In this document: piece after piece, positions 1-64,000 of the stretch
Layout: every line of letters begins with the position of its first letter
Numbering within the stretch: the stretch's first letter is position 1
Assembly: GCA_951406725.2 (NCBI GenBank)
Contig: OX597830.1
Coordinates: forward strand, 55,862,001-55,926,000
DNA length: 64,000 nt
Origin: Octopus vulgaris
Lineage: Eukaryota
Reading direction: 5' to 3'
Translations under genes and position numbers: made by a program
Notes under the pieces: generated by a model
Told to the model about the DNA's origin: nothing
Database searches by the model: none
What the model saw: only the letters and a program-made list of their open reading frames with translations

Positions 1-507
1 TTCAAAGTGGACTAAACCTTTCATATCCCACCAAACAGATAACATCACCTAACGTGGGTGACGACCTTCTTTAGCCCGGGGTTCCACCAAGGTGTGCAGG
101 ACATCATTGTTGAGCTCTACAGGTCTTCCAGGACAAGGCTCGTCTTCCAGGCTGTAATTTCCGGCTCGGAATTTCTAGAACCACTGTTGACAATGGCTTA
201 TGCTTATTGTCTGCTCCCCCATATACTGCATTAATATTCCTCACACTCTCCATTGCATTGTTGCCTTTATTGAACTCATAAATCAAAATATGCCAAATAT
301 GCTCCTTTGTAACTTCCATTATAGCTTTGAAAAAATAGCTGTTAAAATCAAACTGCACTCTTCCAAACTTGCACTGAGAATAAGTAAAAAGTTAAAATTA
401 CTACCTGCTTTTATAGCAAGTTGATGCAGATAGTTAATCTCACCCCACTCTCTGACTTTTAGTTCATGCAATTGAAAAAACTGCATTATTTATGGGATGA
501 CCCAATA
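1..507 (-). mobile_element. Mariner (DD34D-type) transposon, 5' part, internally deleted
   Basis: MEVTKEHIWHILIYEFNKGNNA..SVRNINAVYG (mariner HTH), WF.KFRAGNYSLEDEP.PGRP, then jumps to AKEGRHPR*VMLSVWWDMKGLVHFE. TIR tattgggtcatcccataaataatgcag at ~480-507 next to TA. Confidence 0.88.
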
Positions 508-904
508 TATTATATACTGAGCTATAAATACACACAATGGTAAGGCATTGGTTCACCGTATTGTGTCCAAGACACTAAACTATCAGCAGTCCAGTCTACC
601 TAGCTGTAAGTAGAAACCACAATGTGGTATACTTTACTATACTATGTCCTTAACTAAAACACTGTCAACTAAACAGTCCAATCAATCTGGCTGTATATGT
701 AGGTATCACAGTGTGATACACTTCACTGTAATGTGTCCGTGACCAAGACATTTAACTGTCAACAATCCAGTCAACTTATCTACACTGTATGGTGTAGTTT
801 ACAGCAGAACTGATGAGTAACATGTTAACCTGCAGCAGACCAACAACCTTTTCTTTAAATCCAGAGTAAGTTGGAGACCATCATCAGTGACCAATGTGGT
901 AGGG

Positions 905-2264
905 ATTTTGTTGACTACTGCACAGTATAGTAGGGTCAGTTGGGCACCATCAGTGAGAAAAACAGCACCATAACACAATTCTCTTTGCCAAAAATTTGGA
1001 AATGACCTGCTGCATTGCTTGGCATTCACACTAGAAGTTCCAAAACAAACATTTCCGAGTGTTTGGGTGTCAATCTGAGGACAGTGCAGAGGATTCAGAA
1101 TGAGTCGAATGAGCCAAATGGTGATTACGAAACTACAGCAGCTCAGAAAACTCACACTGATTGTTCTGATAAGAAAAGAACTCCTTATACCTACATTCAT
1201 CTTCCCACACGGCTTCAGTCTCAACACGGGGGCCTACATCAAGTGCCTGAAGGAGAGAGTGCTGCCCTGGGTCAAGAGGGTGGCTGCTGGAAGACCCTAT
1301 GTCTGGCAACAAGACTCTGTACCATACCACACAAGCAGGAGAATCCAGTCATGACTCTCCACATTGACAAAAACTCTGTTGTTTTGTGCCTCGTAAAAAG
1401 CACCCAGTTCATGTCCAAAAGTGGTTGACATTAGAAAGAGCATCCTGTCATAGAAACCATGTCAAATCAGACCTTGCAGGTGCTGGTGCCACATAAAAAG
1501 CCCCTAGTCCACTCTGTAAAGGGGTTGGTAATAGGAAGGGAATCCAGTTGCAAAAATAAATAGTAGAGTATGGTGCAATCTTCTGACTTGTCAGCTCCTG
1601 TCAAACTGTCCAACCCATGTCAGCATGGAAAGCGAATACTAAATGATGAGGATGATGGTACTGATGAAATTGTGTGTGTGTGTCTGACTAAAACAAGTAT
1701 AGGATGTTACACAAGCACTCATCTTCCCATGTGGCTTCAGATTCAACACGGGGGCCTACATCAAGTGCCTGGAGGAGAGAGTGCTGCCCTGGGTCAAGAG
1801 GGAGGCTGCTGGAAGACCCTATGTCTGGCAACAGGACTCTGCACCATGCCACACAAGCAAGAGAACCCAGTCATGGCTGTCAGACAATTTTTGCAACCAC
1901 ATCACCTCTAACATCTGACCCACCCCCTAACTCCCCAGACTGCAATCCCCTTGATTATTACAGGTGGAGCGTAGTTGAATGAGAGACCAACAAAACTCTT
2001 TGCAACACCAAAGATGAACTGAAGGCAAAGTTATGGCAGCATTCACTGACTTAAACAAGGAAACCGTTCAGAAGAGTTTCAGGAGATTCCAAAGTTGTCT
2101 GGAGGCCATGGTTGAAGCCAATAGCAATTATATTGAATAAATTTACTCTTTAGTATTTCAAGATATTTTAATGTAATTTTGGTAAATATATTTGTTAAAA
2201 TAAGGTGCTAGTGTTATTTTCATTTTTGCGTAATTTAGACGACAGTTTATTCGCTGCACCCTAT
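905..2264 (+). mobile_element. Tc1/mariner DD37D (maT-type) relic, interrupted by an RTE tail and partly duplicated
   Basis: FIFPHG..LN..AYIKCL...VLPWVKRVAAGRPYVWQQDS.P.HTSRR (present twice) and NSPDCNPLDYY. Right TIR gtttattcgctgcacccta at ~2245-2263. Same family as 48589-49442. Confidence 0.85.
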
Positions 2265-2875
2265 ACACTGCCAGACCTCCCTTAACAGGTTCCCTAATGA
2301 CCCTACATGAATGAAAGGAACTTTCATGTAATCACCTGACCTGGGTTGTTGTTGGTGGTGGTGTTTTCTAATCCTAAATCAACCCCAATCAAGCAGATCT
2401 ATAATGAAAGGCATTCCAACAGTGGCCACTGCCAGCTTCCCCCCACCTCCCAACCCATGTATAGTGTGCCCTTCTCATTTTAAAAGACTGTAGAGGGAGA
2501 TTTGGCAGCAAATTCCTGTAGGTCATAGAACCCCATGGAGGTAGGCTGCTACTTCTTGTGGATGAAATAACTACTTAGTGGCTTTTCCTAGTTTCCTAGG
2601 GAAGACGTTCTTACTGTGATAGGGTTAAATTTAGGGTTTCAGCACATTCCTTACTTTGAAATGTATCTCTACTGCAATGTTGAGCAACCCAGTCTTATAT
2701 TACAGATTTGGTAGAGGTGGTGGAGGTGAAGATGTTTAGGGAAAGAAGAAGGCGGGGAACACAAAGGGGTTTTGTTGAGAATCCCCTTCAAACATAGTAG
2801 TTGACTCTAACCTTGATTGTTCTGTGTTTAATTCTTGCTTGGATAAAATTTGCTGTTTGTCTACCCTTGTAGGGT

Positions 2876-3180
2876 GGCTACCATGACAATCAGTTACCAT
2901 AATAACTGGTAACCATGGCAACAGGAACCACATCAGGTTACCAAAATAACAAATAGTGACCATAACAACGACCATAGTAACAAATAGCCACAACAACTAG
3001 TAACAAATGATAACAATGGCAACGGGTAACTATAGCAACCAATAAAGTGACTGTGATAACTGAAAACAGGTAACTATGGCAACCAGTCAGCACAACATCA
3101 GGTTACCAGGGCAACTGGTAACCATAACAAATGGTGATCATGGCAACAGGTAATCACAACAACTGGTATCCATGGTAACT
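2876..3180. repeat. Degenerate 16-bp minisatellite of RFX X-box-like units
   Basis: Units such as GTAACCATGGCAAC (2909), GTAACTATAGCAAC (3026), GTAACTATGGCAAC (3070), GTTACCAGGGCAAC (3102), GTGATCATGGCAAC (3134), GTATCCATGGTAAC (3166). 16-nt register at 2877/2893/2909 and 3102-3166. Confidence 0.8.
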
Positions 3181-3504
3181 GGAATTAAGGTATAAGAAGA
3201 AAACAGTCTTATGGTTCAACCAGCACAAGTAAGAAGACCCCACAGGACAATTTCCTACAGAATGATTTGAACTTTCAGCATATAGACTTAGCCTTTCACC
3301 TATTTTCCATATGCAGAGAGGTGTGGGGGGGGGGGGGCAATGACGAGTGTTTTATGGTTTGAAGACAGGTTAGAAACCAAGAGAAGAACAAATTATGTTT
3401 AAGATAACAAAAACAGTAGGCAATAAGCACAAATTAATTAAAAAAAAAAACTTTTAAAAATTCACAGGAACACTGGAGAGCAGAGGAAATAATTTTTGGT
3501 AGGG

Positions 3505-4145
3505 AAGGTGATGGGGGATGACAGTGGTGATGGGGTGGTGATATAGTAATGGTGTGGTGGACGGTAGGTGAGTGCGGTGGTGGTGGTGGTGAGTGTGGCA
3601 GCATTGTGGTGGTGTGATAATTTAGTGGTGGTGTGGTTAGTGACTGTGGTGGTAAGTGTGGTGGTGAGGTGATTTGGTGAGTGTGGTGGTGGAGGAGGCG
3701 GTGGTGGTGGTAGCAAAATGGTGAAAATGTAGCAGTGTTTTGGGAAGTTTTGTAGTGGTGGTTAAGTGAGCGTAGGGACATAGTAGTGTCATGGTGGTGG
3801 TGATGGTGGTGGTGGTAGTGGTGGTGATAGTGGTGGTGGTAGTGGTGGTGATCAAGGGAGTGCAGTGCCTAGGTAAGTGATGTTGTTGTGCTGGTGGTGG
3901 TGGTAGTGGTGGTGGCAAAATGGTGAAAATGCTGTAGAGTTTCATAAGTTTTGTAGTGAGAAGTGGTTAAATGAGTGTAGGGACACAGTAGTGTGGTGGT
4001 GGTGGTGGTCAAGGGAGTGCAGTGGCCAGGTAAGTGATCTTGTGGTGTTGGTGATGACTGAGTGAGTGTCATGTGCTGGTGGTAGTTGTTGGTTGGCAGT
4101 GACAGTGGTTAGGTGAACATAGCCATGCTTGGTGGTCATGTGGTG
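3505..4145. repeat. (TGG)n-rich low-complexity tract with a ~200-bp internal duplication
   Basis: gcaaaatggtgaaaatg...gtagggaca.agtagtgt...tcaagggagtgcagtg...aggtaagtgat occurs at ~3713-3880 and ~3915-4040. Confidence 0.8.
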
Positions 4146-4657
4146 AGAGAAACAACAGACAACAGAGGGCTTAACTGTTCATATCTGACGTGGTGGTCAC
4201 ATGTGAATGACAGAAAAGAAGGAAAAGAAATTGGCGATGGGACAAAAACAAAGGCAAAAAATACAACGGGTGTTTTATGGGAGCGCCGGCAACAGTGGAG
4301 GAATGGTAGGTGAGGAATATATCTGCAACTAATGCTGCAGACTTCACTCATAAACAGTAACTAGAAGCACACACAGTTTACAATAATCCCTAACTATTGT
4401 ACTTGAAACACCTTACAACTACATATACACACATATATATATTACCCCACACTTCACATACACATACACATATACATATGCATTTATAAACACAAATATA
4501 TGCATATACATATATAAGTATATACATATACACACATATATATATAGACACACACATATATATACATAAACATACACACACACACACATATGCAGACACA
4601 TAAATACATATGTATTTATAAAAGCCTACAAATATATGCATATACATATATATAGAC

Positions 4658-4772
<115 letters not shown>

Positions 4773-5058
4773 TATATACATACATTACTTATTTCACATA
4801 CATTACTTATTTCACACATACATTACTTATTTCAGACACAGGATGTGGTCATGCTGGAGTATGCATTATACCCTACTACATTACAGTAAAACCATAGCAT
4901 CATACTATACACACAACAGTAAGCTACAAGCATTGCACTACACCACACATTATTGCTCTGATGGTTTATCATTGGCCACAAGAGTAACGCAGGTAAACAA
5001 GCATTACCATTATAACAATATAATTACAAACATTAGGGTGAGTGAGTGAGTGTGCATG

Positions 5059-5094
<36 letters not shown>

Positions 5095-5445
5095 AGTGTA
5101 TATGTATGTATTTATATACTTACCAATTCACACACACACACACATATATGTATATATATATATCTAAACAAATTCAAATTTCCATTTCACTTAAGAGATG
5201 CAAAGACAACACTACCAAAACACAATGCATTTGGACAATTCTTCTGAACCTAAACAACTGACACTCACTAAAGACAAGTGCTCCAGCATGGTTTTGTCCT
5301 TAGTAACCAAAACAACCTTGACAACTAAATAAGTGAAGCACACTTAACTTCAAATTCTCTTCCCCTGTCCAGCTGCAAAACTTCAGACATTTCACCAGAA
5401 GTGGGAGGAATGTGAAGGAAAAAAAAAACAAAGTCGTCGGCTTAC

Positions 5446-5580
5446 CTTGAGTCTTGCAGCCTGGTGGAAATAGGACGAACAAATGCTTTTCCGTGCAACA
5501 TCCCAGTCGTTTCCACAGGAGATCAAATCCATCTTCTGTTGGTCCATAATCTCTTTCAGCTGTTGCCGTACTTCTCGCAC
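5446..5580 (-). CDS. DHX38: DHX38/PRP16 internal exon (135 nt, phase 0 to 0)
   Basis: cttgtttcag|[45 protein letters not shown]|gtaag. Directly continues KAMRK as in DHX38 (KAMRKVREVR.QLK.IM.QQ...SCG.DWD..RK.IC..YFHQAA.LK). Confidence 0.96.
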
Positions 5581-6786
5581 CTGAAACAAGAACGATACCG
5601 TTAACAAAGGTACGTGTATTTGACTACAATCTTCCAGAGATACCTACCAAAGGGGACATATGTTTTTGTTGTTGTTGCAAAAGATCCTTCATTGCTCATA
5701 TAATTGTTGTTGTTGTTGTTGTTGTTGTTGTTATTGTTTAGCCCGAGGTCAGGTTCTAATCTGGCAGATTTATGATCAAAGATATTCCAGACATGGCCAT
5801 ATTGCCTTGCTACAACTTACCTCAGACTATACTGTCCAACTTGTCCTTCTTTTGTTAAGATGATATGATGTGATGTGATCAGAGGGAAATTTTGCAGCTG
5901 TTTCTAGCATAGAGGTTTCTCTCATTGGCTCAGTTGTTTTGTTGTGGTTATTATTGTTGTTGTTGTTGGGGGGGATAACAGTGGTGGTGTTGTATAATAT
6001 GCATATTGTTGTTTAGTCTGTTGTCATCCTTGATTAAGTGACTACACTGTCTTTTTCCCAAACAGAGGCCTATATTTAACCTAATGTGTCCTTCATTTTC
6101 TAAGGCAGAAAAGTGTAATCTGAAGGATATCTAGCTACTATTTCTAGTAAATGATGTGAGCACATGCTAACACATGACTATAACACTACAGTAAACATGG
6201 TTGTTAACACTGTGCAACTAAGACTACATAGTGAGTTGAAAGACTTCAATTAATTGAAATTATCCATGCAACTGGTAAACAAAATCTTTTTAGGCCAGTT
6301 TAAAATCTAAAAGTAACAACCAAGGGAAATAATTCCATTAAGATCAAGCGATTGAAATTTTAAGCAAATATAAACTATGTATATAGGAGAGAATCTCATC
6401 CTTAAATGCTTCTGTCAGACTAGGCCTCCTCAGTGAAGCACAGCTGTGTGATTAAGAAGTTCAGTTTCCAACTATGTGGTTTCAAGTTCAGTCTCATAGC
6501 ACAGTGCTTTGGGAAAGTTGTCTTCTATAATAGAAGCTTTACAAGTAGATTTGGAAGTCAAAAACTAAAAAGAAACCCATTATGTGCATGTGTATGTGAG
6601 TGTGTGTGTCTGTGTGTGTCTGGAGTGTTTGTGGTGTGTGTTAACGTTTCTTTGTCTTAATATAACATGCCAATTTTAAACAAAATATCGCCATCGTACA
6701 TGCAAAACTGTTTGTTTACAAACTGCCATGAAAATGTAGAGGAGACCAGGTGCAAATAATATTGCTTTTTTTTGTTTTTGCCATGT

Positions 6787-6964
6787 GTAGGGGTGGCTGT
6801 GTGGTAAGTAGCTTGCTTACCAACCACATGGTTCCGGGTTCAGCCCCACTGCGTGGCACCTTGGGCAAGTGTCTTCTACTATAGCCTCGGGCTGACCAAA
6901 GCCTTGTGAGTGGATTTGGTAGACGGAAACTGAAAGAAGCCTGTCGTATATATGTATATGTATA

Positions 6965-7003
<39 letters not shown>

Positions 7004-7205
7004 TTGTGTGTCTGTGTTTGTCGCCCCCCACCCAACATCATTTGACAACCGATACTGGTGTGTTTACGTCCCTGTAACTTAGCGGTTCGGCAAAAGAGAC
7101 CGATAGAATAAGTACTATGCTTACAACGAATAAGTCCTGGGGTCGATTTGCTCGACTAAAGGCGGTGGCCACAGTCAAATGACTGAAACAAGTAAGAGAG
7201 AGAGT
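6787..7205 (+). mobile_element. tRNA-derived SINE family A (probably an octopus OR-type SINE), near full length
   Basis: Head with A-box tggctgtgtggt and B-box ggttcagccc, internal (TA/TG)n tract, 3' part ending gactgaaacaagta(agag)n. Many copies in the window; the family name is from memory and unverified. Confidence 0.85.
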
Positions 7206-7249
7206 AAAATAACCACATGCCCTATATAACTAATTCTTCACTTCAGCTT

Positions 7250-7450
7250 TATTATTACGTCCACCTTATGACAGGCATTGTTTTCAGTCGTGTTTGTTTG
7301 TCCGTGGACAAGATATGTCAAGAACCACTGGATGGATTCGGATGAAACTTTCAGGGACATTTGGCCTTGTGACTGGCACGGTCTCATTAGATTTTGAGAT
7401 CAACCCAGTACCGGACAAGGATTCTGGATTATTTTTCCGATTTCTTTTAC
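7250..7450 (+). mobile_element. Helentron-associated (HINE/DINE-like) non-autonomous element fragment
   Basis: ttattacgtccacc...gttttcagtcgtgtttgtttgtccgtg..caagatat.tcaagaacc.ctggatggattcggatgaaacttt resembles the typical HINE 5' architecture. Assigned by pattern only. Confidence 0.5.
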
Positions 7451-8774
7451 TTTACATGTATATGTATAGTTTCACATAGTTCTCTTGTACATGCACATAC
7501 ATACACACATATTTTCAGCATTGAACATTACCATCCCATTTCCATTGTACACACACATATGCATGCACAAACATACCTCTCTTTTACACACACATATACT
7601 CACACTTCAAACACTGTTTATTAGCCTTTTCACTCCTTCCTTCATTATTCATCTATCACCCCATTCTTTCTCATTCGTACGACACTCTCTTTGCCACTTC
7701 ATTTCATCTTTCTCATTGTTATTACTTTCTCTCACTCCCTCTCAGTCGTGGCTATTACTCTCACTACTTCTCCTACACTGTATTAGTATTTCATCTCCTT
7801 TCCCTTCACCTCTCACTCAATATATATATATTTGGATTATTTCACAGTTTGAGAACAGTCAAGTTCAGTTTTAGTATTCTTGTTTGTGAGAGCAGTCCAG
7901 TTTACTTCAGATATTCTCATTTTAAAAATCATCTCCAGCTAATCGTTGAGAATATGTTGATGTTGCCTTGGCAGAAGTTTGTGCTCTCTGAGTGCTCTTG
8001 TTATTCTTATTTTAGTGTCCTTTGTCTGAAATCTTTCGTAACACATCCTGTGACCTCTTCAGTAACCCTCCATCCCACGTGTCTCCTCCTGTTCTCTTTA
8101 ACTCATTCTGTTTTTCTGAAAATAATACTTTGCTTAAAAACTGATGAGGATTGGCAACAGGGAGTGCATCCAACCATAGAAAGTCTGCTGCAAAACTTGT
8201 CTAACCCATGGAAGCATGGAAATGTAAACATGAAAACAATGATAATAATGAAAACCATTATCATCATCATCTTGAGAAATAGAGGGTTTATAGCAGACTA
8301 ACAAAAAACTGCCTCAGAGGAACATTTTAAATTGCTAATGCTACAATATACTATAGGAAACATGACAGTCCCCACGAATGTGGTTTTGAGTTCAGTGCTA
8401 ATGCATGGTACCTTGAGCAGGTGTCTTCTGTATAACCCCAGGCCAGCTAAAGCCTTGTGAGTGGATCAGGTAGATAGAAACTGAAAGAAGCCCAGTCAAG
8501 CCAAGTGAAATCATAGTCAGGGCTGTTGCCAACGTCATGTAAATGGCACCCGTGCCGTTGGCATGTGAAAAACATCCATTAGACTCTCAGAGTGGTTGGC
8601 GTTAGGAAGTGCATCGAGTCATAAAAACTATGCCAAATCAGATTGGAAGCTGGTGCAGCCCTCTGGCTTACCAGTTCCAGTCAAACCATCCAACCCATGC
8701 CAGCATGGAAAGCGGACATTAAATGATGATGATGATGATGTGTGTATGTGTATACTCTTTTACTCTTTACTCTT

Positions 8775-9172
8775 TTACTTGTTTCAGTCATTTTAACTGC
8801 GGCCATGCTGGAGCACCGCCTTTAGTCGAGCAAATCGACCCCGGGACTTATTCTTTGTAAGCCCAGTACTTATTCTATCGGTCTCTTTTGCCGAACCGCT
8901 AAGTGACGGGGACGTAAACACACCAGCATCGGTTGTCAAGCAATGCTAGGGGGACAAACACAGCAGACACACAAACACACACATACATACACATATATAC
9001 ATATATACGACAGGCTTCTTTCAGTTTCCGTCTACCAAATCCACTCACAAGGCATTGGTCGGCCCGGGGCTATAGCAGAAGACACTTGCCCAAGATGCCA
9101 CGCAGTGGGACTGAACCCGGGACCATGTGGTTGGTTAGCAAGCTACTTACCACACAGCCACTCCTACGCCTA
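8775..9172 (-). mobile_element. SINE family A, full length, inverted relative to 6787-7205
   Basis: Reverse complement of the family A head and tail, with a (tactctt)n tail at ~8772-8800. Confidence 0.88.
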
Positions 9173-9323
9173 TATTTGAAAATAAAATACATCACTGTGT
9201 CATGCATGGTTACGGGAAGCACAAACGAATTAGTAATGAACACACGCATATACACACAGAGGTGTTATATTGTTATGATATTCGCAGGTGACAACAGATT
9301 GGCAATGTTTATAAAACACTCAC

Positions 9324-9378
9324 CTTTCTCATGGCTTTTATGTGTATGAAATGTTCATTGCACCAGTTCGCTGAGTAG
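9324..9378 (-). CDS. DHX38: DHX38/PRP16 internal exon (55 nt, phase 2 to 0)
   Basis: ccccgtag|C TAC TCA GCG AAC TGG TGC AAT GAA CAT TTC ATA CAC ATA AAA GCC ATG AGA AAG|gtgagt = (G)YSANWCNEHFIHIKAMRK. It completes the GG left by the previous exon and matches DHX38 YS..WC..HFIH.KAMRK. Confidence 0.95.
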
Positions 9379-9928
9379 CTACGGGGTAGAAAAAAAAATA
9401 ATAATAATTTATGAAGATTGACATAACACTTCACAAAGGTAGATTATATAATTAGAAGAGCAATAAGTCATATATAATAAAACAAAAATGGACTTTGTTT
9501 AATGAAAACTATATTTTCGTTTTCATTCTTCATCTTATTTTGAAGAAGATATAGTGTTGAAATACTGTTCAGTTCAATAAGCAAATTCAATCCGTGTTAA
9601 ATTACAATTTGAATCATTCTCTTCTAATTGTATGATAATAAGAATGATAACAAACAATAATAATAATCTTTTCTACTAATGGCACAAAGCCTGAAATTTG
9701 GGGGTAGAGGACTAGTCAATTGCACTGACCCCAATACTAAAAGGCAAAATCAACCTCACAGAATTTGCACTCAGAACATAAAACCAGAAGAAAGAAATGT
9801 CGCTCAGTATTTTGTCCAGAGTGCTAACAATGCAGCCAGCTGAACACCTTTATAATAATGATGATGATGATGATAAAAAGATATATATATATATATAAAC
9901 ATACACACACACACACAAACATATTTGT

Positions 9929-11428
9929 ATACAAGGTGCATCAATTCTTTTGAGGATCCCTCTTTCAAGAGCACTTTCTTCTAACTTATATTTTTTTTTT
10001 TTTACCTTACTTTTCAGATAAATGATATCTGGCATCAGGGTGACTCAGCAAATGAAAAGGCAAACTGTAATCATTGCCTGAAAAACACCACATAATGCCA
10101 CAGAGATAGCCCACATCCTGAGAGCTCCCAAATCCTGTGTTGTCAATGTTCAAAAAGATCTGGAAGCTGCCGATGGGGATCCAACATCAGCAGCTAAATG
10201 CAAAACACATGCACAGAGTTTTAATACCTATTTCTTAACTACCCACAAGGGGCTAAACACAAGGGGCTAAACCAACAAGGACAGACAAAGGGATTAAGTC
10301 GATTACATCGACCCCAGTGCACAACTGGTACTTAATTTATCAACTCCGAAAGGATGAAAGGCAAAATCGACCTTGGCGGAATTTGAACTCAGAACGTAAC
10401 GGCAGACGAAATACAGCTACGCATTTTGCCTGGCATGCTAATGTTTCTGCCAGCTCACCGCCTTACAGAGTTTTAAAAGTATCAGAACACATAATTTTGT
10501 GCTAAAAGCCCCAAAAATAATAAAATACCTGAAAAGTCAACCAGAGCCATTGCAAAGGACTTCAAGTTTTCAAAATGCACCACTAGAAGAGTTGTACATG
10601 AGGGCATCTGGTACAAGTCATATGTGATGCAGAAGGGTCAGTTTATGTCAGATTAACAAGAGAATGATTTTGATCCATGCAAAGCACTTGGTAAATGAGT
10701 TTAAACACCAAGAGGCTGGAATACTTTGGATTTTCTATGATGAGAAAAATTTCGATCAGAACCAGAAGATAAACCAAAGGAAACACAGATGGTTATGCAG
10801 AGACACAAATGAGGTTTCACAAGTCATACATACTAAATTCCCAGCAACTGTGACGGTTGTGGGAGTCATCAGCAATGAGGAAGATGTCATGCCACCTCAC
10901 TTTTTTTCACAGGGCCCTGTCTACACAGAGGTGTTGGAAAAAGCTGTAAGGCTTTGGATGGATAGAATATGCAACAGAAGACCATACATCTTCCAACAAG
11001 ACTCGGCACTGTCTCATAAGGCTAAGACAATTCAAGCATGGCTGCATGCCAATCTCCATAATGATGATGTTCTAGATACATGTCCTTCTCGCTCACCAGA
11101 CCTCAATCCACTGGACTATTATGTATGAGGTATCATTTAGAGAGAGGTCAATCATCACCCCATGACACAACGTAAACCTTACATCCACCATAACCAGCAC
11201 TATGTCCAAAATGAATAAAGATTATCTGATTAGGGCTGTCAACACTCCTGATCCTGTATTGAAGCAGTCTTTGATGCTAATGTTGGATTCATTGACTAGG
11301 TGTGATAAAAGGATTCTCAAGAATATTTGTACCAATTTGTTTTCAAATACAGCATTTCTTTGATGAGCTATGTGTCCTTTTCCAAATACATACAAATGAC
11401 CTCAAAAAACTGATGCATCATCCTGTGT
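9929..11428 (+). mobile_element. Tc1/mariner DD37D (maT) transposon, near full length, defective
   Basis: ORF 10664-11128: WIFYDEKNF...FQQD-(37 aa)-D in SPDLNPLDYYV (37 residues counted by hand). Imperfect TIRs acaaggtgcatcaattcttttgagg / cctcaaaaaactgatgcatcatcctgt. Confidence 0.88.
10225..10464 (-). mobile_element. tRNA-derived SINE family B (probably octopus OK-type) inserted in the maT element
   Basis: Head ggcggtgagctggcagaa...gagttcaaattcc (B-box). 12-bp TSD acagagttttaa at 10213-10224 and 10465-10476. Confidence 0.88.
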
Positions 11429-11486
11429 ATGTATGCGTGTGTGTGTGTGTGTATGTATGTATATATATATATACATATATATATAT

Positions 11487-11487
<1 letters not shown>

Positions 11488-11565
<78 letters not shown>
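11488..11565. repeat. (GATA)n microsatellite
   Basis: Pure tagatagatag run. A larger degenerate (TATC)n tract lies at ~17430-17838. Dozens of (TA)n/(CA)n/(GA)n tracts are not listed individually. Confidence 0.95.
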
Positions 11566-11584
11566 CACATACACATAGAGTAGT

Positions 11585-11992
11585 GGGGGAAGGGGCTTTC
11601 ATGTAAGAAATTTGCTTCCTGACTACATGGTTCCAGGTTCAGTCCCACTCAGTGGTACCTTGGGCTACTGTCTTCAACTACAACCTCAGGCCAACTAAAA
11701 GTATTGTGAGTGGATCTGGTAGACAGAAACTAAAAAAAGCCCATCATATATATATAAATATATGCATATGGATGTATGTGTGTGTGTGTGTGTGTTTGTT
11801 GCCCAGCGCCATTTGACAACCAGTGCTTGTATGCTTATGTCTCCATAACTTAGTGGTTCAGCAAACAGTGCTTACGATAAGTACCAGGCTTTAAAATAAA
11901 ATAAGTACCAGGTTCAATTCATTCATACAACTAAAATTCTTCAAGGTAGTACCCCAGTATGGCCACAGCCTAATAACTGAAACAAGTAATAG
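11585..11992 (+). mobile_element. SINE family A, diverged copy
   Basis: acatggttccaggttcagtccc...gtgagtggatctggtagacagaaact...actgaaacaagta. Confidence 0.75.
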
Positions 11993-12012
11993 ATAAAAGG
12001 TGTGTGTGCGTG

Positions 12013-12048
<36 letters not shown>

Positions 12049-12269
12049 CCGAGCGTGGCCGTCTGCCAGCCTCGTCTGGCACCTGTGTCGGTGGCACATA
12101 AAATCACCCACTACACTCTTGGAGTGGTTGGCGTTAGGAAGGGCATCCAGCTGTAGAAACACTGCCAGATCTGACTGGCCTGGTGCAGCCTTCGGGCTTG
12201 CCAGACCCCAGTTGAACCGTCCAACCCATGCTAGCATGGAAAGCGGACGTTAAACGATGATGATGATGA

Positions 12270-12302
<33 letters not shown>

Positions 12303-12305
<3 letters not shown>

Positions 12306-12893
12306 TGGGCCATCCCATAAATAATACGGTTTTTTTATATTTCTTTTTAATATAAGAAGAAATATATCTATTTTTATATTAAAAAATATAAGATAAACTA
12401 AGATAAACAAAGTTCTTTTTTAATCTAAAATTAAGATAAACAAAGTTCTTTTTTAATCTAAAATATTTTCTCCTTCATTTTCTACACTGCTCTTCCATCA
12501 ATCTGGTAGACTTGCAAGGCCCCTCTTCCAAAATTCACTTATCCGTGATGAAAAATACTCCTCCAGTATAGTTCTGACTTTGAGTACAGAATTCATATTT
12601 TACTCATCCTATTGATTTTTAGGACTATGAAATAAATGGTAATCAGATAGGGCAATGTCCAGCAAATATATAGCTGGTGGGACATCATTTCCCATTCAAA
12701 ATGTTTCAGCCTTTGGAATACCATCCTCGCTGTGTGTAGCCAAGCATTATCCTGATGGAAGAACACCTTTCATCTTGAAACCAAAAATGGTCATTTTTCT
12801 TCTAGTGTTGACTTAAGCCGCTCAAGCTGCTCACAGTAGATCTCCTTTGTTATCATTTGGTTTGGGTTTAAAAGTTCAAAATGGACTAAACCT
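12303..12893 (-). mobile_element. Mariner transposon 3' part (same family as 1-507), pseudogenised
   Basis: TIR tattgggccatcccataaataatacgg at 12303. The minus strand encodes GLVHFELLNPNQMITKEIYCEQLERLK...FHQDNAW.HTAR...SDYHLF, with stops. Confidence 0.85.
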
Positions 12894-12894
12894 G

Positions 12895-13125
12895 GACTGA
12901 TGGTCAGACCAAAGAATCTGGATGCCTTGACAAAATGGATGACAATGATCTAGAGGTGATTTTCCTTGTGGGCCATGAGGGCAGAGTCATCTGCGAAGAG
13001 GGCTTCGAGGATGAGCTTTTCCTTAATCTTCATTTTGGCGGTGTAGGTCAAATATGGAACCATTATTTCAGTACTTGATGTACATACCCAGATCGAGGTT
13101 CTTCACAGCAGGTCCTCCTCCATAC
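12895..13125 (-). mobile_element. Non-LTR (RTE-like) reverse transcriptase fragment
   Basis: Minus strand KLILEALFADDSALMAHKENHL*IIVIHFVKASRFFGLTIS, containing the RT (F/Y)ADD motif followed by GL.IS. Confidence 0.8.
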
Positions 13126-13891
13126 TGTGACGGACGGACGGATGGACAAACAGACGGACATACATACATACATACATAATGTTATTGAAGTGAGTGGCTG
13201 TATGCACATCAGACAAAACATTAGTGCCACAGACAAAATGTCCGGTGGTAGTTCTTCTGGTTCTTGACATTCTGAGTTCAAATCTCGACAGTGTCGACTT
13301 TACCATTCACTTTTACAAAGTTGATAAAATAAAGTACCAGTAAAATACTGGGGTTAATGTAAACAACTAACCATCTCCTCCTAAAATTACAGGCCATGTA
13401 ATAAAATTTGAAATCATCATCATTGTTATTATTACTATTATCAACATTGCCTTTCATCCTTTCGGGGCCAATGAAATAAGTACCAGTAATGCACTGGGAC
13501 TGATGTATTCAACTAGCGCCTTCCCCAAAAATTTCAGGCTTTGTGCCTATAGTAGAAAGGATTATTTGCTTGTATATTTTGATGTCTTTCGTTTCTCCAA
13601 TTTTCATTGTATGTCTGAGTCATAATTGTGTTTTTATGTTATTTTTACATTAAAATGCTAATAAATATACAAGTAAATCAAACTAAAAAAAAAAAGTAAA
13701 ATATTGTAGACACAAATAAAAATGAGAAAAAAATTATGTGACGTGTGCATATATAAATTCATTGTGTGTGTGTATTGGTGTGTATTACAAACGGTAATGT
13801 AGCAGATAGGGACATAAAAGGCGAAAGAAAGAAAGCAAAAAGAGAAAAAGACAAGCATTAAAGCAACAAAGTAATATGTAAAATATATATG

Positions 13892-13987
<96 letters not shown>

Positions 13988-14805
13988 CAGGTTCTAGTTT
14001 TGAAAATGCAACTCTTTTATCTGTTCTCTTCCTGTGTTACACAAAAGGAATTCAACTTGAAAATTATTATATGACATATATATGCAATTGTGTGAATACA
14101 TATGGATGAATTAAGTGAGTGTGTGTGTGTGTGCCTGGATGTGTGCATGTGTGCATGCATGCATGAGAGTGTCTCTGTGTGTGTGTGTGTCACAGACTCT
14201 CCCGTCGTTTGATGACATGTGAGTGTTCTGCAATTTCCTGCCGAACAACCCACACAGACAATTTGTTTACAATGATAAAATGTTTGCGTGTGCACATAAG
14301 CTCCCTTCCTGCATCGAATTAACAATACCTGTGCAGGTGCATGAAATGCCACATGTCTGATAATGAAACGGTCGCAGAGCGACAGGAAATGAAGTGTTCT
14401 GCTCAAGAATGCAACACAATGCCTGATCTGGTAATCGAAACAACAATCATCATCATCACCATCATCATCAACGTCATCATTTAACATCCGTTTTCCATGC
14501 TGGCATGGGTTGGACAGTTCATGGTTAGAAAACCAGGTGACCACGTCAAACTCTACTTTCAGGTTTGGAATTTGTTACTATGGTTGGATGCCCTTCCTAA
14601 CAGCAACCACCAGCACCAGTGAGGTCACCAAGTAACTTGTATGACAAAGAACCTCCTCAACTTTGTGCCAAGTGATAAGCGGTAAAACTATGATAGAGGG
14701 ACAGAAACAGGTGTCTTGCTGTGCAGGAGATACATTACTGCCCTAGTCAGACAGAGAAAGAGAAGATGGCGGAGAAGATATGCCAGGGCATACCCTCAAG
14801 GTATA

Positions 14806-15038
14806 TAATTCTTTACTACCCACAAAGGGCTAAACACAGAGGGGACAAACAAGGACAGACAAAGGGATTAAGTCGATTACATCGACCCCAGTGCGTTAAC
14901 TGGTACTTAATTTATTGACCCTGAAAGGATGAAAGGCAAAGTCGACCTCAGCGGAATTTGAATTGGAAGGTAACAGCAGACGAAATACGGCTACGCATTT
15001 CGCCCGGCATGCTAATGTTTCTGCCAGCTCACCACCTT
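14806..15038 (-). mobile_element. SINE family B with TSD
   Basis: 15-bp TSD taccctcaaggtata at 14791-14805 and 15039-15053. Confidence 0.9.
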
Positions 15039-16395
15039 TACCCTCAAGGTATAAGGAGATGAATATAAGGAGAGTGGTATAGAGGATTGAACAGGGTGAG
15101 TGAGCAGGGAGTTCACGAGGGTGCAAAAGGAGAGTTGGAGAGAGAGAGAGAGAGGGAAGTAAAAGAAGAATACAGTGAGTGATGAACATGAGAGTACAGT
15201 GGAGCAGCAGGAATGACAATGATGCAGTTGACAGGGAGAGGACAGGAGAGAGAGAGAGATGACAAAGTGGTGATGGGTTGCAGAAACAGGGGAGGAAGAG
15301 GCAAGCGTACCGTATGAAGAGAAGTGGCTTGATTCATTCGGTGCCAGGGAACAGAAGAAAGAAGAAGAAAGAAGACATGCACCCAATACCAGAGCTGAAG
15401 ACACGTCCGAAAGTGGGGCCCTGCCACGTCAAAACGGTAGAGGAGTAGGGGCCAAAACCGGACATGGTTCCTCCTGATGATGTCTTGAGCTAACTGGATC
15501 CTATAAAGGAGCTGTAGTGGTAGCAGACCACAAAACACGGTTGTAATTCCTCAGAATGTGTAGATGAAGAACACATAATACACAGTGCTTCCAGAACTCA
15601 GTTTCACAGGTCTCCTCAAAAAGCTCATATCACCAGACATCTCTTCCATGAGGCTCAACATCTTCAGATCATTCCTCACTACTTCATCTCATATTTTCCA
15701 CAAGTACTATCCACTTTATGCAATTGGCACTTAAAAAAAATAGCTGGCCGAGACCTGCAGTAAAACACGTGCCTCAGGTGTCATACAGTGGAACAGAACA
15801 CAAAAACATGGTTGTCAGGCAAACATCTTAAGCCCACACATACATGTGTAAACACACACACACACATACACACATTCACGTGTACATATACACCCTCACA
15901 TATCGAATTACATTCTATTACGAATGCCTAAATTACTGCTTCTCATCTTGTAAGAGTTATTACCAATTTCTTAATTAACACTAACATAGGAATTAATTCC
16001 CACTGTGTAAACCAAATTAACATATTTTATTCGGCCATAACTGCAAGCAGTTATTTTTATCAATAACTTGGAACATAAATAAACAAGATCAGCAGAAGAA
16101 TTAAGATTGTGTGAGACCACATGCAACCAGCTTTTTACACTGCTCAAGGTTATATACCCTACATTCTGTAAGCAAGACAAAATATTTCTTTCGCTCAAGC
16201 CAGTCCCTTGCTGCTCTGTGCTTTTGCCTGTGGGTGCACAGGGTTGTCAGGTAAGTTATCTGCCATGACTTGTCTGACGACTCTGTGTACCCATAGATGA
16301 ATCTCAGAATAGTAAGATTCAACCAAAATAAAATATTAATCTCTACTCTAGTTTCAAGTACTCTTTTTTTCCAACAGTCAACACTAAACAAAAGG

Positions 16396-16722
16396 CTATA
16401 TATAAACGGCAAAATGTCTGTGTGTGTGTCCTTTATACAAATCCACAATTTTTCAGTTAGAGGGCTGGCTCTTTCTATAGTCATTCAAAACCGTCCAAGG
16501 GTGGTCGTGCACATCTTTACATTTCCCCAGTCACCACGCAAAGCCATTAAAAAATCAATAGAAGTGACTTTTTTGTGAATTTTCTATCCAAAACCCAATC
16601 AAAATGCACGAAACTTGATACGCCAATTGAATGCCAGCTAGCTGTATGTGATTGGTCGGTACTCGCGTGTATGTGCGCACGCACACAGCTGTATATGACC
16701 CGGCGTTGCCGGGTCATAGTGC
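16396..16722 (+). mobile_element. Non-autonomous Helitron-like element (copy 1)
   Basis: Near-identical to 18954-19314. 3' hairpin atgacccggc-gtt-gccgggtcat; the terminal CTAG is lost at a junction with an RTE tail. Confidence 0.75.
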
Positions 16723-17131
16723 CAAGCATGGGTTGGATGGTTACATGGGAGTTGATAAGGCCAGGGGCCACACCAGGCTCCTTTGTTTGTTTTGGCATGG
16801 CTTCTGTAGCTGGATGTCCTTCCTAATGTGAACCACATTACAGAGTGTACTGGGTGCTTTTTTACATGGTCCCAGCACCAGTGCTCTTTATGTAGCACCA
16901 TCACTGTGTGTATGTGTGTTTATATTGTATATGGAACAAAGAAATATGACATGGAGACAAAGCGAAAAACAAACACAGAGTGCATTAAATTTACACTCAG
17001 ATGTGTGTGTGTGTGCATGTATAAGTCATAAATACGTCTCACCCTCTCACCCATACTCATTATCCACCCTTAGTTACCAATAGTGCAAGAACTTCCATGA
17101 TTTGTTAAACAGTTACAATATTTTAACTCAC

Positions 17132-17280
17132 CCATTTCTTTTCCATTGCTGATAGACATTCAGATAAGTTAAATGGTCACTCTCAGGCACTTGGAACTTC
17201 TCTCTTGAAGAATCGGAATCTTCTTCTCGTCCTTTTGGTCTGTAGAATATGGCGGGCACAGATAGCATTGAAACAATTAC
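17132..17280 (-). CDS. DHX38: DHX38/PRP16 pre-mRNA splicing DEAH-box helicase, internal exon (149 nt, phase 0 to 2)
   Basis: Minus-strand translation [50 protein letters not shown] matches the PRP16/DHX38 HA2-region sequence as I recall it ([39 protein letters not shown]). Acceptor ttttcctttctctag, donor GG|gtgagt. Confidence 0.96.
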
Positions 17281-17644
17281 CTAGAGAAAGGAAAAAAAAA
17301 AAAATTAGCAATGAATGTTAAGAAACTCTGTGGAAAGTTCCTTGTTTTTAAAGGTACAAACCCCACTTCTAGTTGTAATAATTTCTCTTCCTTTACATTT
17401 TTCTATATATATGTACCTTTACACCCCTCCATATATCTATCTATCTACCTGCCTGCCTGTCTATCTACATATCAATCTATCTCTTTAACTATGTATCTAT
17501 TTGTATGTCTAACTATTTATCTAGCAATATATCCATCTGTCTATTCATATATCTGCTTACTTACCTCTGTATATGTCTGCCCAGCTATCTATAAATCTGT
17601 ATTATCTGTTTGTCTAGCTATGTATCTGCCTATCTATCTATCTA

Positions 17645-17681
<37 letters not shown>

Positions 17682-17740
17682 TTATCTATCTATCTACCTA
17701 CCTACCTATCTATCTATCTGTCTATCTATCTATCTATCTG

Positions 17741-17776
<36 letters not shown>

Positions 17777-17784
17777 CTTATCTG

Positions 17785-17824
<40 letters not shown>

Positions 17825-18953
17825 CTTATCTATCTATGGTAACACTAACATAACAATCCGTCTATATTCACCTACTTGTCTCTCTGTCCAGTCAGCTATT
17901 TATCAATTACATGTACATATAGACACCCTGAAACATGTCTATCTGTGGGAGTGGGGTATGTATGTGTCAGTTTAGGAAAAGGTGGGGAAGGCATGGGAGC
18001 CTGCCATGTAAGTCAAATACCACAAAATTCATACTAACACCAAATTAAAAGTACAATGCTCAACCTTCATAAATAAATGACAATAACGATAACGTATATT
18101 CTTGATGTTTTAAACATGATGTTGTTTTATTGCTGCTGTCATTTGACTGTGGCCATGCTGGAGCACCTCCTTTAATCGAACATATCGACCCCAGGACTTA
18201 CAAATAAGCCTAGTACTTATTCTATCAGTCTCTTTTGCTGAACCGATAAGTTATGGGGATGTAAACACACCAACATCGGTTTTTAAGCGATGGTAGGGGT
18301 ATAGACACACACACACAAATACACACACGACGGGCTTCTTTTAGTTTCTGTCTACTAAATCCACTCACAAGGCTTTGGTTGGCCCAAGGCCATAGTAGAA
18401 GACACTTGCCCAAGTTGCCATGCTGTGGGACTGAACCCAGAAGCATGTGATTGGGAAGCAAGCTTCTTGTCAAACAGTATGCAACATAAATACACAATCT
18501 GTGTTGGTGCTGTGGCTGCTGAGCTGGTACAGTCATCAGGAGCAAATCAGAAAACTGCTCTGCAGAATTTATTGTCTCTAGATGCACTTTACTGCATTCT
18601 GAGTTTATATCCAGCCATGGTCAACTTAACATTTTATCCTTCCAGGTTCAATAAAGTACCAGTCTAGAGTACATGACTGGTGGAATTGTTAAATTATCAA
18701 ACAAGGTGCCTATTTCAACTTTATCTTCTTCTGGATCAACAGCATAGTTGTTTATCGTTTGGTCAAGAGAATTGTCATACAGGATATAAAACTCATGTTT
18801 TTGGCTATGGTGTTTTGCATAATCATGGCTGACCACCAGGATAGTGCACCACCACCATGGATTTGTTGTTATACACTCATTGCAAATGACTGAGACACCA
18901 ATGAAGGTTTAATATACTGTTCATCTTTTGAGGAGAGTTTTCATTTAAAATAA

Positions 18954-19314
18954 TCACTATATATATAAACAGCAAAATGTCTGTCTGTCTGTGTGTCCTT
19001 TATACAAATCCACAATTTTTCAGTTAGAGGGCTCGCACTTTCTATGGTCATTTAAAACCGTCCAAGGGTGGTCGTGCACATCTTTACATTTCCCCAGCAA
19101 AGCCATTAAAAAAATCAATAGAAGTGACTTTTTTGTGAATTTTCTATCCAAAACCCAATCAAAATGCCCGAAACTTGATACGCCAATTGAATGCCAGCTA
19201 GCTGTATGTGATTGGTCGGAAATTTGGACAGTACTCGCGTGTATGTGCACACGCACGCAGCTGTATATGCATGCAATAGCAATATGACCCGGCAACGCCG
19301 GGTCATACTGCTAG
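18954..19314 (+). mobile_element. Non-autonomous Helitron (copy 2), intact ends
   Basis: A|TC...CTAG|T insertion with no TSD. 11-bp GC hairpin tatgacccggc-aac-gccgggtcata (19283-19307) just before CTAG. Confidence 0.85.
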
Positions 19315-19454
19315 TTATAATATATTTCTTAAAGGCAACAGAATCACTAAATAAAGACACATCAGCAGCAAGTTATGTATGCCAAGGAAGGAGGTAAATG
19401 AGATGATGTGACTTCCCCACAAAATTACCTAAGCAATTTTTCATAAGACTCAAG

Positions 19455-19735
19455 GCCATTAGTTCGATTCCTGGTGGTGTGTTGCATCCTTGAGCAAGAC
19501 ACTTTATTCCACATTGCTCCAGTCCACTCAGCTGGCAAAAATGAGTTGTACCTGCAATTCAAAGAGCCAGTCTTGTCACACTCTGTGTCACACTGAATCT
19601 CCCTGAGAACTACATTAAGAGTATATGTGTCTGTGGAGTACTCGGCCACATGCATGTTAATTTCATGAGCAGGCTGTCCCATAGATCAGATCAACTGGAA
19701 TCCTAATTGCTGTAACTGATGGAGAGCCAGTTACT
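19455..19735 (+). mobile_element. 5'-truncated SINE with a CORE-like central domain (related to family C)
   Basis: gttcgattcc B-box followed by ccttgagcaagacactttattccacattgctccagtccactcagctg, as in 44141-44480, but with a different 3' tail. Confidence 0.65.
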
Positions 19736-22427
19736 TTTGGGATATCAAAGTGTGATATTTTGGTTTGGTTTCAATATTTTATTAGTAAGAATCATTGAGC
19801 CTAGTAAGTTTATTCTTATCCAGCTTCCTAGCTTACAACACTTGGTCTCCTTATTCATAATACAGTTGCATTAGATGAAGGACAATCTTTTGATACCTTT
19901 AAAAAAGTTTTTTTTTTAAAAAAAGGGCATCTTATCATCATCATCGTTTAACGTCCGTTTTCCATGCTAGCATGGGATGGACAGTTCGACCGGGGTCTGG
20001 GAAGCCAGGAGGCTGCACCAGGCTCCAGTCTGATCTGGCAGTGTTTCTACAGCTGGATGCCCTTCCTAACGCCAACCACTCCATGAGTGTAGTGGGTGCT
20101 TTTTGCGTGCCACCAGCACAGGTGCCAGGGTAGGCTGGCAAGGGCCATGATTAGTTGGTGCTTTTTACGTGCCACTGGCACGGAAGCCAGCCAAGGTGGC
20201 ACTGGCATCGGCCACATACAGATGGTGCTTTTTACGTGCCAGGGTAATGCAAGCAAATATGGTAACTGAAACAAAGACGGTGTATTTCAACAAAAATAAG
20301 GTAATGCAAAGGTTAATGATAACAAAGTTGTTATACTAAGGTCTTCGTTATTTTCAAAATAAATGAAACAAAGAAAGTGTTACAACAGTTAATGAGAACT
20401 CATTAACTGAGGTATGGGCCCAGAAAGGAACTTTTTAAAAATTTTCCTAGAAAGGTCATTCGTTGTATGATCCTAACAAAGTCAATGTAATGTGGTCTTA
20501 GAAACGCTATTATAACGTAGTTCCAGAAAGTTTAATGTAACATAGCCTTCTTCCCTAGTGTTAACCTAAAAACCATCTACCAAGATATATCGTCCAAAAC
20601 TGTTGAAAAGATAAAAGTGACAGAGTACAAGAAGTGAAGGAAGTATAAGAAGAGTGACATAATAGTTTGCGTAACTCTGCAAGTTGTAATTTTGTTATAA
20701 TTGATTGCACAAGCATGACTTCATGCTTGACACGTGTCTGTGTGTACCTATGGGTAGAGAAAGAGAGATTTGTAGACAAAGCCAGATTCCCGGAGAAAGT
20801 GACACAAAGATTCATAAATAGACTCATACTGCTTCAATTCTCATAACCACAAATCTCCCACAACCGAAATATCTAATCCTGTTTAACAGGAATCTGAAAC
20901 GTTAATTATTTCGCAAAGGTATGTTCTATTAATTAGCTTTGCTCCCAGACTCACATCAACACAGTCCAATAACTGTGGGAAGATTATGGCGTCAATTGAA
21001 CAGCTAAACATAGCAGCCCAACAAATCTGACTCTACAAATTTCTTCTATCTTGGGCCACAGATGCACCAATGGAAGAAGCTTCCAAGTAAATCACTCTAC
21101 TTATTTAAATTATCAATCATACCTGCTGTGCTTGAGGAGACGTATTGAGTCAAGTACATGAGCATCAAAATAAATATCAAACGGAAATTGTAGTTGTGAT
21201 ACCTGTACCGGTGGCACGTAAAAACCACCAACCGATCATGGCCGCTGCCAGCCTCCCTGGCACGTAAAAAGCACCCACTACACTCACAGAGTGGTTGGCG
21301 TTAGAAAGAGCATCCAGCTGTAGAAACACTGCCAGATCAGACTGGAGCCTGGTGCGGCCTCCTGGCTTCCCAGACCCCGGTCGAACCGTCCAACCCGTGC
21401 TAGCACGGAAAACGTATGATGATGATGATAACTCTAAACAAACTCCCTATTATCTTTAAAATTAGGATAATAAAAGGGATCAAACAATAAAATTGCCATC
21501 TATTTTTAAAATGAAGACACCATGCTCTTAAGTGCCTTTAGCAGGGTCCACTCTGTTGCAGGCAAGTATTCAGGCCAAGTCTCCAGCTTGAAGATATCTT
21601 CCCTCCTCCCACCAGTCTTGTTGGGGATCTGTTAGGGGTGAGGAACACTGGCCTTCCCTCTTGACTAAAAGATAAAAATATTAATAAATAAAACCAGCAA
21701 GAGCACTTTCTCAAAGACATTCAGTTTATTCAATGTAACAGCTGAGTCCTCCAAGAAATTTCATAATATTTTTAAGATAAATTCCATGAAAACCTTTAAT
21801 GTCACAGTAACTTATCCTTCTCAATATAACAGCCAGGTAATCCTCAACAAATTTACCATTCTTTTATTTAATATTTTTTTGTTTCAATCAGTGGACTACA
21901 GCCATGCTGGAGTACCATGTTGAAGGGTTTGAGCCCAACAGATTAACTCTAGTGATATTTTTAAAGTTTGGTGCATTGGCCTCTTACGCTAAACCACAGA
22001 GTTAAGGGACATAAACAAACCAGCATCAGTTGTCAAGTGGGGGACAAACACAAGCATCCACACACATACACAAGATGGGCTTCCATATAATTTCTGTCTA
22101 CCAAATTCACTCACAAAGTGCTAGTTGGCTTGAAGTTTTAACAGAAGACACCCAATGCCATGCAATGCAACTAAATCCAAAACCATAATGTTAAAAGGAA
22201 GCTTCCACACCACACGAACATGTAATTGTTTTCTTTTATTCTTTTATATGTTTCAGCCCTAAGGCTGTGGCCATGCAGGAGCATTTATGATTTTTTTTTT
22301 TTCAAATTAGGATCATACAAGCCCTATAAGAGATTGTATGAAATCAACTTAACAGTAATGTCACAATCAAATCTATTTCAATCAGATAATGACCATCTTT
22401 AAAGTAGTGACCACACATATATTTATA

Positions 22428-23680
22428 TCTTAAATCTAGAGAATCAAAGGGCCTTAGAGTTAACCTAGCAAAAACCAAAGTATTAGTAAGTAGGATGGCA
22501 GACAAATCACAAATCCCTTCAGGTAGATGGCCCTGCTCGATCTGTAGAAAAGGCATAGGTAGAAACTCCATAAGATGTACCCAGTGCAAGCTTTAGACAC
22601 ATAACAGGAGCAACAATATCAGAGAAAGGTTAATATGGAATATTGCTTTTGTGTGTGGAAGATGCGTAAGTACAATAAACACCAAAAATGCACAGAAAAT
22701 AGACTCCGTAAACTGCCAGCAGGGATAAGCTAGAGGTAGTAGATAGTTTCTGTTATCTAGGTGATCATATTAGTAGCAGAGGTGGATGTGTTGAGACCAT
22801 AATTGTGAGAATAAGATTAGGTTGGGCAAAGTTCAGAGAGCTCCTCCCTCTACTGGCAACAAAGGGCTTCTTTCTCAGAGTGAAAGACAGATTGTATGAT
22901 GCCTGTGTGCAAACAGCTAAGCTACATAGCAGTGAAACATGGGCTGTGACAGCTGAGGACACGCGTAGGCTTGAAAGAAATGAAGTCAGTATGCTTCGCT
23001 GGATGTGCAATGTCGGTGTGCATGTTCGACAGAGTGTAAGCACCTTGAGAGAAAAGTTGGGAATAAGAGGCATCAGATGTGGTGTGCAAGAGAGACAACT
23101 GCACTGGTATAGTCATGTGATGCATATAGACGAAGACAGCTGTGTAAAGAAGTGCCAATCTCTAACTGTGGAGGGAACCTGTGGTAGAGGTAGACCCAGA
23201 AAACATGGGATAAGATGGTGAAGCATGATCTTCAAACTTTGGGCCTCACAGAAGCAGTAACTAGTCACCTAGATCTTTAGGGATGTGCTGTGCTTGAGAG
23301 GACCCGTCAAGCCAAGTGAAATCATAGGCATGGCTGATGCTCACCTTTCGAGCATTTGATCTCATGGAGGCATAGGGGCTGAGCTCCTTTCAAGTGTTTG
23401 GCAATGACTGAGACCTTTGGCATTATGCTGTACTTGAGAAGAAGACCATCAAACTGAGCAAAACCACAGTTGTGGCAAATACCAGTGTCATGCAAATGGC
23501 ACCCATGCTGGTAGCACATAAAAGCACTCTCTGAGTGTTTGGCATTAGGAAGGGCATTCAACCGTAGAAACCATGCCAAATCAGACTGGAGTCTTGTGCA
23601 GTCTTCCAACTTGTCAAACCGTCCAACCCATGCCAGCATAGACAATGGATGTTAAATGATGATGATGATGATGATGATAA
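22428..23680 (+). mobile_element. RTE-clade LINE, 5'-truncated, degraded
   Basis: LESKGLRVNLAKTKVL...WPCSICRKGIGRNSIRCTQC...VDSFCYLGD...RIRLGWAKFRELLPLL...RLYDACV...SETWA...GRGRPRK, then a 3' UTR ending in (ATG)n. Confidence 0.9.
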
Positions 23681-24577
23681 TAATAATGTTGGGTTACTAA
23701 ATCATTGCTGAATGTCTCTTTTGTTGTTGAATTCCTATCTATGGATCTATGGATTATTATTTGATCTCTGGGTTACAGCTGTTGGGTGTCTGCTTCACTG
23801 TTACTGATATCTAAACAACTATTGTTGTATCTCTGCTTCATACACAAATACTCAGTTTTATCTGCATCATCACAGGAATCTCTGGATGAAACCCAAATGT
23901 TTGGATTGCTGCTAGATTTGTGGATGAAGATTTGATTTCTGGTTTACTGCTATATCATTGAGTCATTGCAATATCTCAGGATCACAGCTGAACTGTTGGA
24001 TCATTGTCATATCTTTGGATTGTGCCTGATTTATTAATGGATTTCCAGATCACAGTTAGAAAATTGGATTTTTTGATGACTACCAACCCTCAATGTGCCT
24101 ACTAAATAATGTGTTTTCCATCTGTTTATCAAATTGGCTCATCTCAAAATCTCGTGCATGACATATACAGATCCTCCTATTTGCATGAACCATTAAACAA
24201 CAATAGTGACAACAACACTACTACAGGTTCTACATTCCCTCAGCCATGGCTTGTTTTATTGGTATTAAAATAATTAAAATAATACTCGGGTGTAAACCTG
24301 GGTCCCATATATGTGTGACCTGGTCATAAATGTATAAGTGTGTATTTGTGTGTGTTTGTGTATGATAAAGTTAAAAAATGTAGGTTACTGCTACTTGTCT
24401 TTTCATTGTTAATAAAGTGAAAATACATGGAATTTATTAAAAGCTCTAATCGGAGGCAGTCAATAGTGTCCATGAAAAGAAAACAATCTAAACAATCTGC
24501 AATCTGAGGCAGTAAATAAGCTTACAGAGGCAGTTTTGGCTGCTAAATTTTGTAGGTCAAACTACTACATAGAAACT

Positions 24578-24935
24578 GTGTGGCCCTTATTTTATATACA
24601 GGTATTTATCAAGGAGATAGAGTAATTTTTTCTTGGGTTGAAAATAGCCCATATTTTGAAAATAGATGGGCATTTAGTGAGTCAGATTGAGCAAGCTTTT
24701 TACTGGGTTGTGTGGCCCTTATTTTGAAAACAGTTGGATGTTTAGTGAGGTGAATTGAGCAAATCTTTTTCTGGGTTGCATGGTCCCTGTTATGAAAACA
24801 CTTGAGAGTTTATTGAGAGGGATTGATTTTTCTTTTTATTGGGTTGTATGGTATCTGTTTTGAAAACAATTGAGAATTTATCAAGAGAAACTAAGTTTAT
24901 CACTGGTTTGTACGGTTCCTATTTTCAAAGGAATA
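24578..24935. repeat. Degenerate ~68-bp tandem repeat (5-6 units)
   Basis: Recurring tgggttg..tggcccttattttgaaaa..g.tgg...tttagtgag...attgagcaa..ttttt. Related fragments at ~25955-26030. Confidence 0.7.
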
Positions 24936-26834
24936 TTCTCTGTATTTGCTTTGAAGGGTTTTTGTCAAACAAATTCAGTCCAGGACTTATTTTTCATTTT
25001 TTCAAGAGTCTGGATACTTATTCTATTGGTCTGTTTTGCCAAACTACTTAGTTCAGAGCTGTAAACAAACCAACTGCTGTTGTTGAGTGGTGGTGGATGA
25101 CACACACACACACACACACACATGGAGGGTTTCCACATAGTTTCCATTGACCAAACTCTCTCTCAAGGCAGTGTTCAACCCTGGGCTATAGTAGAAGACA
25201 CTCACCCAAGGTGCTGTGCAATGGGGCTGATTCTAAAATCACATCATCATCATCGTCGTTTAACGTCCGTTCTCCATGCTAGCATGGGTTGGACGGATTT
25301 CAAAGTAATCTTCTTAACCACATAAATATTTTCTCAGTTTCTGATAATGTCATTTTAACCCCAGGTGGGCCCTGATCAATAAGATATGTTATCAAAGGTA
25401 TTCCATTCATGACCAACCTTTCTGATTTTTGTATGTAGAGAAATAAGATCCCTTTTATCTAATATGTCTGTTTTTCTTTTTAAATTGTAGCTTGTGATTT
25501 AGTGGAGATTTGGTTACTATTTCTTGTATGTCTAGTTATCATATAGAAGCCTCTTTATCTGCTGAGAGGAGACATGATTGTTAGGTGAAGTGAGGTGAGT
25601 TTCTCTGTAGGGGACAGAAAACTGTGTCATGTTGCTGTTGGACAGGACTCATGGGTGCTAGATATAATGAGGTGAAAGAACTGGTAGTGTCTTTCCATAT
25701 GTTAATCACAAAGGAACTGTGTAGCATGTCTGTGTATGGCATGTTACTCTGAGTGAGTCTGTGATTTGTTTTGTTGGGTAGAAGGAGACAGACCAGTGTT
25801 CTGTAACAACCCACCAACAGTTCGATTATTACTAAGATATGTTACTGCCTTGACATGGTCCTTCGACCTGATAGAAATTGCAGTTAAATTACCCTCAAAT
25901 CACTCTAGCATTTTTTTAAAAAAAAGGGAACGCATAGTATATATGAGTTTTTTATGGGGTAGTGTGGTTCCTATTTTGAAGTTCACTACTAGTTTGTTTG
26001 GTCCCTGTTTTAAAGGAATTTTCTTTAAATTTGTCGAGAGAGAAAGAAAAAGAGAGGGGGTGAGAGTGAGAGAGTGGAAGATTATGTAGTTTTTTCATAA
26101 ACATTTCTCCTTTCACTTGTTTCAGTTATTGGACTGTAGCCATGCTGGAGCAGAGTCTTGAAGGGTTTTACTTGAATAAATTCACACCAGCCAATACTTT
26201 TTCCTTTTTATTTTTTTAGCCTGATACCTAATCTGTCAGTCTCTTACGTCAAACTGCTTGTAGCAACCAAATTCCTCTCAGCTCTCACCATAGCATTTTA
26301 AAAGGAGTTCATGTATAGTATTCTTGTGTGACAGGGTAATGGGTGGTCAATGTGGTGAGCGTGATCATTACCAGCGTCACTTACTGGCACACGAGCCCTG
26401 TGCTAGTAGGGTATTAAGAGCACCATCTGAGCGTGATCGTTGCCAGAGTGGCTATCTGGCCTCTGTGCCGGTGGCATGTAAAAGACACCATTCAAGCGTG
26501 ATCGTTACCAGCATCGCCTTACTGGCACCCGTGCCGGTGGCATGTGCAAAAGATTCGAGTAAGGTCGTTGCCAGTACCACCTGTCTGGCACGTAAAAGCA
26601 CCCACTACACTCTTGGAGTGGTTGGCATTAGGAAGAGCATCCAGCTGTAGAAACACACCCAGATTAGACTGGAGCCTGGTGCAACCATCTAGTTCGCCAG
26701 TCCTCAGTCAATTGTCCAACCCATGCTGACATGGAACGCGGATGTTAAACAATGATGATATATCATATTACAGCACTTACCTAGCATACCTAATCATTTA
26801 GATCACCTGTGAACTAAAGCCCCATAATTTGTAG

Positions 26835-26874
<40 letters not shown>

Positions 26875-26909
26875 TTAATACTTTATATATATATAATATA
26901 CATTTACTC

Positions 26910-26962
<53 letters not shown>

Positions 26963-27407
26963 ACACGTATGTATGTATGTGTGTGTGTTATTGTGTGTGT
27001 CTGTGTATACATCTATATCTATAAGTATACATACATCTTCATATGCAAATGTGCAAGGGCTAGGATATATGCAGAAGTTGCATAACACCTAGAATAAAAA
27101 TCCGGTTGATAAAAGCCTGGTATTGGCTAAAAGCAGCTGAATTGTCCTAAAGCATTCACATTTCAGTTCAGACTTAACTGCACCCTCATTGTTTACTGTT
27201 GTCCAAAACATCCTGGTTTTGACGCCACAGAGAGAGAAAGGAACAAATAGTGAGAAAATGAAAGAGGCCAAGCAAGAGGAGATTAACAAAAGAAAGGCAA
27301 AAGGGACATAGAAATATATAACAAATGAAAACTAAGACAAAAGAGAGAAGGAGAGAGAAAGAAATACTAGATTACTTTCTTTCTCTAATTTTTTTTTTTT
27401 TTTTTTT

Positions 27408-27786
27408 TACTTGTTTCAATCATTTGACTGCAGCCATGCTGGAGCACCGCCTTTAGTCGAGCAAATCAACCCTGGGACTTATTCTTTTGTAAGCCCAGTA
27501 CTTATTCTATCGGTCTCTTTTTTTTTGCCGAACCGCTAAGTGACGGGGACGTAAACACACCAGCATCGGTTGTCAAGCAATGCTAGGGGGACAAACACAG
27601 ACACACACACATACATATATATATACATATATACGACAGGCTTCTTTCAGTTTCCGCCTACCAAATCCACTTACAAGGCATTGGTCGGCCTGGGGCTATA
27701 GCAGAAGACACTTTCCCAAAATGCCACGCAGTGGGACTGAACCCGGAACCATGCGGTTGGTTAGCAAGCTACTTACCACACAGCCA
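27408..27786 (-). mobile_element. SINE family A
   Basis: Near-identical to 8775-9172. Confidence 0.85.
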
Positions 27787-28492
27787 ATATATATTTTTCT
27801 CAAGTTCTACATCTATCATCATCATCATCATGTTATGTACATCTTCCAAGCTGGCAACGTAGGTTGGTTAGTTTAACAGGATCTGACAAGCCAGAGGACT
27901 GCACCAGGCTCCAAATTCTCTTCCGGTGTTGCTTTTATGGATGGGCACTGCCTTTTCTAATGGCAACAACTTTACAAAAGTGTATTGGTTGCTTTTTTTT
28001 TGCTTTTTTTTCAAAGCAATAACACTGGTGTTGTTACCATGTAACTCATAAGACAAAAAAACTCCCTCAACTGTGAGAGAGTATGGTAGAATGGGAGATA
28101 GCTTCATGCCATGTTTCAAAGCCATACTTTAGCCTTTCAACACATAACTGCCATCTCTGAAGAGCATAGGGTTACATAATCGGGCTGTTGCTAAACACTA
28201 CATTGAACCCCTAATACAAAACTGATTGGTTAGATCAGCCTTAATATTGTACACTTTGATTAATATATATATATATATGTCCACTCCTCTCTGGATCGCG
28301 CCTTTCTCATCCACATGATCCCAATCATCCTCCTGAAATCGCAACTCCACCGCTGTGGAGGCCTTCCGGGTGGTCATTCCCACTCACGCGGGTACCACTC
28401 AACAACTGCGCGGGTCAATCCAGAGAGAAGTATACAACATGCTGTGACCAGCGGTGTCAAATGGATGCCCGACAGACTGGTCAGTCAAGGTG

Positions 28493-28549
<57 letters not shown>

Positions 28550-29028
28550 GGTGTAGGAGTGGCTGTGTGGTAAGAAGCTTGCTTCCCAACCACATGGTTC
28601 CAGGTTCAGTCGCCTTGTATGGCACCTTGGGCAAGTGTCTTCTACTGTAGCCTCAGGCTAACCAAAGCCTTGTGAGGGGATTTGGTAGACAGAAACTGAA
28701 AGAAGCTCATTGTGTGTGTATTTATTGACCTAAGAAGACTGTCACCAGTGTAACATGAAAACTGACAAAACCAGGAACTTCCAAGGCTTCAGGTTTTATT
28801 TCAGAGATTTCCTTCTCCTAGGTAGATTACCAATGAAAGTTAAAGAGCCTCTACTTGCCCATGAGGTAAGCTATCCCATTTCAGACACCAAACCAACATT
28901 CAGCGTGGAGGTATCTCTTATATACCCTAAATTATAATTTTAATAATTATTATTACCTTTGAAGGTTTTTATTCCCATGCTGGCCACTTGATAAGATTGA
29001 TAATTAAATTAACGATCGTATCCTTATT

Positions 29029-29068
<40 letters not shown>

Positions 29069-29434
29069 TATATATAGTCCAACCTATGCCAGCATGGAAG
29101 AGAGACGATGATGAGATATATACACACCCACGTGTATACATATGTATGTGTATACAAACATATATATATATACATGTATGTCTGTGTGTGTGTGTTATTT
29201 TGTTAAGGTTATTTCCATGGATATTCTATAGAACTTATAGGCAGCACTGATTTTTGCTACGTTTTGTATCGAGACGTCAGATCTAAATAGACAATGCGAT
29301 CGAAGACAAGAGTGTATATGTCACATTTTAGGCTTGTTGCCCCTTCATCAGCACTCATCTAACCCACCACTGCAGCCGAACACATTTCTTATATAGCCAC
29401 CGCATACGACGATGTTAAGTTATCGGATATATCT

Positions 29435-29640
29435 TACTCTTACTCTTACTCTTACTTGTTTCAGTCATTTGACTGCGGCCATGCTGGAGCACCGCCTTTA
29501 GTCGGGCAAATCGACCCCGGGACTTATTCTTTGTAAGCCCAGTACTTATTCTATCGGTCTCTTTTGCCGAACCGCTAAGTGACGGGGGACGTAAACACAC
29601 CAGCATCAGTTGTCAAGCAATGCTAGGGGGACAAACACAG

Positions 29641-29673
<33 letters not shown>

Positions 29674-29846
29674 CACATATATACGACAGGCTTCTTTCAG
29701 TTTCCGTCTACCAAATTCACTCACAAGGCATTGGTCGGCCCGGGGCTATAGCAGAAGACACTTGCCCAGGATGCCACGCAGTGGGACTGAACCCGGAACC
29801 ATGTGGTTGGTTAGCAAGCTACTTACCACACAGCCACTCCTGCGCC
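29435..29846 (-). mobile_element. SINE family A, full length
   Basis: 5' ggcgcaggagtggctgtgtggtaag, 3' (aagagt)n tail. Sits between the inverted arms 29195-29362 and 29861-30031. Confidence 0.88.
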
Positions 29847-30229
29847 TGTCTATTTACATATTAGATGCATTGCTGGTGTTGACATACAAACAACCCTCAA
29901 AATATGGCATATACACTCATTACCCACTTCTGTCTTCGATCACATTGTCTGTTTACATCTGATGCTTCAATACAAAATGTAGCAAAAATCAGTGCTATAG
30001 AATATCGGTAGAAATGACCTTAACAAAATAATGTAAGAGCACTGCTATAGCAACAGAACACGGTACTGACTTATGAAAACTTTTAGTATACCTTATAGTA
30101 TATTTTGTTTGCATAACAAAGTAACATGTACCTACAAATCTTTACTGTGTATATATATATATTTATATAAATATATATATATATCATCATCATCGTTTAA
30201 CGTCTGTCTTCTATACATGCAATGGGTAG

Positions 30230-30269
<40 letters not shown>

Positions 30270-30463
30270 TAAAAACAGTAAGATAACAAAAGAAAGAAAG
30301 AGACCTCAATATTATGTAAATAGAGGAATTTATCTGTAAAATAATATGTGACAATTATACGGTTGCCAAGATAAAAGAGATGGTGGTGTGGATTTCCACC
30401 TCGGCATCTGAAACTCAGAGTTTTATCTTGGCTACCGTATAATTGTCACATATTATTTTACAG

Positions 30464-30503
<40 letters not shown>

Positions 30504-31461
30504 ATGTATTGAATTATAAGATACATATGTATGCTATTAAGGTTCTCATTTTGTTATATGAATAAATAATTCAACATTCTAATATCCGAAAGCTGATGAA
30601 CAAACTAAATTGTTTCTCCATTTTCTTATTTGTATTATATATATATAAAATAATAATAATAATAATGAGGGAATATTATTCCAAACTTACAGGGAAAAGT
30701 TCCTACCTATCACACTAACCTATTACATACGTCTATTCATAGAAATTTAACATCCTTGTATTCTTCCGTCTACTTTAAATTTACAACTAAAACTACTACT
30801 CACTTGGTATCACGCCACCCATATCTTTTCTCTACCCATCCCGCAATACAGCCATATAATATCAACCCTACTCATATATCTCACACTTATTCACTCCTTA
30901 CCTTCTCATCTCTTCCTATCCACCCCTCCCCACGCCTCTCCCACCCTCACCTCACATTATCTTGACCAGGAACTAACACTCCTTTTCTTACTTCATTCAC
31001 CCTTTCTTCACTTTTTTTTTCTCTTTTTTTTTCTCACTTTTTACTATTTTTTGTCCATTTTCTCTTTTTTTTCTCTTCTTATCTTCATTTTGACCTATCT
31101 CCCTCATTCTAATCATACACATCCCCCACATACACATCTATTCACAAATACTACCAATGCATTCTCAAATTTTCATTCTCACCACAAAACCCCTTCGAAT
31201 GAGCAACACAGAATCCACAGCTCCATACTTTGAAATGACTAAACATGAACTACTATTGGAATTTACATACCATGTACAGGACACTTTTTTACCACTTCTA
31301 TACACCACTTTACGTGAATAGTGGAAGTGCAACTACAATATTTTAAATTTCATTTCTACTTTCATTCTCTTATTTCCCTCTATATTCCCTAGCTCCTCCT
31401 TTTCCATAATAATTCCTTATTTCAAACACAAACATTTACCTCTATTCAACTATCTCACATT

Positions 31462-31509
31462 GTCTCTGATGAAGGGATATCCATAATATCCCAGAAACAG
31501 CTGTAAGAC
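31462..31509 (+). ncRNA. Minimal type I hammerhead ribozyme (Penelope-associated type)
   Basis: gtct|CTGATGA|a gggatat-ccata-atatccc a|GAAA|cagctg|TA|agac. Stem I gtct/agac, 7-bp stem II, palindromic stem III ACAGCTGT, GUA cleavage triplet. One A.A mismatch at the base of stem II. Confidence 0.8.
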
Positions 31510-31689
31510 TATATATCTCTTTCCTTATAAATGTCCTGAAAACTCCTCACAGCCTTGGCTTTGTTATCTCTTTTTGTCTTAGATATATACACACACACAC
31601 ACACATACATATGAGAAGTTAGTATATATACATAGACAATTGAATCATACACCTATTATATAGAGGGATTTGGCTGACAATATTAGTAA

Positions 31690-32480
31690 ATGGGCATCCT
31701 CATTATCTACTTTCATGAGTATTACTAGGTATTAAATGAAACACTTAGAAATAGGTTTCAGATTAGACATGTAAAGAACACTGGGAATACAGAGTGTAAG
31801 AAAAAGAATAGGAAAAAGAATATTTTATGGTATAACCCACGTATAACATGGCAATAAAAACTAATATAGCTAGAGAATTTTTTGATTTAATAGATCAGCA
31901 TTTTCTGCCAGGGTATAAGTAGAGAAAAATATTGAATAGGAACTGTGTTAAGGTTAGCTATTCAGCATTAAAAAAAAATTTAGGAGTTATATCAGAGGTT
32001 ATAATGCTGCAAAACTGAATAGAAGAGAGATTCAAACAGCCAGCCAGCAAAGATCAAGCAACTGTAGAATTCATGAGAACTGTCCACAAGTCAGTGACTG
32101 TCTGTCAAAGTCAATATTATACAGTGCAAAGGTCAAATTAAACTGGAGTGAACAACCTAAAACATAATAGGGTAACAGAACTTACATTAAAAAACTGTTA
32201 TTACACACATAAACATCCACTCAGCCCTGACAGAAAATGTGCTATGGCTTTGTTGAAGTTTATATGGTTCTTGCATGAGATATATCCTCATGAATTCACA
32301 ATTACCTGGTCTGTTTTAGATAATGCACAACCTTACATAAACAGGAGCTTCACACCAAAGATGACCTTTATATGAGAAAAAACCTCAGAATTATGATTCA
32401 AAGCACCAATGGTTTGAGGAAAAGAAACAAAATGTTAATGCCGTATAAGAATGCAGCAGAGTATCTTTTGTACAAAACAT
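31690..32480 (+). mobile_element. Degraded Penelope-like element (linker + GIY-YIG region)
   Basis: Frameshifted translation RKKNILWYNP/YNMAIKTNIAREFFDLIDQHF...ILNRNCVKVSYS...NCRIHENCPQVSDCLSKSILYSAKV...FTITWSVLDNAQPY, a motif pattern typical of PLE C-termini. Confidence 0.75.
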
Positions 32481-32534
32481 GCCTCCTTAACTTTTGTTAT
32501 GGTTCAGAATATAAATGGTTTTCAAAATGTTTAA

Positions 32535-32754
32535 CACTTTATCGTTCAGATTACTCTGTCAAACACAATGCTTTTTCATTCACATTGTTTTGAATTAATC
32601 CTGCATTATCTTGTTTCTCTGAGAATTTGATGATGTGATGGTTTATTATGAAGATGTCATTGTAGGATATGAGTGAGAGGCCAGATCTAGATGGTTTGAA
32701 CATAAAAGAAGTAGAAAATTTGGGCCGGATATGGCCGGTTTGAATGCTAAAGGG
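32535..32754. mobile_element. piggyBac-type MITE (TTAA-flanked)
   Basis: TTAA at 32531 and 32755, ends cactttatcgttca / tgaatgctaaaggg. An inverted copy lies at 59712-59932 and a partial one at ~57838-57950. Confidence 0.7.
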
Positions 32755-33740
32755 TTAATAGGTTTTATTACTGTATGTTTTAATATGTGCACATGTTTAT
32801 GTGCAAGTATATGTAAATGTGTATGTATATATGTCATCATCATCATCATCAACATTTAACATCCATTGTCCATGCTGGCATGGGTTGAACAGTTTAACTG
32901 GGCTAGCATGCTGGAAGGCTGCACCAGGATCCAGTCTAATTTGGCATGGTTTTCTATGGCTGGATGCCCTTTCTAATGCCAACCACTCTGAGAGTGTAAT
33001 GGGTGTTTTTATGTGCCACCGGTATCTGCCATGACTACAATTTTGCTCGATTTGATAGGACTTCTTCTCAAGCATGACATAATGCCAAAGGTCTTGGTCA
33101 TTGCCTCCATGAGGCCCAACATATGAAAGGAACTCAGCCACTTAGTCTTATTCATGTGTACATGAACATATAATTCTGTGTATATATGTGTGTCTACGAG
33201 TGTAGATATGTCTATATGTATGTTGTATTTGTACAGGTGCATGCAAAATGAACACCTGAAAACACACTGTTTTTAAAAACATTAATTTAAAAGTAGTACT
33301 TAAAAGTATTATTTTAAAGTAATATTATTATCATTTTTGCTTAAACAGCAATGGAATTTCATCACTTCAATTGCATGGAGTTTATAACATTTATAATAAT
33401 ACTACCACAAAAACCAGAAATGAAATGCAAAAGCGAGAGCTTGAAACAGCCATTTTTGCATGTGTCATTCACAAAAGTTTTTGAATCTCGCCGGTGGCAC
33501 GTTAAAAGCACCAACTGATCGTGGCCGCTGCCAGACTCCCCTGGCACCTGTGCCGGTGGCACGTAAAAAGCACCCACTACAATCGAGGAGTGGTTGGCGT
33601 TAGGAAGGGCATCCAGCTGTAGAAACACTGCCAGATCAGACTGGAGCCTGGTGCAGCCCCTGGCTTCCCAGACCCCGGTCGAACCGTCCAACCCGTGCTA
33701 ACGCGGAAAACGGACGTTAAACGATGATGATGATGATGAT

Positions 33741-34115
33741 ATATAAAGCTGAAGTTGTCTGTGTGTGGCAGCCTTCAACTAACACTATCTCCTCCGAGAC
33801 CCTGTGGCAGAAGTTGACCAAAATTGAGAGTATGATAGAAGAAGGCTTGCTCTTCCTTCCATAGAAGAAAAAATTCAAATCGGACCATGTTAACACCAAA
33901 AATTATTTACATCAAAAAGGTGCTTTTTTTTCTATGAAAATTCCTGTTTTTTATGATTTTATGACTGCTGTGTCGCCATTTTTCGGTGTATTTCAACCAG
34001 AAAAATGTTCATTTAAGGAGAATATCAAGATACATAATGCAAAATTGTTACTTTTCAAAAATTCCAATTCTAAAGGGTCGAAACAAACCCGAGTAATGCC
34101 GGGCGATACTGCTAA
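33741..34115 (+). mobile_element. Helitron-like non-autonomous element, second family
   Basis: atataaagctgaagttgtctgtgtgt start, 3' cccgag-taa-tgccgggcgatactgcta (degenerate hairpin + CTAG-like end). Confidence 0.55.
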
Positions 34116-34486
34116 TGAAAGAATATAAGGATGAGCATTTTTATCAAACTTTCATTTCATATTTGAAAAAAATATTCAGAGAGTGTATATTCCAAAGAAA
34201 ACCAGGCTTGGTTTACTACCTGATGACTGGAAACAAGCAACTCTGAGTATTGGAAATTGGAGCCTTTCAGCTATTATCTACTCTGTGTGTGTGTGTGGAT
34301 ATGAACTTTGCTTTATAACTACATGGTCTCAGGCTCTATCCCACAATATGGCAGGTACCTTGGGCAATTGTCTTCTACAATAGTTTCTGACCAACCAAAG
34401 CTTAGTGAACAAAAGTAGTAGTTAGAAACTATACAGAAGCCTCACTCTCTCTCTCTATCTGTATGTGTGTGTGTGTATATATATAT

Positions 34487-34521
<35 letters not shown>

Positions 34522-34959
34522 AAACATTGTGTATCTTCTCTCACCCTCACACTTTTCATAACACTTCTCTACTTCTCATCTAACTAGTTGTACTGTTGCT
34601 CTCTATCTACTCCCACTTTTTATGTACTACCACCTCTCACCTCCTCCTCCTTTATCCGCTGTGGTTTTCCTTACTTTCCCCCCAAATGGAGATCCATCAC
34701 TGTCGTTGCCTCCATTCAATGCATTTACTTCTATCCTCATCTCTACTCTCCATCATTCTCCTTTCATACTCTCACAAACCTATCCACCCAGTTATCCTCC
34801 ATTGTGGCCCTATCCTCTCTTTATCCATCTTCTTGTACCATGAGAATATGCCCTGTCACCTCATCTCCACCATCCTTTCTCTCTTTTCTGCTGGGGTAAC
34901 CATGCATTTACTCTATAGAAAGATACCTATTCCTGCCTCTCTATAATACTCTAGCCTCT

Positions 34960-35360
34960 TGTAACAGGATGAGAGATTCCGGCACTGGATTGGTGCTGCC
35001 CGCATCCTTTACATTAAATATTAATTGAAGAAAGAGTCAAGATTTTCCGTCAACTTCAACAGTATAAATATTTATTCTTTGATTTGCAATATAAACATTT
35101 CCTTCCTCTGGGTGAATCGGCAACCTAGGAGCTTATCAGCAGTAGTCAAGTGGAGTGAGTTAATCCTGCCCGTTCAAGCATAGCGGGGATGCGCCACGAG
35201 GTAGCAGCTCGAGTGAGCTGCTGGAGACTTTCGCTGAGACAAGAGAATTTTGCTGCTGCTAGTTTTCTGCGCATGCGCATGAGTGAACTTCCAGCAGGCC
35301 TTCCGGTAGATTCCAACCCTGCGCATGCGTGCTGGAGATTTCCAAGATGGCGTCACTACA
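34960..35360 (-). mobile_element. Solo LTR (401 bp; Gypsy-like by its 4-bp TSD)
   Basis: TGTA...TACA termini and a CTCT TSD at 34956-34959 and 35361-35364. AATAAA on the minus strand near 35071; CpG-rich U3-like half. Confidence 0.85.
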
Positions 35361-35988
35361 CTCTCAACACCTAACACAAAGCTACCTCCCTCAATATTAC
35401 ACTCCTATTCCGTGAAAAGGTCTTGTCTTACAAGTTACTTGGTTACCTCATAAGTGCTGGTACCATGAAAAAGTATTCAGTACACCCTAAAAAGAGGTTA
35501 GTATTAGGAAGGGCATCCAGTTGTAGCAACTTTGCCAGAGCAGACACTGGACCTCACCACAGCTCTGAGAGTCACAGGACTGTGTCAAACCATCCTACCA
35601 ATGCTAGTATGGAATAGGGATGTCAAATGATGTGATATTCTTTATGTCTGGTTTCCATGCTAGCATGAGTTGCACAGTTTGCCTGAGGACCATGTTGCCC
35701 CAATGTCTCATCTTTGGAATGGGTCCTACAGCTGGATGCTCTTCATAACACCAACCATCTTACAGATGGTATTAGGTGCATTTTTTTTTTTCGTGTGTGT
35801 GGTACCAGCTTTATAGGGGCTGCCTTGTCATCATAAAGACTAAAACACTCTCTCAAGCCTATATTGTTTCTGTTAAAATTTATTACCAGTTACTAAGAGT
35901 GTACCGGGTAATTTTGTGGTTCCAGCACTCTTGGGTTTGGGATGCCTCACAGCTTGCAAGATAAAAGAAAGCATCTTATGATGAAAGA

Positions 35989-36039
<51 letters not shown>

Positions 36040-36952
36040 ACCCTTAGTTGTGGTGTAAATGTTAAACATTTCATCTCTTAACAACACTTCAGTTCGTCAT
36101 CCCCCGATGCTCAGCATTTCAAGAGCAACGGAAAGAAACAAAAACCCCTTACTTGAAAACAAGTAAGGGTTAGTGACAGGAAGAGCATCTGGCTGCAAAA
36201 TTCTAACTCCAATAAGTTTCCTTCCAACTCATGCCAAAATAGGAAAACAAACACAAAACAAACTAAATGAATATATGTGTGTGTGTGTGATTTTTGTACC
36301 TATGTATTTGTGTCTTTGTGAGAAGTTGGGCAAACAAACAATTGATAAAATAAACTTATTTATATTAAGTACTAGGGTAATGGGGTGGGAGTCAATATAA
36401 CAATATATGGATAATTAGAGTCTGATAATTGAAAGCAATATAAAAATACACACACACGTATATACATATGTTTACATGTACAAAAATATATTGCACATCC
36501 CTACGTATTTATTGACATACATATACACATATGAATTTTTATTTATGTATATATGTACATTTGAAGACATATACAAACATATGTACATACACACATACAC
36601 TACTGAATTTTGCACTTTAGAAGTCATTTTTGCCACTATATATAGATAATATGTATGAGTGTATAGATATAGATTTTATCATCAGTACTTAATATTTGCT
36701 TTTCATGCTAGCATGGGTACATGTGTGTTTGTATAAACACACATATACAATATGTGTGTGTGTGTGTGTGTATACACACACACATATATATACATCTACA
36801 CACACATGTAAATATATACGTATTTATAAATATATGTGTATACATATACACATGTATAAATACACACCCATATATATGCACACACACTTATCCATCCATA
36901 AATATATATTATAAACAAAGAGGGAAAAGTGAGCATTAAATGATGATGATGA

Positions 36953-36991
<39 letters not shown>

Positions 36992-36998
36992 CATAAAC

Positions 36999-37892
36999 TA
37001 TAAACCGACAGACTCTAAACAGTACCTACCCTTTGATTCATGCCACCCACGACACACTAGAATGAATGTCCCTTTTTGTTTAGCTAGAAGGATTTGCACC
37101 ATAATATCAGACACAAACACCCGACACACACGTCTCCAGGAACTTAGAACCACACTCACAAATAGAAACTATCCACAGCCCCTAATAGACAGTGCAATCC
37201 AACGGGTACTTAAATTAAGTATAGAAGACCTGAGACAAACAAAACCAAAAAAGAAAGAACAATTAAAAACCCTTCCCTACATCTCTACACACAACCCACT
37301 CAACAATGAGGCCTTCAACACCATACTACAAAGCACAGCCCTACTAAAGGGAGACCCAAAGATGAACCGGATCCTCGAAACACACACCATCATTAAAAGT
37401 AAACGGCAACCAAAATCCTTGAAAAGGATTTTAACCCAAGCTACACTGCACTCAACATCAACCACAAAACCAGCAGTTAGAAAATGTGGAAGGCCCAACT
37501 GCGGAATCTGTGTCATCTTGAAAGAAGGATCAGAATTTATACTGGAACAAGGCCACCAGTTCACCATTAGAACAAACTTCACCTGCGCATCAGAAAACTT
37601 AATTTACGTCATAACATGCGCAGGCTGCAATAGGCAGTATATAGGCCATACAAAAAATAGCTTACGTAACAGGATGGCGGTGCATAAATCACAAATTAGA
37701 AACCCTGATTACCACAAAATACCGGTCAGCGGACACATAGATAGATGTGCTGGAAATGTAAATCCGAAATTTACAACTAACCCGCTCTATAAATTCAGTG
37801 ACAACGCAACCTTCACACAACGTCAAAATAAAGAACTGTATTTCATAAAAAAATTTAGACCAAGTTTAAACACCCTGGGCCAGGAATATTAA
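36999..37892 (+). mobile_element. Penelope-like element (Neptune-like), 5'-truncated ORF: RT thumb, Cys linker, GIY-YIG endonuclease
   Basis: The uninterrupted frame starts upstream of the called ATG: YKPTDSKQYLPFDSCHP (end of RT), linker CGRPNCGIC, then LIYVITCAGCNRQYIGHT..SLRNRMAVH...H...E..FIKKF.PSLN. It abuts a (TA)n tract at its 5' end. Confidence 0.93.
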
Positions 37893-38064
37893 AACAAAAG
37901 ATCAGTCCTCCGAAAAGGAGAAGCAAAATTCCACCACGGCCGCTACCTTAAACAGTCACTCGCACTGACGGAAATATGCCTTAGTAAAAAAGGAAAAAAA
38001 TTCTTTCGTGCAAATCTGACCCTGATGGACTGACCACATACGATACAGCTAAGGGTCAGACCCG

Positions 38065-38730
38065 ATTCTGATTGGTCAACACGCTGATGACATCTAGTTC
38101 TGCTAGAATGGACAGGATACAAACAGGGTGCAGAGATTAGTCAGAATATTGATGACGTACCTTTCTGCTTGACTAGTCACCTAACAAAATACAGACAGGG
38201 GGCAGATCTAATGCAGCTATAAGTCGTGATTGGGCAGAATCTTGATGACGTCCCGTTCTGCTTGACTAAGCCACCTAACGAAACGACTGGTCAAAACAGA
38301 AAACAGACAAGAGGCAGTTATAATACAGCGATAGGTCACAATTGGTCAGAATGCTGATGATGTCCCGTTCTGCTTGACTAAGCCACCTAACGAAAAGGGG
38401 CAGATCTAATACAGCTATAAGTCGTGATTGGTCAGAATCATGATGACGTCCCGTCCTGCTTGACTAAGCCACCTAACGAAACGACTGGTCAAAACAGGAT
38501 ACAGACAAGAGGCAGTCATAATACAGCAATAGGTCACGATTGGTCAGAATGTTGATGACGTACCGTTCTGCTTGACCTAAGCCACCTAACGAAACGATTG
38601 GTCAAAACGTTGATGACGTCACGCTACGCTGGACTGACCACCTAACAGACATTATAAAACCCGAACAACTCACAAGACTCACTAGAATCACCCAGCGAAC
38701 ATCCACCATAGGTCATCACAATTGCTCAAG
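38065..38730 (+). promoter_or_regulatory. Putative Penelope pseudo-LTR promoter: 7 tandem CCAAT+CRE modules, TATA, Inr, short first exon
   Basis: ATTGGTC..TGATGACGT-like modules at ~38070, 38135, 38228, 38340, 38426, 38538, 38596. Perfect TGACGTCA at 38614, TATAAAA at 38653, TCACT at 38679, donor AAG|GTAAAA at 38730/1. Confidence 0.65.
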
Positions 38731-39015
38731 GTAAAAATGAATTCCTCGCTCTTTCGGGAACATCAATCTTCTGTATTGACTACTTTCCACCACTTTGATC
38801 TGTTTTTTGTATTGAATACGTATCGCCACCGTGGGCCACTGCATCGAACACTTTGAACATATAGCATGAATGAACTTACTTCAAACTATATTTGAACTTT
38901 AAAGATGTCTGACTCCGTTGTGTATTATAAATGAATTTCTTGTGTTTGACGGCATGAACTGTCTTTTTTTATATATAACTCTTTTTGATAAGGTTCATTT
39001 CAGGAACTGAAACAT

Positions 39016-40050
39016 AGGCAGAATGTATGATGCGTGTGTACGAACAGCCATGCTACATGGCAGTGAAACATGGGCCGTGACTGCTGAGGATATGCGTAAG
39101 CTCGCAAGAAATGAAGCCAGTATGCTCCGATGGATGTGTAATGCCGGTACTCACACTCTGCAGAGTGTAAGTACCTTGAGAGAAAAGCTGGACCTAAGAA
39201 GCATCAGTTGTGGTGTGCAAGAGAGACGTATGCGCTGGTATGGTCATGTGGCGAGAATGGATGAAGATAGTTGTGTGAAAAAGTGCCACACCCTAGCGGT
39301 TGAGGGAACCTGTGAAAGAGGTAGACCCAGGAAAACCTGGGACGAGGTGGTGAAGCACGACCTTCGAACTTTAGGTCTCACTGAGGAAATGACTAGAGAC
39401 CGAGACCTCTGGAAGTGTGCTGTGCGCGAGAAGACCCGGCAGGACAAGTGAGTCCATAACCCGTGGCCTTCTACATGGGATGGAGCCAGCCTACGTATGC
39501 ATACCTTCCCTTCTTGGGACACAAAACTCTACTTGTGAAGACGTGTTGAGGCAAGTGAGGATCAGAATCGAAATCGATCAATGGAAATTGCGGATGTGTT
39601 ACCAGTGCCGGTGGCATGTCGAAACTCTACTTGTGAAGACCCATTGAGGCAAGTGAGGATCAGAATCGAAATCGATCAATGGAAATCGATCAATGGAAAT
39701 TGCAGATGTGTTACCAGTGCCGGTGGCATGTAAGAGAACTTTCCGTTTCGCGACCGTTGCCAGCACCGCCCCGTTTCGTGTCCGTTGCCAGCCTTGCCTG
39801 GCCCTCGTGCCGGTGGCACATAAAAAGCACCATCCGTTCGTGGCCGTTTGCCAGCTCTGTCTGGCACCAGTGCGGGTGGCACGTAAAAAGCACCCACTAC
39901 ACTCACGGAGTGGTTGGCGTTAGGAAGGGCATCCAGCCGTAGAAACACTGCCAGATTTGACTGGGCCTGATGAAGCCTTCTGGCTTCACAGACCCCAGTT
40001 GAACCGTCCAACCCATGCTAGCATGGAAAATGGACGCTAAACGATGATGA
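39016..40050 (+). mobile_element. RTE LINE 3' end (intact 142-aa C-terminal ORF + full 3' UTR with (ATG)n tail)
   Basis: YDACVRTAMLHGSETWAVT...LRWMC...R.RWYGHVARM...GRPRKTWDEVVKHDL...DRDLW. The 3' UTR carries a ~100-bp duplication (39524-39731) and ends ggacgctaaacgatgatg. Confidence 0.92.
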
Positions 40051-40362
40051 TCATGATGATGATATAAAAATTAAAAATTGTATAATATAGCAGCATTTTC
40101 GAACTTCATTTTTTACAAATATATACATACATATATATATACATACATATACACATACATATACATACATATACACATATACATATATATACACATATAT
40201 AGACATATATATATACATACATATATACACATATATATATATATATATACATATACACATATATATACATACATATATATATATATACATACATAGCATG
40301 GCCACAGCTCATTAGCTGAAACTGGAAAAATCAAAATCAAAATCATACATACATATACATAT

Positions 40363-40408
<46 letters not shown>

Positions 40409-40885
40409 GCACACAAACACACATATTTAGATACACAGAGTCACACACACACACACACCCTTTCATTAAAGTGTTTCAAAACTTTTGTGCCATCCCCATA
40501 TCCCCCACCCACTTTTACTTCAAACAGGAATCTTTTCTCATCGAATAGAATTAGTAAAAGTTTTGCACACAACACCAAAGTAACCACACCACACATATAG
40601 TGTGGTGTGCACACTCACACACCACGCACACACACACACACCTACACACAAACACCCTCTTATTACAGAGGTACAGAATTCTGAGGGAACATTTCTGAAA
40701 GAACACATATTCAAGAACAACTAAAGAAGACACACAGTTCTGGAGTAGCTTTGGATTTGATTTGTAAGTTTAATTTAATCCAAGACAAAATTTGCATAAA
40801 CAGAAACAAACAGACAAAAGCAAAAACAAAAAAAAAAAACAAGAAAAAGGAAAAACTCAAATTTTTATACTTAAGTACACACACA

Positions 40886-40942
<57 letters not shown>

Positions 40943-41066
40943 TGTATTTTCTTGAGAATAAGTAGCATCCATAGGTTAATGTTAAATCAAGTATAAAATA
41001 ATACAACTTACACACAACTAACTACAGTATACATACATACACACACACACATATATATATAAATAT

Positions 41067-41099
<33 letters not shown>

Positions 41100-41537
41100 A
41101 TTTTAAAATAGGATAAAATCTTTATAAGAATTTATCAACCTTTACAAAAATTTACTGAATTCATTACTGAGCCGGTGTATATATATATATATATATATAT
41201 ACATACAAGCCCAAAGGCATATAAGAATTGTTTCAAAGTCTAGTTTCATTCCCCCACCACCATCTATAAACAAATCAAAAAAAAAAAAAGGATGGGTACT
41301 AAAACCTTGAAGAAAAGGTGAAGAAAGTAAAATCAGTAAACCAGAAGGACTTAACACTGATTGATACCAGGTAAGAGACATGATCTCTTAAATTATCACA
41401 CCATTAATCTTATATCTGTAAATCTTACATAGTAGTGTTTCATAAATACTGGTTATCTTTTTGCTACTGAGAATCACCCCAACATCCACGTGGGTATAAA
41501 CATGCATATGCAAAGGCACACGCACATAAGAGTCATA

Positions 41538-41583
<46 letters not shown>

Positions 41584-41971
41584 TCCAATCATATTGTTTC
41601 ACTTCAAATATTTCAGTTATCTTATCTAGCAAGCACATGTGTGTGTAGAGGTGGGTAAGTATGCATGCATGGACGAGTGTACCCAAGTACGTGAAGGGGG
41701 AGCATAAATATGTTACAAATAATAAAAGGTATATATGTATGAGTGTGTATATATACATACATACATAGAGAGAGAGAAAGAGAGAGAGAGAGAGATAATG
41801 ATGCAAATAAACAACTGAAACTGCTTGGACTAGCTATACAAAATATACATACATACAAACATGTATGTATACAAACATACATACATATAAATATGTAAAT
41901 AGAGAGGAAATAAAAGCTGAAAATATTCAGATGATGAACACTCATGTATAAATATAATGATATTTATATAT

Positions 41972-42388
41972 TTATTTCTTTACTGCCCATGGGTTGGGGC
42001 TAAACATAGAGGGGGCAAACAACGACAGACAAAGGGATTAAGTCGATTACATAGACCCCAGTGTGTAACTGGTACTTATTTAATCGACCGCAAAAGGATG
42101 AAAGGCAAAGATGACCTCAGTGGAATTTGAACTCAGAGCATAACGACAAAATACCTATTTCTTTACTATTCACAAGGGTCTAAACACAGAGGGGACAAAC
42201 AAGGACAGACAAAGGGATTAAGTCGATTACATCGACCCCAGTGTGTAACTGGTACTTATTTAATCGACCGCAAAAGGATGAAAGGCAAAGATGACCTCAG
42301 TGGAATTTGAACTCAGAACATAGCCAGACAAAATACCACTATGCATTTCACCCGACATGCTAATGATTCTGCCAGCTTGCCGCTCTTA
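41972..42388 (-). mobile_element. SINE family B tandem dimer (180-bp period)
   Basis: 42001-42150 is repeated at 42181-42330. Confidence 0.88.
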
Positions 42389-43146
42389 AGATATTTATAT
42401 ATTAACAGAGCAAGCTTGTACAGAGTACAAAGACACAGAAAATTAAGAGGAGAAAGTATAGCATTACAGGTCCAACAACTGTTTCTGGATTTATTAAATT
42501 ATTTTATAATGTTGGCAGATGTAGTTCACAAAATGTGATGGATATACAACCAATAGTGGAATCATATAAACATTAGTTAGATTCAGCCTATGTCTTCAGG
42601 GTGGAGGGATAGGTATCTCTGTGTCTTTGTACCCTGTGTAAGTTTACTCTGTTAATAAATAAATATCTACATATTTATACATGAATACTCATCATCGGAA
42701 TATTTTCAGTTTTTATTTTCTCTCTGTTTACATGTTTCTATATATGTACCACTCTTTCGTTCTACAGACCTAGTCCTCAGTAAAGATTTTAGAGTGTAAG
42801 TTCAAATCATCTGAACGCTAAGTGTTTGCTATATTGAGTATTTCTGGATCTCATCTGTTGACTAAATATATATACGTTTGTACATATACATACATACACA
42901 TATGCATACATATATACTATACACACACATATATATGCATATATACTTATATATATACAAGACATGTCACTAAAGAAAATTACATTTATTTATAGACATC
43001 TCTATCTATCTATCTATAAACTTTTAATACTTTTGATATAATAATAAAAAATTTTTTTTAAAAAAATAATAATAATAATAATAAAAAATATAAAAAATAA
43101 AAAAATAAATTAATTAATTAAATAATATATAATATATAAAAATATA

Positions 43147-43190
<44 letters not shown>

Positions 43191-43514
43191 ATATATATAT
43201 AAAATTTATAAATTTTGAATAATTTTTTATTTTTAACTTTTATATTTTAAATGAATTTTATGTATTGGCTTATGTTTTTCACTGTTTGATTTGCCTAATA
43301 GTGGTTTTATCTCTAATTTAATATAATATAATATAATATATTTATACTATAAAATTGGATTTAATCCTAAATCTCATTTTTCCCTGTAAGTTTGGATTTA
43401 TTCCCTAATATTATTATAATATATATATATATATATATAAACATAGACATCTCTCTCTCTCATATATGTATGTATATATATATATCTAATATGTGTGTGT
43501 ATGTATGTATTCAC

Positions 43515-43545
<31 letters not shown>

Positions 43546-43894
43546 TATGTATACATATATAAATATACATGCATATACATAAACATACATATATACATAA
43601 ATAAATTAAAATAAAAAATGGAAAAGCAAAACATTCGGCATCACTCAAAAAAACATGTAACTTAGATTGGGAATATAAACATAGTCTCCTACAGCTGTTT
43701 CCTAGAATAGCCAAGCATGCGAATTAGGATATTGAGTAACAATTCCATAAGATCATTTGGAGTGAAATATATGTGTGTTCCATATTACCATAATCGAATA
43801 AATAATAGATTTGTAGGTAAGGTCCATATAAGATAAAGTATGTACATGAGCATCTATGTTTCAAATACAGATACCCAAGCATATATACATATAT

Positions 43895-44665
43895 TCTTTT
43901 ATTCTTTTACTTGTTTCACTCACTTGATTGTGGCCATGCTGAAGCACCGCCTTTAGATGAACAAATAAACTCCAGGACCTATTCTTTGTAAGCTTAGTAC
44001 TTATACTATCGTTCTCTTTTGCTGAACCACTAAGTTACAAGGATGTAAACACACCAGCATCAGTTGTCAAGCGATGGTAGGGAGACAAACACAAACACAT
44101 GCAAACACACACACACATATATATATATACATATATATATGAGGTAAAGACCCCCTTCGGTCATGAATGACCATGGGATTGCACCTAGAAAGTTACCCTC
44201 CTAGACACAAGTCCGGGCAAGGTTGTTTATGGAAGACCAGCAGTCGCCCATGCATACCAGCTTCCCCTCTCCACGCCACCAGTGTTATCCAAGGGAATGA
44301 CAAAGGCCGACACAGCTTGGCACCAGTGACGTTGCAACTCATTTCTACAGCTGAGTGAACTGGAGCAACGTGAAATAAAGTGCCTTGCTCAAGAACACAA
44401 CACGCAGCCCGGTCCGGGATTCGAGCTCACAACCTCACAATTGTAAGCTCGACGCTCTAACCACTGAGCCATGCGCCTTCACATATATATATATATATAT
44501 ACAATGAGCTTCTTTCAGTTTCCATCTACCAAATCCACTCACAAGGCTTTGGTCAGCCCGAGGCTATAGCAGAAGACACTTGCCCAAGGTGCCTCGCAGT
44601 AGGACTGAACCTGGAACCATGTGGTTGGTAAGCGAGCTAACCCTTACCACACAGCCACTCCTGCA
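43895..44665 (-). mobile_element. SINE family A split by a nested SINE
   Basis: The 3' half (43895-44130) and 5' half (44490-44665) flank the family C insertion, which lies in the central TA tract. Confidence 0.8.
44141..44480 (-). mobile_element. tRNA-derived SINE family C (CORE-like domain), full length
   Basis: Minus strand ggcgcaTGGCTCAGTGGttagagcg...gagCTCGAATCCcgg (A and B boxes), then gttcttgagcaaggcactttatttcacgttgctccagttcactcagctg. Related heads at ~46335 and ~58400. Confidence 0.8.
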
Positions 44666-46834
44666 CTTATATATGTGTGTATGTATATAGACACATACAC
44701 ACACACAGATAACACAAAACACTTTATGCTCACCAAAAAACAGGATAGATAGTAGATTGAAAATGCTATATCTCTCCCAAATGAGGAATGTAGGAGGCAA
44801 CGTAGACTAGTGACTAGTGACTTAAGAATAGGAGATGGAAAGCAATGACATAGGACAATTCAGAAAAGGAAGGCATGGAAACTGAAAGGTTTCTTTGTTG
44901 GACATATGTTCAGACAGATCCTTAGTGAAGCATATGCAGTGAGGGAAAAGATAATCATCATCATCATTATTTAACTTCCCCTTTCCATGCTGGTATGGGT
45001 TGGATGGCGACCCGACTGCTTTGGCAAGATTTCTATGGCTGAATGCCCTTCCTAACACCAAACCCGTATATAGACTAACAAGGTACTTGTATGTTAATAA
45101 ATGCACTTTCACACTTTCATACAGTAGACCTGAATTAGCTTAATTACATAATTACATAATCAGTTTACCTAATTGTATAGATAAATAACTGGAACCTCCC
45201 CATCCTTATAAACATCCCACCACACAAGTTACCCACATCACTGTGATACCGCTTGGCCCTTGTATACTCCTTAAAGAGAGATAAATACCAACTTGTGCCT
45301 GTCCATACATATCTTTATCTGAGAGATGAAAACACAACAAACTTACAAGTAACTACACAGGATATCCTAACTTTTGCTTTGATGCTCTCTACAGGCTATC
45401 AGTTGTTTGATAAGCCGTTCATTCAAAAAACACCCATCTACTCTACACACCATTGTGAACTGCATATACATGAAATTATGGACTGCAGATGCAATCAATA
45501 TGCATAAAGGGACAATATAGTCAGAGACTACACTATGTACAAGGAATTCTTGTTGTGAAGTTGACTGGTGTCATTTAGTTGTTTCATTATAATTATATTG
45601 TGTAATCTGATCTAGCTGTAGAAACACTGCCAGATCAGACCGGAGCCTGGTGCAGCCTTCTGGCTTCCCAGATCCCTGGTCTAACCGTCCAACCCATGCT
45701 AGCATGGAGAACGGACGTTAAACGATGATGATGATGATGATGTGATACGTAACATTCTTGTGTCTGTGTGTCCAATTTATCCATGTGTACTTACATGGCT
45801 ACGTATCCACACCCAATTGTATATATGTATGTGCCTATTCTTATACACATATACAGATGTGGAAGTACCTATGTACAGAAATGTGTTAAAGTGTATCAAT
45901 CCACAAAGATGTACCTATGGACATATGTTAATGTGTCTATGTATACATAGCGTGGCTGTGTGGTAAGAAGCTTGCTTCCCAACCACATGGGTCTGGGTTC
46001 AGTCCCACTATTTGGCACCTTATATATATATATATAATTCTTGTGTTGTTGACATTAACAAGTCATCCAAATTGCAGTCCTTTAAGCTCTCAATTTCTTT
46101 TATAAATTCTTCTCTCGACTTTTCTCACTCTTAGAGAACAAGTAATAGTGATTTCTCCTAAGAAGGCCTCTTATTCCTCAATATTCCCACGTTTTTGATG
46201 TCATACAATACTACAATGCACCTACCTTAAATAGGCTCTCACCAATGGGAAATATTCTTAATTTAGCTTTCATTCATTATCTGGCAACTTTTGTTAGTTT
46301 CAGTTACCTGTTAGTCAAAGGTATGAAAGTACACAACCAGTGGTTAAGGTGTTACGCTCACAATTGTACAATCACAGTTTCAATTCCTGAACCAAGTGGT
46401 ATGTTGTGCTCTTGGGCTAAACACATCATCTCATGTTACTCCAGACCACCTAGGTGTGAATGGGTTCCAACAATTCATCCCGCAACAGAATGGCATCCCC
46501 ATTCAGTAGCAGGGGTTTCTCAGTCACTTATATGCCATGGAAACCAATTTGAGTCCTGAGACTTTATGAGTCTCAGGACTCGTGATTGAGCAAAATCTGA
46601 GTCTCACAAAAGTAATTGCTAATTGCCTACGTTCGTTAGATTTTCTCTGTGTAAGTATGTATGTGTGTATGTGTGTGTGTGTGTGTGTGTGTTTTCATCT
46701 GTTAATATATTTGCATAGGCAAAGCATCAAGCTGGCAGAATTAGTTAGCATGCTGAAAGAAATGCTTAGCAGCATTGTGCTTGTCTTCTGAGTTCAAATC
46801 CTGGTGAAGTTGACTTTGCCTTTCATCCTTTTAA

Positions 46835-47055
46835 CCCTTTCATTACCGTATTTATTTTCAGATGCTCTGTGTTTCTTTCAATTATTTTAAATATGACAAA
46901 GAATTTAGAAAAATAACTTAGCTACCATTTAGCTAATGTCAGAAACATAAATTGTGACAAAGGTTTGGTGGAAGATTTTAATTCAAAACTTAAGAAAACA
47001 AGACATTTGTACTAGAGAGCCAGAGGCAGTTTCAGCCGGGTTGATAACGAAAGGG
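46835..47055. mobile_element. piggyBac-type MITE inserted in a family B-like SINE
   Basis: TTAA TSD at 46831 and 47056; TIRs ccctttcattac / ataacgaaaggg. The host SINE resumes gggtcaataaaataa. Confidence 0.82.
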
Positions 47056-47498
47056 TTAAGGGTCAATAAAATAATTACCAGTTGAATACTGATGTCGATG
47101 TAACCGACTTAACCTCTCCCTAAAATTGCTGGCCCTGTGCCAAAATCTATAACCGATATATTTATACGGGCATACGTGTGCAAATATGTCTAAATACAGG
47201 TGTGCGTGTGTATAAGTGTTTTTGAGACATGCTTACATGTTCATATGAGTTTGTGGGTGGGTGTATGTGTGAACGTATGTACACATTTATGGGATAAGCA
47301 AATGTGTGTATGAGCATTAATACATTGTATATTTCTTTTGTATCTCTGTGTCCAACTTACTTGCAAACAACTCCTATACGTATGTATATATATATATATA
47401 TATAAAAGTACAAAGTGAGATAGAGGTTATGAGTGATGATTGAAAGAAATTTATTCCTCTATTTTCTTATTTTGTATTTATATATATATATATTTATG

Positions 47499-47530
<32 letters not shown>

Positions 47531-48588
47531 TACACACAGATATATATATATATATATACAAATCAACATCAGTGGAAATTGCAGCTGTGGTTAAGCGAAC
47601 CATCCGATCGTTTGTCCGTTGCCAGCCTCACCTGGCCCCCATGCTGGTAGCACGTAAAAGTACCATCTGTTCGTGTTCATTGCCAGCCTCGCCTGGCCCC
47701 CGTGCCGGTGGCACGTAAAAACACCATCCGTTCGTGGCCGTTTGCCAGCTCTGTCTGGCACCTGTGCAGGTGGCACGTAAAAAGCACCCACTACACTCAG
47801 GAGCGGTTGGCATTAGGAAGGGCATCCAGCCATAGAAACACTGCCAAATCTGACTGGGCCTGATGAAGCCTTCCGGCTTCACAGACCCCAGTTAAACCAT
47901 CCAACCCATGCTAGCATGGAAAACGGACGCTAAATGATGATGATGATGATGATACACATACAAACACAGATATATATATATTTGCATTTAAACACAATAA
48001 TATACCCCCGAAATGGCCATAGGGAATTTAGTAAATATGGTTTCCTCTTTTTTAACTATAAGGCCTCTCTTATTCGATAAGTAATTTTATAAGACTTTCT
48101 AAACGATGAACCTTTATTTTATTTTACATTATATATTATATATTTTTATTTGATTCCTCTATTTATATATTTTTATATACCTATATATTTATATATTACT
48201 TTATACTATATTTTTACGTCTTACCTTCTAGGTGTTGTAATGGTTTTTTTTTTTTTAAATATATTTTTCTTAATCGCTAAAGTATTAACTTTTTACCGTG
48301 ATGAACTGTAATCACATATATTCAAACATTTTTTCTCGCACTTTCTTATATGCTTGTATAGATGAATTATATTCCATCTTCCGTGATGTCTAAATGTATA
48401 TTCTATGATTAAATGTTCGAGTTATGAAATGTTATTGGATGACCTTGCATTTGTTTGTTTATTAACTTTAGTTTGATATTTGCATATATACATACATATG
48501 CATGTATATATACATATAGATACATAAATAGACATAAATATATGCATGTATATACGCATACATGTGTGTGTGCATGTACATATATATA

Positions 48589-49442
48589 TAGGGTGCAATG
48601 AGTAAATTGCTGCCATTACACATCTTTAATTTCATGCTTCCACATTGTTTTTGATTTTGCTGACTACACAGTATAGTAGGGTCAGTTGGGCACCATCTGT
48701 GAAAAAAACAGTACCATAATGCAATTCACTCAGCCATTTAGAACAACATACTGTACTGCTGGGCAGTTGTGCCAGAAGCTCCAATAAGAACATTTCAGAG
48801 TGTCTGGGTGTCAATCTGAGGACATGTACCGAGAGTGATAAAAATCAAACATCCAGTCAACATCATAGTGTTTGGAGTGACCACTAGTGATGATGTTATG
48901 CCTCTATTCATCTTCCCACACAGCCTCAGACTCAACATGGAGGCCCACATCAAGTGCCTGGAGGAGATAGTGCTGCTCTGGGTCAAGAGGGTGGCTACCG
49001 GAAGACTCTATGTCTGGCAACTGGACTCTGCACCATGCGACACAAGCAGGAGAACCTAGTCATGGCTGTCAGACAATTTCTGCAACCACATCACCCCTAA
49101 CATCTGGCCACCCAACTCCCCAGACTCCAACCCCCTTGATTATTAAGTGTAGGATGCAGTTCAGTGAGAGACCAACAAAACTCCTTGTAACACCAAAGAT
49201 GAATTGAAGGCAAGGATTATGGTAGCATTCACCAACTTAAACAAGGAGACCATCCAGAAGAGTTTCCAAAATTGTCTGGAGACCTTGGTTGAAGCCAATG
49301 GTGATTTTATTGAAAAAATGTTTCTTTAATATTTCAAGATTTTTTATGTAATATATATTTTGTAAATATATCTGTTAAAATGAGATGTCAGTGTTAGTTT
49401 CATTTTTGCATAATTTAGACAGTTTATTCACTGCAACCTGTA
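48589..49442 (+). mobile_element. DD37D (maT) internally deleted element with both TIRs
   Basis: KHPVNIIVFGVTTSDDVMPLFIFP...WQLDSAPCDTSRR...WPPNSPDSNPLDY. TIRs agggtgcaatgagtaaatt / agtttattcactgcaacctg, TA flanks. Confidence 0.85.
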
Positions 49443-49933
49443 TATAAGAGAAAATGAGATGACAAAGAAATAAACTATTATCATATGAACTTCATAAGCT
49501 TAAAGCTGTATCTGCTATAAGATGCAGTGAACTCATAGTTGAGTAAATGAGTTACATAAGGTACTACTCAGACACTCAACTATGGGATACACCTAGGGAT
49601 AGGGGGATACACCAGACTCCAGTCTGATTTGGCATGGTGGGTGCCCTTCCTAATGTCAACCACATTACAGAGTGTGCTGGATGCTTTTGTGTGGCACTGC
49701 ATGGGCACTTTTACGTGTCGCCACACAGGAGCTTTTACATGCCGCTGCACAGGCACTTCTAAGTGGGACTACACAGGCGCTTTTACATGGCACCGCCATG
49801 AGTGCTTTACACCACCCGAGGATAAGTCTCAACACTTCTGCTGCAGGGTATAGGGTACGGGTCTTCTTGAATACAGCCAGGTACCAGGTATCTCGAGCTT
49901 GCCTGAAAGGTTCAGCTTCCTGAGATTATTCTT

Positions 49934-49982
<49 letters not shown>

Positions 49983-50461
49983 GAAGAACAAACACAATAA
50001 AACAACAACGCGAGGACATGGCACATGTAAAGTATTAGCAGACGCTCGGAGAAGGAAAGAAAGTTGAAATTTATAGAAAAACAAAAGACAAAGACGGGTG
50101 TATGAACAACAAGCAAGTGTATTAGTTTGACGCTCAAGAAAATGGAAAAGTCTTTTATGGTTTGAGCCTATGTTCTTCAACAGAAAGGAATCAGAGAAAA
50201 TTAAATGTAGGTGGCACGTAAAAAGCACCCACTACACTTATGGAGTGGTTGGCGTTACAAAGGGCATCCAGCTGTAGAAACACTGCCAGATCAGACTGGT
50301 GCAGCCTCCTGGCTTCTCAGACCGAGGTCGAACCGTCCAACCCATGCTAGCATGGAAAGCGGACGTTAAATGATGACGATGAAAACAGAGAGAATAAAAA
50401 AACTTGTAGATATCAGCAATCCAGCATGGTGAATGATATATATCATTTAACATCCATCTCT

Positions 50462-50516
<55 letters not shown>

Positions 50517-51129
50517 ATACAATTTGTTACAAACCTCAGCGAAAGGAATTTTTCATTTCAATAGAGATGGTAAACTAAAGAGTCAAAGGTTTAAGAAAGA
50601 ACATAAGCACACTGATCAGTGGACAGGTAGGTGAATGGAAAAGCTAGGAAAGGAGTGGAGAAGGAAATAAAATAAATTTTTAAATTGATGTGAATGTTTA
50701 TTAGATATAGGTCACTCTAAGGTTAAGCTAAAGACAATAGCTTAGTGTAGTTCCGGCTAGCTTGTAAATGGATGGAATTTTACAACGTTTTTATTCTAAA
50801 GCAGTGCAAAAAGTCACATTGAATTTATGTGAGAAAAATTAACTTCCAAAATAAGTTTGCATGTGCATGTGTACTTGTGTGTGTAGATGCCAGGTTTTTA
50901 AATAAATATATGTCTGCTGACAGAAGGAAAAGGCTACTATAAGTTTCATCAACATCATAATCATCATCATCATTTAATGTCCATTTTCCATGCTGGCATG
51001 GGTTAAGTGGTTTGACAGGAGTTGGCCATGCTCTAATTTTCTGTTTTGGCATGGTTTCTATGGCTGGATGCCATTCCTAATGTCAACGCCACTTTACAGA
51101 GTGTACAGGGTGCTTGTTATGAGACACTG

Positions 51130-51510
51130 GCATTGGGGCATTTTACATTGCACCGACACAGGTGCTTTTTATATGACCCCAAACGAGTGCTTTTCTGTAC
51201 AGCACTGGTACAGATGCTTTTTACATGGCACCAACACAGGTGCCTTTGACATGGCACCAACACAGGTACTTTTTGTGTGGCACCAACACAGGTGCCTTTT
51301 ACTTGGCACCAACACAGTTGTTTTTTACATGGCACCAACATAGGTGCTTTCTATGTGGCACCAACACAGATGTCTTTTATGTGACACCAACACAGTTGTT
51401 TTTTACATGGCACCAACATAGGTGCTTTCTATGTAACACCAACACAGATGTGTTTTACGAGGCAATGACATGGGTTCTTTTTACATGGCACCAGCACAGG
51501 TGCTTTTTAC
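51130..51510. repeat. ~26-bp minisatellite expanded inside an RTE-tail copy
   Basis: Roughly 14 units of tttttacatggcaccaacacaggtgc. Shorter expansions at ~49690-49800 and ~57340-57460. Confidence 0.8.
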
Positions 51511-51710
51511 TATAAGTTTATATCTATAAATTCTCTGTAGGTGCACACATGGCTGCATGGTTAAGGAGTTAGTGTTGCAACCATGTGGTTTCAGGTTTAG
51601 TCCAACTGCATGCCACCATGAGCAAGTGTCTTCTACTATAGTTCCCGACTGGCCAATGCCTTCTGAGTGAATTTGATAGACAGAAACCATGCGGAAGCCA
51701 ACCAGGTGTA

Positions 51711-51772
<62 letters not shown>

Positions 51773-51923
51773 CGCGTGCGTGAGGTAAGAAGCTTGCCTC
51801 CCAACCACATGGTTCCAGGTTCAGTCCCACTGTGTGACCCCTTGGCAAGTGTCTTCTACTATGACCTTGGGCTGACCAAAGTCTTGTGAGTGGATTTGAT
51901 AGATAGAAACTGAAAGAAGCCTG

Positions 51924-51971
<48 letters not shown>

Positions 51972-53054
51972 TCTCTCTCTCCATGATAAGTTAACAACCT
52001 GTAACAGAACATGAGTACTGAACTTTTTTTTTAATGAAAAATAAAAAAAAAACCTTTGTGCTCAGGTAATTTATTGAGAATGTTTCAGATGATTATAAAT
52101 TGAATTTTGGAAACAGAGAAAAACAAAAAAGAGAGAGAGTGAGAGTGAAAGAGAGATAACAGTGAAAAATATGTGTTGACTCTTACTAGATTCAACACGT
52201 TTACTGGTCTACTGTTACATACTGATAAATAGCTTATCAGCGACAATGTTACTAATGTACCGAGGGCAAAATTACTAATTGTTCATAGTGTCAAATAACT
52301 GATAAATTTCTCAGAAACAAACACGCAAAAAAACATCCATAAATTTTAGTACACAGGAAAATGTGTAAATTATGGTGGATTTGTTAATCATCATCATCAT
52401 TTAACGTCCGCTTTCCATGCTAGCATGGGTTGGACGATTTGACTGAGGGCTGGCGAACCAGACTCCAATCTGATCTGGCAGAGTTTCTACAGCTGAATGC
52501 CCTTCCGAAGGCCAATATAAAAACAAAATAAATCTTTTGTCATTTAACTTTCACTTGCTTCAGTCATTGGACTGCAGTCATTCTGGACACTGCCTCAAAG
52601 AGTTTAGTGGAATAAATCATCCCTGGTTCCTTTTCTTTTTCTTAAGTCTGGTTCTTATTCAGTCAGTCTCTTTTGCCAAATCCCTAATTTACAGGGATAC
52701 AAACAAAGTAACATGAGCTATAAAGCAGTATTGGAAGACAAACTCAAACACACACACACACACAATGACAGGCTTCCACAATGTTTCCATCAACCAAATT
52801 AACTGACAAAGCAGTGATCAGTCTGGAGTTATACATGCCTACATGGGAACAGCTTGCTTGAGATTACTCACTGTGGAATAATGTTGCACCGTCTGAACGT
52901 GGCAGATGCCAGCGCTGCCTGACTGGCATCCATGTCGGAGACACGTAAAAGCACCAACCGATCATGGCCGTTTGCCAGTCTCCTCTGGCCCTTGTGCCGG
53001 TGGCGTGTAAAAAGCACCAACCAATCGTGGCCGTGGCAAAGTTAGTCATTGTGG

Positions 53055-53494
53055 TGAATTTGAACTCAGAAAATATATTTCTTTACTACCCACAAGGGGC
53101 TAAACACAGAGGGGACAAACAAGGACAGACAAAGGGATTAAGTCGATTACATTGACCCCAGTGCGTAACTGGTACTTAATTTATCAACCCCGAAAGGATG
53201 AAAGGCAAAATCGACCTCGGCGGAATTTGAACTCAGAACGTAGCGGCAGACGAAATACCTATTTCTTTACTACCCACAAGGGGCTAAACACAGAGGGGAC
53301 AAACAATGACAGACAAAGGGATTAAGTCGATTACATCGACCCCAGTGCGTAACTGGTAGTTAATTTATTGACCCCGAAAGGATGAAAGGCAAAGTCGACC
53401 TCGGCGGAATTTGAACTCAGAACGTAACAGCAGACGAAATACGGCTACGCAGCATTTCGCCAGGCATGCTAACGTTTCTGCCAGCTCGCCGCCT
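53055..53494 (-). mobile_element. SINE family B tandem multimer
   Basis: Two complete ~184-bp units joined at gacgaaatac|ctatttctttactacc. Further family B copies at ~54820-55210, 56955-57182 and 59468-59693. Confidence 0.88.
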
Positions 53495-54048
53495 TCCAAC
53501 TCAGAAAATAAAGAGACATAACCACATCCTGTGAAACAGTGTATTGTTTAACACGATGAACAGATGTACTGACTATTTATTTTTACATTATTGTACTGAC
53601 CCTGTTACAAGGTTATATCTGTGATGTTTTGCCTTCAGGTTTCATGCATACATAATTCTGTGACATTCAAGTCACAACTACACATCATAACTTTTGTAAT
53701 AAACCTGATAGTAACTTAAGCAAATAAACAATGCAAATGAATAATAATAATAACAGTTTCTTTTGTTTGTCATCGTAGCATCAGGAGAGAGGATCATTAC
53801 AGGGACAGTTTATAATTTGTGTGGAGGGTTACATAAAAGATAGGGGGGAAAGGAGGGGGGTGCAGAGATGAAATAAAAAGTAAACATAATATACAAAGTC
53901 TGTGAATACATGAATGATGCAATTCTCCAGATACAGGAGAACCTCCAACAAAGACCAATCAATGAAACCTACAGAACCAGGATCACCCTGACCACCAAAG
54001 GCATGGGCCCTCACCCAACTGTTGTACTTCAATCTACAAGTGCATGCC

Positions 54049-54079
<31 letters not shown>

Positions 54080-55814
54080 GATGATGATGATAACAGTTTC
54101 AAATTTTGTCACAAGGCCAGCAATGTCGAGGGGAGAGGATAAGTCAATTAGATTGACTCGTGCTCAACTGGTACTTATTTTTATCAACTTCAAAAAGATG
54201 AAAGGCAAAACTGACCTCGGCAGAATAATTCACCTCAGGAAACATGGGTGTTTTGTTCGTAGACCTTTTGAGTGGGATGAGCTACTTGACCAGAAGAAAA
54301 TTCTAACTGGATCCCACTTGCAAGGTCATGCATAGTTTATCTTGATATAAGATCACCATGTCATACACATATGGTTGTGATGTAACTCTAATTTCGAGGG
54401 GAGGGAAAAATCAACTACATTAATCCCAGTATTTGACTAGTATTTTATTTTACCACTCCCAAAAGGATGAAAGCCGAACCTGATGCCAATGAGATTTGAA
54501 CTCAGAACATAGAGCCAAAAGAAGTGCCACAGAAAATGTTGGCTGATGCATTCATGATTCTTGCCAACTCGCTATCTAATAGCAAAAATAAATTTTAAAT
54601 TCTGGCACAAACTTAGCAACTGGGGGTAAGTCAATTATATCGACCCCAGTGCTCAATGCTATTTATTTTATCAACCCCACCAAAAGGATGAAAGTCAAGT
54701 TGACCTCAGCAGAATTTGAACCCAGAATGTAAAGAATCTGAAGAAATGCAGCCAAGCATTTTGTCCAATGCACTAATGCCAACTCACCACCAAATAATAA
54801 TAATAATAATAATACTTTCTACTATAGGTACAAGGCCTGAAATTTGGGGGAGTGGGGACAGTTAATTACATCGACCTAAGTACACAATTGCTACTTATTT
54901 TATCCACCCCGAAAGAGTGAAAGGCAAAGTCAACCTCGGCAGAATTTGAACTCAGAACATAGCGATGGGAGAAATACCTATTTCTTTACTACCCACAAGA
55001 GGCTAAACACAGAGAGGACAAACAAGGACAGAAAAACGGATTAAGTCGATTATATCGACCCAAGTGCGTAACTGGTACTTAATTTATCGACCCCAAAAGA
55101 ATGAAAGGCAAAGTCGACCTCGGCGGAATTTGAACTCAGAACGTAATGGCAGACAAAATACGACTACGCATTTCGCCCGGTGTGCTAACGTTTCTGCCAG
55201 CTTGCCACCTAATCTTTTCTACAATAGGAAACAGGGCCTGAAATTTTGGACGGATAGGCATAATCAATTACATCAATCCCAGCATGCAACTGGTACTTAT
55301 TTCACTGACCCACCGAAAGGACGAAGAGCAAAGTTGGTCTTGGCAGAATTTAAATTCAGAATGTAAAACTGGACAAAATGCTGCTAAGTATTTTTCCCAG
55401 AAATGCTAATAATAATAATAATGATGATGATGATTACTTTTATTTGCCACCAGGGTGAAAGATGAGTGGGGACAGACAACAAGACAGATATAAAGTGTGG
55501 GAGTTTACACAGAATAAAACGATAAAAAGAAAAAAAAAAATAATAATAATAATAATAATATTCTCCACCACACTCTATTGTTGCTTTATCCACACAGAAA
55601 ATATCTTTTATTTCATTTCTATCTATTTTTTTTTTTTTTTTACTTTTTATTTATTTAAATATTTTCACTCTTTAACCGAGAACTCATGAAAGTAAAATAT
55701 GAGAATATCTTTAGAGTGTTTTGTCATTTCAGTATTGACATTTGTGAGGTAATCCTGTCAGGAGCACAGCCTATTGTTGTTGTTGTTGTTGTTGTGATTG
55801 TTCTCCTTTTACAC

Positions 55815-55846
<32 letters not shown>

Positions 55847-55856
55847 CATTATTATT

Positions 55857-55891
<35 letters not shown>

Positions 55892-56184
55892 TATGTTACC
55901 ATCATCCTTGTTATTACAACTATCTGATGTCAGGTATATTACATAATAGGAATGTGTACTTTAAATTCATTGTAGTAGTGGTGAGGTTTCTTTAACAATT
56001 TTCTATTCACCTACTTTTGAGAACCAATGTTTATTTTCCCAATAAACATCCCAGCATAGTTCTTAAACTGATTTGATCTCTTTCTTTTCAAAGACCGAAT
56101 CAAATTTACATATATTTATGGGTGGGGTGTATGTATCTATACATATATATGTGTATGTGTGGTCTATATATGCATGCATATGTG

Positions 56185-56230
<46 letters not shown>

Positions 56231-56263
56231 AATACATGCATATATATATATATATATATATAT

Positions 56264-56294
<31 letters not shown>

Positions 56295-56465
56295 GGTATA
56301 TTAACTGTATGGTAAGAGGCTTGCTTCCCAACCACATGATTCCGGGTTCACTCCCACTGCATAGTACATTGGGCAATTGTTTCTACTATAGCCTCAGGCC
56401 AACCAGAACCTTGTAAGTGGATTTCATTGACAGAAACTGAAAGAAACCCATTGTATATATGTGTG

Positions 56466-56512
<47 letters not shown>

Positions 56513-56738
56513 TTCTATTCTTTTACTTGTTTCAGTCATTTGACTGCGACCATGCTAGAGCACCACCTTAAAGAATTTATGCTGAATAAATCAACCCCAG
56601 GACTTATTCATTGTAAGCCTGGTACTTATTCTATCAGTGTCTTTATCTGAACTGCTAGATTGAAGGGAACATAAACACACCAACATCAGTTATCAAACAA
56701 TGCTGGGGTAACACAGACAGAAAGACACTCACACATAA

Positions 56739-56779
<41 letters not shown>

Positions 56780-57194
56780 ACAAGCTTCTTTCAGTTTCCA
56801 TCTACCAAATCTACTCACAAGGCTTTGGTCAGCCAAAAGCTACTGTAGAAGACACTTGTGTAAGGCACCACACAATGGGACCTAACCCAGAACCCAGTGG
56901 GTGGGAAGCAAGCTTCTTACCACACAGCCATGCCTGTGCCTATATATACATATACCTATTTCTATTTCTTTACTACCCACAAGGGGCTAAACACAGAGAG
57001 GACAAACAAGGACAGACAGACGGATTAAGTCGAGTATATCGACCCCAGTGCGTAACTGCGACCCCGAAAGGATGAAAGGCAAAGTCGACCTCGGCGGAAT
57101 TTGACCTCAGAACGTAGTGGCAGACGAAATACCGCTGAGCATTTCGCCCAGAGTGCTAATGATTCTGCCAGCTCGCCGCCTTATATATACATAT

Positions 57195-57710
57195 ACCATC
57201 ATCCTTATTTAATGTCAGCTTTCCATGCTGGCAAAGGTTGGACAGTTTCAGATGAAGCTGGCCAGCTGGGAACTGTCCAAACTCCAACTGTCTGTTGTGG
57301 CATGGATGCCATTCTTAATGCCAGCCACTTAATAGTATGTGGGGTACCCTTTATGTGCCAGTGGCACAAGTGCATTTGCACAGCACTGGCACAGGTGCAT
57401 TTAAGTAGCACTGGCATGGGTGCATTTACGCAGCACTAGCACAGGTGCTTTTTATGTGACATCAGCATCTGAAAGGACAAGCCTGTACATATGGAAGACA
57501 CCAATTTTACTTGACACACCTTTTCAAGTACAGCAAATCCCCACATCTCCCAGTCCCTTGTCATTTCCTCAGTGAGGTCCAGTGTCCAAAGTTCTTTTCT
57601 CACAACTCCATCCCACATCTTCCTGAATCTACCCCTTCCATAGGTACCCTTCACAATTAGAGCTAAGCACTTATTTATGCAGTTGACCTCAACCATACGC
57701 ATCCAGAACC
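57195..57710 (-). mobile_element. Degraded RTE LINE 3' end
   Basis: ORF 57436-57702: KCLALIVKGTYGRGRFRKMWDGVVRKELWTLDLTEEMTRDWEMW, homologous to 39023-39451. Confidence 0.85.
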
Positions 57711-58037
57711 ACGTAAGAAGACCATTACCTCCTGTCTAAAGACTTTTATTAAAACAACCACCTCTTAACTATATAAATACAGCTGTCTCCAGAAACACAT
57801 ATTAAGATCAACTCCTGGCAAAAAAGTTTCTTATACAGCCCTTTAGCATTCACATTATTCTGTCAAATGTAATGCTTATTTATTTACATTGTTTTAAATT
57901 AATCCTGCATTATCTCATAGCTTTGAGATTTCAAATCCTTGTTGCTTATTTTGATTATAATCACCCCATTTGATTTATATGGATAATACCATACCAAATT
58001 CTGGTGCCTTTAACTTAAGTACCATATTCATCTGAAC

Positions 58038-58096
<59 letters not shown>

Positions 58097-60054
58097 CACA
58101 CACATATATATATATGTATGTAAATATGTATATGTGTGTGTGTGTGTGTGTGTATATATGTATGCATATTGTATATCTATACACACACATATGTTTATGT
58201 GCACAATAGTATATACATGTCATATGTTTCGTGCACATATTTTTATTAACTATAACATACATTTGTCCGCTTGATAATTTCCCCCCTGTTTTAAAGTGTT
58301 CTTTAAATGTACAAGTGTGTTTTGTATTATCGTTAACTATTTCTTTTATAAACTTTGTGCTTGAAGGTAAAATAAAATTACAATAAACAAATTTGAGTGA
58401 AGACGCGTGGCCTAGTGGTTACGGGATTGCACTCATGAGTGCAAAAATCATGGTTTCAATTCCCATACCGGGTAGTGCATTGTGTTCTTGGACAAAACAC
58501 TTCATTTCATGTTGTTCCATTCCACTGAGCTAAAAAAAATGAGTAACGTTGTAAAAGACTGGTGCTCCATTCAGGGTGGATATTTCCTCATCTTTTGAAC
58601 AACAAATGACTCATTGCTGAGACATAATTTCATGGAGGATTGTAAACAAATGACAGTGATTTTAACTGACCTTTGTTTACAGTCAGCACGTACAAGTCAA
58701 GACAAAGGAAATACACAAACACGCACATGCATGCCTCTAATCTGAAACGAGTTAGTCTGGCCATAAAATACTACCTCAAGTAATTAACCCATTCCATGCT
58801 AATATGGAAAAGCAAACATTAAATGAACATATATTTATAAAGTATGTGTGTGCATAAATATATGAAAGGCTTCTTCTTGTTTCTATCTAATAAATTTCAC
58901 TCACACGGCACTGGTCAACTCACAGCTACAATAAAAGATAGCAGTTGATAGTATCAACATACTGAGAATTAACTCTTAAGCCACATGGTTCCAAAGTGAA
59001 CTTTATAACCCGACAGCCATATATACAATCATCATCATCATCATTTAACATCCACTCTTCTATGATTGCATGGATTAGATGGAATTCACTGAGGTAGACT
59101 TTTTTTGTGGTTGGACGCCCTTCCTGTCACCAACCCTCACCTGTTTCCAAGCATGGCAATATTTCCTCATTACCTGAGATGTTTTGCATGAAAGACTGGA
59201 AGTGAAAAACACTTGTATGATACTGATGTGCATTTGCAATTATTACATGATGTCAAGACAAGGGTACACACAAACACAAACACACATATATATACATATA
59301 CATGATGGGTTTCTCAAACCCGCTTGGAATGCTTTGGTTAATCCGAGGGCTGTTGTAGAAGATATTTGCCTAAGGTGCTACACAGTGGAACTGAACTTGA
59401 GACCACATGGCTGGGAAGCAAGCTCCTCAGCCACACAGCCATACCTACATGGTTTGGATATTTTTTTTTCCTTTACTACCCACAAGGGGCTAAACATAGA
59501 AGGGACAAACAAGGACAGACAAAGGGATTAAGTCAATAACATCGACCCCAGTGCGTAACTGGTACTTTATTTATCGACCCTGAAAGGATGAAAGGCAAAG
59601 TCGACCTCAGCGGAATTTGAACTCAGAACGTAACGACAGACGAAATACTGTTAAGCATTTCGCCTGGCGTGCTGTCTCTGCCAGCTCACCGCTGGTGTGG
59701 ATATAATTTAACCCTTTAGCATTTAAACCAGCTATATATCCAACCCAAATATTCTACCTGTTTTATATTCAAACTGGCCAGATTGAACCTCTCACACTTA
59801 CCTACAATGCCATTCTAAAAATGAACAGTCACATCATCAAAATCTTGAATTCATGAGATAATGCATGATTAATTCAAAACAACATAAATAAACAAACATT
59901 ACATTTAACAAAGTAATTTGAATGCTAAAATGTTAATCTAAGTCACAAATTGACCTGATTATGCACATAACTAAAAAAACAAGAGGACAATACAGACTAA
60001 TCTGAAACACTTAACTAGATTTAAATCTTCCAATTACAGAAATGTACTAACATA

Positions 60055-60365
60055 AAAGGCACCAATCAAGTGTGATCGTTACCAGTGTCGTCTTATTGGC
60101 ACCTGTGCCGGTGGCATGTGTAAAAAGATTCGAGCGAGGTCATTGCCAGTACCACCTGACTGGGCCCGTGCCAGTGGCACATAAAAGCACCCACTACGCT
60201 CTTGGAGTGGTTGGCGTTAGGAAGGGCATCCAGCTGTAGAAACTCTGCCAGATCGAGATTGGAGCCAGGTGCAGCTATCTGGTTCACCAGCCCTCAGTCA
60301 AAATCGTCCAACCCATGCTAGCATGGAAAGCGGACGTTAAACGATGATGATGATGATGATGATGA
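60055..60365 (+). mobile_element. RTE 3'-UTR tail copy (representative of >20 in the window)
   Basis: aaaagcacccactac..tcttggagtggttggcgttaggaagggcatccagctgtagaa...ccaacccatgctagcatggaaagcggacgttaaac(gat)n. Other copies at e.g. 8500-8740, 12050-12272, 19935-20245(-), 21125-21430, 26350-26760, 33490-33740, 47560-47953, 50210-50380 and 61130-61580(-). Confidence 0.85.
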
Positions 60366-62448
60366 AGGTGTACATAGGAGCCAATAATCAAGTATCGTTA
60401 CTATACAATAAGAAAATGGGTAGTTGGAATTAGTTACAAAAGTTTCTCAAGCGTAGTAAATTTCCATTTAATAAAAATGAGAATGTGTGTTAAGAGCGAT
60501 TTGAAGACAGTGGTGGGTTATTTAATAAATTTGCTTTTGTAGAACACCTGTTGTGATATGAAAAATGTAAAAAGTTGTCTGCATTAGTCACATGTTACAT
60601 AAATCTAGTTTGAGGTCTTGGGGTGAAATAAAGGCTCAAAGAAAGTAGTTTAATCCTTTTCTTGCCAACTTGATCTTATGTTACCAACCAACATATATTA
60701 TGTATTCATATCTAGATTAATAAATCTATGTAAAGCATGTGTCTACCTAATGATAACACTTGATTTTATATAACACTTGTCCAATGCTGTCTGACATTCT
60801 TAAAACATAATTCTTCTGTTCATCAATTTTTCTTGGTGGGCTGTTTTCCCTTTTTCCTTTACAAAATTCTTGTTTAAAAACAAACGCTAAATTTCAGCTT
60901 GATCACTGATTTTTAAATCACTGTTGCTAGTGTTCATTTTTAATGGCTATATTAACTGAAAATTGAAACACAACCACAAGCTTCACTGAATAAAACACCA
61001 ATTTCTAACAAACAAACAAAAAAATATTGGAATAGTGAAAGTAATAATGGATCAACACTAGAGAAAGAAAAGTAAAAAGACTTAGTGTTGTTGACTGATT
61101 TAAATCCTTATTGCTTACTTTGATTTATTTATCATCATCCTCATCATTTAACGTCTGTTTTTCCATGCTAGCATGGGTTGGACGGTTCGACCGGGGTCTG
61201 AGAAGCCAGGAGGCTGCACTAGGCTCCAGTCTGATCTGGCAGTGTTTCTACAGTTGGATGCCCTTCCTAACGCCAACCACTCCGTGAGTGTAGTGGGTGC
61301 TTTTTACGTGCCACCAGCACAGGTGCCAGGCGAGGCTGGCAACAGCCATGATTGGTTGGTGCATTTTACGTGCCACCGGCACTGGCATCGGCCACATTCA
61401 GATGGTACTTTTTACGTGCCACCGGCACAGGGATCACAACTACAATTTCCATTGATTTTTGATGTTGATGTACTTGACTCAATAGGTCTCCTCAAGCACA
61501 GGGTCGAAACAAGTGTTTCTTTACTTGCCACCTGCACAGGAGTCAGTCCAGCAGCACTGGCAACGGCCAGGTGCCAGTTATAAGATTTGGTTCCTCAATG
61601 CAAATATTCCACGCAATCACTGATAGTGATGTTAGCTATACAGAGAAGACTAATTAAGGGCTTGTACATGCTTGGATAATTTCAGACCCTCCTTACTCAA
61701 TATATCTAATGAGGGGCATTTAGAAGCTACCAAGGATTATCAACTGTACAAGGGACATGTGAGTTGTATTAAAGCTACAAAACACAAAAGGAATGGTAAA
61801 GTAATAAAGGCCAGAAGTGTTTCTGGCAATAGTTATAATGTATATATTTGTGTATTTGTTTCTGTGTTTGTCCCCGCACCATCGCTTGACAACCGATCTT
61901 GGTTTGTTTATGTCCCCATAACTTAGCGGTTCAGCAAAAGAAACCGATAGAATAAGTACTAGGCTTGCAAAGAATAAGTCCTAGGGTCAATTTGTTCAAC
62001 TAAAGGTGGCACTCCAGCATAGTTGCAGTCAAATAAGTGAAACAAGTAATATATATATACTAGCAGTATAACCCAGCCTTGCCCAGGATTAAGTTACGAT
62101 TATTAAGCTAATCAAGTTTTATTTCAAACCAAACTAAGTAATATTGACATCAAATTTGGGTGAAATCCATTGAAATTGGTTTATATATATTGCATATGTT
62201 TTTTGCCAAATAAACTCATGCACTATATATTTGTTCTTCACTCATTTATTGCTGTTCTTATTGTAATTCATGTCCATTGTCCGGAAATCTTTCGTCACAC
62301 ACCTGTGACCTCTTCGATAACACTTTTCATCTTTGTGTGTGCTCTTGCTCCACTTATTTCATTCTGCTCTTCAATTCATATAACTGTATATTATTTTTCA
62401 ACTAATTTGATTTTTTTTTTTTTCCAGCAGATACCATTCTACAGAAAA

Positions 62449-64000
62449 ATGTTGCAACATTTACTGATTGTTACTTGGCTGTTTGGTGCTACATTAACAT
62501 CGTATGCTTTGAATTATTCACCAGACTCTATCAACTTGAACTGCTTCAACTGTACCTACAGCAATGTCACCTTCTTTCAACTGTCATATAATAATATTTC
62601 CTCTATTTCAATTACTAACAACAATATGCTGCAACTAAATTTCAATCAAAACCAAAATGATTCCATACTTATCAACCTCGGGTCGATGCCCAATCTTCAA
62701 GGACTAAATGTATCCAACAACAAGTTGTTAGATTTTCCTTACAGTTTACTCAGCTACCCAAAATGGCAAACACTAGATATCAGTTCCAATGGAATTATTT
62801 ATCTAACCAAGCCAATAGTAACAAACAGCCTACATCTACATCTACAAAATAACCAAATACAGGAACTTTCTGACAGCCTTTTCCAGGATTCTCCAAATCT
62901 GGAAATACTGGACTTGTCTAATAACAAATTAAAACAGATCAAACTGGAAACATTTAGCAATCTAAAAAATCTTTCAAGTTTGAATTTATCAAAAAATCAA
63001 ATTCAAACAATTTATGGCCCCTTGTCCCTTTCTAAGCTCAACAGTTTGGATCTGTCTGAAAATTTAATCCAAGCCCTATCAAAAAACATGTTCAGTGAAG
63101 TCCCGTTAAACCTTAATGAACTTGACCTCAGTCATAATAAACTGACTGAGATTTCGTCAGATGCTTTCATTCAACTTTTATCATTGAAAGATTTTTCTCT
63201 ACAAGGAAACAATATAACAAAATCTATAAACTCTCTCCGTTTGCCGTACCATTTGATAAACTTCGACTTGAGTAACTGTTCACTACAGGAAATTGATCAG
63301 TGCAAATTCCAAAATCTAAAAGACATCCAAAATTTAAACATTGAGCATAATTCTCTGCTTTGTAACTGTCATTTGAATTCAATTATAAACATGTATGGTT
63401 CTTCAGTTCACATCAAGACCTGCAGGAATTCCAGCGAAGAGATAGACAAAGCACTCATTAATAGTTTGGAATTAAATTGCAAGCCCCAAACTTGTAACAA
63501 CTGGAATCCAAATATCAACTCTGATGCTTCTTCCAATTTGAATGTTAGCACCGAAATTGAGAAAGGCCGGGTGAGAATTAAGTGGATGACAAGTTTGATA
63601 GTGAATCAGTTCCATGTTTCAATCAAAGACTCGTCAGAAAATCAGTTAGAGGACATTACACTGAAATACGAACATGAATATTCGTTTGATACTGACTCCG
63701 CATTTGTCACGTACCACATATGTGTCAACGCTCTGGACAGAGACGACGACGTCATTTCAAAAAAATGTATCAGTGTTTTCATGAAGGATGCAAACATGAT
63801 AACAGGAATTGTGGCAGGGTTATTAGCATTGATACCTTGTGTTTTTGGATTAATTTATGTCACGTGTAAAGATCGGAACTACCACAGACTAAACAGCAAT
63901 ATGCAGACCATTACAAAACCAGTACAGAAATCTGATCTTCAGCAAACTAATGACAAGAAGGTACCAGCTAAACTGGCAGCACCACAAGGAAATCACAATC
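62449..64000 (+). CDS. Single-pass type I LRR + FN3-like membrane protein (partial, runs off the window)
   Basis: Hand translation from ATG 62449 shows no stop to the window end (517 codons). Signal peptide MLQHLLIVTWLFGATLTSYA; ~11 LxxLxLxxN repeats (e.g. LQGLNVSNNKL, LEILDLSNNKL, LSSLNLSKNQI, LNELDLSHNKL); LRRCT NSLLCNCHL; FN3-like segment (VRIKW...YHICVNAL); TM MITGIVAGLLALIPCVFGLIYVTC. Preceded by a poly-T + CAGCAG acceptor at 62411-62430. Confidence 0.93.
   Translation, partial: MLQHLLIVTWLFGATLTSYALNYSPDSINLNCFNCTYSNVTFFQLSYNNISSISITNNNMLQLNFNQNQNDSILINLGSMPNLQGLNVSNNKLLDFPYSLLSYPKWQTLDISSNGIIYLTKPIVTNSLHLHLQNNQIQELSDSLFQDSPNLEILDLSNNKLKQIKLETFSNLKNLSSLNLSKNQIQTIYGPLSLSKLNSLDLSENLIQALSKNMFSEVPLNLNELDLSHNKLTEISSDAFIQLLSLKDFSLQGNNITKSINSLRLPYHLINFDLSNCSLQEIDQCKFQNLKDIQNLNIEHNSLLCNCHLNSIINMYGSSVHIKTCRNSSEEIDKALINSLELNCKPQTCNNWNPNINSDASSNLNVSTEIEKGRVRIKWMTSLIVNQFHVSIKDSSENQLEDITLKYEHEYSFDTDSAFVTYHICVNALDRDDDVISKKCISVFMKDANMITGIVAGLLALIPCVFGLIYVTCKDRNYHRLNSNMQTITKPVQKSDLQQTNDKKVPAKLAAPQGNHN

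Follow-up and report, generated by a model that had tools for sequence, protein, structure and literature searches.

FLRT1-3 are described as carrying LRRs, an LRRCT cap, one membrane-proximal FN3 domain, a single TM segment and a short non-catalytic tail (PMC7527468), and their FN3 domains are credited with a cysteine pair on strands F and G that is rare among FN3 domains (PMC5502089). According to one account, FLRTs are reported in vertebrates only (PMC10084454). LRRs, FN3 and a TM segment without Ig are also combined in TRIL, ELFN1/2 and LRRN4. Several vertebrate LRR-TM genes are listed as nested in other genes, namely LRRTM1-3 in CTNNA, LRRN3 in IMMP2L, LRTM1 in CACNA2D3, LRRC4 in SND1 and LRFN4 in PC (PMC3933685; PMC3565204), and one of these sources presumes that single-coding-exon nested genes originate by retrotransposition (PMC3933685).

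We analyzed a 64,000-nt stretch of the Octopus vulgaris genome (the window; positions past its end continue the same numbering), in which an earlier note had proposed an LRR-FN3 receptor-like gene lying antisense in a giant DHX38 intron. The encoded protein resembles the FLRTs in its whole layout, from the LRRs to the short tail without an enzyme domain, and its cysteines C425 and C440 are placed as the F/G-strand pair described for FLRT FN3 domains (PMC5502089). It differs from them in departing from the pattern of ten LRRs between two caps, since the octopus protein has 10 LRRs plus a degenerate repeat and an N-cap with two cysteines, and the LRR number varies across its mollusc family. Like the vertebrate nested LRR-TM genes as those surveys present them, the octopus gene has nearly all of its coding sequence on one exon and sits, antisense to an unrelated host, within one of that host's large introns. 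It differs from them in that the host is the DEAH helicase DHX38, a housekeeping gene of splicing, the lineage is invertebrate and the nesting is known from one genome. The architecture and the nesting both belong to known kinds. LRR-TM genes nested antisense are well known in vertebrates, and the octopus locus provides an invertebrate example of this pattern of LRR-TM genes sitting in unrelated hosts.

Results

Gene structure and transcription

The reading frame starts at the ATG at 62449 and stays open to the end of the window, giving 517 residues there, in agreement with the open reading frame of at least 517 aa without a stop that had been noticed earlier. The stop codon lies at 64117-64119, 119 nt past the window, and the full protein has 556 aa. 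The features are collected in Table 1.

Table 1. Features of the LRR gene and of its DHX38 host, in window numbering.
Feature	Position	Strand	Basis or remark
Polypyrimidine tract and AG acceptor	62410..62427	+	RNA contigs start here
Single coding exon	62428..64000, continuing to stop 64119	+	21 nt 5' UTR, then CDS from 62449
Predicted signal peptide, about residues 1-21	62449..62511	+	hydrophobicity; orthologues share start
Ten canonical LRRs, about residues 81-300	62689..63348	+	model, Pfam, alignment
LRRCT cap: C305, C307, C325, C344, C349	63349..63498	+	alignment
FN3-like beta-sandwich, residues 360-445; invariant W379, C425/C440 pair	63526..63783	+	model, family profile
TM helix, residues 449-475, G-I-x-A-G-x3-L-x-P-C...D	63793..63873	+	alignment
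Tail, first part of 80 aa	63874..64000	+	N517-Q-G-F at window edge; T-Y-L C-terminus past window
3' UTR of LRR gene	ends at about 64.4-64.9 kb	+	RNA contigs
DHX38 exon 3' of host intron (VIVSMLSVP...WKRNG)	17132..17280	-	
Following DHX38 exon (YSANWCNEHFIHIKAMRK)	9324..9378	-	
DHX38 exon after that (...QAARLK)	5446..5580	-	
DHX38 host intron, in-window part	17281..64000	-	donor at 67080

RNA contigs from four runs of four studies (of at least 24 runs listed) were aligned to 58600-68500. In all four runs, one contig spanned two DHX38 exons and lacked the 1.06-kb intron between them, which establishes the runs as RNA. The same DHX38 contigs extended beyond the host-intron donor in all four runs, on letters that do not match 58600-68500. 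The LRR contigs started at the acceptor at 62428 in 4/4 runs (one of them 2 nt earlier), so the start at 62411 proposed in the earlier note falls within the polypyrimidine tract. Three of the four runs had LRR contigs with 23-59 additional 5' letters that do not align to 58600-62427, and therefore an upstream 5' exon exists. The description of the gene as lying on one exon thus holds for the coding sequence, whereas the transcript is spliced from an upstream exon. At the other end, the main LRR contigs stopped at about 64.4-64.6 kb, with small pieces to 64.9 kb, and thus left more than 2 kb between their end and the DHX38 donor. The LRR gene and DHX38 are both transcribed and the LRR gene is spliced; the contigs carry no strand, level or tissue.

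Readings of 610-633 aa from upstream TTG or ATG codons were rejected: they cross the intron 5' of the acceptor in use, and the orthologues begin with MLQH or MLRH. The 5' exon was sought upstream of the acceptor and was not located. The promoter candidate considered, a GC-rich element at 34960-35360 with what we take to be NRF1- and YY1-like motifs, proved to be a dispersed repeat, with 46 matches from 40 of the 936 candidates scored, and was discarded. Among several donor-like sites that occur in locally unique stretches, no ranking was possible.

Nesting in the DHX38 intron

A Pfam HA2_N search placed the upstream DHX38 exon (MVEFPLDP...CSAEIL) at 67081-67245, 3 kb past the window. This fits the earlier failure to find an exon ending in EIL within 17281-64000, and the intron, previously put at more than 46.7 kb, spans 17281-67080 (49,800 nt, phase 0, GT donor). 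Across it the flanking exons, ending in ...CSAEIL and beginning with VIVSMLSVP, join in frame. DHX38 itself covers the sequence from about 96.6 kb down past position 1 of the window. Its other mapped introns measure about 0.5-7.8 kb (upstream boundaries approximate), and the host intron exceeds the longest of them about sixfold. At least 57% of the host intron is locally repeated sequence, as judged against about 300 kb of local sequence and nine other loci. The locus is gap-free (0 N in 264 kb). A DHX38 5' end between 17281 and 62400 or an assembly break had been named as observations that would speak against nesting; the upstream exon past the window and the gap-free assembly give no sign of either.

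The coding exon and the 3' UTR of the LRR gene are nested antisense in the DHX38 intron, as the earlier note had proposed for the gene. Nesting of the entire gene, 5' exon included, is inferred, because that exon is unplaced and the joint across the giant intron is not directly covered by contigs. Most likely, an intron-poor gene was inserted into a DHX38 intron, which would later have expanded through transposons and the guest gene's own 5' intron. No functional link between the LRR gene and DHX38 is implied.

Protein architecture

The AlphaFold model (alignment of 7 sequences, mean pLDDT 63.5) contains 10 regularly spaced LRR strands at 85-297, preceded by one degenerate strand at 52-54. A beta-sandwich of 7 strands (364-444) and a helix (448-482) follow, and the tail is modeled without structure. 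Pfam LRR_8 matches the octopus protein at E=5e-29, and the earlier count of about 11 LRRs is recovered as ten regular repeats and a degenerate one. The N-cap is reduced to two cysteines (C32, C35). The LRRCT and TM segment reported before are recognizable by invariant LRRCT cysteines and by a helix that the model shows and the alignment finds conserved. The N-terminal hydrophobicity (KD of about 1.2) and the common start of the orthologues predict the signal peptide that had been proposed, and the many N-x-S/T sequons amount to 12 ahead of the TM segment. No Ig domain was matched by Pfam in the members scanned, and no TIR domain was found in any family member scanned whole. The fold and the type I topology are predicted from the model.

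Only one beta-sandwich fits between the LRRCT and the TM segment of the model. The Pfam scan of the octopus protein gave no FN3 match, and the FN3-like assignment made earlier is supported instead by the family profile and the model. Pfam fn3 appeared below the cut-off in 2/8 family members (best E 5e-4), and the FN3+TM profile of the family matched true fn3 domains in two other proteins, P0253 and P0238. P0253, from Bemisia, was the best FN3-region match outside the family among 295 proteins (E 2.5e-7), and hhalign gave 97% over LRRCT-FN3 against it. The structural neighbors of the sandwich include many FN3 domains at a Z of about 6, which is middling and refers to a single-sequence model. 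Foldseek returned no match at E<=0.001 for the single-sequence FN3 model and only generic LRR matches for the full model. C425 and C440 fall on the two final strands of the modeled sandwich and are invariant in 12/12 members. The homodimer prediction for FN3+TM, run without the alignment, scored 0.01.

A mollusc family

The O. bimaculoides orthologue XP_014783182.1 is 92% identical to the octopus protein. The gene, called hidden in the earlier note, is thus already annotated in that species, and a protein differing by 2 residues is present in NCBI/UniRef. Full-length relatives were found in 14 named species, all of them molluscs from three classes (O. bimaculoides, Argonauta hians, four Haliotis, Gigantopelta, Lottia, Patella, three Mytilus, Potamilus and Sinanodonta), and in six further clusters. 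The same-family records XP_014783182.1, XP_009065503.1, XP_071175919.1 and others are full-length orthologues or close homologues. The automatic database names of the members conflict with one another (internalin I, LRRN3-like, LRIG2, let-4-like, TLR6), the Argonauta member being called "toll-like receptor 6".

The initial search scored 7978 candidates and yielded 741 matches; full-length ones were limited to the top few. A profile search of 1.84 billion proteins had 7 family members in its best 150 rows, long LRR proteins dominating, and a C-terminal profile search with 7995 candidates scored missed several known members. Because the searches were swamped by generic LRR proteins or missed known members, absence outside molluscs is weak evidence. 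Of the two origins suggested earlier, a cephalopod-specific one is contradicted by the gastropod and bivalve members, and a mollusc-specific one would be consistent with all 14 named species among the matches listed, which falls short of proof that the family is mollusc-only.

A tree was built from 18 members, without near-duplicates, and four LRR-FN3 outgroups. In it the family formed one clade with support of 98/98, the cephalopods received 100/100 and the gastropods 89/89. The bivalves split in two groups, and two JGI proteins sat on a long branch. There was mostly one cluster per named species, and the tree largely tracked the mollusc classes.

Conserved positions and tail motifs

Six cysteines, the five of the LRRCT and C285, are invariant in 8/8 aligned members. 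Further invariant positions are a P-x-H ahead of the last repeats, W379 in the sandwich and G-I-x-A-G-x3-L-x-P in the TM segment. The TM segment is the best-conserved region: compared with P0126 and the members from gastropods it is 37-48% identical, vs 15-33% for the other regions of the ectodomain, and its G-I-x-A-G, Pro and following Asp are invariant in 15/15 aligned members. The ectodomain diverges fast, identity falling to 50% with Argonauta and 24-25% with the gastropods and P0126. Gastropod members have a full N-cap and more repeats, and Mytilus-type members have fewer repeats. In comparison with the gastropods, the octopods have lost the N-cap with its four cysteines as well as some of the repeats.

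The tails can otherwise not be aligned across the family. A C-terminus of the form [ST]-x-hydrophobic was present in 11/16 tails (shuffle mean 0.6, maximum 4) and N-x-[GAS]-[FY] in 12/16 (mean 0.9, maximum 5), each against 5000 shuffles, a control that overstates significance, as the patterns were picked after alignment and the sequences are related. By their sequence, these tail ends match the type I PDZ-binding motif, and the N-x-x-F/Y resembles the NxxY signal of SNX17, as these motifs are defined in one source (PMC9006456); the octopus copy, N517-Q-G-F, ends in F and not in the canonical Y.

Discussion

Our analysis shows that the octopus gene, which is transcribed and single-copy, belongs to a family of LRR-FN3 proteins, predicted to be single-pass membrane proteins, that spans several mollusc classes; it probably encodes an FLRT-like adhesion or co-receptor protein. 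The glycosylated LRR arc would bind a partner on a neighboring cell or in the matrix, and in cis the FN3 stalk, stabilized by its disulfide, would pack together with the conserved TM helix against a partner in the cell's own membrane. The tail, which has no enzyme domain, would anchor the protein to a PDZ scaffold via T-Y-L, and its N-x-x-F/Y would recycle the protein through endosomes. FLRTs being reported only in vertebrates, the family makes a reasonable candidate to examine for a part in the wiring of the cephalopod nervous system like that of the FLRTs. The fast evolution of the ectodomain counts against the adhesion reading, as it would also suit an immune or recognition role.

The earlier description of an LRR+FN3+TM layout of FLRT type without Ig is borne out by the model, Pfam and the ESM neighbors, the nearest clusters to the features of the Lottia member being artichoke, FLRT1-3 and TRIL (0.95-0.97). 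FLRT was absent from the best 60 of 387 PDB matches with the full-length profile and from the best 60 of 153 with the Lottia protein, and in a further sequence comparison it did not stand out from many other LRR proteins. Because the sequence searches show no preference for FLRT and the FLRT repeat-and-cap pattern is lacking, the protein is FLRT-like by architecture and should not be classed as an FLRT. It seems rather improbable that the mollusc family is a true invertebrate counterpart of the FLRTs, whether an orthologue or a convergent neural adhesion receptor, that octopods remodeled by losing several repeats and the N-terminal cap, and whose nesting in a housekeeping gene would be convergent with that of many vertebrate LRR receptors; if it were an orthologue, the origins of FLRT would be pushed back to the bilaterian ancestor.

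The comparison extends to other LRR proteins. Of the 295 proteins compared, those outside the family with the closest FN3 region are artichoke-annotated arthropod-type long LRR-LRRCT-FN3 proteins such as that of Bemisia, but these have 1300-1400 aa and far more LRRs and fall outside the mollusc clade. TRIL, ELFN1/2 and LRRN4 share the layout without evidence of orthology to the mollusc family, and the resemblance to ELFN suggested before found no support, as Fn3_ELFN (PF22986) matched 0/8 members at E<=1. Several members carry the database name LRIG2; the members scanned had no match to the Ig domains that follow the LRRs in LRIG. Toll-like receptors have a cytoplasmic TIR domain, whereas the 80-aa octopus tail is modeled as unstructured and has none.

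The missing TIR domain is also what would be expected of an innate immune co-receptor of the TRIL or RP105 kind that presents a ligand to a Toll-like receptor. This role would agree with the TRIL clusters among the feature and structure neighbors of the Lottia member, with the fast divergence of the ectodomain and with the automatic name of the Argonauta protein. However, the automatic names contradict one another, the conserved PDZ-type end suggests anchoring to a scaffold, and a single-copy gene with mostly one cluster per named species and a tree that largely follows the classes is unlike the expanding immune families, so we regard an immune co-receptor as somewhat unlikely. The strong conservation of the TM helix, invariant at the positions given above in all 15 aligned members, might instead reflect a role as an auxiliary subunit, in which the protein would act through this helix on a channel or receptor and modulate it, as LRRC26-type or AMIGO proteins do. 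TM segments are compositionally constrained in any case, though, and a large glycosylated ectodomain with FN3 suits adhesion, which makes such a subunit an unlikely reading.

That the locus is a dead retrocopy, a chance open reading frame or an assembly artefact that only appears nested has a negligible probability, although the coding sequence is intronless and the host intron is repeat-rich. For the open reading frame this is already refuted: the 556-aa frame is intact, orthologues occur in three classes, spliced transcripts come from four studies, and the sequence around the gene has 0 N with the flanking DHX38 exons in frame. A genome search also found no second intact copy, giving 2 matches among 17 candidates, the second with 6 stops.

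A literature search found no paper on the mollusc family or on the LRR-DHX38 gene pair, although supplementary expression tables might list the gene otherwise, and nothing for six family accessions or the Lottia gene number; two metagenome scans for genomic context were blank. The family is apparently unstudied, misnamed and mostly single-copy, and its PDZ-type end, N-x-x-F/Y and TM motifs are testable. Long open frames are also a feature of many other LRR loci in octopus, with 34 matches whose frames measure 242-2015 aa.

Discussion

Seven coding differences from the reference were found in the RNA runs covering the coding exon of the LRR-FN3-TM gene (L035:4741-5443, on the DNA stretch L035), of which five change the amino acid, three of them in the tail, and two are silent. 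Since the runs compared at this exon come from two organisms, these differences are read as alleles or species differences, and we do not infer RNA editing.

Two near-identical copies of the mollusc LRR-FN3-TM family occur in Sinanodonta (P0277 and P0295), with locus numbers two apart. This pair is a local duplication, and elsewhere the family is mostly single-copy. Two further members, P0278 and P0279, are strongly diverged, and their tails show no clear motif. Should these two come from outside the molluscs, the family predates that phylum.

Features in and beyond the window (kb values continue the window numbering past its end)
Feature	Position	Strand	Pfam E
DDE_3 transposase fragment	10628-11128	+	9e-8
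Related frame 1	22712-23221	+	
Promoter-like repeat	34960-35360		
GIY-YIG domain frame, 319 aa	36933-37892	+	9e-6
Related frame 2	39011-39451	+	
Multi-exon LRR gene (L014-L015)	about 97.3-106 kb	+	

The GIY-YIG frame is likely a fragment of a Penelope-like retroelement within the DHX38 intron hosting the LRR-FN3-TM exon; the DDE_3 fragment sits in a different DHX38 intron. The two mutually related frames, for which a Pfam scan returned no match, resemble LINE reverse-transcriptase ends. The promoter-like look of the repeat comes with two GCGCATGCG motifs and one AAGATGGCG motif, and its 46 matches, mostly at 79-93% identity, mark it as dispersed.

The multi-exon LRR gene, which we take to resemble LRRC69, has no evident signal peptide. 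It starts head-to-head with DHX38, whose start codon (~96.6 kb) lies about 0.7 kb away, and this arrangement suggests a promoter common to both genes.
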